This document shows, piece by piece, positions 1 to 64,000 of a stretch of DNA of 64,000 bases. The position numbers and the translations under genes are program-made. The number at the start of each line of letters is the position of its first letter. Positions within the stretch are counted from its first letter, which is position 1. Origin of the DNA: Antedon mediterranea (taxonomy: Eukaryota > Animalia > Echinodermata); contig NC_092673.1 of the NCBI RefSeq assembly GCF_964355755.1, positions 23,433,648 through 23,497,647 of the forward strand, in the 5' to 3' direction. The notes under the pieces were generated by a model, which was given only the letters and a program-made list of their open reading frames with translations, was not told where the DNA came from and did no database searches.

Positions 1-444
1 GGCTGGAAAAAATAAAAGTGGGCTGGCTTATTGTTGGCTGGCTTATTGTTGGCTAGCTTGACACAAGCCAGCAGGCAGCAGTTTTCAAAGTTTATACTAT
101 AGCGCCCTCAATATTATTGTTTGTCCCATTTTTCTGCTGGTGGTGGTAGTGTTTTGAAACTGACACAAAACCAGGCAGTCTCATGCTAAATTAAAATCCT
201 GATCTTTATGTTAAGTTTTCAAATGTATTATAATTATATATAGCAAACGACGTTTTCAGGTAAATATTTATGTACAATTTTCACTAATAAACTATTACTT
301 ATTAGTAGGCTAATGGAGATGGCAATAGGCTAGGCGCCGGCTCTACTTGTTGGTTGAGGCCTAGGGCCTAGGCTAGGCCTAGCTAGGCTAGAGGCCTACT
401 CAGATCAGAATCATGCTCTACTACTAGGCTATAAGGCGGTGTCA

Positions 445-2288
445 GATGAAATCGGTCGCGTTTGAAATCGGTCGCGATAAAATCAACTTCCGGTATTTTG
501 TATGGCGCGCCGCTAGAGCTATACGTTTAATGATATCGGTCGCGTTTGAAATCGGTCGCACTAGGCCCTAGGCCTAGATACATTTTTAATGAAAACGCTA
601 ATTATGTTTTTAGTTAATTTTGAATATAGAATTTCTAATACTATTAACATTTTTTTTACCTCGATCGTTATTATTTTTTTAGTACAGTAAATATAAATAT
701 TTATTTCATTATTTATAAATAATTTGTGTTTTCATTTTATCTTACAGACAGGTGTCAATGAATAATTGTAATGTGTTTAGAAAATCGTTTTAAAAAGTGT
801 TTAAGTTTTTTAAAAGATTAGCATGCCACTGTTTTAAAAATGTTGAAATAATTTATTGCGTATCACAGTTAATTACGAAACTAGTTCTATACCTGCAAGT
901 GGATACCAGCCACGAGGTTTATGCAATAAAGGAAGATGATGTATGACGATGATTTTTACGTTTGATATCCGCCACTCTTACGTGAGCATGGTTTTAGGAT
1001 AATACTAATATTAATAAAATAATATGCCGTTATAAATCAATCTACCGGGCCTATACAGTAGGACTATGCTGTACAATAGGCCTAGATGTGAGAATAATAA
1101 TGGATGGATAATAAAGGTGGGCACGATTCTCAAAGAGGTAATCTTGCACTGATATTTAAACATTTAGATTTACGAACGGCGTACGGATGTGAGATACTTG
1201 GTACTAAATTATTTACATTAAGTGATCATTATAAATGAAGAAATAAAAGATATTAAAATTAAAAACTATAGTATCGCCGACGTATATACGTATTATATAC
1301 ATTATTTCAAAATGGAACTAGGTTTCACAAAAGCACGTGCAGGCCTATTGATGTTTCAACCGTATGGTTATTAGTAATAGGCCTAGTATACGTCATCTTT
1401 ACATGGCCATGGACAACGATACGTGTTTTGTCCATGATTTGACACACTAGTGCGTGTTTTTTTTAAAAGGGAATCCCCGTCAGCAAAATAACGTGCAGTT
1501 AACGTCAGCACGATCATATCCACGATATGGCATATTTCGGGGTTTATTTCAGTAACTCGCCTTTAAACGATCCGCATATAATAATCATTTTTTACTAGAA
1601 AATATTTTAGGCCTAAACATTAGTAATAAAAATATACACGTCGTGATTTGCCTCAACAATAATCATTATATACTTAATATTATCCTACATAACGTACAGA
1701 CATAAATAAAATAGAAATTAAAATAAGGTGATCCAATAATAGTAAATTTTTAACGACATCGATATTATCTGCCACAAAAATGGATATGCTGGCTTTACGG
1801 GCTATAAATTTAACAATTAATGTTTTTAAATAAATTGTTCTCTTTTACGTAATTGTTTGCATAATAAAAGACACAGACGTATATTCTCTATATATATTAA
1901 TAACAGTACATAATAAAATAGAGGTAAATTATTATATGCCTAATAAAATATTTAAACGTGTTTAGAAATGTCCATTTTGAAAAGACACAGTCCTTCTTCT
2001 CTGAGACCTGTGAAATTAAAAAAAAATGATTAATAATAAATATTTATTAACCAAAATAAAAAATATCCACATACCGTAAATAATCTAGTTCCTAAAAAAT
2101 ATCAATTAAATCTAGACTATATAAACGAAGAAAATGATTATCCCGCTAGCATGCATCTCGCTCCATAAAAAATAGCGCGACCGATTTCAAACGCGACCGA
2201 TTTCAAACGTATAGCTCTAGCGGCGCACCATACAAAATACCGGAAGTTGATTTTATCGCGACCGATTCCAAACGCGACTGATTTCATC
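445..2288. mobile_element. Non-autonomous DNA transposon-like element, ~1.85 kb, with ~115-bp terminal inverted repeats
   Basis: 445-559 (GATGAAATCGGTCGCGTTTGAAATCGGTCGCGATAAAATCAACTTCCGGTATTTTGTATGG...) is the near-perfect reverse complement of 2177-2288. Each TIR carries four GAAATCGGTCGC subrepeats. The interior is AT-rich with no ORF in the track. No clear TSD found. Confidence 0.85.
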
Positions 2289-2491
2289 GTAAACCCTATA
2301 GGCTAGCTAGGGCCTAGTAGGCCTACTACTACTACTACCACCTAGGCTAGGTCCTAGGTAAGCCTAGGCCTACTAGTACTACTAGCCTGTGGCAGTGGTT
2401 GGTTGGAAATAGATAGGCCACACTATATGACCATGATTTTTATGACAATATTATTTTTTCTAGATCAGCAAAAGCGCACGCACAAATAATA

Positions 2492-5400
2492 ATGCCCAAG
2501 GGTGAAAAAGGTATCTTGGGGTATCGTAAAACGCCAGGGAAAGAAATTCTGTTTTCATTTGTACCGCGAAAAGGTAATGAATGTGCGTCAGATGAAGAGG
2601 ACTCAGATTATGAACCGTCAGATGAAGAAAGAGATGAGCAAAGCGTGATAAAAAGGTAATTGACGCGGCATAGGTTGAAGTTCAAGTAAAAAAAAATTGA
2701 AATTAAATAGTTTTTTGTCCCCGAAAAATAATACAATATGTCCTTATTCAATTATGTGCAACTTTAAGTAAAACCATCCTTCCTTTCTTTGGAGCATCAC
2801 TATTAAGTCCTAGAAAAGGGAGAAAATTATTTGATAACACTATAATAGCACTTAAAGTGGACACGTCGTTGAGAAGGTGTCCATAGAACTTTTATTGTAT
2901 GTTTTAAAATATGGTATTTGATTGTAATTTAATCTCTATCTGCATAATTTACATTTTCTTAAGCAAAAGTGCCTCTAAACTAATAACATCCAAGTTCAAA
3001 GGTGACAGCAAGCAGGGAAAAAAGCGAACAAGAAAAAGCAAACAGAAGGAAAAGATAATGAAGCGGAGAAGAAACATGGTAAGCGATTTGTCTCCGCCTG
3101 CATCATCTTCGAAAGGATTTCAGCCAGCAGCAGAGAATGGACATCAATTTTGGGGTCAGCTTCTTCCAATCGAGATTCTTGTCCGTGTATTTGAGGTTGT
3201 TGTACAAGAGAAAGGGGCTGTACCATTTCTTTGTAGGTATGTTTTAAACACATTATTTATCTAATGAAATAGTTCAGATATCCTAAAATTGGTGGGGTTT
3301 CCTGATAAATGTACAATTTCTCCGAACATCTCGATGGCGCACAAGTTTACTATTAATAGGTTACAAATGCCGCTCTTTGAAAGTACACAGAAATAGCTTG
3401 GTATTTAGGATCAACCAAAATAGCGCCCTCTATGATTGTATTTATTTAAAAGAAATATAATGTCCTAAATTTTAGAATGTCGTGATATTTTATTTTTTTA
3501 AAGTTTGTTTACTACTATGTGTACATCCATTATGTGATTCCCTAACTTGAGCCATTTTTCTTTTAACTTTAGAGTATCACGTGTTTGCCATCTGTGGCGA
3601 GAGGCTGCATCTAAACCATCTCTATGGCAACGTATTGACCTCTCTTTTGGTTGGGTGAAATCTATAGCACATACCTTAAATATATTACTGGAAAACCGTC
3701 TGTCTCGTCTAAAAGTATTAAATTTATCAATGAGTGCCAAACTGACAGATAAAGAAATAAAGGTAACTCTCTATTAACTTTATTTTCTTTTTGCTTTTGA
3801 TAATTTAAATTAATATTTCCAGCCCTCTAGAATATTCATGTCTAGTAGTGACATCAAAAGAAGTAATGCAGTTCAGAATGTGGCACAATAATAGTGACAA
3901 ACCTGATTGAGTCATGTGGTGGTGACGAATCTTCTAGAATGCAACCTGTACAAAATTGAGTTTTAAATAATATTTGTTTTTGTTGTTTTTACAGTTGATA
4001 GTTGAGAAATGTCAACTTCTGGAGTCCATCAACCTAACCGGCTGTATCAAGTTGACACCAGCGTCGTTTAAACTATTGTCAACTAAATGTCAACATCTCA
4101 AAGCTCTCAATTTATCAAAGTTAACTGTACGTTGTTGTCTATAGGCTTGGTCATAGGTTCAGGTCTTGTATCTGTACATTTTTCTCATGGTTAAAACACC
4201 ACTTTTTAGCCAAACAGCAAGACAATGTATTTAGGCGTATGGATATGATTAAAATAAAAAAAGACAATATTATAATTGAGGAGAGTTTTAAGAAACAGAT
4301 TGCTTACAACATACCCATATAGTTTTCAGAAACTGTTGTCTTAGACTCTACAAATTCATTCTAATTAAAAATTTATAACTAGATAATTGAAGAATGATTT
4401 TACAATGCTGTTCACCAATTTCTGCAATCTCAGTATCTTGCATTTTTGTACATATATTTTTTGTTTCATTTTATAACCATGAATACCAATTTATGATTTT
4501 TTGTAGAGTTCAATTTTAACGCCTGTTTTGTTGAAGTACATGGTGGAGACGTTTAACAGTCGCCTGGAAGAGTTCATTATCACAACATCGCAATTGAGAG
4601 GCTTCCAGTCAGTTTTAAAGTCGCTAATGGTGAGATATATCTGGGCAAATTGTACACAGGAAGGCAGCATCCTTTCTGCAGCCATGAAGTGTTGATGCAT
4701 TACAGTGTAGCTGACATACACCCTACCTAGCTACTTACCTTTCTACCTACTGACCTACCTACATACCTATCGACCTAGCTACCTACTGACCTAGCTAGCT
4801 ACCAACCTAGCTAGCTACCGACCTACTTATCTATACTGACCTACCTACATACCTATCTATCTACCTACCTACTGACCTAGCTACATACCTATCGACCTAG
4901 CTACCTACCGACCTACTTATCTATACTGACCTACCTACATACCTATCTATCTACCTACCTACTGACCTACCTACATACCTATCTACCTACCGACCTACTT
5001 ATCTATACTGACCTACCTACATACCTATCTATCTACCTACCTACTGACCTACCTACATACCTATCGACCTAGCTACCTACCGACCTACTTATCTATACTG
5101 ACCTACCTACATACCTATCTATCTACCTACCTACTGACCTACCTACATACCTATTGACCTACCGACCTACTTATCTATACTGACCTACCTACATACCTAT
5201 CTATCTACCTACCTACTGACCTACCTACATACCTACCGACCTAGCTACCTACCGACCTACTTATCTATACTGACCTACCTACATACCTATCTATCTACCT
5301 ACCTACTGACCTAGCTACTGTAGCTACCGACCTAGCTACCTACCGACCTACTTATCTATACTGACCTACCTACATACCTATCTAGTTATTTATCTACCTA

Positions 5401-8400
5401 CTTACAGTACCTACCTATCTACCTACTGACCTATCTACCTACTGACCTATCTACCTACTGACCTATCTACCTACTGACCTATCTACCTACTGACCTATCT
5501 ACCTACTGACCTATCTACCTACTGACCTACCTACCTACCGACCTACCTACCTACCGACCTACCTACCGACCTACCTACCTACCGACCTACCTACCTACCG
5601 ACCTACCTACCTACCGACCTACCTACCTACCGACCTACCTACCTACCGACCTACCTACCTACCGACCTACCTACCGACCTACCTACCTACCGACCTATCT
5701 ACCTACCGACCTATCTACCTACCGACCTATCTACCTACCGACCTATCTACCTACCGACCTATCTACCTACTGACATACCTACATACAACCTACCTACCTA
5801 CCGACCTATCTACCTACCGACCTATCTACCTACCGATCTATCTACCTACCGATATACCTACATACAACCTACCTACCTATCAACCTTTCTAACCCTACCG
5901 ACCTAACTACCTACCGACCTATCTACCTACCGACCTATCTACCTACCGACCTAACTACCTACCGACCTATCTACCTACCGACCTATCTACCTACTGACAT
6001 ACCTACATACAACCTACCTACCTACCGACCTATCTACCTACCGACCTATCTACCTACCGATCTATCTACCTACCGATATACCTACATACAACCTACCTAC
6101 CTATCAACCTTTCTAACCCTACTGACCTATCTACCTACCGACCTATCTACCTACCGATCTATCTACCTACCGATATACCTACATACAACCTACCTACCTA
6201 TCAACCTTTCTAACCCTACTGACCTATCTACCTACCGATCTATCTACCTACCGACCTATCTACCTACCGACCTATCTACCTACCGATATACCTACATACA
6301 ACCTACCTACCTATCAACCTTTCTAACCCTACTGACCTAACTACCTACCGACCTATCTACCTACCGACCTATCTACCTACCGATCTATCTACCTACCGAC
6401 CTATCTACCTACCGACCTATCTACCTACCGATCTATCTACCTACCGATATACCTACATACAACCTACCTACCTATCAACCTTTCTAACCCTACTGACCTA
6501 ACTACCTACCGACCTATCTACCTACCGATCTATCTACCTACCGATCTATCTACCTACCGACCTATCTACCTACCGATATACCTACATACAACCTACCTAC
6601 CTATCAACCTTTCTAACCCTACTGACCTAACTACCTACCGACCTATCTACCTACCGATCTATCTACCTACCGATCTATCTACCTACCGATCTATCTACCT
6701 ACCGATATACCTACATACAACCTACCTACCTATCAACCTTTCTAACCCTACTGACCTAACTACCTACCGACCTATCTACCTACCGATCTATCTACCTACC
6801 GACCTATCTACCTACCGACCTATCTACCTACCGATCTATCTACCTACCGATCTATCTACCTACCGATCTATCTACCTACCGATCTATCTACCTACCGATA
6901 TACCTACATACAACCTACCTACCTATCAACCTTTCTAACCCTACTGACCTAACTACCTACCGACCTATCTACCTACCGATCTATCTACCTACCGATATAC
7001 CTACATACAACCTACCTACCTATCAACCTTTCTAACCCTACTGACCTATCTACCTACCGACCTATCTACCTACCGATCTATCTACCTACCGATCTATCTA
7101 CCTACCGACCTATCTACCTACCGACCTATCTACCTACCGATCTATCTACCTACCGACCTATCTACCTACCGATCTATCTACCTACCGATATACCTACATA
7201 CAACCTACCTACCTATCAACCTTTCTAACCCTACTGACCTATCTACCTACCGACCTATCTACCTACCGACCTATCTACCTACCGACCTATCTACCTACCG
7301 ACCTATCTACCTACCGACCTATCTACCTACCGATCTATCTACCTACCGACCTATCTACCTACCGATCTATCTACCTACCGATATACCTACATACAACCTA
7401 CCTACCTATCAACCTTTCTAACCCTACTGACCTAGCTACCTACCTACATATGTACCGAACTACCTATCTCAATGTTGGATATTATGTGAGGTAAAATATT
7501 TACAGGTGGATAACAAATAGAGGATACTTAAGCACCTTGTTGCAAATAGGATGTAAAGCTGATAATTATCATTCAGACTATAATTTCTCAAATGTCTCAT
7601 TAACAAATGAAATTCTCATGACTAAAAATACCTGCATTTTCAAAGGAAATACATACATAATTGTTTTAATTTTTCTACAGACTTGCTGTAAAAATTTACG
7701 GTTACTAGATTTATCCAATTGCAAGTTTTCTTCCGATTTTCTTATGATTCCAATTGAGGAGTTTCAAGATGGTTGTCCTAATCTAGAGATTCTTCGTCTC
7801 ACAGGGTCTAAAGTACGAGCTAACCAAGTCTCAAAAAGAGTTAAGGTAAAACCCTGTCTACACAATCAAACTAGTTTGAAAAAAAAGGGGTTATATGCCC
7901 AAATATGGTAGTGATATCACATCATCATATCCACATATAGGCGCATCACATTTTGTTGTCACATAAAGTTTGATAGTGTAGACAGAGCTCTAGAATACTT
8001 TTCACTAAAAACACATGTAATACCCTTTTCACATCTGGAAAAAGTAACCATTTTTCTTTCTGGTTTTAGGAAGAATCTTTAGGTTTTCCTAAACTAAAAG
8101 AAGTAAGTGTAGCAGTGAACATAACCACTACTCTAAGCATCAGTCTAGGAATTACTGATGAATTTCTACTTCGTTTGCTAAAGACTTCAAGCAAGTTAAA
8201 ACACCTTGATCTACGTGGATGCACACACATTACAGCGGATGTCCTTCAGGTAGATAGTGTGAATGTGGGGTAATAAGCTGTGATTTGCAGCCTTACTGGG
8301 CTGAATTGCACACATGTGTAAACAGCACATACAATAACTTTCTTCTCCCCCCAAAGGTTCCTTCATGTTGAGTACAGCCACCAAACAGTGGCGTTCGTCT

Positions 8401-10034
8401 GTCCACGACAGGGGCTGAATGGACCAGTACACTGGGGTAACCCCCTACTCATCGAGCCAGATGTGTACACTGGACCTTCAGGTGCAACACAAGGAAAATT
8501 GCATTGCAAGTGATAAATCATGACACAATGAATGATTCGAACTGTCAATTTGCGTTGCATGTACTCTTTGCATTGCGACCAAGAGAAACAAGCTTAAAGC
8601 TCTAAATACACTATCAAACTAGTTTGACAAAAAAAGTGTGATGTTCCCAAATATGGTAGTGATATGACGTCATCATTTTTTTGATACATAAAGTTTGATA
8701 GTGTAGACAAGGCTTTACATACAACTGTTTATTCAAATATGGTACTTTTTTTCTCCTAGAAATTATTGTTAGATGCTTTGGAAGAGCTGTTTATCTCACA
8801 ATGTTCGGTTTCTAAATATGAAGGCATTGCAGTCATTGTACAAAAGGTAATATATATAATGTACTGGAATTTTTTGCAATGTTAAATTTTTTTTGTAATA
8901 GGTAGATTTAAATGGCTTCGTATTACAATGTACCCCGCTTTTTTTTTTATTCAGTTTTATGACAAGCTATCGATTAGATACACAGGACATGTAAGCAACT
9001 GGATAGAAAAGTCGCCTTTTAACATATATATTTCTAAAATTTCTTATCATTAAGCGCAATGAAGTATTAATATACAGTGTAATGATTGTGCTATATAAGC
9101 CTAAGTAATAAGTAAAGGCTACATTAGTCCATTATACATATCATAGTGTACTAACTGATTCTCATTACTGTATACTGTATATAATTTGTCCAGTATCATA
9201 GGCAGATTCTGTAATGCAGTGTCACATGTGTATCACACGTGATATCTAACTTTTCTAATTAACTTTTTCTGCTTTTTTGCTAGTGGATGCACAGCTTGAT
9301 AGAGTTGGATTTATCATGGAATGTGTTTCCTGGCATGTCACTTGATATAGCCATGAAAAAGTTATCAAGTACACCTCAACAATCAAGCCTTCGCATCCTA
9401 AACCTAAGTGGCACGTCCATAACGGCACACAGAGTCAAGTAAGCTATCAGTATTTTTGTTAAATATCATTGTAGCATAATGATGCTATGTGGATATAATG
9501 ATACAGCACATAGCAATAGTAAAGTTGGATTGTCTAATAACATTCAACTGCAAGGATGTGACAATGCCTAACTATTAATTGTCGGCACACCGGGAACAAC
9601 AAGGCTGTTATTGTTACCAGGTTTTTTTTGTTAGCTTATGAACAGTTTTACATATAATGATGTGCATGTGCAGTGGCGTAATCTGAGGCCCCTGGTTTAG
9701 GAACCCTGAGTGGCCCTCTAACACTGGAGGCGTGGGGTGTTTTTAGCCTTTTCGACATATTTTAATCCCTGTTTTTTCGTCTGGGCACTGCTCAGGCCCC
9801 ATAAGCCTGAGCAGTGAGAGAGTCCTGGAATTGTATTTATTTGAATAATTCTGAACCTATTTATACTTTTTTCTTAGATCATTGCTAGAAGGCTGTCCAC
9901 GTCTTTCAAGCCTTGACTTGACCTCGTGCCGTGGCTTGCCTCGAGGAATGAAGCAGGAATATGAAGGAGAACGTCTTGTCAGCCTAAAAGAGAATATTGA
10001 TAGTGTCATTGAGGAAGATGAGCCTGGTTCGTGA
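2492..10034 (+). CDS. FBXL6: F-box/leucine-rich-repeat protein, FBXL6-like (~541 aa, 10 coding exons)
   Basis: Phase-consistent GT-AG exons: 2492-2655, 2964-3236, 3573-3762, 3995-4126, 4507-4629, 7681-7845, 8070-8249, 8760-8846, 9284-9438, 9878-10034 (1626 nt, ends TGA). F-box [14 protein letters not shown]...[26 protein letters not shown], LRRs ([36 protein letters not shown]) and C-terminal [14 protein letters not shown] resemble FBXL6 as recalled. Confidence 0.88.
4722..7465. repeat. Complex (ACCT)n-derived satellite with 16-bp units and a higher-order repeat, in FBXL6 intron 5
   Basis: Continuous CTAC/ACCT-based array with units such as GACCTATCTACCTACC, and a recurring spacer GATATACCTACATACAACCTACCTACCTATCAACCTTTCTAACCCTACT from ~5760 onward. 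Confidence 0.95.
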
Positions 10035-10060
10035 TGCAATATCTGTGAAATTTAAGTCTT

Positions 10061-10220
10061 AAGCTCTGTCTACGCTATTAAACTAGTTAGACCAAAAAAG
10101 TGTAATGTGCCCAAATATGGTGGTGATATGCCCAAATATGGTAGTGATATGAGATCATTATGTCCATATTAGCACATCACATTTTTTTGTCACATAAAGT
10201 TTGATAGTGTAGACAGAGCC
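10061..10220. mobile_element. MITE family A (~140-160 bp, TIR AGCTCTGTCTACACTATCAAAC), representative copy in the FBXL6 3' region
   Basis: Ends match AGCTCTGTCTAC(A/G)CTAT...ATAGTGTAGACAGAGC with a CCCAAATATGGTAGTGATAT core. Related copies at about 7854-7989, 8597-8714, 11530-11647, 13146-13411 (interrupted), 42565-42684, 54029-54159, 57816-57956, 57959-58083 and 61457-61615. Confidence 0.85.
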
Positions 10221-10914
10221 TTACACATTTTAAGTATATGCAATTTTATACACTATATAATTATTATAACAAAGCTAAGGTGAAGTAACACAATTAAATT
10301 AAAGGCAAAACCGTGTTAAACAGGGCACTGTGTGTAAGTTACAATGGTTCCGCTTAGCATAGCTCACAAGGAGATTCTAGACGCATCGTAGGCATGTTAT
10401 CACACGACCAATTTATGTGACTTTATAGTTATGTTCAGACGGCCTTAAACACTGTATTACTTTTGTTTATATCTATTTTACAATGCAATATAGGTTATAT
10501 ATGCAAGGTGATATATATCCTTGTTTTATACCGCATATGGAATTGATTGGGGGAGAGAGAATAAATGCCAATGGCGTCGGTAGAGTTGGCATTGAAATGT
10601 ATTCGTTAAATTTTATGGCATTTTTTTTCCTCTTTTTTTTCAACCAATTTGTATTAGTTTATAATGAATTAATGAATTTTAAATTATGTTCTTGGTATTC
10701 CATTTTTAAACCTTTCCTTTATATTTTGTAATTACATTTCAATTGAAGGAAATAATGTTTTGAACTAGTGTTACAATGTATGTGTAGCCTATCTATTCCC
10801 TTTACTATGGGAACAAGTATTAGTTATTCACTTTGACCAAAAATTGGATCGAAAATATTAATAATGTACCTAGAAAAAAATAACTAAAGTAAAAAGTATT
10901 TATAAAAAATTAGT

Positions 10915-11018
10915 TTTTTAGTTGTGTGCTAACGCGACTCTACAGCTCACTATGTCGGTCGGTAAACACTAACTCAAATTTGGGCAGGTGGCTGCAACCA
11001 TGTATATGGCCTTGTTTT
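10915..11018 (+). mobile_element. Short Helentron/DINE-1-like non-autonomous element (putative)
   Basis: T-run start TTTTTAGTTGTGTGCTAACGCGACT (5' stem-loop), a short GTCG repeat, and 3' end CCATGTATATGGCCTTGTTTT. The layout resembles HINE/DINE elements. Confidence 0.4.
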
Positions 11019-14000
11019 CCTACAGAAGTGAATGACTTTATTAAAAATGCTAAATAGCATATTATTCAAAGTGTGATTTTATTAATCTTCTTAATGTTTT
11101 GAGGACAAGACCTTTCTGAAAACACTATTTCACAATATGTATACAGTATTTGTATTTTGTATATATTGTTTCATTTTATTACCATTCTGTTGTAAATAAT
11201 TTTACTTTTTGATTGAAAATCATTGTTACTGTATTTGAAGATTTTAATTTTGTCATTGTTTTGCATTTCTAGAACTAACATTTTGTTATCATTTTGGCCA
11301 GTATTGGTTATGTATTATGTTTACAATGTTTTAACTTATTTTGGGGTAAATAAAAAAAAGAAAGTATACTGGTAATACTTAAGCCCTCTTTTGCAATGTG
11401 AATGTGCTATTTTATTTGAAGTAATAAGCTAATTATAATGCCATCATCAGATTATAACTACACCGGTAAAGGTCAATTTACACAGACGAGCGCTGAATAG
11501 CGGTAGGAATAAATACATTATACATTATACATTATCAATCTTTGTTACAAAAAAATGTGATGTGCACGATGACGTCATATCACTACCATATTTGGGCACA
11601 TCAAACATATTTTTTGTCAAATTAGTTTGATAGTGTAGACAGAGCTTTATCAATAGAAATAGATACGATTCACATCATGAGTTGATTCCCAATTTCACAA
11701 GCTGATGACCCAATGTTCACCCCTACACAGAACAAACAATACAAAATGTTTTATAATCTGAAATGAGGTACAAAAATACAATTTCATTAGAACCCCTATT
11801 AAAGGAGAACATAGCAAACTTTTAGGCCAAACCAAAAGTATCCCTTTAATAGGGGTTAAGCACAGTGTTAAACAAATATTTCTCTTCGTTTCACATGAAA
11901 GAGTCGTCCTCTAAATTAAAAAAAAAAAAATACTGAATCAGAATTGGCCGATATTCCAACCTGCCCCAAAGTAGAGCATAATGACTACACAGAGACACAC
12001 AGACTATACTATATCTAAAAATAGGTTTAAAACCAATTATTTTAGCTGATCTTAAACTTTCCTGAATAGGCCTATTGCATGTCTCTGAATCGATTATTGT
12101 ACTACTATTCACATACAATTTATATACACAGTATTCGCCGAAACTCACGTAATACCACCACGTTTATACATTCAATAAGTTTACCAAGACGGTTACAAAT
12201 TACGTTTAAAATTCGCGCCCTAATGCTTCGTTCTCAATAGAGTCTGACGCAACGTAGGGATTTGACCAATCAAAAGCGATATGATATCGCGTACTGGTAA
12301 ACTTGCTTGTGTTGCATCTATTTATTTAATTTTTTTTTTATTATTTAGCTGGCGGGATTGTCATGCTCGAATATAGATGCGCTATCTAAACCCCTGTCTT
12401 AGAGATGGAACATATATCGTCAATCTATGACTGTGATGTTGTTGTCACTTGTGACGATGATGATGACATAAACACAATAATTTGTAGATAATAATTGAGA
12501 TAATTTACCTGACCTTATTAAACACAATTAATTGACGATATCGCTTGATAATAATTACTAGTTATTTCTAATTAGCTCGAGTGAAACTTGTTCAGCTAAT
12601 TATTTCTTTTCATTGAAATCATGGACGAATCATTTTGTGTTCTAATTGATGTAGGAACGTAACTACCTAATTATTATCCATTTACCTTCCATTAAAAAAA
12701 AGACCTCTTATAATGAGTGAATAGGTCTTGAATCTGTACGGTGGAAGCTCAATATCATATAGATAGAACGAAATTTTCGCACCAAACCACCGGGGCGTCA
12801 ACTCCGGAGGGTCTCCAGAGTTTTGCTATTGGTGTGAAAGGGGTAATAGACTGGCTTGGGCATATCTCTGGGATTTAGAGAACATAATAACATCAAAGCA
12901 AGCTTTTACACGACGGATAAAGCAAAACAATATGCTGTCTAGATCGATTGTTTATACTATATCGGAAACCAAACTAAAAAATGTCCATATCGTTAACAAA
13001 ATTATTGTTCATACTAGAAGTATATCAGGGGCGGTATTAAGTATGCGATGTATTACAGATACTGTATATTATCCCTTTGAAAAATAATGTGTAAACATTA
13101 TTGCAAAACCAGTAATGCAAAGAACAAGAAACCTATTGTCTGTAAAGCTCCGTCTACACTATCAAACTTTATGTGACAAAAAAATGTGATGTGCCCATAT
13201 ATGGACATGATTATGTCATATCACACTGTATTATATTTAATTAAGTTTCTCTTTTGTATATTTTGATTAAGACATGACCACAATGTAAAACAGATACACT
13301 GTTATCTGATTGTTTAATCCTGTATAAATATATAATTTATTATTATTATTATTATTATTATATCACTACCCCTATTTGGCCACATCACACTTGTTTAGTG
13401 TAGACAGAGCTAAGACAACGAGTGAGGAGGGGGAAGAATTATTAGGGTATAGTCTGTGGGTGATTCAGACACCAAATCATGGGATATTGGTTGTCACCGA
13501 TCACATTCCGTAAAGAGTGTCAGCCAGAGTCGACATTCCTGATCAGATTTTTTTCTGTTTTATCTTGTTCTTTGTATCATGATATCACTTTCATATTTAT
13601 TAGGATATTTCTTGGTATCGGCATCACAGATTAAATTACTTTTGAAATTCATCTTTTATAACAATTTAACAACTCAAGGATTTTTATTCTTACATTACTC
13701 ATCATATTTAATCATATTTAATATATTTAAATACAAATATATGTTGGTGCGTCATTAAAAATGTGATTTATTACTATAATTGTGATACGACATTCTATAT
13801 AAAACTTTTCAAACAGCTCTATTTACTTGGTTCTTGGGGTCAGTACATATTTATGCAAAAATATTTTGGCATCAAAAATATTGATGCCAAATGTGTCTGT
13901 CGTTAGGCCTATATCTTTTTTTTTTGTTCTAAATTTTGATTTCGTATAATTTAAAAAAGAAAATCTATTAACTTGGTTCACATGAGGGAGGTGTACATTG

Positions 14001-14124
14001 ACAATGAATTAGAACAAAAGCCAACTTGTGCGATAGGGCAATTAACCAATGGTTACGAAGTATCGATTACTTACTACGACATGAATGATGAAATGTTCTC
14101 ACTCGACTAATGTTAGTCTTAATT

Positions 14125-14495
14125 ACATACTGCAGCGAACAGGACATAGACAATAACAATAACAGGTAATGTTAGTTAAGTTGGTCTAAGCTTTTCATTT
14201 CCATATAGAAAATTAGTACAATAATATACCTGTAGTTTTACTGTGTTCATTTTCATCTTTGCAATTGCCGACAAAAAATTTTTACAAAGTATTTGAAATA
14301 TATTAATATTGTATTATTTTTCACATACAGCAGGGAACAGGACAGAAATAATAACAGGTAATTTTTGGTCAAAGCTTTTCTATTCAGTACAATAATATAA
14401 TGATAGTTTTACTGTATTCATTTTCATCTTTGCAATAATTGCCAATATTTTTTGAAGAAAAAAAGTTTGCAAAATATTTAAAATATATTATTCTT
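14125..14495. repeat. Imperfect ~190-bp tandem duplication
   Basis: GAACAGGACA...ATAACAGGTAAT...AAGCTTTTC...AGTACAATAATAT...TAGTTTTACTGT.TTCATTTTCATCTTTGCAAT occurs twice in succession. Confidence 0.8.
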
Positions 14496-14722
14496 GTTAT
14501 ACAACTGATTGTGGATTTCTTAATGATAACAACTTGTTTGGGCCAGAATCTATTCAAATTGTACCGAATTTTAAAAAATACTTTTATTTATTATGAAAAA
14601 AAAGGGTAATGTATGATTTTCCACATACAATTAAACGACATGTAACTGGTACATTTTGGGAATGTTGAAAATGACCCTACTGTAATTTTAACCAAAACAT
14701 GCATACAAAAACTTAATATCAA

Positions 14723-14944
14723 TTAAAGATGTATTGTTCCAATTATTTTTATTTTTGTTGTTGAATATGTCATTTTAATGTTCCATAATAGACCAAAAAT
14801 TGGATCGGAAAAAGATTTACCTGAAAAACTGTACATAATTTTTTTCGGGATTTTTTTTCTATTTTCTCTACAAAAACGCCCATTCAAATTATTATTGAAG
14901 TATTCTTAATTTTTTATGTTTTTTTGGGGGAAATAAATCTTTAA
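14723..14944. mobile_element. MITE family B (TTAA-flanked, TIR AGATGTATTGTCC)
   Basis: TTAAAGATGTATTGTTCC ... GGGGAAATAAATCTTTAA. Shares internal TATGCCATTTTAATGT and GACCAAAAATTGGATC motifs with copies at 24569-24800, ~26665-26972, ~47355-47610 and 54225-54548. Confidence 0.7.
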
Positions 14945-15542
14945 AGGCCAGGTGCGGGCAAAAAATTCTATTGATCATACATTCCAATAATTATCGATCT
15001 ATAGTTTCCCCTATGTTTCATAATTTGTTGGGATTTTATTTGTGTTACACGAGCTTGTTGAAAATAAGCACTTTCATATCAGTGGGGGGATAGTTCAACT
15101 TACACAGTAAAATCTCTATTCTTTTGTACACAAATTGTGTAAATAGAGAGGCATTTTAAAAAGCTATGAAAAATAAATGGTGTGGTAAAAAATGTTATCA
15201 GATGACTAAATATAGGTAATATAACTTGAATATTACATTTCTGATATTTTTATTCAACTTCAGATTTTTATTTTCATGCTATAGCAAAAATTATCCACCG
15301 TATATCTACCATCTTTTTTCACCGTCTAGGGAGTCACCAGACATCTTATTACATTAGGTTAACTACCTAACTACTGAAAAAAAGTCTTCCTGGTTTTTAT
15401 GGAAGAATTTTGCCAAATTTTGTATTTGACCATATTAAGGGAAATTCATGTTTTTTCGTCTCGATTTCTGTTACAAATATTTGATTTATGTACAATTAAC
15501 AAAATATTATATTTAAAATTTATGCCTGTACCTGAGCTTTAA
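14941..15542. mobile_element. TTAA-flanked non-autonomous DNA transposon (~600 bp), Kolobok-like ends
   Basis: TTAAAGGCCAGGTGCGGGCA at the left versus TGCCTGTACCTGAGCTTTAA at the right (imperfect TIR). TTAA on both sides with AG...CT termini. Confidence 0.65.
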
Positions 15543-15879
15543 GCTTTATATATTGATGCCAAATGTGTCGCTATATGTTAGGAAGCAATTCAACACTACC
15601 ACATGCGCGTAGGTTTTTTTGTTCTAAATTTTAATATTGTATATTTAAAAAAACAAATTCAATCACACTTTCTCGATGTTTCATTTTTAATGTTCACAAA
15701 AAATGTGTGTTTGTTAATGCCAACACTAAAAGACGGATCTAGATAGATATGTGGCCACGGACGACTCCAGTAAATGAATTAGAGGTAATCCTGACCAGGA
15801 TCCTAATTTTTTAAATTTTACTTTCTTTTATTTAAAAAAACTGCAATAATGTACTCCTTATATAGAGTACATTACATAG

Positions 15880-16380
15880 TTAAAGAACAGCTTTTACCAA
15901 GAACCATATTTTGATCGACAACCTATTAGGGATGTAGGCCTATTGCGAGTTTTACGATATCGTCGCGGGCGCTCGTCGTGCTTAGCAAAATCTACCTCAT
16001 GAGTTTTCACTGTTGTTAACATACAATAGATGGGTACCTGTCATTTTAATTGTTAATTTGATCTGCATTAGACTTAAATTTGCCAAATGTTTAGTCTGTT
16101 ATTTTGAAGAAACACATATATATCCAGATAGGCAAAAAGAAACAATAACAAAATCAGCATTTAAATTTTTTTACGATTGTTGTGTTTATTAGAAATGTAT
16201 GCGCTTTACGAAACTTGTCTATTGACACCCACGAAGCACACTTGACGTCACAGCAATTTACGGCAACGGCTGTACGGCGAGCGCGCGCGGATATATGGTA
16301 AATCTCGCAATTGTTATGAAATCATATGTACATCCCTAATATGTTGTCAAAATATGGTTGTCGGTAAAGTTGTCCTTTAA
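15880..16380. mobile_element. TTAA-flanked non-autonomous DNA transposon (~500 bp), Kolobok-like ends
   Basis: Left TTAAAGAACAGCTTTTACCAAGAACCATATTTTGA...TATTAGGGATGTA is the imperfect inverse of right TACATCCCTAATATGTTGTCAAAATATGGTTGTCGGTAAAGTTGTCCTTTAA. Confidence 0.75.
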
Positions 16381-16697
16381 ACATCTTTGAATGCACATGT
16401 ATGCATACAATGAATAATGATATTGGATCTGAAAAAGTATCATCTTTTCGACAAACCATTCCTAACTATTTATTTGATTGTTTGTTATTAATTGTTAGTA
16501 ATGATTTATTATCTTTTATGGAAAATATCTTTTAATTAACAGATCAAATAATATTTGGTCGTGTGCAGGCTATTATGAATACTGACTTCCATGGCTGCAA
16601 CATAATGGGAGCATATTTTTGAAAGGCAGTTACCATTCATATAAGCCTGAACTCTCTTTTAAATCCCGATTTGATTTTGTTTAGATTTCAAATCAAG

Positions 16698-17609
16698 ATG
16701 GAAGTGGAAGTTGTTGCAACAGTGTGTACCGTCATCTTGTTCGTGTTTGGTTTAATCGGAAATACCTCAATCATAGCGTTGTTCTTTAAAGTTCGTAGTT
16801 TACAGACTGTCTCCAATACGCTAGTGACGTGTTTGGCCGTTACTGATCTCATTGCTACGGTGTTATACCCAATACAATGTCTGGTGGACATCAAGGTACT
16901 GAACAACAACCCAGAATGCATGGCGTTCTTTTCTGTTATTATACTCGTATCTATAGCGCATACTTTCTTTAAGTTGTCATTATCCGTTGAGAGGTACATC
17001 ACCATAAGTAGGCCACTGACTTACTCTACCATCTTAACAGAGAGAAGATGCTACATTGCCATTGTCATATTTACTGGATACTCTGTCACGATTGGTGTTC
17101 TTCCGGTTATGATGCCGCTATTTGGAAACACAGGTTCTCTTGAAACCGACTGCCGATTGGCAACCGTATTCATCAACGGCTATACTCCATGGATTTTCGC
17201 GAATTGGATTATTCCTCTTCCAGTAATAGTCGCCCTGTACATCCGGGTGTTTATTCTTGTAAAACGTCACGTCAAGCGAATACAGGCATCCGAAGTAACT
17301 TCTCAAATATGTGCGCAGAATTCTGGATTTAAACTAAGACGGGAAGCGAAGACTGCTCTTTTGTTGTTCTCTATGGTTGTGTATTTCGTTATAGTGTGGA
17401 TTCCATTGATTATCTTGATTTTGAATACAGATCCTTCCGAAAGGGTCATGGGGTATATAATAACGCATTTTTTAACATACAGTACATCTGCCGTCAGTCC
17501 GCTTATATTTGGTTTTGGTAATAAACAATATCGCAGGCATTTCCTATCGATTTTGAAAAGAAGAAACATTGATGAAAATCAAATAGATTCTGTTTACCAC
17601 GCGAGCTAA
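16698..17609 (+). CDS. Class A (rhodopsin-like) GPCR, paralogue 1, 303 aa, intronless CDS, adenosine-receptor-like layout
   Basis: Seven hydrophobic segments; TM1 GN, TM2 LAVTD, TM3 ERY, TM6 VWIP, TM7 SAVSPLIF, basic helix 8. ATG at 16698 follows a splice-acceptor-like TTTTGTTTAG (16684) and matches the start context (AATCAAGATG) of the other two paralogues. Confidence 0.9.
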   Translation: MEVEVVATVCTVILFVFGLIGNTSIIALFFKVRSLQTVSNTLVTCLAVTDLIATVLYPIQCLVDIKVLNNNPECMAFFSVIILVSIAHTFFKLSLSVERYITISRPLTYSTILTERRCYIAIVIFTGYSVTIGVLPVMMPLFGNTGSLETDCRLATVFINGYTPWIFANWIIPLPVIVALYIRVFILVKRHVKRIQASEVTSQICAQNSGFKLRREAKTALLLFSMVVYFVIVWIPLIILILNTDPSERVMGYIITHFLTYSTSAVSPLIFGFGNKQYRRHFLSILKRRNIDENQIDSVYHAS

Positions 17610-19003
17610 AACTTATAGTTCAAATTAATTTTCAAGTTCGTTTCAGTTGCATATTGTTTTAGTATGAAGGGTAAATATTATGCAGTTGCCATTGGGACAT
17701 TTTCTGATGTCACTTGGTGGTTTGATGGAAAAGACGGAGAACATTGATCGAGTAACCTGCGTTGAAAATTTAACAATATGGTAATTGCGAATACAATGTT
17801 CCTGTTGGTAGTAAACCTAAACATCAGGATCAGAAGATGCATTTTTCTTCTCTTCTCTAAACGCCACTTTATTCACATTAATACATGTCGTCACCATAAA
17901 ATCATATTATTTTCATTATCATCACATTTGTGTTAATTTGATCAACTTCATCAGTAACATTTTAAATCTTGTAAATCCACTTTGTATTTGTTATAATCTT
18001 TGTATTATATTTACCGCAATTTACACTTCCAATAGAAGTTTAAGAAGTTAACACAAAGACGATATGCCTAAATAACTGCATCGTTAAATACAGAACTTAA
18101 CTAGCAACAGCGCGTTTGACGAATACAATATAAGGCTGAACAAATATATACAATGTTAAACCACCTGCCGGCCTCTGTACAAAAATACTGAAAAATAAAA
18201 ATGTAGTGATTCATTTGTTCATTTTTTATAAAGTTGGGTCAGCTTAATAAAGTAATAACAATTACAAAAAAAAACGCTCTCTCTCCCTCGAAATGTATTC
18301 AGAGTTTGACAATTGAGGGCTACATATCCCCTTTTTCTTGGCCTAATACAAACTTTTCATCTGGGAGCTAAATTGTTTTGGTGAGGTTCCCTACTTTTGG
18401 CTATACCTACTCCACTCCTACCTTAAACAAATATTTGAATAGTACAGAGAAGTATAACTTGACAGTTTTTCAATGCTGATCACGTACCGTAACTAAAAGT
18501 ATGAATCTATACCGTAAATTAAAGAATCAATATTTTAGATACATATTTAATAATATGTATCTAAAAGAAAGGACATGTTGTAAAAACTTTAAAATATTTA
18601 ATAAATCTGTTAAAAAAACATATATTTCCAAATATAATCATAATGACGAATGTGCCGTAGTTAAATTGGTATTAAATGAAATATCTTGAAAAAATTTTTA
18701 ACATTAGAAAATGATGTTGTTGTTTATTATTTCTTCTGTTTAGGGATTGGTATAAGTTAATTTACTTCTATTTCTGATCCCTGAAACAGTTCCTATTATT
18801 GTTAACATTTAATTTATTGTAAATGTAAATGTATGATTTTTACTTTTATTGGTCTGTTTTCAAATAAATGTGAATAAAATGACCAATGTTAAAATAAAAA
18901 TTGAATATGTATTTGAATAATTATAAAAAATTTGTCTAAAGTTAAAAAAATTTGTGTAAATATTATTATTAACTGAGTGTCACACTGTGTGACAGTTGAT
19001 TAG

Positions 19004-19151
19004 TATTGAATTTCAACAGGAAGTTTGGAGTATTTAAAACCATAATATGGTTTTGAATACTCCAAAATTCCTGTTTTATGAATAAATATAGCTGAATATA
19101 TATTATATGGGCCTATTCAGCTATATTTATTCATAAAAAAGGAAATCAATA
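19004..19151. repeat. Two adjacent long hairpins (29-bp and 25-bp arms)
   Basis: 19015-19075: 29-bp arms with 2 mismatches. 19074-19138: perfect 25-bp arms TTTTATGAATAAATATAGCTGAATA around a 15-nt loop. Confidence 0.85.
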
Positions 19152-19744
19152 ATACAACGGCAGCCAAAAGGCTGAAAAGTAGTATTTTACAATATTTGAT
19201 AAAAGAATATATAAAATGTATAAATAGTAAATTTTTAAACTAAAACATTAAATATTAGTTCAGCGGTAAGTTAAATAGTGCCAGCCTATTCAATATTCAT
19301 TGAAACATCATCATTAATGAGTCGGGCTAAGAAAGGGACTGGTGAAGATCTAAATCTCTCTGTACGACCAAACGGGATTTCGAGTCTAAGCTTACACGCA
19401 GACCTTAGGGTTCTGCTAATGTCACGAACAGGGAGAAGAATACTTCTCTAAATGTATCGGACATTATTAATCCTTTACATATAGGCCGTTATTGACGGTA
19501 CAACAGTGTTTTGGCATTATCTTATATATGGGAAGGGATATACATTGCGGACTCAATTCCAGTTAGGCATAATTATTATATTGAATATCTTCCTTAATAC
19601 CGTATACTGGACAACAAGAAATAGGCGTTGTTTATTTGTTTATTTCTGTCTGTTACGCTGTTGGCTTCTTGGTTGAACAAAGTATGGTGGTTGCAGCTAA
19701 TGTTTTGCCAAGGACTTTCTCTAAAAAGCAGAAAGACGGTGCCA

Positions 19745-21502
19745 ATTTTGAGTGAGCACATGATCAAATTTTCCGTGCCCTGTTATCTTTAGATACTAAT
19801 AAATCCCCTGGGCCCGACGGGATTACCTCTATGATGTTGAGTATGGCTGCACCTGTTATATCCCCAATTTTGCTTAAAATTCAAATGTCAAATGTCCCTT
19901 GACCAAGGCATAGTGGTGAAGGAATGGAAATTGGCCAATGTTGTGCCAATTTATAAATCTGGTAGTAGAAATGATATAAGTAATTATAGACCAATATCAC
20001 TTTGTTCAGTTGTTGGTAAAATTCTAGAACGTATTGTGGCTGATAATGTTTTATTTCATCTTCAATGTAATGGGTTTGTTAGTCCTGTACAGCACGGGTT
20101 CTATCCTGGAAGATCTTGTGTTACACAAGCTTCATCCATATACCACGAATGGTCCAAAATATTAGATGGTACGAACCAACCAGTCGTCGATGCTGTATTC
20201 CTTGAATGGGAAATAGCATTTGACCGTGTGAGTCACCCTAAACTATTACGTAAGCTCCACAATTTTGGTCTATGTGGTCCTATTTTGAAATGAATGGGCT
20301 CCTTTCTTACTGATCGTTGCCAACAGTTTGTCCTCAATGGACTGATATCTGACCGTACACCGTTTGTTTCAGGTGTACCTCAAGGGTCGGTACTTGGCCC
20401 ATTACTTTTCAACTCGTTCGTTTTTGACCTCCCTATGTCGATCACCTCTCAAATTAGACAATATGCCGACGATACGGTGGTGTTTAGGCCAATTAGATGT
20501 GAATATGATGCGATATTACTTCAGAAAGATCTAGATAACATCGATGAATGGTGTCAAAATAACATGATGAGACTTAATGCTAAAAAATGCAAAGTTATCC
20601 ATATTACTCGCAAGCGTAATCCCATTCATGCTCGTTATCATATTCACACTAATGACCTTCAAGCAGTTACCTCCTACAAATATCTTGGTATTCACTTTGA
20701 AAGCAATCTCTCTTGGTCAACGCATGTGTCCGCAATTACCACAAAATCTTTCCAAATTGTCGGATTCATAAAGCGTTTTGTGATATTTAACGACCCTGTA
20801 ATTTTGATGAGGCTTTTTAACGGTTTATGTAGGCCTATACTTGAGTATGCTGCCCCTGTTTTGGTGCCTCATCAAAAACAACATATTACTAGCATAAATA
20901 AACCTCTTCGAAGGATCACAAAATTGTGTGCTAAGGGCGATTACGAGCAACGGCTCGAACATTTAAATTTACCATCTATGGACGTGACCAGAGAGTTTGT
21001 TTTCTCAGTATACTTTTTATTATGAAATGTTTGTATGGTTGAATTGATCTTAATATTTATTATATGATTTTGTTGGTTTTTATCCAAGATATTCTGAATC
21101 AGTTATTTTTAAACACAAATATGCCAGAACCAATTCTTTTAAATATTCATTGTACACTAATTTTCCCGTGTATGGCAAGAGATTCCTAATTATTATTAGA
21201 GAACATTCTTTATTTAGTTTTAACACATATGTGACAGCTCTCCGGTATTTTTTTTTTAATCTTTAAACAATCACTTTTATCTGTACATAATTTTTAGATT
21301 CAATTTTAACGATTGTTCAATTTGATGCCTTGCAATTTTTCAATTTTTATATCTTTGTATTTTTATTGTTTACTTATATGTTCAAGTGCAGTATATGGAG
21401 AGCCATCTCGATAGTGCTTTGCACTCATTGCAATCCTCAGGGTGCTGCACCGCTGCATTTTTGTGCCTGAAAATTGAATAAAATAAAATAAAAAAATAAA
21501 AT
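19745..21502 (+). mobile_element. 5'-truncated, inactivated non-LTR retrotransposon (CR1/L2-like LINE), reverse transcriptase region plus 3' end
   Basis: KSPGPDG, WKLANVVPIYKSG, NYRPISL, QHGF, GVPQGSVLGPLLF, YADD, YKYLG and RPILEY motifs. In-frame TGA at 20291-20293, frameshifts, and the first catalytic Asp region is altered (FLEWEIAFD). Ends in an (AAATA)n tail. Confidence 0.92.
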
Positions 21503-22681
21503 AGCATGAAGACATTTTAGGGGGCGCTAAGCATGTATTGCCAGCTCTTTGCCTTACGATGGAGTGACTTGATCTGATGAACTGGTTCAATTATTGGGGT
21601 TATTATATAATAATTAAGAGAGATTATAATATAGAGCTCTCTCGGATTTTCAGGTAAAGTCTTTTCATATTCAGCCGAATGATGATCATGTAAGTCTTAT
21701 AATGGATTTGGTGACGATGATGTTGAAAATGGGCTTTCGATGCCATGACAGGACAAGTGGAAAATGCTTAACACGATGACAGTACACAACACGCCTTGGT
21801 AATGGACAACATAATTCTATTTTATTAAACTGACCTAGAACTACGTTAATTGGATGTTTAATTTCTCTGCTTTTTTCTATGATTTTTGCGATCTTTTAAA
21901 GGTCTTGATATTAAATTTGAAAATCTAATTGTTATCGCTTTATTAATAATTGTTATAGACACCTTATTAGTTCTAATGAGTTCCAGCGTCAATACTTCAG
22001 TTAATAATATTAATGTTGTACTGTAATGACGGAGGACATTGCTTTGTGCTTTATAATTAATATCATATCTAGACTATAATAAATAAATTATCATTCACCG
22101 TATTGGTCGAGAAACAGACCCAAGGCAAACTTCATCAGACATACTTTGAAACACGTATAAAGGCCTACAAGTTTACCTGAAAGTCTATCATGCAAGCTGT
22201 TCTCTCGATAGTCTGGCTGCTGCTGCACAACATAAATGTGGAAGGTTTAGACAAAGAATAAGCGTAAGTCAAATCTGGCAATTATTGTTCTACTGATTGG
22301 GAGTTGCCTAATGGTAGGAAGTTGTTTAGTTTAAGTGTGGTGCCACTGCGAGCCCGTAAACAAAGTATGTCATATTGTGATATTGTTGAATAAAATGGGA
22401 CACATAATTAGATCGGGACAACGTTTCTTGTTTTGCTGGACTCATAGACTCTCGTTAATCAGTAAATGAGAAAGTATATTATGTTGATTCTCATTTCTAC
22501 AAATGATAATTTAATTGTTGTCTTATATTGTGCTTCTTAACCGTGACGAGTTGTAAACAATCCTAATTTAGCATATGCATAATATGTACTCATGGTTTGA
22601 AATCTTTGTTTACTTTCGCTCGTGACGATTTTCCAGATAATAATAATAATAATAAATTAACCTAATTAGGCTATAATCAAG

Positions 22682-23539
22682 ATGGAAGTGGTTGTTGCAA
22701 CAGTGTGTACTGTTACCTTGTTCGTGTTTGGTTTAATCGGAAATACCTCAGTTATAGCGTTGTTCTTTAAATTTCGTAGTTTACAGACTGTCTCCAATAC
22801 ATTAGTGACTTGCTTAGCCTTTGCAGATCTCGTTGCTACGATGTTATACCCAATACAAAGTCTGGTGGACCTCGATATACTGACCAACAGCCCAGAATGC
22901 ATGACGTTTGTATGCGTTATAATAGTCTTATCTATAGCCCATACTTTCCTTAAGTTGTCACTATCCGTTGAGAGGTACATCACTATCAGTAGGCCACTGA
23001 CTTACACTACCATCTTAACAGAGAGAAGATGCTACATTGCCATTGTCATAATTACTGGATACTCTGTCACGATTGGTATTCTTCCGGTTTTGACGCCATT
23101 TGGAAACACGGGTTCTCATGAAAGCTACTGCAGGTTAGAGACCTTGTACACTAAAGTGTATGTTAGCTGGATTTTTGCAAACTGGATTATTCATCTTCCA
23201 GTAACAATCACCCTTTACATCCGGGTGTTTATTATTGTAAAACGTCACGTCAAGCGTATACAGGCATCGGGATTTAAACTAAAACAGGAAGCGAAGACTG
23301 CTCTTTTGCTGTTCTCTATGATTGTGTATTTCACTATAGTGTGGATCCCATTAATTGCCTTGATTTCGTCTACAAATCCTTCTGAAAAAGCTATGTGGTA
23401 TATAATAACGCATTTTTTAACATACAGTACCTCTGTCGTTAGTTCAATTGTCTTTGGTTTTGGTAATAAACAATATTGCAAACATCTTTTCTCGATTTTG
23501 AAAATAAGAAATACTGAGGAACATCAAATAATTATATAG
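22682..23539 (+). CDS. Class A GPCR, paralogue 2, 285 aa, intronless CDS
   Basis: Highly similar to paralogue 1; GN, LAFAD, ERY, VWIP motifs. Has an 11-aa deletion in ICL3 and lacks the TM7 proline (SVVSSIVF). ORF is intact. Confidence 0.87.
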   Translation: MEVVVATVCTVTLFVFGLIGNTSVIALFFKFRSLQTVSNTLVTCLAFADLVATMLYPIQSLVDLDILTNSPECMTFVCVIIVLSIAHTFLKLSLSVERYITISRPLTYTTILTERRCYIAIVIITGYSVTIGILPVLTPFGNTGSHESYCRLETLYTKVYVSWIFANWIIHLPVTITLYIRVFIIVKRHVKRIQASGFKLKQEAKTALLLFSMIVYFTIVWIPLIALISSTNPSEKAMWYIITHFLTYSTSVVSSIVFGFGNKQYCKHLFSILKIRNTEEHQIII

Positions 23540-24568
23540 ATTTCATTTTATACTAACTACAGTACTTTTATTTATGCAATACAAACTGTACTTTCCAATT
23601 GCATATGGTTTGGCATGCCATTTTCTAATCGATGGAAAAAATGGAGAACAATGAAAGAATGATAATTACGTCAAAATTAAGCTGAGCTGCTTCGGAGATC
23701 AAAGGGTTTATCTGTGGCTGCGATAGATAAGTTCCACTTATTTATATATAAGGATATATTTTAGGACAGTTTACTAGTTTCGATTTTATTTACTTGGACA
23801 TCGGTCTTTTTTATTTCAGAAAATTACTGGAATATACTCGGCTTCATTTTTTAATCAATTTAATTAACGATTTTTTATGCATCTGTAAAATACCCACACT
23901 TGGTTGTCCTACATTGATTATTAATTTACACACGTGACACCTGAAGCAATCTATTTACAGTATAATATGAAGCATCTAGTACCTATGGTAACGCCGACGA
24001 TCTTCGTTCCTCCGTGGTCAAGCTAGACTAGTCACGGGCGTCCGTAGTCTATTTTTTTGTGATAAAACTCCGGTGAAATAGTGGCAAAGCATTCATACTA
24101 CCGAGGACACTATACAAAGACGTTGTTAACCATTGGAAAACTATTGGTAAGTTGCTGTGACATGAGCTTTTTTTTTCTCTATCATTGACTTCGTTCATAT
24201 TAGCTACTTACCTAGATATCGCTAACTTTTGTGTGGGTAGGAACCAACTTACTTTCGTTACTTACTAACGGGTCAATTGAAAGCAAACGAGACAAGTTTA
24301 CTTTTTTGCTTTTCCTAACATTGTATTCACTGTAAGTAATTAAGTATGCATAGCCTATGTGACAAAATAAATGTTTTATGTATACAGGTTGGTACAGTAA
24401 AATAAAAAAATATTTATGATTTTAAATGTCTGTAGTACTAAATTAATTTAGATGGAAAACTTAAATGGTAAAAGTTATTGATACAGACTGTTAATTGATC
24501 AGACCAGGAAGAGTAGGCCTATGAGATTGTAATATATTTATATCAATTTGATTTATATCGCATGAATC

Positions 24569-24800
24569 TTAAAGATGTATTGTCCCTAAAAAACATAAAA
24601 AATGAAGATTGAGTTATCCACATATGTAAAACAAAAACAAAAATAAACGGTTAAATTTAACGCAACATATTTTGCTTTAAATTACATTTTTTTTCCAGTT
24701 AAATACAGTTTTTGGTCAAAGTGAATAATTATTACGTGACATTAAAATGGCATATTCAACAAAAAATAATTTAAAAAAATAGAGGACAATATATCTTTAA
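24569..24800. mobile_element. MITE family B copy
   Basis: TTAAAGATGTATTGTCC ... GGACAATATATCTTTAA, TTAA at both ends. Confidence 0.8.
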
Positions 24801-24840
24801 ATGTAGGCCAATGCTTTCTTACGCGTTGTTCCCACTAGAT

Positions 24841-25190
24841 ATTTCATTTCATTTCATTTCACATTTATTCAATTAATGAAAACTTAAACAATGTAAACAA
24901 TATAAACAAATAATGATTTCATTAATTTGGATCAGACTTAGAGGCCAAGGCCTGTCTCAGAAAGACCCAACAAAACATAAATACAAAATAAAAATGTGTA
25001 CAAATTAGATAAAAGTGGCATAATAATAATGATATATTTATGAATGATAATTTTCCAAATAATTAAACTTAATTTGATGTCTGAATATTTTTGCATTTTC
25101 ACATTTTTTTTAGATTCTCTTTTAAGTTATTCCACAATTTAGGTCCATGAACTGTAATAAAAAATTGGCTTTTGCTAAGTCTTACAAAAG
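24841..25190 (-). mobile_element. Short 3' fragment of a LINE with (GAAAT)n tail
   Basis: Minus strand encodes VHGPKLWNNL, typical of LINE ORF2 C-termini, followed by an AT-rich UTR and a tail seen as (ATTTC)4 on + at 24841-24860. Confidence 0.65.
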
Positions 25191-26072
25191 GAACGCAAGA
25201 TACGTAACGCAATGACGTACGCGCAACGCCCAATGACAAAACGTTGCGTTATGAACTTACGTTGCGTCAACCAAGCTTTAATTACGATTTTGTTACACTT
25301 TATATTGGATGATCTACTAAAACATTTGATGAATCGAAATGATTTGATGAATCGAAATGATTTATTGCGTAAATGTCATACAATGTTTAGTGACGCGTTA
25401 GGCCTGTCAACCTCATTCTTTATGTTCTGTGTATTACCATGCAGCGGTACATTAATCTGTTGTAGGCAAATTGTAGGTCTGAGCAATTTCATCCGGTTTA
25501 ATCTCTCTCTCAAATACTCAAATAGTTTCCTATAGTCAACACTAAGAGGTAGTAAAACGCAACAAAAAAAAACCGGTCACAAGACGCACTATCGGCGGCC
25601 GAACTTCTTGTTAGCGGACGACACACACCCCCGGACACCAGGGTGTTTGACCAGTATAATTTAAAGGGGTATAATTTACTATTACAATATAAAAATTGTA
25701 AGTATTGGCAATAACTGATACTTCCAAGTACAACAAAAAATGATAGAGAACATTTGTTAAAATCAATTATTAACAAAGGAAGTTAGAATGCAGCTATTAA
25801 ATTCAGCACAGCACTTAATATTGATTATAAAAAATGGGTTATGCTTTTACATTACTGGCCTTATTGTGAAAAATGTATAATGACATCCATTGGGCCAATT
25901 GTGTCTAATGAACATTTTCTAAACATCACTCAGTTATTTAGTGGTTTGTAATGTGTCTTGAAATCAGAAACTAAAAAAAGGTCAATGACTGGTATATTAA
26001 TTAATTTATAAAACGGAAAATTAAAAATAACTATATCAAAGGCAGGAGCGCGCCACTGCATTTTTCATTACT

Positions 26073-26331
26073 AAAGCTTGTTTCCAACTAGAGACGCAAC
26101 GCAAGACGTAACGCAACGTAAATGATTTTACCAATCATATGCGATGGATTATTCGAAAAGTGGCTTGTCATTGGTCAACTTGTCTGCGTTGCGCGTACGT
26201 CTTTTCGTTGCGACTCCAGTGGGAATCACGCTAAAGCTTGGTTCCCACTAGAACGTAACGCAAGGATGTAAACGCAACGCAAGCGTTTTAACCAATGACC
26301 TTGTGTTGCGTCGCTAGTGGGAACCACGCTT
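26073..26331. mobile_element. Two head-to-tail copies of MITE family C (TIR GCTTGGTTCCCACTAG...CGCAACGCAAG)
   Basis: 26073-26232 AAGCTTGTTTCCAACTAGAGACGCAAC...GTTGCGACTCCAGTGGGAATCACGCT, and 26234-26331 AAGCTTGGTTCCCACTAG...CTAGTGGGAACCACGCTT. A related remnant follows to ~26460. Confidence 0.75.
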
Positions 26332-27644
26332 TAACTCGCTTGGACGCAGCGAGAGCGTAAGCAAACTGCAACTGACCAATCACGACGTGATAGATCATCC
26401 GAACTGTCGCTTGTGATTGGTTGTTGCGGTGTAATTGCTTTTAAGTGAAAACCAAGTTTAATCTGACGTCGACATTTCCTAGTTATATGGTCGCGTATAT
26501 CCAAGCTGTCAAACTTTTGAAATTGAGCTTGTGGACCACTCCGACCGGAGCAAACCATAACGTTGTCGAGTCCGGGACAATAATTACGTTGTCGAACTAC
26601 GTGTAACATTTTACAATTCTCGATGTTGTTTTAGGCCTATTGGGTAAAATACACAATATACATATTAATGATGTATTTTCCCCAAAAAAATTGAAAAATG
26701 AAGATTAATAAAATCAGACTTTAAATAAGCTATTTTGCAGTTTTAATATTAATAAAGTTATTCAATCCTGTAAAAAAAAAGAATTATTTCACTTATAAAA
26801 AGACAAACGAAACAATTAGCCTAAATTTTAACTAAGAACCATTGTCTGACAAACAATTTAAGTAAATCTAGTAAATTTAGGTAAATCTTTTTTTTTCGAT
26901 CCAGTTTTTGGTCAAAGTGAATAACTACTACGTGACATGGTAATGGCATATTAAAAAAAAGAATATCTTTAAATTTAGTATGAGGTAAAAAATTTTTCGT
27001 TTATTTGTCTTTATTTAATATAGTATAATAGTACAATAGTGATAAAACAAAGTACAAATTGTATCAAAATGCTTTGTAAATTTTAGATTATCTGCAGTCA
27101 ATAAATGCTATAGATAAAATTGTTATTTGACTATACACAAAGAAAATCGGTTACAAAAGAATGATAGATCCACTGTCACGCCAAGATCTTAATTCGTATA
27201 AATCAACAATTCAACTATTTCTGTTAGACCTATTGTACTTCGGTTTAATTATAGTTCATTCGGCGCAACGAGTTGTAAAGCAGAAAATTAATACAAAAAC
27301 ACAAATATTGTTACAAAAAATAACATTTACAACTAGAGATGGATACTTGAGTTAAACAAATACGAGGATATATGAAATCAAGAGTTTGAATAACAATATT
27401 ATTAAATAGACAAACATCGATGTTTTCATTGTTGTTATTTTAATTCCAAAAGTTTTTTTTTTATACACCTTTATCATTCCAATATTAGTGATTATATTAC
27501 TCCTGAGAGACTTCTTTCACACTGAGGATCGGTGATTGGCAGTTTAGCACAGATAGCAGTTTGTTTAAACATTAATTGAGAACAAATCTAGATTGGTTTT
27601 TTTAATTGTCTACACGCCATTGGGCAGTCTAAAAAATTTGGATT

Positions 27645-30225
27645 CAATCAAAATCTTTATTTATTCACGAAATTCTAAAATACAAAAGTACAAAATATAA
27701 AACTTGTTCACCATGAAATAAAGTTCGTGATAGGTAATATAATATATACAAAAAAATACAGTGTATACACATTTATACAAAAATATTAAAAGAAAGAATT
27801 TATAAAATAATACAGCATTAGGCTTCCAGTTTAATTTTGTTTTGCAATTTCTTTTTTGAATACGTTCAGAGATTGTGGCATCTTATTGATATCAATATTA
27901 TGTTTATTCCAAGTTATAACCCCCCTATAAGAAATACTACGTTTTTTATACTCAGTGCGAGGTTTCGGAACATAGGTTTGTATCATTATGTCTAAAGTTA
28001 TAATTGAAATTATTTTGTTTAAGTAGATTTGATAGATATGTGGGTGCACGCCCCGTCATAACTTTATAAATTAACATGCAACATTCATACTCATCTTTAG
28101 TTGAGAGGGTAAGCCAATTTACTCGCTGAAGTGCATCTTTACTTGGTGTGTCCCAAGATAGGCCAAATATGATTCGGGCTGTTCAATTGTGTACAGTTTG
28201 TACTCTTTTTAGAAAGTTCGAGCCACAATTACCCCAGATTACACTACAATAAGTTAGATGTGGAATAATAATAGAATTTGCAATATCTCTTAATATAATA
28301 TTTTGAAAAATGTGTCTACATCGTTTAAGCATACCTAAACCTTTTAGAGCCTTCGCACGAGTATATTTCATATGGTATTTCCAGCTTAGCGTTTCATCAA
28401 TGTTTACACCAAGATATTTACTGTAGCATACTCTAGGAACTTGAACATTATTTATGTGGACAGAACGTTCTCCGTTTTCAATTTTGGAGAGTTTCTGATT
28501 TGATTCTATTAGCATAAATTCTGATTTTAAGATGTTAAGACTTAGTTTGTTATTCTTCAGCCAATCATAAATGTGTTCAAGCTCATAGTTTATTGTTTGA
28601 TAAATTTCATTTTCATTTTCTGATGCATAATATACAATAGTGTCGTCTGCATACATACTAAGTTTACACTTTTAACAACACGTGGCATATCATTTATATA
28701 TATAAGGAAAGCCAAAGGGCCGACGATTGAACCCTGCGCACCCCGCATTTGATGACCGTACGTTCAGATAACATATCATTGACATTTGTGAATTGGGATC
28801 TTTCAGAAAGGTAGCTTTTAAACCACTGTATTGTATAATTATTAAGTCCATATAATCTTAATTTACTCAATAATATGTGATGGTTTACCGTATCAAATGC
28901 TTTTTTGAAATCAAGCATGCATAGACCGACCATCCTACCCTGATCGATTTCACTGTACCAATTTTCAGTAATGTTGGCAAGTGCTGTAGATGTAGAGTAC
29001 GATGGACGAAAACCAGATTGATTTACATATATTAGGTTATTAATAATTAAATATGTATATAGTTGATCAACGACAGCACGCTCTATAATTTTTGAAATTA
29101 CGAAGGACGATAGTTACTTGGGTTCGAGTTATCACCTTTCTTAAATATGGGTTTTACCTTTGCAGTTTTCCAATTTGTAGGAAAACAGCATGTAGTAAAC
29201 GAGTGATTTATAATATGCGTAATAATTGGGGAAATTGTTTGAGCAGCTATTTTATAAATATATGGGGGTAAGTTGTCAAACCCAGTAGCTTTATTTGTTA
29301 GAAGATTTCTCGGATAGCTAAAGACCCATTCACATGACACGGGTTCAAAATTGAATACATTGTCTGTGAAGGGTTCTCTTCCATCATAATCAATTTTACT
29401 TTTGGGTTTATCTATACCTGCTGCAAGACTGGGACCTACGCTTGAAAAAAAATTGTTCATGACATTTGCGATTTCTTTATTATCCATTGATTTTATATTA
29501 TCATTTCAAATACTTTGAATGTGTTGACTTTTCTTATTTGATGGTATGATATGTCTTATTACATTCCATGTTTTTTTTAACATCGTTTTTATTTTCGTTT
29601 ATTTTGTATTTAATAAAATCTGACTTACTTTTTAAAATCAATTTGTTGCATGCATTTCGACATTTACGGTATTTTTTTCAAGGTTTTTCATCATTAGAAT
29701 TATTACCTATTGTTTTTAATTTATCTCGTTCTCGCATCTTTTTAATAATATCTTTACCAAGCCAAGGAGCCGTTTTCTTTCTTATTCTATGTTTTTTCAA
29801 AGGAGCGTGTTTATCAATTAGATTTATAAGGTGATTTTCAAGTAGTTGAGCACTTTCGTCCACATTTCCACTATTTATGATTTCATTCCAATTTATATTT
29901 TGGAGATCAGAGATAGTCATTTTCATTAAATCTTTTAAAATTTCGAACAAATTTGTACTTGTGTTTCTGTTTATTTACCGTGTTATGGTTTGTTTTCCCA
30001 ATATATAGCGTATATCATGGAGGGGTCACTGAGACCAGGCATGTATAACGCCGGATTGTGAGACCTTTGAAACGTTGCTAAAGAACATTACATCAATAAG
30101 CGTTGAACTATCTTTGGTTATACGAGTAGGTTCATGTATGACGGGCTCAAGTTGAAAGTTCGTAGAAATTTCATTTAATCTTTTGGTGCAACAATGTGGT
30201 TCGATAGATAGGAGGTCGCAATTGT
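27645..30225 (-). mobile_element. Decayed non-LTR retrotransposon (CR1/L2-like LINE), endonuclease C-terminus plus reverse transcriptase
   Basis: Fragmented ORFs in colinear order: EPTRITKDSSTLID (~30090-30135), IDKHAPLKK...APWL, NKATGFD...WKTAKVKPIFKKG...NYRP, LDFKKAFDTVNH, MYADDT, KYLGV, SYRGVITWN. Multiple frameshifts. Confidence 0.92.
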
Positions 30226-30919
30226 GTTTAATAAGAGTATATTAACTTTGAACAATTCAACCACACGCGCTGGTTTCACCTAATTTGACATTTATTATAT
30301 TTGCCAATGTATTTAGGTCATTTGACACATTTTTAGGCCTCATCGGCCAAGCTAATAAAATCGATCTGTGCGCTTGCATTACATCTTTTATATAATGACA
30401 ATTCCATAATTTGTTATGATCGATGACGTCAAATGGCTTTGATAAATCCATGTACGTTGCGAATTAATTTATTAAAATTATGTTAACTATGTTAATTATG
30501 GTGGAGTGTTTGTAACTTCTAGTCATTTAAAGTACATATTGTATTTCAACAGGTAGTTATACAATCTGACGGAATTAACAAAATAGTTGTAGAAATAGTA
30601 GTAGAAATAGTTAATAGTTACGGTATAAGTTGACTTACCGATGTTCAAAATAAAATTTGTAGCTTATAACTCCTTCCCGATTGTTTACAATATTTTCCCA
30701 GACTTGAGTAGATCGGACTTCCCCGGGAAGAATTCAGCTTCGATCCAGCTCGGTTTTCGTACACATGATTTCGTGTGGATTTCTCAAGACAGAGGTTTCA
30801 AGTTCAAATCTTTGATCGGGTGTCTGTCGGACATTGTATATATAACTTCATTATGTACAATTTTTAATAACATAGTATTATTTTATATGTTTGTATTTTA
30901 TATAGATTTTTAAATCAAG

Positions 30920-31789
30920 ATGGCAGTGGAAGTTGTTGCAACGGTGTTTACGGTCTTATTGTGTTTATTCGCTTTCATCGGAAATACCTCAATCATAGCG
31001 TTATTCTTCAAAGTTCGTACATTACAGACTGTTTCGAATACGTTAGTGACATGTTTAGCCGTTATCGATGTTGGTATCGCTTCTTCGTATCCCATACAAT
31101 GTTTAGTGGACCTCAAGAAACTATCCGATAATCCAGAATGTATAGCCTTCATGTGTATCATCATGTGCTTATCTGTAGCTCATACATACTTTACATTGGC
31201 ACTATCAATTGAGAGGTACATAACCATCAGTAAACCATTGAAATGCTGTACCATCATAACAGAGAGAAGATGCTACATTGCCATTGCCATAATTTCTGTA
31301 GTCTCTCTCGTGATTGGTATTCTTCCGGTTATGATGCCGCTATTTGGAAACACAGAATCTCTTGAAACCGACTGCCGATTAGCAACCGTATTCATCAACG
31401 GCTATACTGCATGGGTTTTCGCAAATTGGGTTATGCCCCTTCCAGCAATAATATTCCTGTACATCCGGGTATTCATACTTGTAAAACGGCACGTCAAGCG
31501 GATACAGGCATCCGAGGCAGCATCTCACTTGGGTGCGCAGAATTCTGGGTTCAAACTAAAACGAGAAGCGAAGACTGCTCTTTTGTTGTTATTTATGGTT
31601 GCATATTTCATTGTAGTCAGAATTCCGTTCATTCTCGTGGTTGCTGTTACAGATCCTTCTGAAAGTGTTATGGCGTATATAATAACGCATTTTTTTGCAT
31701 ACAGTACCTCGGCTGTTAGTCCATTCATCTTTGGTTTTGGTAATAAAGATTATAGGAAACATTTTCTATCAATTTTGAAGATAAAGTAA
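30920..31789 (+). CDS. Class A GPCR, paralogue 3, 289 aa, intronless CDS
   Basis: Paralogous to 1 and 2; GN, LAVID, ERY, SAVSPFIF motifs. TM6 Trp is replaced by Arg (VRIP). Preceded by acceptor-like TTTTATATAG (30905). Confidence 0.87.
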   Translation: MAVEVVATVFTVLLCLFAFIGNTSIIALFFKVRTLQTVSNTLVTCLAVIDVGIASSYPIQCLVDLKKLSDNPECIAFMCIIMCLSVAHTYFTLALSIERYITISKPLKCCTIITERRCYIAIAIISVVSLVIGILPVMMPLFGNTESLETDCRLATVFINGYTAWVFANWVMPLPAIIFLYIRVFILVKRHVKRIQASEAASHLGAQNSGFKLKREAKTALLLLFMVAYFIVVRIPFILVVAVTDPSESVMAYIITHFFAYSTSAVSPFIFGFGNKDYRKHFLSILKIK

Positions 31790-32384
31790 CAATAAAGTAT
31801 TCAACTAAATTTATCTAAATGCTGTCACAAGTTGATTTCAATCAAGTTTAAGTTAACCCTTCACAATAGTGGCATTATGGATTGGCCACTAAATTATTGA
31901 TAATAATGTAGGCCTAAATTGGTATATTATATATATTCGTAATATTTTGTAAAATTATTCCGTAGTATTTGTAAAGTTGCACACTGATATGAAGTGTAAA
32001 TCTTATTTCCACGTGTGATTCCAAGTGTGTTGTATGTAAAAGAAACAGTATGCATATGTGGTTTTGAACCTCTGTCAATGATAGATTGAACACAATACAC
32101 ATAATAAATATCTAAATGTATGCAAATAACACTAGTAAGGTAAGGGTTGTGGTACACAAAGTGATTCCAAAACACGAATTAAATGTAATGTTGAGAATGT
32201 CGTTTTTTTAATCGTAGTCTACAATTGGCAAACTTTGCCAAACATTTATTTGCAAACTCCAGTTTTCCACAGTTTGAAGAAGATACTGGAGGCCACCAGC
32301 AGAAACCCACGATTACAAACTAGTGTGGCCTGTAAACTAGTTTTCTGCAGTACATACTTTCTCGGACTATAACCTTCTCTTACA

Positions 32385-32645
32385 ATGTAGTTTTAGAAGT
32401 ATGTGTAGTTTTAGAAGTATGTGTAGTTTTAGAAGTATGTGTAGTTTTAGAAGTATGTGTAGTTTTAGAAGTATGTGTAGTTTTAGAAGTATGTGTAGTT
32501 TTAGAAGTATGTGCAACATGAGAAGTATGTGCAACATGAGAAGTATGTGCAACATGAGAAGTATGTGCAACATGAGAAGTATGTGCAACATGAGAAGTAT
32601 GTGCTGCATGAGAAGTATGTGCTGCATGAGAAGTATGTGCTGCAA
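32385..32645. repeat. 18-bp minisatellite, ~14 units in three variant blocks
   Basis: AGAAGTATGTGTAGTTTT units, then AGAAGTATGTGCAACATG, then AGAAGTATGTGCTGCATG. Confidence 0.95.
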
Positions 32646-32679
32646 CTTTTCTTTCTTTTCTTCAATTGAATTGTATTCA

Positions 32680-32785
32680 TCTTATTGGCAACATTTCAGC
32701 AATATCGTAATATTCTTTTTGTTGGCAACATTTCAGCAATATCGTAATATTCTTCTTATTGGCAACATTTCAGCAATATCGTAAT
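32680..32785. repeat. Three copies of a ~36-bp tandem repeat
   Basis: TTGGCAACATTTCAGCAATATCGTAAT core repeated three times. Confidence 0.9.
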
Positions 32786-35401
32786 TGATACAAAGCATGT
32801 GGAATTAAAAAAAAACAAGTCCTTCGGTGCATAGCAGATTTTAAACTGGCATTATTGACCACCACACCCTCACCTTTATAAAAATGAATAAAATCAAACT
32901 GTGAATATACCATTTTATAGCCTTAGTCAATATAATAAATATTTCAACGGTTAACCAAAAACATGTTGTCTAACAGCCAATGCTTTAGGTAGATCATATT
33001 TAGTTTGATCCAATTTTCAGTGTTATAATGTTTATTTCTTTTCAGAGGAATATAGACCTATACTTAGGTTTATTGCAATTTTAAAATAATATTTGTATGT
33101 TTTGTAATCTGATCCACCATGTAGTTAAATATTGAATGAACAATACGAGTGTATGAATGAATGCAAGTGTCACTATCACTACTATTATATATTAACCTAA
33201 ATAAATTCCTCGGCGTTGCCTCGTTGATATGTAACATTTCATCATTCATCTCATGCCATTATTTGTACCATTACTCATAAAAATTCATTATTTGTATATT
33301 ATTGTTAGTCTCGCCGAATCACATAACACGTTCACAGATATTATTTCAAGATCTAAATCAATCAATTAAAGTAACATTTTTTTCTCTTATAAGTTCATAA
33401 TAATAAATTATCAATAATTTGATTAAACTAAGAGAGGCAAATAAAAAAAAAAGAGAGCGAAGCTTGTGTGAGGCAGCACATGCAGCTTAAACTAAACAAA
33501 CTAAATAAAGATATGTAATCAAGAATGGGCCTAGATGTTTTGGAAAAATGGAGCAGATGGGTTGTCGTAAATATAAAAATGAAAATGTGTATAAAATGAA
33601 ATTCAAATGATAGTGTTAAGTGGCTTTTCGTTCGAAATTTAAGGACAACAGAAAATAAATATGTTAAGGAACACAATGCAATTATATGCAAATTAGCAAG
33701 CAATCCATGTGAATTCCGAATTTAGTGAATACGGTACACGTTGTTTTTGTAGTGCATTATTATAAATATAGCCTATATATTGTTGAATGAATTAAAAATA
33801 TATATGTGGAGTAAAATGTTCATAGCGTTTTCTTTAAGTTAAACTTGAGATTTATGTCAAATTATTAAATGAGCTAAGCAGGCCTGTTATCTGATGGTTT
33901 ATATATTTCACTAAAAAGTTAACAGAGATGGCGAGATAAGAATACAAAATTCACCGCGCACGCATGAATATTCTAATCAATGAATGCTTATATTTCTAAT
34001 TAATGACAGTCCCAACACGAATACCTTCGCATCAGAATATAGGCAACGGTGAATCAGCCTGGCTTCTACAACATGATGGTTTAAATTGCAATATTCTTCG
34101 GTGTACAACCACAACCATAACACTGCAACTAAACACTTCTTTAGTATTCTAGGATTGCATAATAAATACTATACTTGCAATACATGTTTGTTAATAGTAT
34201 AAGTAAATGAGAATAGTCGTACTTACAATGGTCACACTGGCAGAGAAGTGACATCTCCCTTTATCGAAATGCGAGGCGTAGGCCTACCCGTTAAATTCTA
34301 TAACGTAGCTTGCACCTGATGGAACATATTATGCAAATCATTATTGTCACCTGTTATACACGTGACGTATGACCCGGACTGTGACAATTAGCTACACAAA
34401 AAGTATACTACCCAACAAACGTAATCATGCAATCGCCTGATTTTGTGTTATTATATACATAACCACTTAACTACTAGGTCTAATGTGGGAGAACCGTGCT
34501 AAAAGTAGCACATAGTTATATGATAGATACACTCCCGACCCCTTCTCCAACAGAAGGTTTTGTTTGAGATCTGCATTAAAAAAATATTTGCCGCTCAAAC
34601 ATCCCATACCAATGCAAGCATTTTCTTTGTCGTTTATTTTTACCTTTATGTAGAACGTTCATCTGCTGGTGTAGAAATTGCGATTAATACATATTATCGT
34701 AATTTTTAAAAATCATTACTCAATTAAACATTGTGTTTAAATTAGTAATATTTCACAATCGTCTTGGGTGAAGATAGTTTGCAAGAGTAAACTTGAAATA
34801 AAGCCCACCCAAGAGTAATAATATAAAAGAAGCCGATGGTTTTGTTGTTTTTCTCTGATAAACAAATTCAATCATGTAGAGGAACAGGTTGAATTCAATT
34901 AAATTCAATTCGTCAAAGTTCAACAATAATGCTACTTTTATTTTTTTACCATAAACAAGGACAACACAGGAAACTTGCTCGATCGTTTATTTACGGATAT
35001 GACGTCAATTATTATTTAAGGACAAGATAAAGTAAACATCTTATTAGTTACGTAAAATGACAAAAATAAAAGAAACACCCCAACATTTTATAGCCTACTT
35101 ATTTGACACACTTTTCATTAAAAGAATAGTAAGCAATAAACTATTCTGAAACAATTTGCATTGATTTGCGTAAAATAAAAACAATGTAGTAAAATTATAC
35201 ATTAATTTGATCAAATAGCGTTAATTTGTAAGTGTAAATCGGTAAAATATAGGTAAACAGTTTTGCATATTATAATGAATCACACAGTATTGTGATAGTT
35301 AAAACATGCAAGTACCGTGTGCTTAGTGATACAACTAATTATAACTCCTGAGAAATATGAACATGAATAATGAAGGATATCTTAACTGAAATATATAACT
35401 A

Positions 35402-35557
35402 TACAGTAGAAACTGTAGAAAACCCTCCTTTGTGACACCCCACATTTTCCAGTGAAATATATGTGTTAACTCTATGGCCAACCCTTATTCAGGGGACACC
35501 CTAGTAAGAAGACGCTTGGTTGGGGCCCAAAAGTTTTCCTTTACTGGTTGTACTGTA
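35402..35557. mobile_element. MITE family D (TA-CAGT termini, Tc1/mariner-pogo-like), degenerate representative copy
   Basis: TACAGTAGAAA...CCCTTATTCAGGGGACACC...GTTGTACTGTA. Related AGAACC.CTATT/AAGGGGACAC/TGTCCCTTAATAG fragments near 11785, 38690, 41330, 44105, 47610, 48460-48730, 49640, 51420-51625, 56530 and 58100. Confidence 0.55.
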
Positions 35558-37349
35558 CAATGTTAAACTTAACAACATTACATTCCAGTTACTACAGACC
35601 CACCACAGCAACCACAGTTCCAAACACAATCTAACCCTAAAGTGTAATGTGCACATTTATGTACACAGGACCAGTGGCTAAACGTCCTTCCTGAAGGACA
35701 AGACAAAAGAGTAAAGCATTTTCAGGAAGCAAAAATGCACATGCTTGTTCAATTCAATTACCATTGCTTCATATCTCCTAACTAGATATATTTATTATTT
35801 ACACAATACACATAATTATACATGTACAATGAAATCTCTATGAGATAACTTTACCCCAAATTTACCTCCCTCAAGTTCCTTGTTATAACAAATATACATC
35901 ATATTTTATTGAAGAAGACAAGATAATTAAAACTATAACTGCAGCATCAAACTTATTATGGAAACATCACTAATTTGTACATTATAAACAACACAGTGGA
36001 GTAAAAACAAAAACAATCCGATATTATTAGTATTGTTTCATGACTGGCAAAAATAATACAGATTGATGACTAAAATAACATTCATATCAATTATAGTTTT
36101 TATAATATATATTGTTATATGACGTTCCCTGTATGAGATATTTAGGAAAACATTTAAAATGTACTGTATTACGTTTCACTATATCATATTATATTTTTTT
36201 TTTAAATGTGTACATATATAAAGCAGGCATATACAGGCCTTTTCTTTTGAGGCGAGCGAGTGCGATCACTTACCTAACACACTCCTAAACTGCCCTTGAG
36301 GCACGTAACACACTTAAATTTGATAAACTTACCTACACACGGAAACACAAACGGCACACCTACAGCACCCCTGAATGTATTGAGGAGTGCAATTTGTAGC
36401 ACACTTGCACTATTTGTTTTAAAAAAAGGCCTGCACATAGGGAGAAATCAGATCTATTGCTTTTTTTGGACTCAGTGTGTGAAATAAAAAAATAAAAAAA
36501 ATCCAGCTATGGTTTAGGCAGTTCCAGAATTGTTGAAAAATACTATTAGATTTATTGCTAGCTTCTCAATATCACAGTATTTCATTAAAAAAACATCCTA
36601 TCCTAAATAGTTTAAATGCTTTACTTATATCTCCAAAACTACACCAATGTGTACAATAAGTAATTTGGCATAAAATATATTATTCTAACATAATAAATAA
36701 AAAAAACAATTATAAGTAAAAACAATCTAAAATTTGGCACCCAATTTATATTAGAATAGATTAAAAAAAATAAAGGAATATGAATAATTAAGAATTATCA
36801 ATTATGAATTATTATAATCAATAAATTAAGCTTGGGATAGAGTTTTGTCGTTTAATTGAACAGAAAAAGAACATTTCATCCTTGGAAATGAAAATTATAT
36901 TATGAAAATGTGGTGTGTGGTGTTGCGTTTGTTCAATCTGTACATAATTAGTTCTTTTACTTATTTATAATTACTTTTGATTTACTTTCATTTAATGTTG
37001 TTTTGTTCATTCTTCTCCACCACCGATATATAAAGGTGTTATTGTCAAAGATTATAATTCATTAGGTTAAGTAATTAGGCATTAATGCAAAGAGTAGTCT
37101 AGCATTCCATATATGATTAGTTATGTGACATGGGAATACAACTATATATTGCATTAGTAGGACATTTTGCATTACCTAGCTATTTAACATGTGGATGTAT
37201 ATGTTAAATAAGGTTTAGTGGGAATGGAAGAAAATCATATAAAGTAAGAGAATAGTCACGCAACACCATTGCGGCTTGGATAGGTCATAGGTCATGTTGC
37301 CAAACACTCACTTGCATAGTTGTTCTTCATATCATATTAACATCGATGA

Positions 37350-40300
37350 TCAATCGCTGGAAGTTGGAGTAGAGTTTAGTTTGTTGCGTGGCACAAAGTT
37401 GCGTGTATTTGTGTCGGATTCCGAGTCCTCTACATCCACATCACTTTCATCATCGTAACTGACTTCATCTACGGTAGGCATTGAGACTGTTACTGGAAAA
37501 TCTTGTCCCTCCATTTCAGCCTCTGTGAAGTAAACCATTGGTAAAATTAAATTTTGATTTGATTTCCAGAACATAAATTTGATCTCATTTGTAATTAATT
37601 TGTTAATTGTTAAAATCTTTATGGCATTATATAATAAATAATGTAATCTCTTTAGTCGATGAGGACTTCACTTATTTTACAAATGATTTTATTTTAGATT
37701 AGTTTTTCAAGGACTATCTTTTGCATTTGTTTTGCTGCTATTAAGGCCATAACATCATCTGATGCCAATTCAAAATGTAAATGATATTTGAATGTTTGTA
37801 GCATTAATAATCAACTGACTTGTTATTCCAGAATCATGACCTTTTGTGAAATTGTAAAATAAAATAATTGTAAACCATTATGCCTATAAAAATTAGAAAT
37901 ACAAAAACAAAATTGGTCGATATATTGTGAAGGCTAGGAGGTTTAAGCGCATCACAAGTTTGAAATCTCTAAAAAAATAAAACAGAATTGTAACTCTCGG
38001 TGTACACAATTGAGAATTCTTATGTTAACATACACAGTGAATATTGTAAGGTCAAATAATGCAATCATTAATTAGGGTTGTTCAGATCCATGAAGTTATG
38101 CTTTGTATCGCAAGCAATGTCATATTATAATTAGTGTCGTAACAGCAAAGTGTCACCGATTTGGGCGAACATCAGGGGTGGATTGCTATAAAACAGTCTT
38201 AACTGATGGGATGGTCTAACTCCCCGATTAAAGATCAGATAGACGGTCTTACTAAAGCCACCCCTGTTAGACCATTCCTATAAAAAAGGGCGTACTTTGC
38301 GCGTAGAATACCAAATAAGGTAATGTTCGTCATGCTTGTTCAATTCACAATCATAACAGTACGTACGTTTCTACGCAAGAAAATCTATTCTAGGCATAAG
38401 AATAAAATCACAGTTATTATTTGATTTAACACTTAAAAACTCGTTCAATTGGTTGTCTTTGATAAATAATACGTAAAAGCAACAAAAAGAGAAGTTTCAG
38501 ACTGTTTTAAGAACCTTCGAGTAGGCTTTAATTTTAAAGGCCGCTTACAGGTTAGACCGCGGTATAGCAATGGTGTATAAATAAAGACTACTTGCTACGT
38601 CACGAATTATAGCCGGCTAAGTGCTAAGACAGCTTATAGCAATCCGCCCCTGGTATGCAGGATCAAATTTGATAACTTATGTGTTTCATGTGAAACTGTC
38701 CCTTAATAGGAGTGTCTACTGAATACATGTGTCCCAAAGGAGGGTATCTACTATAAGGGAAAAATAATAAATATATTGTCCCTCAAAAACATGACAAATG
38801 ACGATTAATAAAATCAGACTTTGAGGAAGCCGGTTTGCAGTTTTAATACAAACCTACAAAAATAATGATAATAATAATGAACTTTACTTCACCGTAACGC
38901 CCAAAGTGGTGTATTTTTTAAGCTGATTTATTACAAATAGGTAGTTCTAATGTCAAAATAAAATACTGGGGTAATTTAAAAGCAGTGTTGCCAGAAACAT
39001 AGGCATTTTTATAGATTTATTAAAAAAACAACATGGTATATTAGTAAAAACATTTTATTTTCTTTGATTATCTGATTATAAACTCATTAGTCAGAACAAT
39101 TCTTAATGTTTTATATAATTCTAGTTGTGTTGTGAGAAAAAAAACCAATATTTCTAATTATAGATTCTGTAATTCCCAGTTTTAATGTCATTTTCTAAGT
39201 TAGATCCTCTTGAAATTTGAATAAATTATCAGATCGTTGTGAATTTTAATATTTGCAACAGATTTCTCCTCTCCTATTTTGAAGCTCCTCTTTTATTTTT
39301 ACTTCTTCTATTTGCCAACCTAAGCAGATCCCACATGCCCATCCATCACCACTTACCTCCCCAAAATCAAACGTCAAATGATATACTCAGGTATGTTAAT
39401 GCTACGTAACAAATATTGAGGTCCTGATGTGAAATGCATTTTTACCATTTTTAAATTTAACAGTTTTTGATACCATTTCATTTAAGGTCAGCATGTAAAA
39501 TATCACATTTTATATCAAATATTGGTTTTAAATCGTTTTTACTGTGATTGTTGGATTCAGTAGTAATTATTAATTGATTATTAATTATATGATAGTTATT
39601 TAATTTCCCTTAGTTATGCATAAAAACAGTTACTAAAATTGAGATATTCTGTTGATTTGTCATACTATCTTATAAAAATTTTAATTTGTAGATTATTAGC
39701 AGGCCTGCCTTATTTGCATTTTCAAAATACCATTTAACAAAGTCATATTCGTAAGGACTTTCTTCTGTGATTATTTTTATTCATGAAAACCCCATATTTT
39801 ATTTACAGTTGAACATCCCATAAGCGGCCGCACTTTAAAAAGCCTGTTTGTTCTTCCTATCTAATTAGTGCATTTGGTACTTCCCGTAAGCGGCCGCAGC
39901 CACTTTTTTTTAACTAAAACGAAAAATTCGTATTTAAAATAATGGTATCAACCAAACTCCATTTTGTAATTTGTTTATACATTAAATGGAACTCAATACA
40001 GTACTTGGTTGTTTACACTGCTATAAACAAAAACTGCGTAAAAGTTTTTTTGTTTAAAATAAGTATACAAGTTTGTACTTCTTCACTATAGAAAATCCGT
40101 GAAAAATGGCAAAAACATCAACATTTGGATAATTGACCGTTGTCATGGCAACGAAGGATAAACATTAAAATGAATGTTGTAGATATGCTTTTTATTCAAG
40201 TGCCTATTCATGGTCAAAATTTGAGAGAAATCCATTTTTTTACATCTGCCACCAAATCTTTGATTTTTACAGACAAATGGCTATTAAATAATTTTTGCTT

Positions 40301-43300
40301 TAAATTAAATTTTTTAAGGTAAATAATTTTTTTCGATTTTTTTCAATGTAAATAACTATTATGTGAAATTAACAACAACAACAAATTTTTAGGGGGACAA
40401 TATATCTTTAAGAAGTCTCACCTGGTTCTGGTGTTGGGACTTCAAAGATTACTCGTCTGGCTGGTACTGGTTCAAGACGTGAAATCATGGCAGCAAGATC
40501 TGTGAATTGAGTAGGTATTTGTTTCTGCTTTGTCTGCATCTATTTAAAAAAAACTAAATAGGTTAGTTTTATTTTGAATACAAATGATAAATAACAAATC
40601 CAGTATAATTTGTTTGTTTCCTTTTGTCTGTTTGTTTTGGAGTCCCTGACACAAGCATTTGCTTTCTTGGTGATGCCACCATTATTTTGAAATAACTATT
40701 ATTATTATGATGATTATTCTATCATCATCATCATAATCTTCTCTTCAGAACCTCATTTTGGGTAGTCACACATGTGACTCCCTCTTTTCGGTACTTCAAC
40801 TGTCCATGACCAGGGCTACTGGTCTGAAAGATGGACAGGCGAGACGTGAGTAATAATCAAAAACAATCAATCAAACAAATGTATTAATTTAACAATTGAA
40901 AGATGCAATATCAAGAAATGTAATCATTTTTTTTTGTAGGTTTGTAGCTTAAAAATGTTTACATTTAAAAAAAATAATATTTTCACTTTTTAACAACAAT
41001 TGCAACACAGAGATCATAAATAAAAAAACATTTATATACAGTACCTAACCTAAATACATGCATAAAAAAACAATTATTTTCGATAAAAAATAAATAAATA
41101 AAATCAAAATAATAGGACACCTTATTGGAAACCACTTCTCGCTTCTCTACAGAATCTTCGCCAGTAAGTTCCGCTAAGAGTCCACTCTTACCCCAGCCAG
41201 ACAACACAGTCTGTGCATGCTGATACCCTACATCTTTGATCTCCTCAAAACGATTGAAGTGAAGGGTCTTGAATCTGAAACAAAATCAAAATAATGAAGC
41301 AAAAAAAAAACAAACAAACAATTGCAAAACAGTAGGACCTCTATTAAGGGACCCAACAAAGTTTTCCTGAATATAAGTTTGCTTAGTTTAGACACATTTT
41401 AAAAATCCCAACAAACTTTTTCATCCTTTAAAATTAATATTAAAAAGCATCTGGTCTCGGTGTATGGCAGGAAAGCATTCTGTTCTGGTTTATTTCTCTC
41501 TACTTCCTTTTGAATCAATTGGAACCCATTTTCCTCCATCTGAATTATGTCGATGACATGTTCAGTCAAAGAAGATATATGTTATAAACCACTCTACCAT
41601 TATCTTTTTTCTATTTATTGAATTATTGTATAGTAACCTCATTGTAATATTTTTTCCTATTTTCTTAATGGTGGTCTCTGCTTAAAGTCTATTTCTAGAA
41701 TTATTTTGACCATCATCCACATTTATGTAATACTTAATGATTTATAAAAAAATTATTATGTATTACTTGTGGAAATCAAACAACAATAGTTGTATATATA
41801 AATAAATTGTATAATTAGCGTTCTAAAATGAAAAAAAAATATGAAAAACTCACAAAGAGAAATTGTTCTTTCTGTGTAAAATATTTTAAATTGAGATGGA
41901 TAATAATGATCATGTATAATGAAAGTAATATGTTATAATGAGGTTTGGAAACAAAGAGGTTATTTAGACCAAACTTCTTTTGTAAGTGTATTGTAAAATA
42001 TAAGAAAATTAATGAAGAAAGGAGGTACTGTAATACGGATTTCAAAAATGTTACTGATGAAGGATGTTATGATTGTAAGTAATGACATGAAAGATAATAT
42101 GAATGTGAATAAAAGTGGAGTTTACGCCAAAAAAGAAAAAAAAAAAACAATAAAAGTGGGCTGTAGTGTTAAATAAAACATTTTCATTTGTTTGATTCAT
42201 ATGAAACTGCCTTCTTAATAGTTTTGTTCCCTGGTCATGAGATAAATTATAGTGATATTAATGCCTGGTTTTTGCATCACAGAGGGACACTTAAATCTCT
42301 ATGTCCGATATTAGAAATTATTTTACATACAAAAAATAATATACTCTGACGCTATAATAATAGAAAAGAAAATCTTTCTTATTTTCATTAGTGAATTTGT
42401 ATTTTGATAGGACTGTAACTGTTTGCACAACACAACAAAAATAATGATAATGGTTGTAGCTATAATAAGAACTGACAGAAAATAATTTTATAGATCAGTG
42501 AAACACAAATGGAGTATATAATGATTACAGAAGCAAAAAAGTATTATACACGGCTGGGTGTTTGAGCCTACACTATAAAACTAGTTGTGATGTGCCCAAA
42601 TATGGTAGTGATATACCCAAATATGGTAGTGATATGACATCACATTTTTTTTGTCACATACAATTTGAGAGTGTAGACAAAGCTTAAGATATTATGCCAC
42701 ACAACCGTACATAAAAGTATGTTATAAATGAGCAAAGTGAGATGTACCTCTATCTAACTAGTACATTATATTTTTACCTATCAATTGGAGGTCTTATATA
42801 TTCACACATATCATTCTTCATAAGCTCTTCTTTCTGTTTCATACATGATACATAAGCTAGTCTGCTTTGGATGTCACTCATGTCAGGGACCTAAAACGAG
42901 AAAATGAAAAACAAAGAAATGAATTAAGCTTTTCTTGTTAGCTTCAACTCAGAGCACTAAATACATTTTTTGAGTTTTTTTAATCATTGTTTTTTTTTAT
43001 TGTCAATTTTATTAATTTTCAATTTTATTATTTTGTCAAGGGTGCAAATTAGCTTAAAATATGCATCCTCCATGTACATGGATATGTTGGACGTTTATGT
43101 AAAAAATATAAAATATTGAATTGAAACAAAACAGATTCAAATTCATTTGTGACAAATGCAACACAATGAGGGGGTTGGAAATACTAGTAACTATTATAAA
43201 GATATTGACTGCTTGAGGTTAAATATAAGATTTGACATCCCCGAGGGAATGATATTATGTTCGAGGAATATTCCCAAGAACTTAATATCATTCCCGAGGG

Positions 43301-46300
43301 GATATCTAATCTTATATTTTACCGATATAAAAGGCGATATCTGTTATATTACATAGCCAACAACAAGTAGAATATCTGCTGGGCCGGGTAGCTAGGCTAG
43401 GCCTCCTTTTTGTATTGTATGTATGTAAACAAGATGCCCAGACACCTTACCTTTCGAAGAATAATATACAGATAATTACTACGGTAATTAATGATTCCTT
43501 GGCAATGAAATATTCACTAGCCTAGGTCGTTTAAATAATAACAGAAGAATTTCCATCAATAAGCCTACATTAATAATAATATTATCAGGTAGGCCTAGGC
43601 CGAATAAATAATAATTCGTCTTCATACTTCGAGCCGAATCACCGGATGTTCAGTGCGTCGCGCGCGTACCAGTTACTACTGTGAGTATTAACCAATCAAG
43701 AAACGGTGTTTCATCACATCTAGGGAGGACTAAAAATAAATGAGGGCGCTATGTATGCATAGTTTAAATAGTTTAGATGATTAATTTCTTCAAGCAAGTT
43801 CCGTGGCGCAGCGCATGAAGCGTTGTCTTGTGATGTAGTGACAATTTCATCGCGAGTTCAAGACCCAGTAGATGACTTTTGTTTATTTATCGGCAAGCGC
43901 GAGTGTTGCCACACGAAATTTACTCAGTCAATATCATCGTTCTCGAGGATATATACAATTTACAATCCTTGCAGTGGTAGTCATGTGATGCAGTTTCAAC
44001 CAATCACGTTCGCGTATTTACATAGGCTATGTAATATAACCTAGTAGTTTGTAATGTTAGGTGTTTTGTATAATATTACACTTTTACAGTATTTATATTT
44101 GTATACAGTAGTAGAACCTGTCCTATTAAGGGGGCACTTTTTTGGTCCTGTCCCTTTTATATAGCTTTTACTGTAATTATTCTAATGTGGCAATGGAAGT
44201 CAAATCTACTGCAAATGTTACCACAATATGTTTTTAAAAATGTCTTACTTTAATTGCCTCTGACCAAGGATTCCAACGTTTCCAGAGAAGCCACCAACCA
44301 GATAGTTCATCTCCGTAATTGGTGAGATTGGTCTCATCTACACTGCCGACATCTACAGCAATCACGGTCTGTGCACCCATCGCCTTCATAATGTCAGCTG
44401 AAACAAAGAAAGAAAGTTTTAATAAATCCAAAGACAGATGCTGCAGTATTAACTATTTTTTTTAAATTTTTTAATATTTTAGACGATGTAAAAAATATTT
44501 AACAGACCCAATAGCGTCCAAGCAAAAAATTACTATAGTAATAAATAAAACAAATAAAATAAATTTTTATTCTTATTATTTTAGTCGATGTAAAAAAACA
44601 TTTAACAGAGCCAATAGTGTCCAAGCAAAAAAATTACTGTAGTAATTTAAAAAAAAAATGATAACTAACCTAAATAAAACAAATAAAATAAAGTTTTATT
44701 CTTATTATTTTAGTCGATGTAAAAAACATTTAACAGAGCCAATAGTGTCCAAGCAAAAACATTACTGTAGTAATTAATAACAAAAAAAATTGATAACTAA
44801 CCTAAATAAAACAAATAAAATAAATTTTAATTCTTATTATTTTAGTCGATTTAAAAAACATTTAACAGAGCCAATAGTGTCCAAGCAAAAAAATTACTAT
44901 AGTCATTAAAAAAAAAAATGATAACTAACCTAAATAAAACAAATAAAATAAAGTTTTATTCTTATTATTTTAGTCGATGTAAAAAACATTTAACAGAGCC
45001 AATAGTGTCCAAGCAAAAACATTACTGTAGTAATTAATAAAAAAAATGATAACTAACCTAAATAAAACAAATAAAATAAAGTTTTATTCTTATTATTTTA
45101 GTCGATGTAAAAAACATTTAACAGAGCCAATAGTGTCCAAGCAAAAAAATTACTGTAGTAATAAAAAAAAAAAATGATAACTAACCTAAATAAAACAAAT
45201 AAAATAAAGTTTTATTCTTATTATTTTAGTCGATGTATTGTAAAAAACATTTAACAGAGCCAATAGTGTCCAAGCAAAAAAATTACTGGAGTAATTAATA
45301 AAAACAAATAAATAAAAAATAAATAGATAAATAAAATAAAACAAAAAAAACTCCCTTTAATACAATTATTTAGCAAATATAAGCATATTTTTCCCACATC
45401 AGTATTACTGTACTTAAACACTGTGTATGCAGGGAAATTATAACAACATGTACAAATAAATTGTGCAATTGGAATATTAACCAACTAGGCAATTGAATAG
45501 CACTAAGAATGTAAATAAAACAGCTCAGAATTGCCTGTGAATTAATTGCTTCATCATGATTTTTATTAACCATTGACTTTATATATATTTAGCTTTTGTA
45601 GTCGGATGAAAATATGCTATGATGAACATTGAAAAGTCGTAAACTATAGAATTTCTACATATGGAAATGATCATCTGATGGTCATCATGCAGATTGTAAA
45701 TGAAACAAATTATTCATTTCAAAACATGTAGCAGTATTTTAATGAAATAAAAGCATGCTTAACAAGAATATAAATTTGAATTTGTAGCCAAATGTTTTTG
45801 TTACGGCCATGAAGTTTCTATTGGAACACAAAACAATGGGATGGGGTAGAAACGGTTTTCAAATTTGAATTTTTGTATCACAGTCTGATCTCTAAGATAG
45901 AAACCAGTAGGTGACATGATGGATTAGAAATGCATTAGGATTGTCTATGTCCACACAACAATCTGTAGACAGTGCAAAAAGGTAGAGTAGTGAATTTGAA
46001 AGCGTAATCATAAAAAGTAATTAGAGAGGAGGATATACAGGAATAGCAAAGAATGTAAGCTTGGCTACAATAGAAAGGAGAAACCAACAATACAATACCC
46101 ACATAATTATAACAAAGAGACTAAAATTAGTGCTGCAAAACATGCTTATACAATTGCACCAATAAAATTGAGGCGAAGATGTACGACCTGGTGACAGGAA
46201 GCGATCAATTGATCTCACCTGGTAGATTATTCACATAACCTCCGTCCAAAAGCAGATGACCGTCTTTTGGGTCACATAACGGTGGCAAGTAGCCAGATAG

Positions 46301-49300
46301 CGACATACTGGCCCGGACATACCTCCAGAGGGAGCCTGCAAACATAACAGTTGATTAGCATAAATAAGACATTTGGTATCTTATGCAAATTAGTCCTCAC
46401 CTGGCAGATTATTACAATATGCACCGTCGACCAAAAGGTGGCCGTCACGGGGGTCACACAGTGGCGGCAGGTACACTGCCACCGACATGCTGGCTCGGAC
46501 ATAACGCCAAAGCGAGCCTGAAACAGAACAGGTGATAGGGTGTGAATGTTGTAATGCATGTTAGTACATTGTGATAACAAAATCGACTTCAGTTCGAACA
46601 ATTTGAAAAAAAGGATTTGGAATAATTTACAAAATGTCTTGATTTTAACTTTCTGTGTGTTAAAGGTAACATTCATAAGATAATGTATTATGTTTATTTT
46701 TTAATCACTGTATGATAAGATTATGTTGTTTATTACATATAAATCGAAAGACAAATTACTGAAAAAATGACAATTCTGTGGGTATTAGTGGCTGGATCTT
46801 AACGAAGATACAAAAAAAAAAAGTGAAAGCTAAATCAAACGATAAAGTAAAAGAGCCAGAAAAGTTAGCAGAGCTTTCAGGCAACACTAGCCCTTCATTA
46901 GTGCAAGTATACATATTATTATTACATATGACCTCTGTTTCATAAAATTCAAACAAATGTTAAAATAATACAAAAAAAATAGAATGAAACAATTTATCAG
47001 ATCTGCTTTATAAAATGTGTAATAATGCTAACATAAGCAAAACAACAATAAGCTTGACATTGGCAAATTACTAAAGTTGTAATTGTTTAACAAACATCAT
47101 TACTAAAACAGTGTTTTCAAAGTATTGCGCTTTCGTCACACTCAAGAAAAATTCTTAATTTTGGATTAAATTGACGTGTTAGTTGCTATGGTGACACAAT
47201 AAATTCAAATACAAACAATAAAAATTAAACAAATATTGTTTCTGTAAGTATCTAGTAATAGTATGTACAATCAGTATTACGTATAATTTGAACTTAAAAG
47301 TTAAAAAAAATGCCATGCTAAAGTGGTTTATCAGAAAAGGACTTTGAAGAAAAATAGATATTAATTAAATCAGACTTTGAATAGGTTATTTTGTAGTTTC
47401 AATCAAGTTAATCCCTTCCATAAAATAAAAAAAATGTTTTGTCACATAAAATGACAAAATAAATGGTAAAATTCAACCAAAAACCCATTGCTGGCAGCCA
47501 ATTTGACTATTTTTTGCTTTAAATTACAGTTTTTCCAGGTAAATTTATTCAATATTATGTGACACTAAAATGGCATATTAAAAAAAAAAATTTTTAACAA
47601 TTATCTTTTCAGGTACACCCTTTATTAAAGGGACACTTTCACATGCAATGAGCAATATGTTTTAATTAATACAGCCTACTAAGGCTACACTTTTTAATAA
47701 GGGGACAAATATTGTTGTGGTCCCTTTAATAAGGATTATACTGTATTTATGTCTAGTTATGCATGGAAATAGTAGTAGTACCTATACACTCAGAATATCA
47801 CTAATATAAACTGCGTTAAAAGTTAAAAGGTGATCTGGAAGTTATTACTGTCCCTCAATATAGAGTTTAATACATATTTACAATTGCTCATTTGATGTGT
47901 CCCAAAGCAAGGGTTGTATACTGCTTGACTTTGTCACAATATAATTGTTTTACATGCCACATGCCACCAGCCAAACCACAAAGCTACTGATTCTCCTAAT
48001 CTGCAATCTGAGTTACCATGAACGCAATTTTAATCAAGTAATCTGTCGCTGGCTTTATAACTATAATTCTATTATTTTTTGTAGCACATTTTCTACATAC
48101 AGACTCATACAGTTGATAATGTTATTGTGCATCTCATAGATAAAACTAATTAGTTATATAGCTACAAATTTTCATTAATTTGTTGAAAAGATTTCACATG
48201 AACATTTAGTTGCCATGGTGAAAAAATACATTAAACTGCAATAAAGATCAATATTGTTTCTATATATAAGTATTTAGTACATCCCAATGCAGCATAATTT
48301 AACCTTAAAAGTAATAATAATAATAATATCAGTTATAAAGACAACATGAAAAGAAAAAACACTATTGAAATATGCGAGTTTTTAGGAGAGATTTAAATTG
48401 AAAAGGGGATGAAATGTAACGGATGGAACAAGGAAGTTGGTTCCAGATCTCATGTGCTTGAGTAGAACCCCCCTCCCCCTTAAGACACCTCTATTCAGCA
48501 GGTAACCCAATTAAGAACGCAATTTAAAATGAAACAAACAAGTGAAAATATATGTTTCAACAATCGCTATTCAGGGGATATTCCAATTCAGGGGATATCC
48601 CAATTTAGGGATATCCCAATTCAGGGGATATCCCAATTCAGGGGATATCCCAATTCAGGGGATATCCCAATTCAGAGGATATCCTAATTCAGGGGACAAT
48701 TCATTGGGTCCTGAAGTAAACATTTTACTGTATAGTGTAAGTTTTAAAAAAATGACTGGAAACCAACCTGATGTATGGATCCTCATTTGTGAGACACTGA
48801 TATCTGTTGTGATCGTAAAGTATGGAATCCACAAGTCTTCTATTTGTTTTTCTGCAAACACATCTTTGATAGTTCTATTAAATCCCCGTCCTAATAGAGA
48901 AAAAAAAACAACATTGATATTTTGAGTAACAGATTCATTTTCTATTCATTTATTTTATTCAGCCAGTAAAAACAATACAAAAAATACAATACAAAGATGA
49001 ATTTCATTGTAGGCCAAGGACGCCAAAATTAAACCAAACAGCGGGCCTGGCAGTCTAAAACCCTTTTCACATCTGCATAAATTGTTAAAACTTGTGACAA
49101 CTTGTAACCAGGTTTGATCTCCCGATTTATTACACGTTTTTATACAAGAATTCGCGAACCCTGAGAAATCTCGGAAGAAGAATTATCATCAAATGCTCAT
49201 TTTGATGAAGCAGTCTAAACACCTGCATTTTAAAATGTCATAATTTTAATAATCTTTCAATCCAGTTTTTCAGGTCTGGAGCACAAATAAAAACATACCT

Positions 49301-52300
49301 GAAAACATAGCTGTGAATGGATATGTAAGATCAGCCAATTGCTTCCAGAATGAGGTCATGACCTTTGACCAGTTCTTTGCTCTAACCTCCATCTTCTGCC
49401 AGCTTAGGTCCTCACAGTACAATGCACCATTAAAAGCACCGATACTGACTCCTCCTACCATGTCAATTGGGATTCCATATTCTTGCAGACCTCGTATGAT
49501 GCCAATTTGCGAGGCACCTCTGTAACAATGAAGCATGTGGACTTTGTTTTATAACATTGCAAAATATTTTAAATAAATCATGCGCTAAAAAAATATCTTG
49601 AAAATCGTGTAAAGAAACATAAAAATCAAGTAATAATAAACAGCAGAACCCCTATTGGAACAGATTAAAACCCCAAAAAAAGTGTTCCCGGAGTAGGGAT
49701 TGGCCATAGTGTTAAAACATATATTTCTCCTTGTCCATTTGACAGGAGTGTCCGCTTAATAGGGGTGCTCATTGAATAGGGGTGTCCTAAAGGAGTGGTT
49801 CTACTATACTACTTAGTATTTTCAGTCCAAGAGCATTAGTTCATAAGTATAGGCAGACCTGCAAATTTTTTGTAACAAGCTGATTTTTTCAGAAAAAGTT
49901 CAGAACTCCAACTCCATCTTAAATTTCTCGGAGAGCACAAGGAGGATTTTTTAAGACTTTTAGTATGATGTTCCAATCATAGTTCTGGACCTTTCCTGAA
50001 AAAATCAGCTTGGTATGAAAAATTTGGGGTCAAACCCTAAATGGTCTTGCTCTCTATTTGCCACTAATAAAACATATACTTACTTAGCCCCACCACCACC
50101 AAGCACCAATCCTATTGAGGTACCAGTTAGAAACCGTGCCACTCTTGAGAAATCTGAATGACGATCTGGTGGTTTTTGAAAAAGTTTGTCATAAGTTTCT
50201 CGTTGCTTTGCCGGAGACTTTTTTGAGAACATCCGCCTAGGACATCGGATGTGATGATGAGTAACGCACCAGCCGCGAGCATTGAGCCACTCAGCCGTTC
50301 TCGTCGGCGGCTTGTATCTTGAATCTTTTTCTCGGTGGAGCAACATCAGTTCTTTTTGAGCACGAACTGCAAGGTTTTCTAATTGTTCTTCCATCTCACT
50401 GATATCATTTGGATCTTTATCTGCTAATGCCACAATTAAAATGCAATCAGCCTATTACAATAAAAAAAGAATATAACACATTACCAATAGTACATATTTC
50501 ACATATTAATGTTATAATTATTATTATTTATTAATAATAATATAATCAAGAAAATAAACAATGGAACATTAGAACACCAGCATATATATATTATATTTTA
50601 CATATTTTAAATAAAGAAAATTTAAATCATGATTATAACATTAAAAAATACCATATACTAAATACACAATTCTAAAACATCCATATTTAAACTAAACAAA
50701 GCAATGAGATGACTAAATAAATAATTGGACAATATAACAATTAATAAATAAAGCAATTAAATTAATGCAAATCTTTCATGTATATTTGTTGCTTTTTTCT
50801 TTCCCCTGTCTATAATGATGTACAGCTATTTTTTTTAACTTGGTGATTAAAACCATATGGGCTTATTTGTATTCTACAGACACAATAATATTGTTCAAAT
50901 TTTATTATAATAAAATGTATAGGATAAATCTATACAGTATATTCTCTCACCTGACGAATACACCTTTGTGTCCATGGGGTCATCTTATAATCAGCCTGAT
51001 AGAGGACAATACGATGAAAGTCTTCCTGTAAACCTAACCAACTTGTTAACCGGAACTCATGTATACTGTCAATGTTGTGAAATAAAGTCTTAATTAAATA
51101 ATAATAATCGGATTCCATCAAAGCTAAATTGTTTATCTAACTCAGTAGGAGGAGCTAATTACTTAATTAGACCTCAATTAGCATTTCCTGTCACCAACTT
51201 TGGTGCTTAGTGCACATAATTATTATTGTTTTGTATTCACTTGATCTTGAAAATGGTTCTATGATGGTACCGAAACGTCGATTTCTCTTTTTGTCATTAA
51301 ATTTTATATTGAAATTAAATAATAACACAATTATTTAAGGCTTAATAGTACAGTAATTATGAAATCAGATGGGCAGAGTCTTTGAAATAAATAAATAAAA
51401 CGTCAATGTGTGCATTTCTAGTAAAAGGACACCTTTCATACGGAGGAAAATCTGGAATAGAAACCTACTTTGTAACACCTCGAAGGACACACTAATAAAG
51501 GGACACTTTTCTGTAAAATGAATGACACAAGGGGAAACATATGTTTGACCCCTACTCTGTGGTCATCCTTATAAAGGGAATACTTTTTAGGTTCCGAAAG
51601 TGTCCCTTAATTGGCTTTCCACTGTAATTAATGCTTTTAGCATCTCTTGTAAACAGTCACCCAAAAAGTTGTTGACAATGAATTCAATTACAGTATCAAA
51701 ATTGATCGGCTTTTTTTTTCATTGGGAAAACCATAAAATATCGGTTAAAGCTCAATAAACTCAAAGGCACTCAGTCCACTTAGTTTCAACTGTATACTCT
51801 TTCTTGTTGCAATTAAGGGTTTATTAAAAATATGTTACCTATCAAGAGCAGCACTACCAAGTGTCTTTAATATATAGTCACTGGTTAATCGAAGACATGG
51901 ACCTGCAAGTAATGATAATCGATCAATTTATTATATTATTCCAGATATTATCAAAATAATGAATGTTTATGAGTTGAAATGGAAGCATAATGTATAGTAT
52001 AATGCATAATGTATTTGAGGTGTTGCGTAGCGGTAGACGTTTACGAATCCATCATCTCTCATCAAAATAGATTTTGTATCAGCTTTTATCCAGCTGCCAT
52101 TCGAGCACTAAATGCTTGTCAGTATACAGTACGAGAGTGATGTGACATTTTGTAATTGTTTTTTTTTAGTTTTTCATCTGTTTTTGTATATCTCAGAGCA
52201 AACATAATATCTATGTATATTTTATATGCAGATTACAATAAATGGAAGTCATTTTCCACTTATGAATGAATTAATATTTGTATGCGGAAAATTGTTTTAT

Positions 52301-55300
52301 TCAACAGTAGAACAGTCATGCTTTCAATGAATGAAAATATTCTCACCATTCAATGATTTCAAACCATTCATTATTTGTTTTAACACACCTACTTCTATAG
52401 TAAAACTATTCAATTAGGCCATTTTCATCTTGAAACTGATATTAAATGATAGGCCATGTAAACATTTGGTGCTTAGATTTTGGCCGTGGTACAGTGCAGT
52501 GGCCTTTTACAGTTAGGTTTCTCATTGCATAATAGTCATGTTGCACAACAATTTTAATTTTTTTACAGAAAGCTGCAACAGTAGGCCTACCTTCACTTTT
52601 TTTAAAAGGAACGTACAGCATGTGATACCAAATCATCAAATGGTACGTTTTCACTCAGGGACAGGAATATATTTTTGTGTTGTATTTTTTTACAGGCTGT
52701 TAGTCTACAATTACTATTAAATTTTTCGTTTTTATACATTTAGGAAAATTGCAAATGATAACCATAAGCGAATTCATTCACTATCCTTCTTAAAGATGGC
52801 AATCCCATTCACAAAACAAACATATACTCAAGATACTCTACATAAACAAAGTCTTATTACAAGTCTTTGGGAGTGAACTTGTAGTTTTGTCATTAGAAAA
52901 AATCCTGACATATTGACAGGATTTGAACACAGGACCCTTGGATTGGTAGCCAAGCATCATAACCACCAGACCACAACTCCACTCCACTTCATGGATAATT
53001 GTTCATAAATCATAACTTACCTATTGCACAAAGAGAATGGCAGAGTTCTTGAGCAAAGTTTGAGAGAGGTACTTGGTCTGAGGCAGCTATTATTGCACAC
53101 GTTGACAAGTTATCAACATTTGGGGGACTACCACGGACACCGACATTTTGGGAAATTGCTGAAGGAATATAATAAATAATATTTTCTATGTAAATTGGAA
53201 TTGTAACACCAAATGACTGAAAATTAAAAATATAATATTTAAATTATTTCATTATTATATTTCAACAGTTTGACTCTGAAAATCTGTGGGTGTGCGGTCA
53301 TCCACAAAAATGTTAACACAACACAAAATGTGCTCAGGCGAGTAATTATTTATTTAAGTTTTTAAGTGTTTACAACAAGACCAGTCAATTCTGGCTTATG
53401 AGTGTACAAATATATTATATAGCAATAGACAGATAAAAACAAAATAACAAGTTTTAATGTTAAAATAGTTGACTAAAGTGACAGTGGTAAATCAAATAAC
53501 TATGCATTGCAGCTAAAAGTTGCACAGTGATAACCAATTAAATAGTGTTTAACACAATTTATTTTGAATGAATTGAATGCTATTTTTTATTTTCCATAAG
53601 AAACAGGCCTCTAAAAATGTTGATATTACTCAGAAATACAATTGAATATGAAAGCTATAACAGTCAGGGGAAAATGGCAAAAGGTTTTCTACTTTCTAGA
53701 ATTTTTATCAGATAATCTATATTGTTTTGACAACTCTTGTAACATGATCATATATATTACGTCTGTAGCAATAAAATATATTGTTTACCTCTGAGTGGAT
53801 TTGATACATTTTTTTCTTTCACCTGTCCAACAAGTTTCTGACCAAGTATCTCAATGAGTCTGGTGACAACCTGAGGGAACTTCCTCTTTATAAGAGTCAG
53901 CATACCAGATGGTAACATTGCCAGCTCAGTATCTCTAAAAAACGCAATGTCAATAAGCCTGTATTTCTTCACCTAATTGTTCTTGACATGCTATCCCTTA
54001 AACCAATACTTTCCGTTTCTTGTTTCTTAAGCTCTTTCTGCACCATCAAAAAAAGTGTGATGTGCCTAAATATGGTAGCGCTATGACATCATCATATCCA
54101 TATATAGGCGCATCAAATTTTTTGTTTGTCACATATAATTTAATAGTGTAGATAGAGCTTTAATCAGTCAGGGTCACCTTTTAAGTAAACCAGCCCTTTT
54201 GAAACCAGACTATCCTGGCCTATAGTAAAGATGTATTGTCCCGTTTAAAAAATAATTCTTACACATTTTTTTGTTAAATATGCCATTTTAATGTCACCTA
54301 ATAGTTATCCACTTTGACCAAAAATTGGATTAAAAAAAATGTTTTTACCTAAAAAACTGTAATTTAAAGCAATAAATAGTCAAATTGGCTTCCAGCCAAT
54401 GGGGTTTTGGTTGAATTTTAACATTAATTTTGTCTGGTTTTTTTTTATGAAAGTGATTAACTTTATTAAAAGAAAAAAATTAATCTATTCAAAGTCTGAT
54501 TTTATTAATCTTTATTTTTCATGTTTTTGGGGGACAATACATATTTAAATTGATTCTGACTGATTGAGATAATGTATACGTTACCTAATAGCATGTACTG
54601 TAGTAATTCTTTCTTTCTGTGTAAGAACTTCAATCATGCCAACCATCTCGCCACGACCAAATTCTCCTAGCAATTCTTTCTTACCATTTGGTAGTGTGAT
54701 AACAGACCTCAAACGTCCATTCAATACAATGTATGTGCTGTCACCCTCGTTACTTTGCCTGCACACAAAAAAAACCCCAGAAAAACAAACAATAAGTCAC
54801 CTCTGTCTAACCAGGATAAAGTACCTTAACAGCAATTTTGCTGTTTTGGGATTGGCCAAAGTTCAAAATGTCAACTTCAAATTTATGTAACTAAAAAGAG
54901 ATTGGTACGTTATTTCACAATTTCTAAACTGAAGATTTTTTGTTGTTTACAAAAACTACTATTCAACATCTGACTGAATCTTGTTTTTTATAGGTGACAC
55001 AAAACACTGGTCAACAAATCTTGTTCAATGTAAAGATGACATCATTTCACAATATTTGTTCAACATTTTTAAAATGAATTTCCTTAAACAACTGCACTGA
55101 AAACGTCATTCTATTTTTGACATATCTCCCACAATGCATAACATAAACAAACATAATTTCTAATGTGAGGTCAACAAATCTTGTTCAATGTAAAGATGAC
55201 ATAATTTTAAGATATTTGTTCAAAATATTAAAAAATGGATTCCCTTAAACAACTGTATTGAAAACATTTTTGACATACCTCCCACAATGCGTCAGGACAT

Positions 55301-58300
55301 AATGAATACATTCTAATGTGAGAATTAACCATGTTTCACTGACCTATACAGGGCTTTACCGGCTTCTATCATCATCCAATCAAGAGCAAAGTCAGTCTGC
55401 CGAACAAATGATGAGAGCTTTCTAACCACAAAATGACCAATCTTTAAAACAACTTCAGGTTTATTCCTCATAATACTGTAATAGGAGATATTTTGAATCA
55501 AAGATAAAGTAATGCATGACAAGTTAACCAATCAAATGGCTCAGATGTGTTTTAAAAACTTGATAAAATAGAAGTGGAAGAATTGTAGTGGAGCTGTAGC
55601 TTGGTGGTTAATGTGCTTGCCTTCCCAATTCCAAGGTCCATGGTTCAATCCTGAGCTAGTGCCAGGGTTGTAACTAACGACTCTTTCAACTCCACATCGT
55701 ATACCTCAAATGAGACTTATTATAAAATAGTTTATCCATCCTGTAATTGGCGAGTTTGTGCTCGCTGTTGGATACGTATGCGATAGACATATGAATTTAA
55801 AAAAAAAAAGTTTGTCCTCGCATTCGTAAAACCAGGTTCAGTTTTTTCTCACTGATTGTACTTAAACTATAAACAAAAAATAATGTCATACCTGTAAAAA
55901 CTGGTCTTGCTAATTACGACAACTCTAGAATAAATAAGTGCTTTAACAGTAAAGAAAGCAGGCTCTCCAGTAAGGACAGCTAACTCTCCAATGAATTCAC
56001 CTGGATGTGCTTTAAATACACCCTTCTCTTCAGCACTGTCCACCGTCTTCTGCATCATGCCAAGTTTACCACTGACGATGAAAAATAAGCTGGCATCCTA
56101 CACAAAAATTAATACAATATATTATCATTAATAATAATATCCTGGATTTATATAGCACCTAATGTTGTGAAATCTCTAAGAGTTGAACTTTATCACCTCG
56201 GTCAATTTTTGCATCAAACACGTATGGAAACATACTCCCATAATGCAGCTAGTAATCAGCACAAAATTGTGTCTTGATTTAACAGGGGATCAATTTTTAC
56301 ACCTGGGTGGAGAGAGGCAAAGGTAAGTATCTTGCCTAAGGATACGAGCAATGCGGTGAGAGTTGGATTCGAACCACAGTCTCATGATCAGTAGTCCAAC
56401 ATCCAACACACTGCGCCACACACCCTTACATATATATAGATACATTTGTTAATTATCCAATTTAGAAATTTACTAAACATTCCCATAAAACATTATTTTT
56501 TTACATACATATGCAAATAATATGTTAAATAAAGTCCCACTTTTTGGACACCATTATTCAGTAGACACATTTATTAGGGGAATATTTTTGTGGGCTTGAC
56601 GGTTCTACCCTTTTCGGGTCCTAATATATGGTGATCAAATTATAAAAATTTAAGATGCAAAAAGTTAGAAAGTAAAATTGATTCCAATTGAAACTTGTGT
56701 TGGGTAAGCCATTACAAAACAATTATTGCAACATACATCTGATGCATTTGTTTTGCAGACAAATGAAACAGAGTATTCTCACCTGACCATGTGTGATCGT
56801 ATATTCAAACGAAAATTACATGGACTTAACAAAGCGAATGCATTACCTGATCACCTTCGTGGGTTAAAATGCTACCAGCGTCAACATGAGCTAACTGAAG
56901 ATGTCCATCCAGATAGGCCTCATCCTGACAATAAATAAACAAAAATTACAACAACAAATGTTACAGTATTATTTATAATTATTTAAATCTGTAGTTTATG
57001 GTCAAATTACATTAATATATACTCTCTATGGTACAATTTATTTGAATAAATAGGAAAGAAAATATGCTTAAAATGATTATGTTTCACAAAGTTCTGACTT
57101 ACATCACAAAGTTCTGACTTACCTCACAAAGTTCTGACTTACCTCACAAAATTCTGACTTACCTAACAAATTTCTGACTTACCTCACAAAGTTCTGACTT
57201 ACCTCACACATTTCTGACTTACATACCCAAAGTTCTGAATTACATCACAACATTTTAACTTGCATCACAAATTTCTGACTTACATAACAAAGTTCTGACT
57301 TTACCTTACAAAGTTCTGACTTATCTCACAAAAGTCTGACTTACATCACAAAGTTCTGACTTACCTTACAAAGTTCTGACATAATCTCACAAAGGTCTGA
57401 CCTTCATCACAAAGTTCTGACTTATACATAACCCAAGTTATGATTTACAGTACATAACCCAAGGTATGACATGCAATACAAAGTTCTAACTTACCTAACC
57501 AAAGTTCTGACTTACATAACCAAACATTCTAACTTGCATCACAAATTTCTGATTTACACCACAAAGTCATGACTTACATTACATAGTTCTGATATACTAT
57601 ACAATGTTGTGACTTACATCAAAACCAAATAGTTTTGTTAGATCAGTCTGTGCCAAGGCCAATATATCATCATCTGAATACATGCTATCACCAGACTTGG
57701 TTCGAGATCTTGTAGTTGTTCCTAGTTCCTCACTTATCTGTGTTGCTAACTTTCTTGGTTTCTCTAGTGGTTTTCCATCAGCATCCTATAAATAAAAAAA
57801 CAAACATCATCTTTAAGCTCTGTCTACACTATCAAACTTTATGTGACAAAAAAATGTGCTGTACATATATATGGACATGATGATGTCATATCACTACCAT
57901 ATTTAAGCATATCACTACCATATTTGGGCATAAAGTTTAATAGTGTAGACAAAGCTTTAAGCTCTGTCTACTAGTGTGACAAAAGAGTGTGATGTGCCTA
58001 ATGGTAGTGGTATGCCCAAATATGACATCATCATGTCCATATAGGGGCAAATAACATTCTTTTGTCACATGAAGTTTGAGCTTTAGATTGCTTAAGTAAT
58101 TCAGTGAAATCCTTTTCTTCGGACACCCCTATTAAGGGGACATTTTCCTGTGAAACAAACATTGAGAAGTATATCATTATACACTTTGGCCGACCCCTAT
58201 TCAGGGGGACACCCCTTGGACACCCCTTGGACACCCCTTTTTTGTGTATGAAAGATGTCCACTTATTAACAAGGGTTCTTCTGTATTGAAAAGGTTTTCA

Positions 58301-61300
58301 ATTTAAAGTATCATTTTTCTTTTATAATATTTATAATGAATCAACTGCAAAATATATTATTAAATATTAACATTCTGATCTCTATCAGTGAAGTTCATTG
58401 GAAAAAAAAACCAAAATTTGTTAAATTCTTGTTGGTTATAAGGCAACACATTAAGTTTTTGCAAAGATATTTATCGACTAAATAAATCTAACTGGCCTTT
58501 ACAAAAGTCATTCAATTCACATTTTTCAAAGAAATTTACTAATTTAAAACGAAATTTGAGTTGATTGATTGTGTTTGCTAAAGTTATTAGAGCACCATCT
58601 CAAATAAACTATCTCACACTCACTAATGTATATCACATTTGTAATTGTCTGTGTGGGATTTATTTTTAATTATTCGAACGAAATAAAATGGTCGTGATAA
58701 TATCAAATGATTAAGTGTGGTCTAAATATTGAGGTATTATAAATTGGCTAGATTGGTAACTTCAATGTTATTGCAGTTGAAAAAGTGATTCACTGTGGAG
58801 AGGGTGCACAGAATTTGGCTGCAGCAATCAGCCAATCAGATACAGCCAGTCACGCCCACTACACAGTCACGCACCACTACACCTGTATTGAATGTATCAA
58901 CGAAAGAGCGAATTCCTTGCACGTACAAATGTACATATCAAGAAATTATCCAATTCATTGCTATTAACAATATAATTGATTCAATAAAAATTGTGCTGTG
59001 CTTTAACAATAATATTGTTACATATAAGACATATTGTGTGTTATATATATGAAGTATATATATTGTAGGATTATACTCTTTACACTATTTTTGAAGAAAT
59101 ATAAATCAACCATTTTGAAAGCCCTATCCCTGTGTTTATCACTTTGCTGTCGGTCTATCCTTACCCTAATATACCTCAATGGGTCTAAACCATATCTATG
59201 TCATTGCGGTAAGGATTTTTGACAACAGACATACTGCTGAAATTGAATGATGTCCAATAAACTTTGTTTTTAAAAAACTGAAATTTTTAAACTTTGGTTT
59301 AATAATATTCTTCTAGTCTATGTTTTTTTTATTACAAAATTGTCATACCTTGGGTACATCTTCAAGATTTAGTACCCTAGCCCTACCAGCCGCTGCTTCA
59401 AAATCTGATGGACTCATACTCATTCTATTGTGACCAAGTTCAAATGCAGTTGCTCTTCTGATCAATTTTGATGTGGAGGCACCCTCTGTAAAAACAAAAC
59501 ACAAATAAAACAATGTAATTAAATCCGAGGGAATATAGAATTAAAGACTTATGAACACTCCAGTAAAGTTATTCTACACTCTGAATAAATGCCCTATTCC
59601 CATGAAAGTTGATAGTCTCAACAAATATGAGCCTTACACATAATTAACGAGTACAAAGGTATTGGAGTATATCCATTTTGATTATACACACAAAAAAGAA
59701 TTAACCAGACACATAGAAGTTATTAGGGAGCTTTTGTATTGACCTAGTACCAAATGTTAAATCAACTTGTGTATACAGGGACCTTTTTCTTCCTTGACAC
59801 CGAATTCTATGACCAGACAACCACCATTAATGCATAGGTCATTAGTCCTAGGTTGTAGCTAATCAGAAACTCTCTATTAATTATTTAAGAACTTACGGGA
59901 TGATGTTCGTTTCACACGACCTTCATTTTCACTATCTGAAGTTGTACTCATGTATCTTTCTGTTAAAAAAAACCAAAAAGATAATCATTATTTATATACT
60001 ACAGAATATTTTACATACAAAAACAAAATACAACAAATCGTCAATTTGTTATGTACAAAATTTGGCTCATCACCAAAAAAGTTCATCTTTGTTTTTAATC
60101 CAGAGATAGATGGTGAAAAACAACAATGTGGAAATATTTGTATTCTCTTCATATACCCTACTCTTTAGGGAAAACCTCCTTTATTAAAGACTTCACGCAC
60201 AATACAATTACATAGCATTTGATTATTGACCAATAGATAGGCCTAACATTCTTGTTTTGGCCATGTTCAATTTGGCCATTTTTTTATTTTTTTCTTTAAT
60301 TTGAAAGAATTTACAATTTGGGGGAAAAAAACCCACTTTTCGCTAGTTCTGACCTTAGAGTGAGCGTATTTGACCTTAGCATGATTGTATAAATTTTTGA
60401 TTAAGGTTTACTGTCTGTTCACAGGATTATATAAAGCTTTTAAATTCTGGAAACACCCAATAATAAGTTTACCTCCTCCCTTAATGAGTAACTCTCGTAT
60501 TTTCTCCTCATCTTGATAATCTATGACTCTTGTAACTTTTTCACTGCTACTGGAAGAGCTTGCTAGTGATTGGATGCTTATTTTCTTACTAGGGCTAACT
60601 TTTGGTGATAGTTGATGGATAGATAGTTTTGGATCGCTTGTGTCTTCCTATATACAAAGTGGGATAATAAAACTCATTATTCACATACTTTTCTTTTGTT
60701 TAGTTTCTTTTTCATTATCGAACCAAATGCTACATTTTATCTTAATGTGCTACTCAGTAAAAGGGGAACGCTGGCTCTTAGAATTTAGTTCCTTTTTGTG
60801 TGATCCTGCTACTTTTACTTCGTGGTTCTTCTGTTGTTGTGTTTGTGATGTTTTGGCAATAAAATAAATAAGAATAAAACCATTGCAACATCAATCATAA
60901 GCAAACAAAAGATATGACTATCCAATTTACAGGCAAGGAAGAAACCTACGCAATTTCAACTACTTTCCTAAGCGAATTTTTTTGAAAAAACCAAGGATTA
61001 TATATCACCATTTAAGTCAAATTGATAAATCGACCTCTGGTCCGAGAAAAGAAACAAACAATACAAAGTTAGTTAAAATCAAAATCGTATGGCATTTAAT
61101 GAACAGGCAAACTGCCTTAAAATACTGACTTGTTTCGATTTTGATCTTAACTCGAAAGTTTGGTATCATACATGATTTATCTGACAAAGTTAGTTATTTT
61201 TAAATTTACCTTATTGATTAACTCATGTGATAAACCTAGATAGTTATGAAGGGTCTGGAATGTTACTCTCTGAAGACGCACCATGATCATCTGAACGACT

Positions 61301-63559
61301 CGAACCATAGACTCAGGATATCGTTCAAAAACATTACTGAACGCAATGGCTGGAAGACGAAGGACCACGGTGTCTTCTGCAGCTCTTGCCGATACAGTTT
61401 TATAAGGTGCAAGATGACCCTAGTAAAATTTATAAATGAAAATAAATGTTTGAATTAAGCTCTATCTACACTATTAAACTTTATGTGACAAAAAAATGTG
61501 ATGTGCCCATAAATGGACATGATGATGTCATATCACTACCATATTTAAGCAATATCACTACCATATTTGGGCACATCATAATTTTTATCAAACTAATTTG
61601 ATAGTGTAGAAAGAGATTTATATGCATGTTGAAAGTAAAACAAAATTGATTCAATATCATTGTACTGTATAAATATATTATATAAATATTGAAACCCAAA
61701 CAATGCAATGGAGAATTATTTTTTACCTCCGCCAAGGAGGTATATGTAATAGGTCGTGTGTTTGTTTGTTAGCAGGATTACTCAAAAAGTAATTACAAGA
61801 TCTTTACTAAAAATGAATACACATATAGATATGTGATCAAGGACCATTCCATTAAATTTTGGGACCATGGTCCTAATTCTGGACCACTTTTTAGTATACT
61901 TTTCAGACCTGCTAGTGTTAAAAGATAGGACAGAATTTTTCAAAAGCTGGCGAGCAGTCTTAAAGTAACAAGTAAACTGAAATTGCATTTTCTCGAGAAC
62001 TACTTGTCCAAAAAAGAGGCAAGAGTTATATTTGTGATTTTTAATTTTAAAACATAATTTGATTCAATGTGCACGTTTTTTGATGCGAGTAGTTTAAAAA
62101 CCCTATTTCTTTTCAAACACAATCGTTTGATTTTCGCATTGCTGTTCTATTGTTAGTCAACTGAAGCTAATTGTTAATTGAAAGGCTTGTTACATAACCA
62201 TTGCACCAAACTCGCATACATGCTTGTAGTGAAATTAGCCTAAATAAGAAACAGCATTAAGACACACACAAATATATATATATATATATATATTTTTTCC
62301 CGGAGAAATCTTATGTAGGAGAATTTTACAGTAGGCGGAGGTATGCACTCTCGGAGTGGCTTTCTAGTTTTTAGTAATTTAATTGATTTTTTAAATTTCC
62401 AGATGACTTTATATTAAGTTTAAAATTTATGTTTAAAAACTTAATGTATGGTTGATTAATCGGAAATTGAAAACAATTTCAGTATAGTGGATCATCCAAT
62501 GTGAAACAGTTTCTTATTCAAGTGTATACACCAATCAGTGTTCATTAGCATCTTTGCGCAAATAAAAATAAATCTATTTACACATTTAATCAAGAAAATG
62601 TACCACCACATGAATGTGTGGGTGTAGCATTAATTGTATTGTAATTTTTTTTTTTTAATGACCATAATAAATACTCAAAATGTGTTATTCAGACAACAAT
62701 GAACTTGCTTTGATGTACAAAAGATGAGTGGGTAACTATTTATAAAAGTGTCAACATATTTGACAGTGATAATAAATTGTACATACTGTTAAAACATCGA
62801 GTATACTGAGCAGGCTGTGAACACTGTCACCCGTTGTGACCTGTTTTACTTCAAACTCTTCACCGCTCTATATAATGATAATAATAACATTTTTATTTTA
62901 AAACAGAGGCTCGTTCACAACATAATGTGTTCTTCCACAAGGCCGTATGAAATAAATAAAACTACTATATCAAGAGTAAAAACAAATTTAAACAAAAATG
63001 AGATTACTCTATGTTTTTGATTTAACTTATTAATCATATTATATTATACTGAATATGAACATGAGGTAAAATTAGGGGTCAGAAGATTATACTGATACTA
63101 GGTTTATCGCAAATAGAGTGCACTGCGCATGATGGGAAGGAAATGAGGGCACACACGTTTACGAGATTTGTTTACATTTTGCCACCATGCATTGTGCAAT
63201 GACGTTCCTCGTAATAACGAGTTATTTGCGATAAACCTTATGTATTAAAAGTCTGAATTTAGCTTAAAATAAGGGTGTAATTTTCATTGAAATTAATGAT
63301 AGAGAAAGCATATGCATGAATAAAAATGAATTCCAATAGAAATTACATGATGATTAAACTACGTTTAGGGAGCTTTAAATGAATGAAAAAAGAACATACT
63401 GGCTCTGTGATGTATACTTTAAGTCGTCCACTCTGAACTACATAGATACTGTCATCACTCTGTCCCCTCCGGAATAAGGAAGCTCCGGCCGGAATAAACT
63501 TGGATTCAACTGACCGACATAACTCAAGAAATAAAGGTTTTTCAAAATGTCCAAATACT
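37350..63559 (-). CDS. PNPLA7: Neuropathy target esterase / patatin-like phospholipase PNPLA6-7 / swiss cheese orthologue; 5' exons lie beyond the window
   Basis: Phase-consistent exons (5' to 3'): 63559-63400, 62867-62787, 61419-61210, 60647-60473, 59485-59349, 57785-57618, 56924-56847, 56097-55892, 55475-55344, 54758-54585, 53934-53789, 53158-53021, 51902-51839, 51065-50951, 50451-50084, 49519-49299, 48890-48768, [46517-46401 or 46335-46219], 44397-44249, 42890-42778, 41274-41121, 40539-40422, 37522-37350. Encodes three cNMP-binding domains ([14 protein letters not shown]; [10 protein letters not shown]; [11 protein letters not shown]) and a patatin domain ([19 protein letters not shown]). 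PNPLA6 versus PNPLA7 cannot be distinguished for an invertebrate, so the symbol is a family label. Confidence 0.93.
38173..38652. mobile_element. Non-autonomous DNA transposon (~480 bp) in the last NTE intron
   Basis: CAGGGGTGGATTGCTATAA at the left and TTATAGCAATCCGCCCCTG at the right (18/19 inverted match, extending imperfectly inward). Confidence 0.8.
39357..39423 (-). CDS. Candidate alternative NTE exon giving a short C-terminus ([16 protein letters not shown])
   Basis: Acceptor TTTCACATCAG and consensus donor GAG|GTAAGT. Read in phase 1 after the 40422 exon it gives 16 codons then TGA. Confidence 0.4.
40752..40823 (-). CDS. Candidate 72-nt in-frame NTE cassette exon ([24 protein letters not shown])
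   Basis: Acceptor CTCACGTCTCGCCTGTCCATCTTTCAG, weak donor GAG|GTTCTG, phase 0-0 matching both flanking exons, no stop codon. Confidence 0.45.
43193..44040. mobile_element. Non-autonomous element with terminal hairpin and 16-bp inverted repeats
   Basis: Hairpin ~43222-43318 (ATATAAGATT/AATCTTATAT; GGGAATGATATT/AATATCATTCCC). Perfect inverted repeat GTTATATTACATAGCC (43343-43358) and GGCTATGTAATATAAC (44025-44040). Confidence 0.6.
44470..45310. repeat. ~120-bp tandem repeat, about 7 copies, in an NTE intron
   Basis: Unit contains TTTTAGTCGATGTAAAAAACATTTAACAGAGCCAATAGTGTCCAAGCAAAAAAATTACTGTAGTAAT...TGATAACTAACCTAAATAAAACAAATAAAATAAA. Confidence 0.95.
46219..46335 (-). CDS. NTE catalytic-Asp exon, canonical variant (DGG)
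   Basis: 117 nt, CAG|...|GTGAG, phase 1-1; encodes [39 protein letters not shown]. Confidence 0.92.
46401..46517 (-). CDS. NTE catalytic-Asp exon, duplicated variant (DGA)
   Basis: 117 nt, CAG|...|GTGAG, phase 1-1; encodes [39 protein letters not shown]. Confidence 0.88.
48569..48701. repeat. 17-bp minisatellite with palindromic core, ~8 copies, inside a family D MITE
   Basis: (ATTCAGGGGATATCCCA)n; GGGATATCCC is self-complementary. Confidence 0.92.
52860..52987 (-). mobile_element. tRNA-derived SINE 5' portion
   Basis: Minus strand GGAGTTGTGGTCTGGTGGTTATGATGCTTGGCTACCAATCCAAGGGTCCTGTGTTCAAATCC has A-box and B-box-like motifs but no closing acceptor stem. Confidence 0.6.
54225..54548. mobile_element. 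MITE family B copy (long form)
   Basis: TAAAGATGTATTGTCCC ... GGGACAATACATATTTAA terminal inverted repeats. Confidence 0.8.
55008..55322. repeat. ~160-bp tandem duplication
   Basis: GGTCAACAAATCTTGTTCAATGTAAAGATGACAT...CTCCCACAATGC...TTCTAATGTGAG present twice. Confidence 0.85.
55588..55810 (+). mobile_element. tRNA-derived SINE (degenerate)
   Basis: GTAGCTTGGTGGTTAA (A box) and GGTTCAATCC (B box) followed by a non-tRNA body and an A-tail near 55800. Confidence 0.55.
56128..56425 (-). mobile_element. Near full-length tRNA-derived SINE with central conserved domain and LINE-like tail
   Basis: Minus strand: TGGCGCAGTGTG (A box), GGTTCGAATCC (B box), TATCCTTAGGCAAGATACTT...CTCTCTCCACCCAGGTGTAAA core, and tail GGTGCTATATAAATCCAGGATATTATTATT. 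Confidence 0.7.
57085..57620. repeat. 20-bp minisatellite (~25 units) abutting an NTE splice donor
   Basis: (CACAAAGTTCTGACTTAC[C/A]T)n on +; on the gene strand most units read GA[G/T]GTAAGTCAGAACTTTGT. Confidence 0.93.
57816..58083. mobile_element. Two head-to-tail MITE family A copies sharing a TTAA
   Basis: AGCTCTGTCTACACTATCAAAC...AGTGTAGACAAAGCT TTAA GCTCTGTCTAC... Confidence 0.8.
61722..62369 (+). mobile_element. Non-autonomous Helentron/DINE-1-like element (~650 bp)
   Basis: 5' T-run then ACCTCCGCCAAGGAGGT stem-loop, short (GTTT)n, 3' sub-terminal inverted repeat GGCGGAGGT (62334-62342), hairpin CACTC-TCG-GAGTG and terminal CTAG followed by a T-run. Confidence 0.75.
63100..63238. mobile_element. 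~140-bp MITE with 16-bp TIR
   Basis: AGGTTTATCGCAAATA ... TATTTGCGATAAACCT; flanks CTA/TTA resemble a PIF/Harbinger target. Confidence 0.65.
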
Positions 63560-64000
63560 CTTTAAAAAAGAATAACAAATAAATACTGTACATGATCTAT
63601 TAGTATTAACACAAAAGAAGCAAATTGTTTCAAATTAATTAATTAAATTTCAGTATATCACTGGGCGGTTTCGAATTAATGTTCATTGCCTAATGTGTTT
63701 ATATATATAAATTAAAAGTATTTCTTCGGAGATCCCGCCTATAAAAAATACTGAAAGATGAGGGCGTATCAATTTGATCTCCGGTGCGCATGCGTACAAC
63801 TGAGGACTAGTGCTGTTTCGCACTTTATTAGTACAATTCTAATGATTTTGATACCCCATGTGTGCAATTAGCAAACATTTTTTATAACAAAAATGAAGAT
63901 TCCGACACAATTTTTGCAGCAATATTGGATCCAAAACAGAGGATAATTGTCTAATTTATAGTAGTTTCAAACCTTTCCAGTACAAATTGGGTTATTTTGA

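Follow-up and report, generated by a model that had tools for sequence, protein, structure and literature searches.

Tandem exons encoding the catalytic-aspartate segment of neuropathy target esterase (NTE) proteins are already on record in the literature for both human PNPLA6 and fly sws (PMC8373072; PMC5740500). In human PNPLA6 the pair is event 164 of Martinez Gomez et al. 2021 (PMC8373072), which sets transcript ENST00000221249 against ENST00000646984, and it corresponds to cluster 1435 in Hatje et al. 2017 (PMC5740500). According to these sources, it consists of two 117-nt, phase 1-1 exons lying 85 nt apart, with the variant copy upstream. The event is common to fly sws and its common ancestor was dated to Bilateria (PMC8373072), a shared ancestry that the supplement grades only as 'the balance of probabilities'; proteomics support for event 164 is absent from the human table (PMC8373072). 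The tables and text of PMC5740500 present the human variant exon as a minor one (7.9 vs 322 in brain and 64 vs 476 in spleen, in the table's units) with low-level expression across many tissues, and place one pathogenic variant in the canonical exon. In-frame clusters were accepted there only if exon-joining reads were absent, and the human pair stands in the cluster tables. The swapped exon carries the catalytic Asp of an enzyme that is mutated in human neurological syndromes and is an organophosphate target.

The window, a stretch of 64,000 nt from the crinoid Antedon mediterranea, matches by tblastn the Antedon RefSeq model P0001, a crinoid NTE/PNPLA6-7 gene whose exons map to it; about 24 of them lie inside the window and the 5' end is located past position 64000. 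The model contains three cNMP_binding domains, NTE_Ploop and Patatin (Pfam), and this domain set, together with the GxSxG Ser and DG(G/A) Asp motifs, places the gene in the NTE/PNPLA6-7/sws family. The nucleophile motif of the crinoid is GVSIG, and that of the human enzyme is GTSIG (PMC10291501). Among the 60 PDB matches listed, none was an NTE structure and the patatin part matched only bacterial PlpD (5fqu/5fya). The positions of the relevant features are given in Table 1.

Table 1. Features of the Antedon NTE locus, numbered along the window.
Feature	Position	Strand	Remarks
Host gene, NTE/PNPLA6-7/sws orthologue	37353..63561	(-)	tblastn with Antedon RefSeq model P0001
GVSIG nucleophile motif (catalytic Ser)	49438..49452	(-)	in an exon present once
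Upstream flanking exon (…MRIHTS)	48768..48890	(-)	3' end joined to exon B in a run X1 contig
TACTAAC, candidate exon A branch site	46560..46566	(-)	A at -44; doubles as an ACUAA SF1/QKI-type site; function putative
Exon A, variant copy (SVAVY...VDGAYC)	46401..46517	(-)	catalytic Asp codon 46428-46426; Pfam Patatin positions 151-186
Inter-exon intron, 65 nt	46336..46400	(-)	CTAAT candidates at intron 8-12 (46393-46389) and 43-47 (46358-46354)
Exon B, canonical copy (SLSGY...LDGGYV)	46219..46335	(-)	catalytic Asp codon 46246-46244; used in P0001
ACTAAT, third ACTAAY of the local cluster	46126..46131	(-)	88 nt past the exon B donor; post hoc, function putative
Downstream flanking exon (ADIMKAM…)	44249..44397	(-)	joint 46219>44397, GT..AG ends, run X1

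Exons A and B are each 117 nt long, in phase 1-1, bounded by a CAG acceptor and a GTGAG donor and free of stops; these features and the two peptides, first described in a sequence-only reading of the locus, were all reproduced. Equal in length and phase, adjoining and with intact splice sites, they are homologous exons. They share 82 of 117 nucleotides, and their 38 whole codons comprise 15 that are identical, 16 with synonymous and seven with non-synonymous differences. The synonymous changes, a pS near saturation (0.73) and a pN of 0.15 indicate that the duplication is old and that selection acts on both copies, in agreement with the earlier claim. Chance, or a duplication made by the assembly, was rejected on the basis of the 16 synonymous codon differences with everything else in register, and X5, a DNA run from Antedon itself, reads contiguously across both exons. 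Joined in silico between 48768 and 44397, the frame is kept with A, with B, with both and with neither exon. As a side observation, none of the seven substitutions seen in run X5 over 45961-46660 falls within the 234 exon bases (about 0.06 by hand calculation, a weak result).

We then consider the splicing of the pair in crinoids. Run X1, presumed to be RNA-like, consists of contigs only, which mix spliced and genomic sequences at low depth with loss of rare forms. One of them, of 3,678 nt, splices the 48768 exon to B and B to the 44397 exon, bypassing A. The junction counts proposed beforehand were thus answered in part among the X1 contigs: B is joined on both sides, no A junction appears in this single run, where rare forms are lost and a missing junction does not speak for silence of A, and no A-to-B joint (46401>46335) occurs in the same low-depth set. 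The sole X1 cover of exon A is a 165-nt contig that extends into both introns, and the Antedon RefSeq model annotates B only. In Anneissia japonica, by contrast, both forms are annotated: among the PNPLA7-like models XP_033114500.1-502.1, X1 and X3 carry B and X2 (XP_033114501.1) carries A, and the eight positions that differ between Anneissia X1 and X2 are all within the exon block. The exon A peptide is identical in Antedon and Anneissia X2 (39/39) and the exon B peptide differs by one residue, while the catalytic-half region is 91% identical overall. The expectation of two isoforms differing at the catalytic-Asp segment is borne out by the splicing of B in run X1 and by the separate Anneissia models for A and B.

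The crinoid pair resembles that of human PNPLA6 in the 39-residue catalytic-Asp exon, its length and phase, the upstream location of the variant and the short intron (65 nt in the crinoid vs 85 nt in human). Both variants keep DG, change the third Gly and have Val before the Asp, although their sequences diverge (SVAVY/DGA/YC in the crinoid vs SYCPY/DGC/YV in human), and seven residues separate the crinoid copies, against 12 for the mammalian pair that was compared. Two copies at the same position and the variant signature VDG[C/A/V] likewise occur in Drosophila sws and in arthropod NTE genes, according to the text on Fig. 27 in the PMC8373072 supplement and the RefSeq sws isoforms; unlike in the crinoid, the canonical copy comes first, the gaps in insect-like loci are 473-697 nt and the variant retains Gly15.

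The new elements here, at the level of sequence, are the description of a variant signature over 34 variant copies from 32 sets and an exon tree test. Asp31 and Gly32 are kept in all 34 variant copies, while Gly33 is replaced in every one (C in 25, A in eight, V in one), as is Leu13; Val occupies position 30 in 30 of the 34. Crinoid exon A bears all three variant marks. In the exon tree (47 rows, 39 columns, unrooted), variant and canonical copies are separated with 98/97 support, and a clade joining crinoid A and B is rejected (p-AU 0.005, on the same 39 unrooted columns). Exon A thus groups with the variants and not with its own canonical copy, so that, within the limits of 39 unrooted columns, it likely shares the event-164 duplication. 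The guess that the pair is ancient rather than new finds support in the published human and fly pair and in this tree. The upstream SIAVYLPP copies at three other loci (L001, L002 and L034) resemble the crinoid SVAVYLPP.

The inter-exon intron is the shortest of the 24 in the host gene, the next one measuring about 407 nt by approximate boundaries. Its length and a CTAAT at 43-47 had been described correctly, with the second CTAAT at 8-12 and the TACTAAC above exon A overlooked. The predicted branch sites lie 11 and 46 nt from the A donor. As both candidates are below the donor-to-branch threshold of around 50 nt for steric exclusion (PMC5740500; PMC7969005), joining of A to B in Antedon may be sterically blocked, a reading that we slightly favour. 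OGDH exons 4a/4b (PMC7969005) are a known case of exclusion by a short donor-to-branch distance, and the Antedon candidates likewise lie within about 50 nt of the donor above them, one being very close to it at position 11; they differ in that the OGDH branch points are experimentally mapped and far from the acceptor, whereas those of Antedon are predicted and sit in an intron of 65 nt in all. The steric exclusion proposed earlier fits Antedon, but it is not a conserved mechanism across loci, given that most other loci have gaps above 100 nt (of 13 further intact loci with several copies, just 3 fall below this value) and that both exons are held by many models from vertebrates and insects. 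Competition between SF1 and Quaking at the ACUAA sites flanking A could set the choice between the exons, although we consider this unlikely; near the exons of 12 further loci ACTAAY was not enriched, with one site against an expected 2.2. Exclusion through docker/selector RNA pairing found no support at this locus, the only one covered: of 12 probe-intron pairs over the splice signals, not one exceeded its full set of 20 shuffles, and 2 of 20 shuffles equalled the best pair. The 65-nt intron has a hairpin that is likewise no better than shuffles (z 0.32).

Taken together, A and B are tandem catalytic-Asp exons and with good probability the crinoid form of an ancient bilaterian pair, likely used one per transcript, with B (DGG) as the main form and A (DGA) likely a minor one of predicted different activity or substrate. 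An ancient duplication of the catalytic-aspartate exon in NTE would have given rise to variant A and canonical B in the crinoid; the choice of a single exon would then yield a main enzyme with B and a probably minor one with A, and the 65-nt intron would hinder their joining in Antedon.

Alternatively, exon A could have arisen independently in crinoids, or repeatedly in animals, through convergent substitutions beside the catalytic Asp that were repeatedly selected. Such an origin would suit the exon order, which has the variant first in chordates, the crinoid and rotifers and the canonical copy first in arthropods and L009, as well as the seven residues separating crinoid A from B, below most pairs (6-15). 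The variant is also unannotated in other echinoderms (B only in 21/21 models) and in hemichordates (B only in 6/6), by an annotation-level count; re-duplication does occur, L001 and L002 having three copies each; and the wording of the PMC8373072 supplement is cautious about common ancestry. Nevertheless, the rejection of a crinoid-only clade, the position of the variants on one side of the 98/97 branch, the near saturation of synonymous sites, the agreement with human in position, phase and order, and the near-identical upstream xAVYLPP copies in non-crinoid loci make this explanation improbable. A reading of exon A as an unused pseudo-exon, the relic of an old duplication, would be in line with the missing A junction in run X1, with the 165-nt contig as its only cover and with its omission from the Antedon RefSeq model, but it is hardly credible against the 39/39 identity with Anneissia in a region of 91%, the intact splice sites and perfect TACTAAC, a pN of 0.15 vs a pS of 0.73 and the annotation of A as an Anneissia isoform.

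It is also conceivable that A is a cassette regularly added to B, so that a protein with both A and B, its catalytic segment doubled, or an inactive by-product of this type would be made. Its 117 nt preserve the frame, short gaps exist elsewhere (41 nt in L036, about 85 nt in L009 and L026), and models with both exons are frequent in vertebrates and insects (hagfish 5/7, marsupials 9/15 listed, galliforms 8/15 listed, Nasonia group 4/7) as well as in amphioxus and rotifers, the counts being of annotation models gathered by a search biased towards two-copy proteins. Models with the variant alone are also found, namely in hagfish, marsupials, fowl and Nasonia; a rotifer-like contig (L076) has the variant leading directly into the downstream exon. 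Both exons are present in 0/4 crinoid gene models, the single spliced contig bypasses A, both candidate branch sites are at most 46 nt from the donor, and the human pair appears in the cluster tables of PMC5740500, a study that required exon-joining reads to be absent for in-frame clusters, which together render a regular cassette rather implausible. The isoform with exon A might instead be a catalytically dead decoy that lowers NTE activity without altering specificity. Human missense changes near residues 1112-1122 give very low activity; counted from Asp1134, these residues are exon positions 9-19, a region that includes the swapped residues 13-15, the third Gly is lost in 34/34 variant copies and the human variant is the minor form. 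A decoy is still unlikely, considering that the catalytic Asp and the next Gly are kept in 34/34 copies, that DGA is natural in human PNPLA5 (PMC10291501), and that a plain off-switch needs no conserved C/A/V signature, as the frame also survives when both exons are left out.

Returning to the A isoform as a working enzyme, it probably keeps the Ser-Asp dyad and is altered beside it, which would mean lower activity or a shifted substrate rather than a dead protein. The catalytic domain was modelled with AlphaFold in its A (Anneissia X2) and B (P0001) forms, but both models are uninformative here, with pLDDT below 50 over residues 117-180, exon included. A search of the literature, with subscription papers mostly outside it, turned up neither an assay of what the variant isoform does nor any sws isoform names. 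As a more tentative and rather doubtful proposal, bilaterians may have retained from their common ancestor a second NTE active site with other lipid specificity or organophosphate sensitivity, made by an exon swap that keeps the catalytic Asp while exchanging the Gly after it and segment 13-15. In the crinoid, SF1/Quaking competition at ACUAA branch sites would act as the switch for this swap, and the 65-nt intron as its lock. If a second active site were real, PNPLA6 disease and organophosphate neuropathy could be influenced by the minor isoform in humans. The crinoid copy mainly contributes an echinoderm data point on the age of the pair, and its two exons, seven residues apart, offer a simple natural pair for learning the effect of the swap.

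A search of 50% representatives returned 16 variant-type and 130 canonical-type matches, all of them fragments. The tree of the constitutive exons places such loci only loosely: L011 and L034 fall close to chiton and nemertean, though weakly supported, and a group of single-copy loci (L040, L053, L054 and kin) is located outside the named clades.

The host gene encodes an NTE (PNPLA6/7, sws) protein: P0001, its RefSeq protein in Antedon mediterranea, matches the upstream exon at 100%, spans 63561 to 37353 in about 24 exons, and carries three cNMP-binding domains, an NTE P-loop-like domain and a patatin domain. The human catalytic dyad is reported as Ser1014-Asp1134, with the motifs GTSIG and DGG (10.1101/2023.06.09.544373; PMC10291501); here a GVSIG motif is found in a single-copy exon, and the duplicated exon has the dyad Asp at its position 31. 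The coordinates, phase and splice sites of the two exons claimed by the sequence-only reading were reproduced on the minus strand, and the encoded peptides are those it gave; the feature is real and that reading correct in outline.

Exon A, the variant copy (SVAVY...VDGAYC), and exon B, the canonical copy (SLSGY...LDGGYV), stand 65 nt apart. Seven of 39 residues differ between them, with 82 of 117 bases in common. Their 38 whole codons comprise 15 identical, 16 synonymous and 7 non-synonymous ones (pS 0.73, pN 0.15), a pattern that marks the pair as an old duplication under protein-level constraint, as had been claimed. The reading frame is kept with A, B, both or neither. An assembly repeat as the origin of the pair was ruled out by the codon differences and by contiguous read-through of both exons in a DNA run of Antedon mediterranea.

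Coordinates of features in the window
Feature	Position	Strand	Remarks
Exon A	46517-46401	minus	117 nt, phase 1-1, CAG acceptor, GTGAG donor
Exon B	46335-46219	minus	117 nt, phase 1-1, CAG acceptor, GTGAG donor
ACTAAY sites	46565, 46394, 46131		flanking the exon pair
AT-rich tandem repeat, ~128 nt	about 44480-45290		intron downstream of exon B
Short-period tandem repeat	about 48570-48700		intron upstream of the pair
Three similar ORFs	16623-17606, 22670-23536, 30914-31786	plus	intronless
Reverse-transcriptase-like ORF	19841-21022	plus	broken
Exon-like ORFs	about 2400-10050	plus	F-box/leucine-rich-repeat-like
Long simple repeat	about 4900-7500		intron of the exon-like ORFs

The crinoid pair represents an exon pair already catalogued for Bilateria and annotated before in a related crinoid. 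In PMC8373072, PNPLA6 event 164 comprises two 39-residue, 117-nt exons with the variant upstream, as in the crinoid, separated by 85 nt instead of 65; the event is dated to the common ancestor of Bilateria, in agreement with the earlier guess that it is ancient rather than new, is held common to PNPLA6 and Drosophila sws "on the balance of probabilities", and has a blank entry in the proteomics column there. The same human pair appears as cluster 1435 in PMC5740500, where the variant exon is expressed far below the canonical one (7.9 vs 322 in brain, 64 vs 476 in spleen) and a Boucher-Neuhauser variant falls in the canonical exon.

In Anneissia japonica, the peptide of RefSeq isoform X2 equals exon A at 39/39 residues and isoforms X1 and X3 contain B, so exon A is conserved and annotated as alternative among crinoids; the differences between isoforms X1 and X2 are confined to this block. 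Splicing in Antedon mediterranea was seen for B alone: in a 3,678-nt contig from a presumed RNA run, B follows directly on the upstream exon (a loose end matched by eye) and continues into 44397 across a joint with GT..AG ends, with A bypassed. The contigs of this run, a form of data that drops rare forms, hold no exon A junction; they cover A by one short contig extending into both introns.

A survey of 32 sets with 34 variant copies, biased towards proteins holding both copies, drew on collected proteins together with 9 of the 16 metagenome loci that carry more than one copy, excluding L011 and L034 (2-residue deletion in the variant), L015, L021 and L031 (variant split), as well as L024 and L033, which nearly duplicate L022. 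Asp31-Gly32 is retained in all 34 variant copies, Gly33 and Leu13 are replaced in all, Gly33 by Cys (25), Ala (8) or Val (1), and Val30 occurs in 30; crinoid exon A shows every one of these marks. Maximum-likelihood analysis of 47 copies, taken from 23 of the sets, gives a tree in which a 98/97 branch splits variants from canonicals, and a crinoid A+B clade is rejected (p-AU 0.005). This supports, short of proof, shared variant ancestry, the tree being unrooted, built on 39 columns and likely affected by shared selection. Against a single simple origin stand the reversed exon order in arthropods and locus L009, and the presence of B alone in 21/21 other echinoderm and 6/6 hemichordate models (annotation level). 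Twelve loci show an intron-bounded canonical exon together with its two flanking exons, and in 8 of these a single copy was detected; losses or absence are therefore common. The upstream SIAVYLPP copies of L001, L002 and L034 are close to crinoid SVAVYLPP; L001 (101-1600) and L002 (67-1589) carry three copies, in the order variant DGA, variant DGC, canonical. In L015 (1174-1437), L021 (777-963) and L031 (2857-3051) the variant is apparently split by extra small introns, the canonical copy being whole.

The sequence-only reading had pointed to short donor-to-branch distances as a possible steric block to joining A to B. None of the gene's 24 introns is shorter than the 65-nt one between the pair (the next is about 407 nt), whose candidate branch adenines lie at distances of 11 or 46 nt from the donor of exon A; consensus CTRAY precedes both alternative exons vs 2 of 22 other acceptors examined (approximate boundaries). 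Since both distances fall below the ~50-nt threshold given in PMC5740500 and PMC7969005 and CTRAY precedes both exons, such blocking is plausible here, at slightly better than even chances. It is not general across loci: among 13 other intact multi-copy loci the gap is below 100 nt in three (41, 85 and 86 nt) and 151-1136 nt in the rest. The 41-nt gap, at L036 (2352-2392), makes that locus a strong candidate for steric exclusion. Many RefSeq/UniRef models of vertebrate PNPLA6 and arthropod sws (P0123-P0357) hold both exons. At the level of annotation, both are present in 5/7 models in hagfish, 9/15 in marsupials and 8/15 in galliforms among those listed, and 4/7 in Nasonia and kin, vs 0/4 in crinoids. 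Such models reflect either inclusion of both exons in real transcripts or an artefact of annotation that is widespread. The vertebrate PNPLA7 models examined are single-copy.

ACTAAY occurs three times around the pair against 0.17 expected (P 0.0008, uncorrected, for one of four motifs counted and spotted before testing). Because SF1 and Quaking compete at ACUAA branch sites in mammalian cells (PMC13004596), the cluster is a lead for a switch in which this competition would set the A/B choice. Around 12 other loci the enrichment is absent (1 seen vs 2.2 expected), and no significant hairpin or long-range RNA pairing was found at this locus.

Through the pair, an enzyme that is a target in disease and of pesticides has a conserved alternative to part of its active site, and the function of that alternative is where interest remains. 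As a rival and less likely reading, the A isoform could be a dead decoy; it is not obviously so, because it preserves the dyad Asp and human PNPLA5 has DGA natively (PMC10291501). The L-S-G to V-A-V change sits in a sensitive segment, since human missense changes near residues 1112-1122, exon positions 9-19 counted from Asp1134, are reported to give very low activity (10.1101/2023.06.09.544373). Lower or shifted enzyme activity is what we consider the likeliest outcome for A, with fair confidence. Predicted structures of both isoforms were too poor over the exon to inform, and the literature searched yielded no assay of the variant isoform.

Elsewhere in the window, exon-like ORFs resembling an F-box/leucine-rich-repeat protein enclose a long simple repeat. 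The three intronless ORFs form a tandem cluster with an ERY motif and hydrophobic segments, and presumably resemble rhodopsin-family GPCRs; the broken reverse-transcriptase-like ORF between the first two is probably a LINE remnant.
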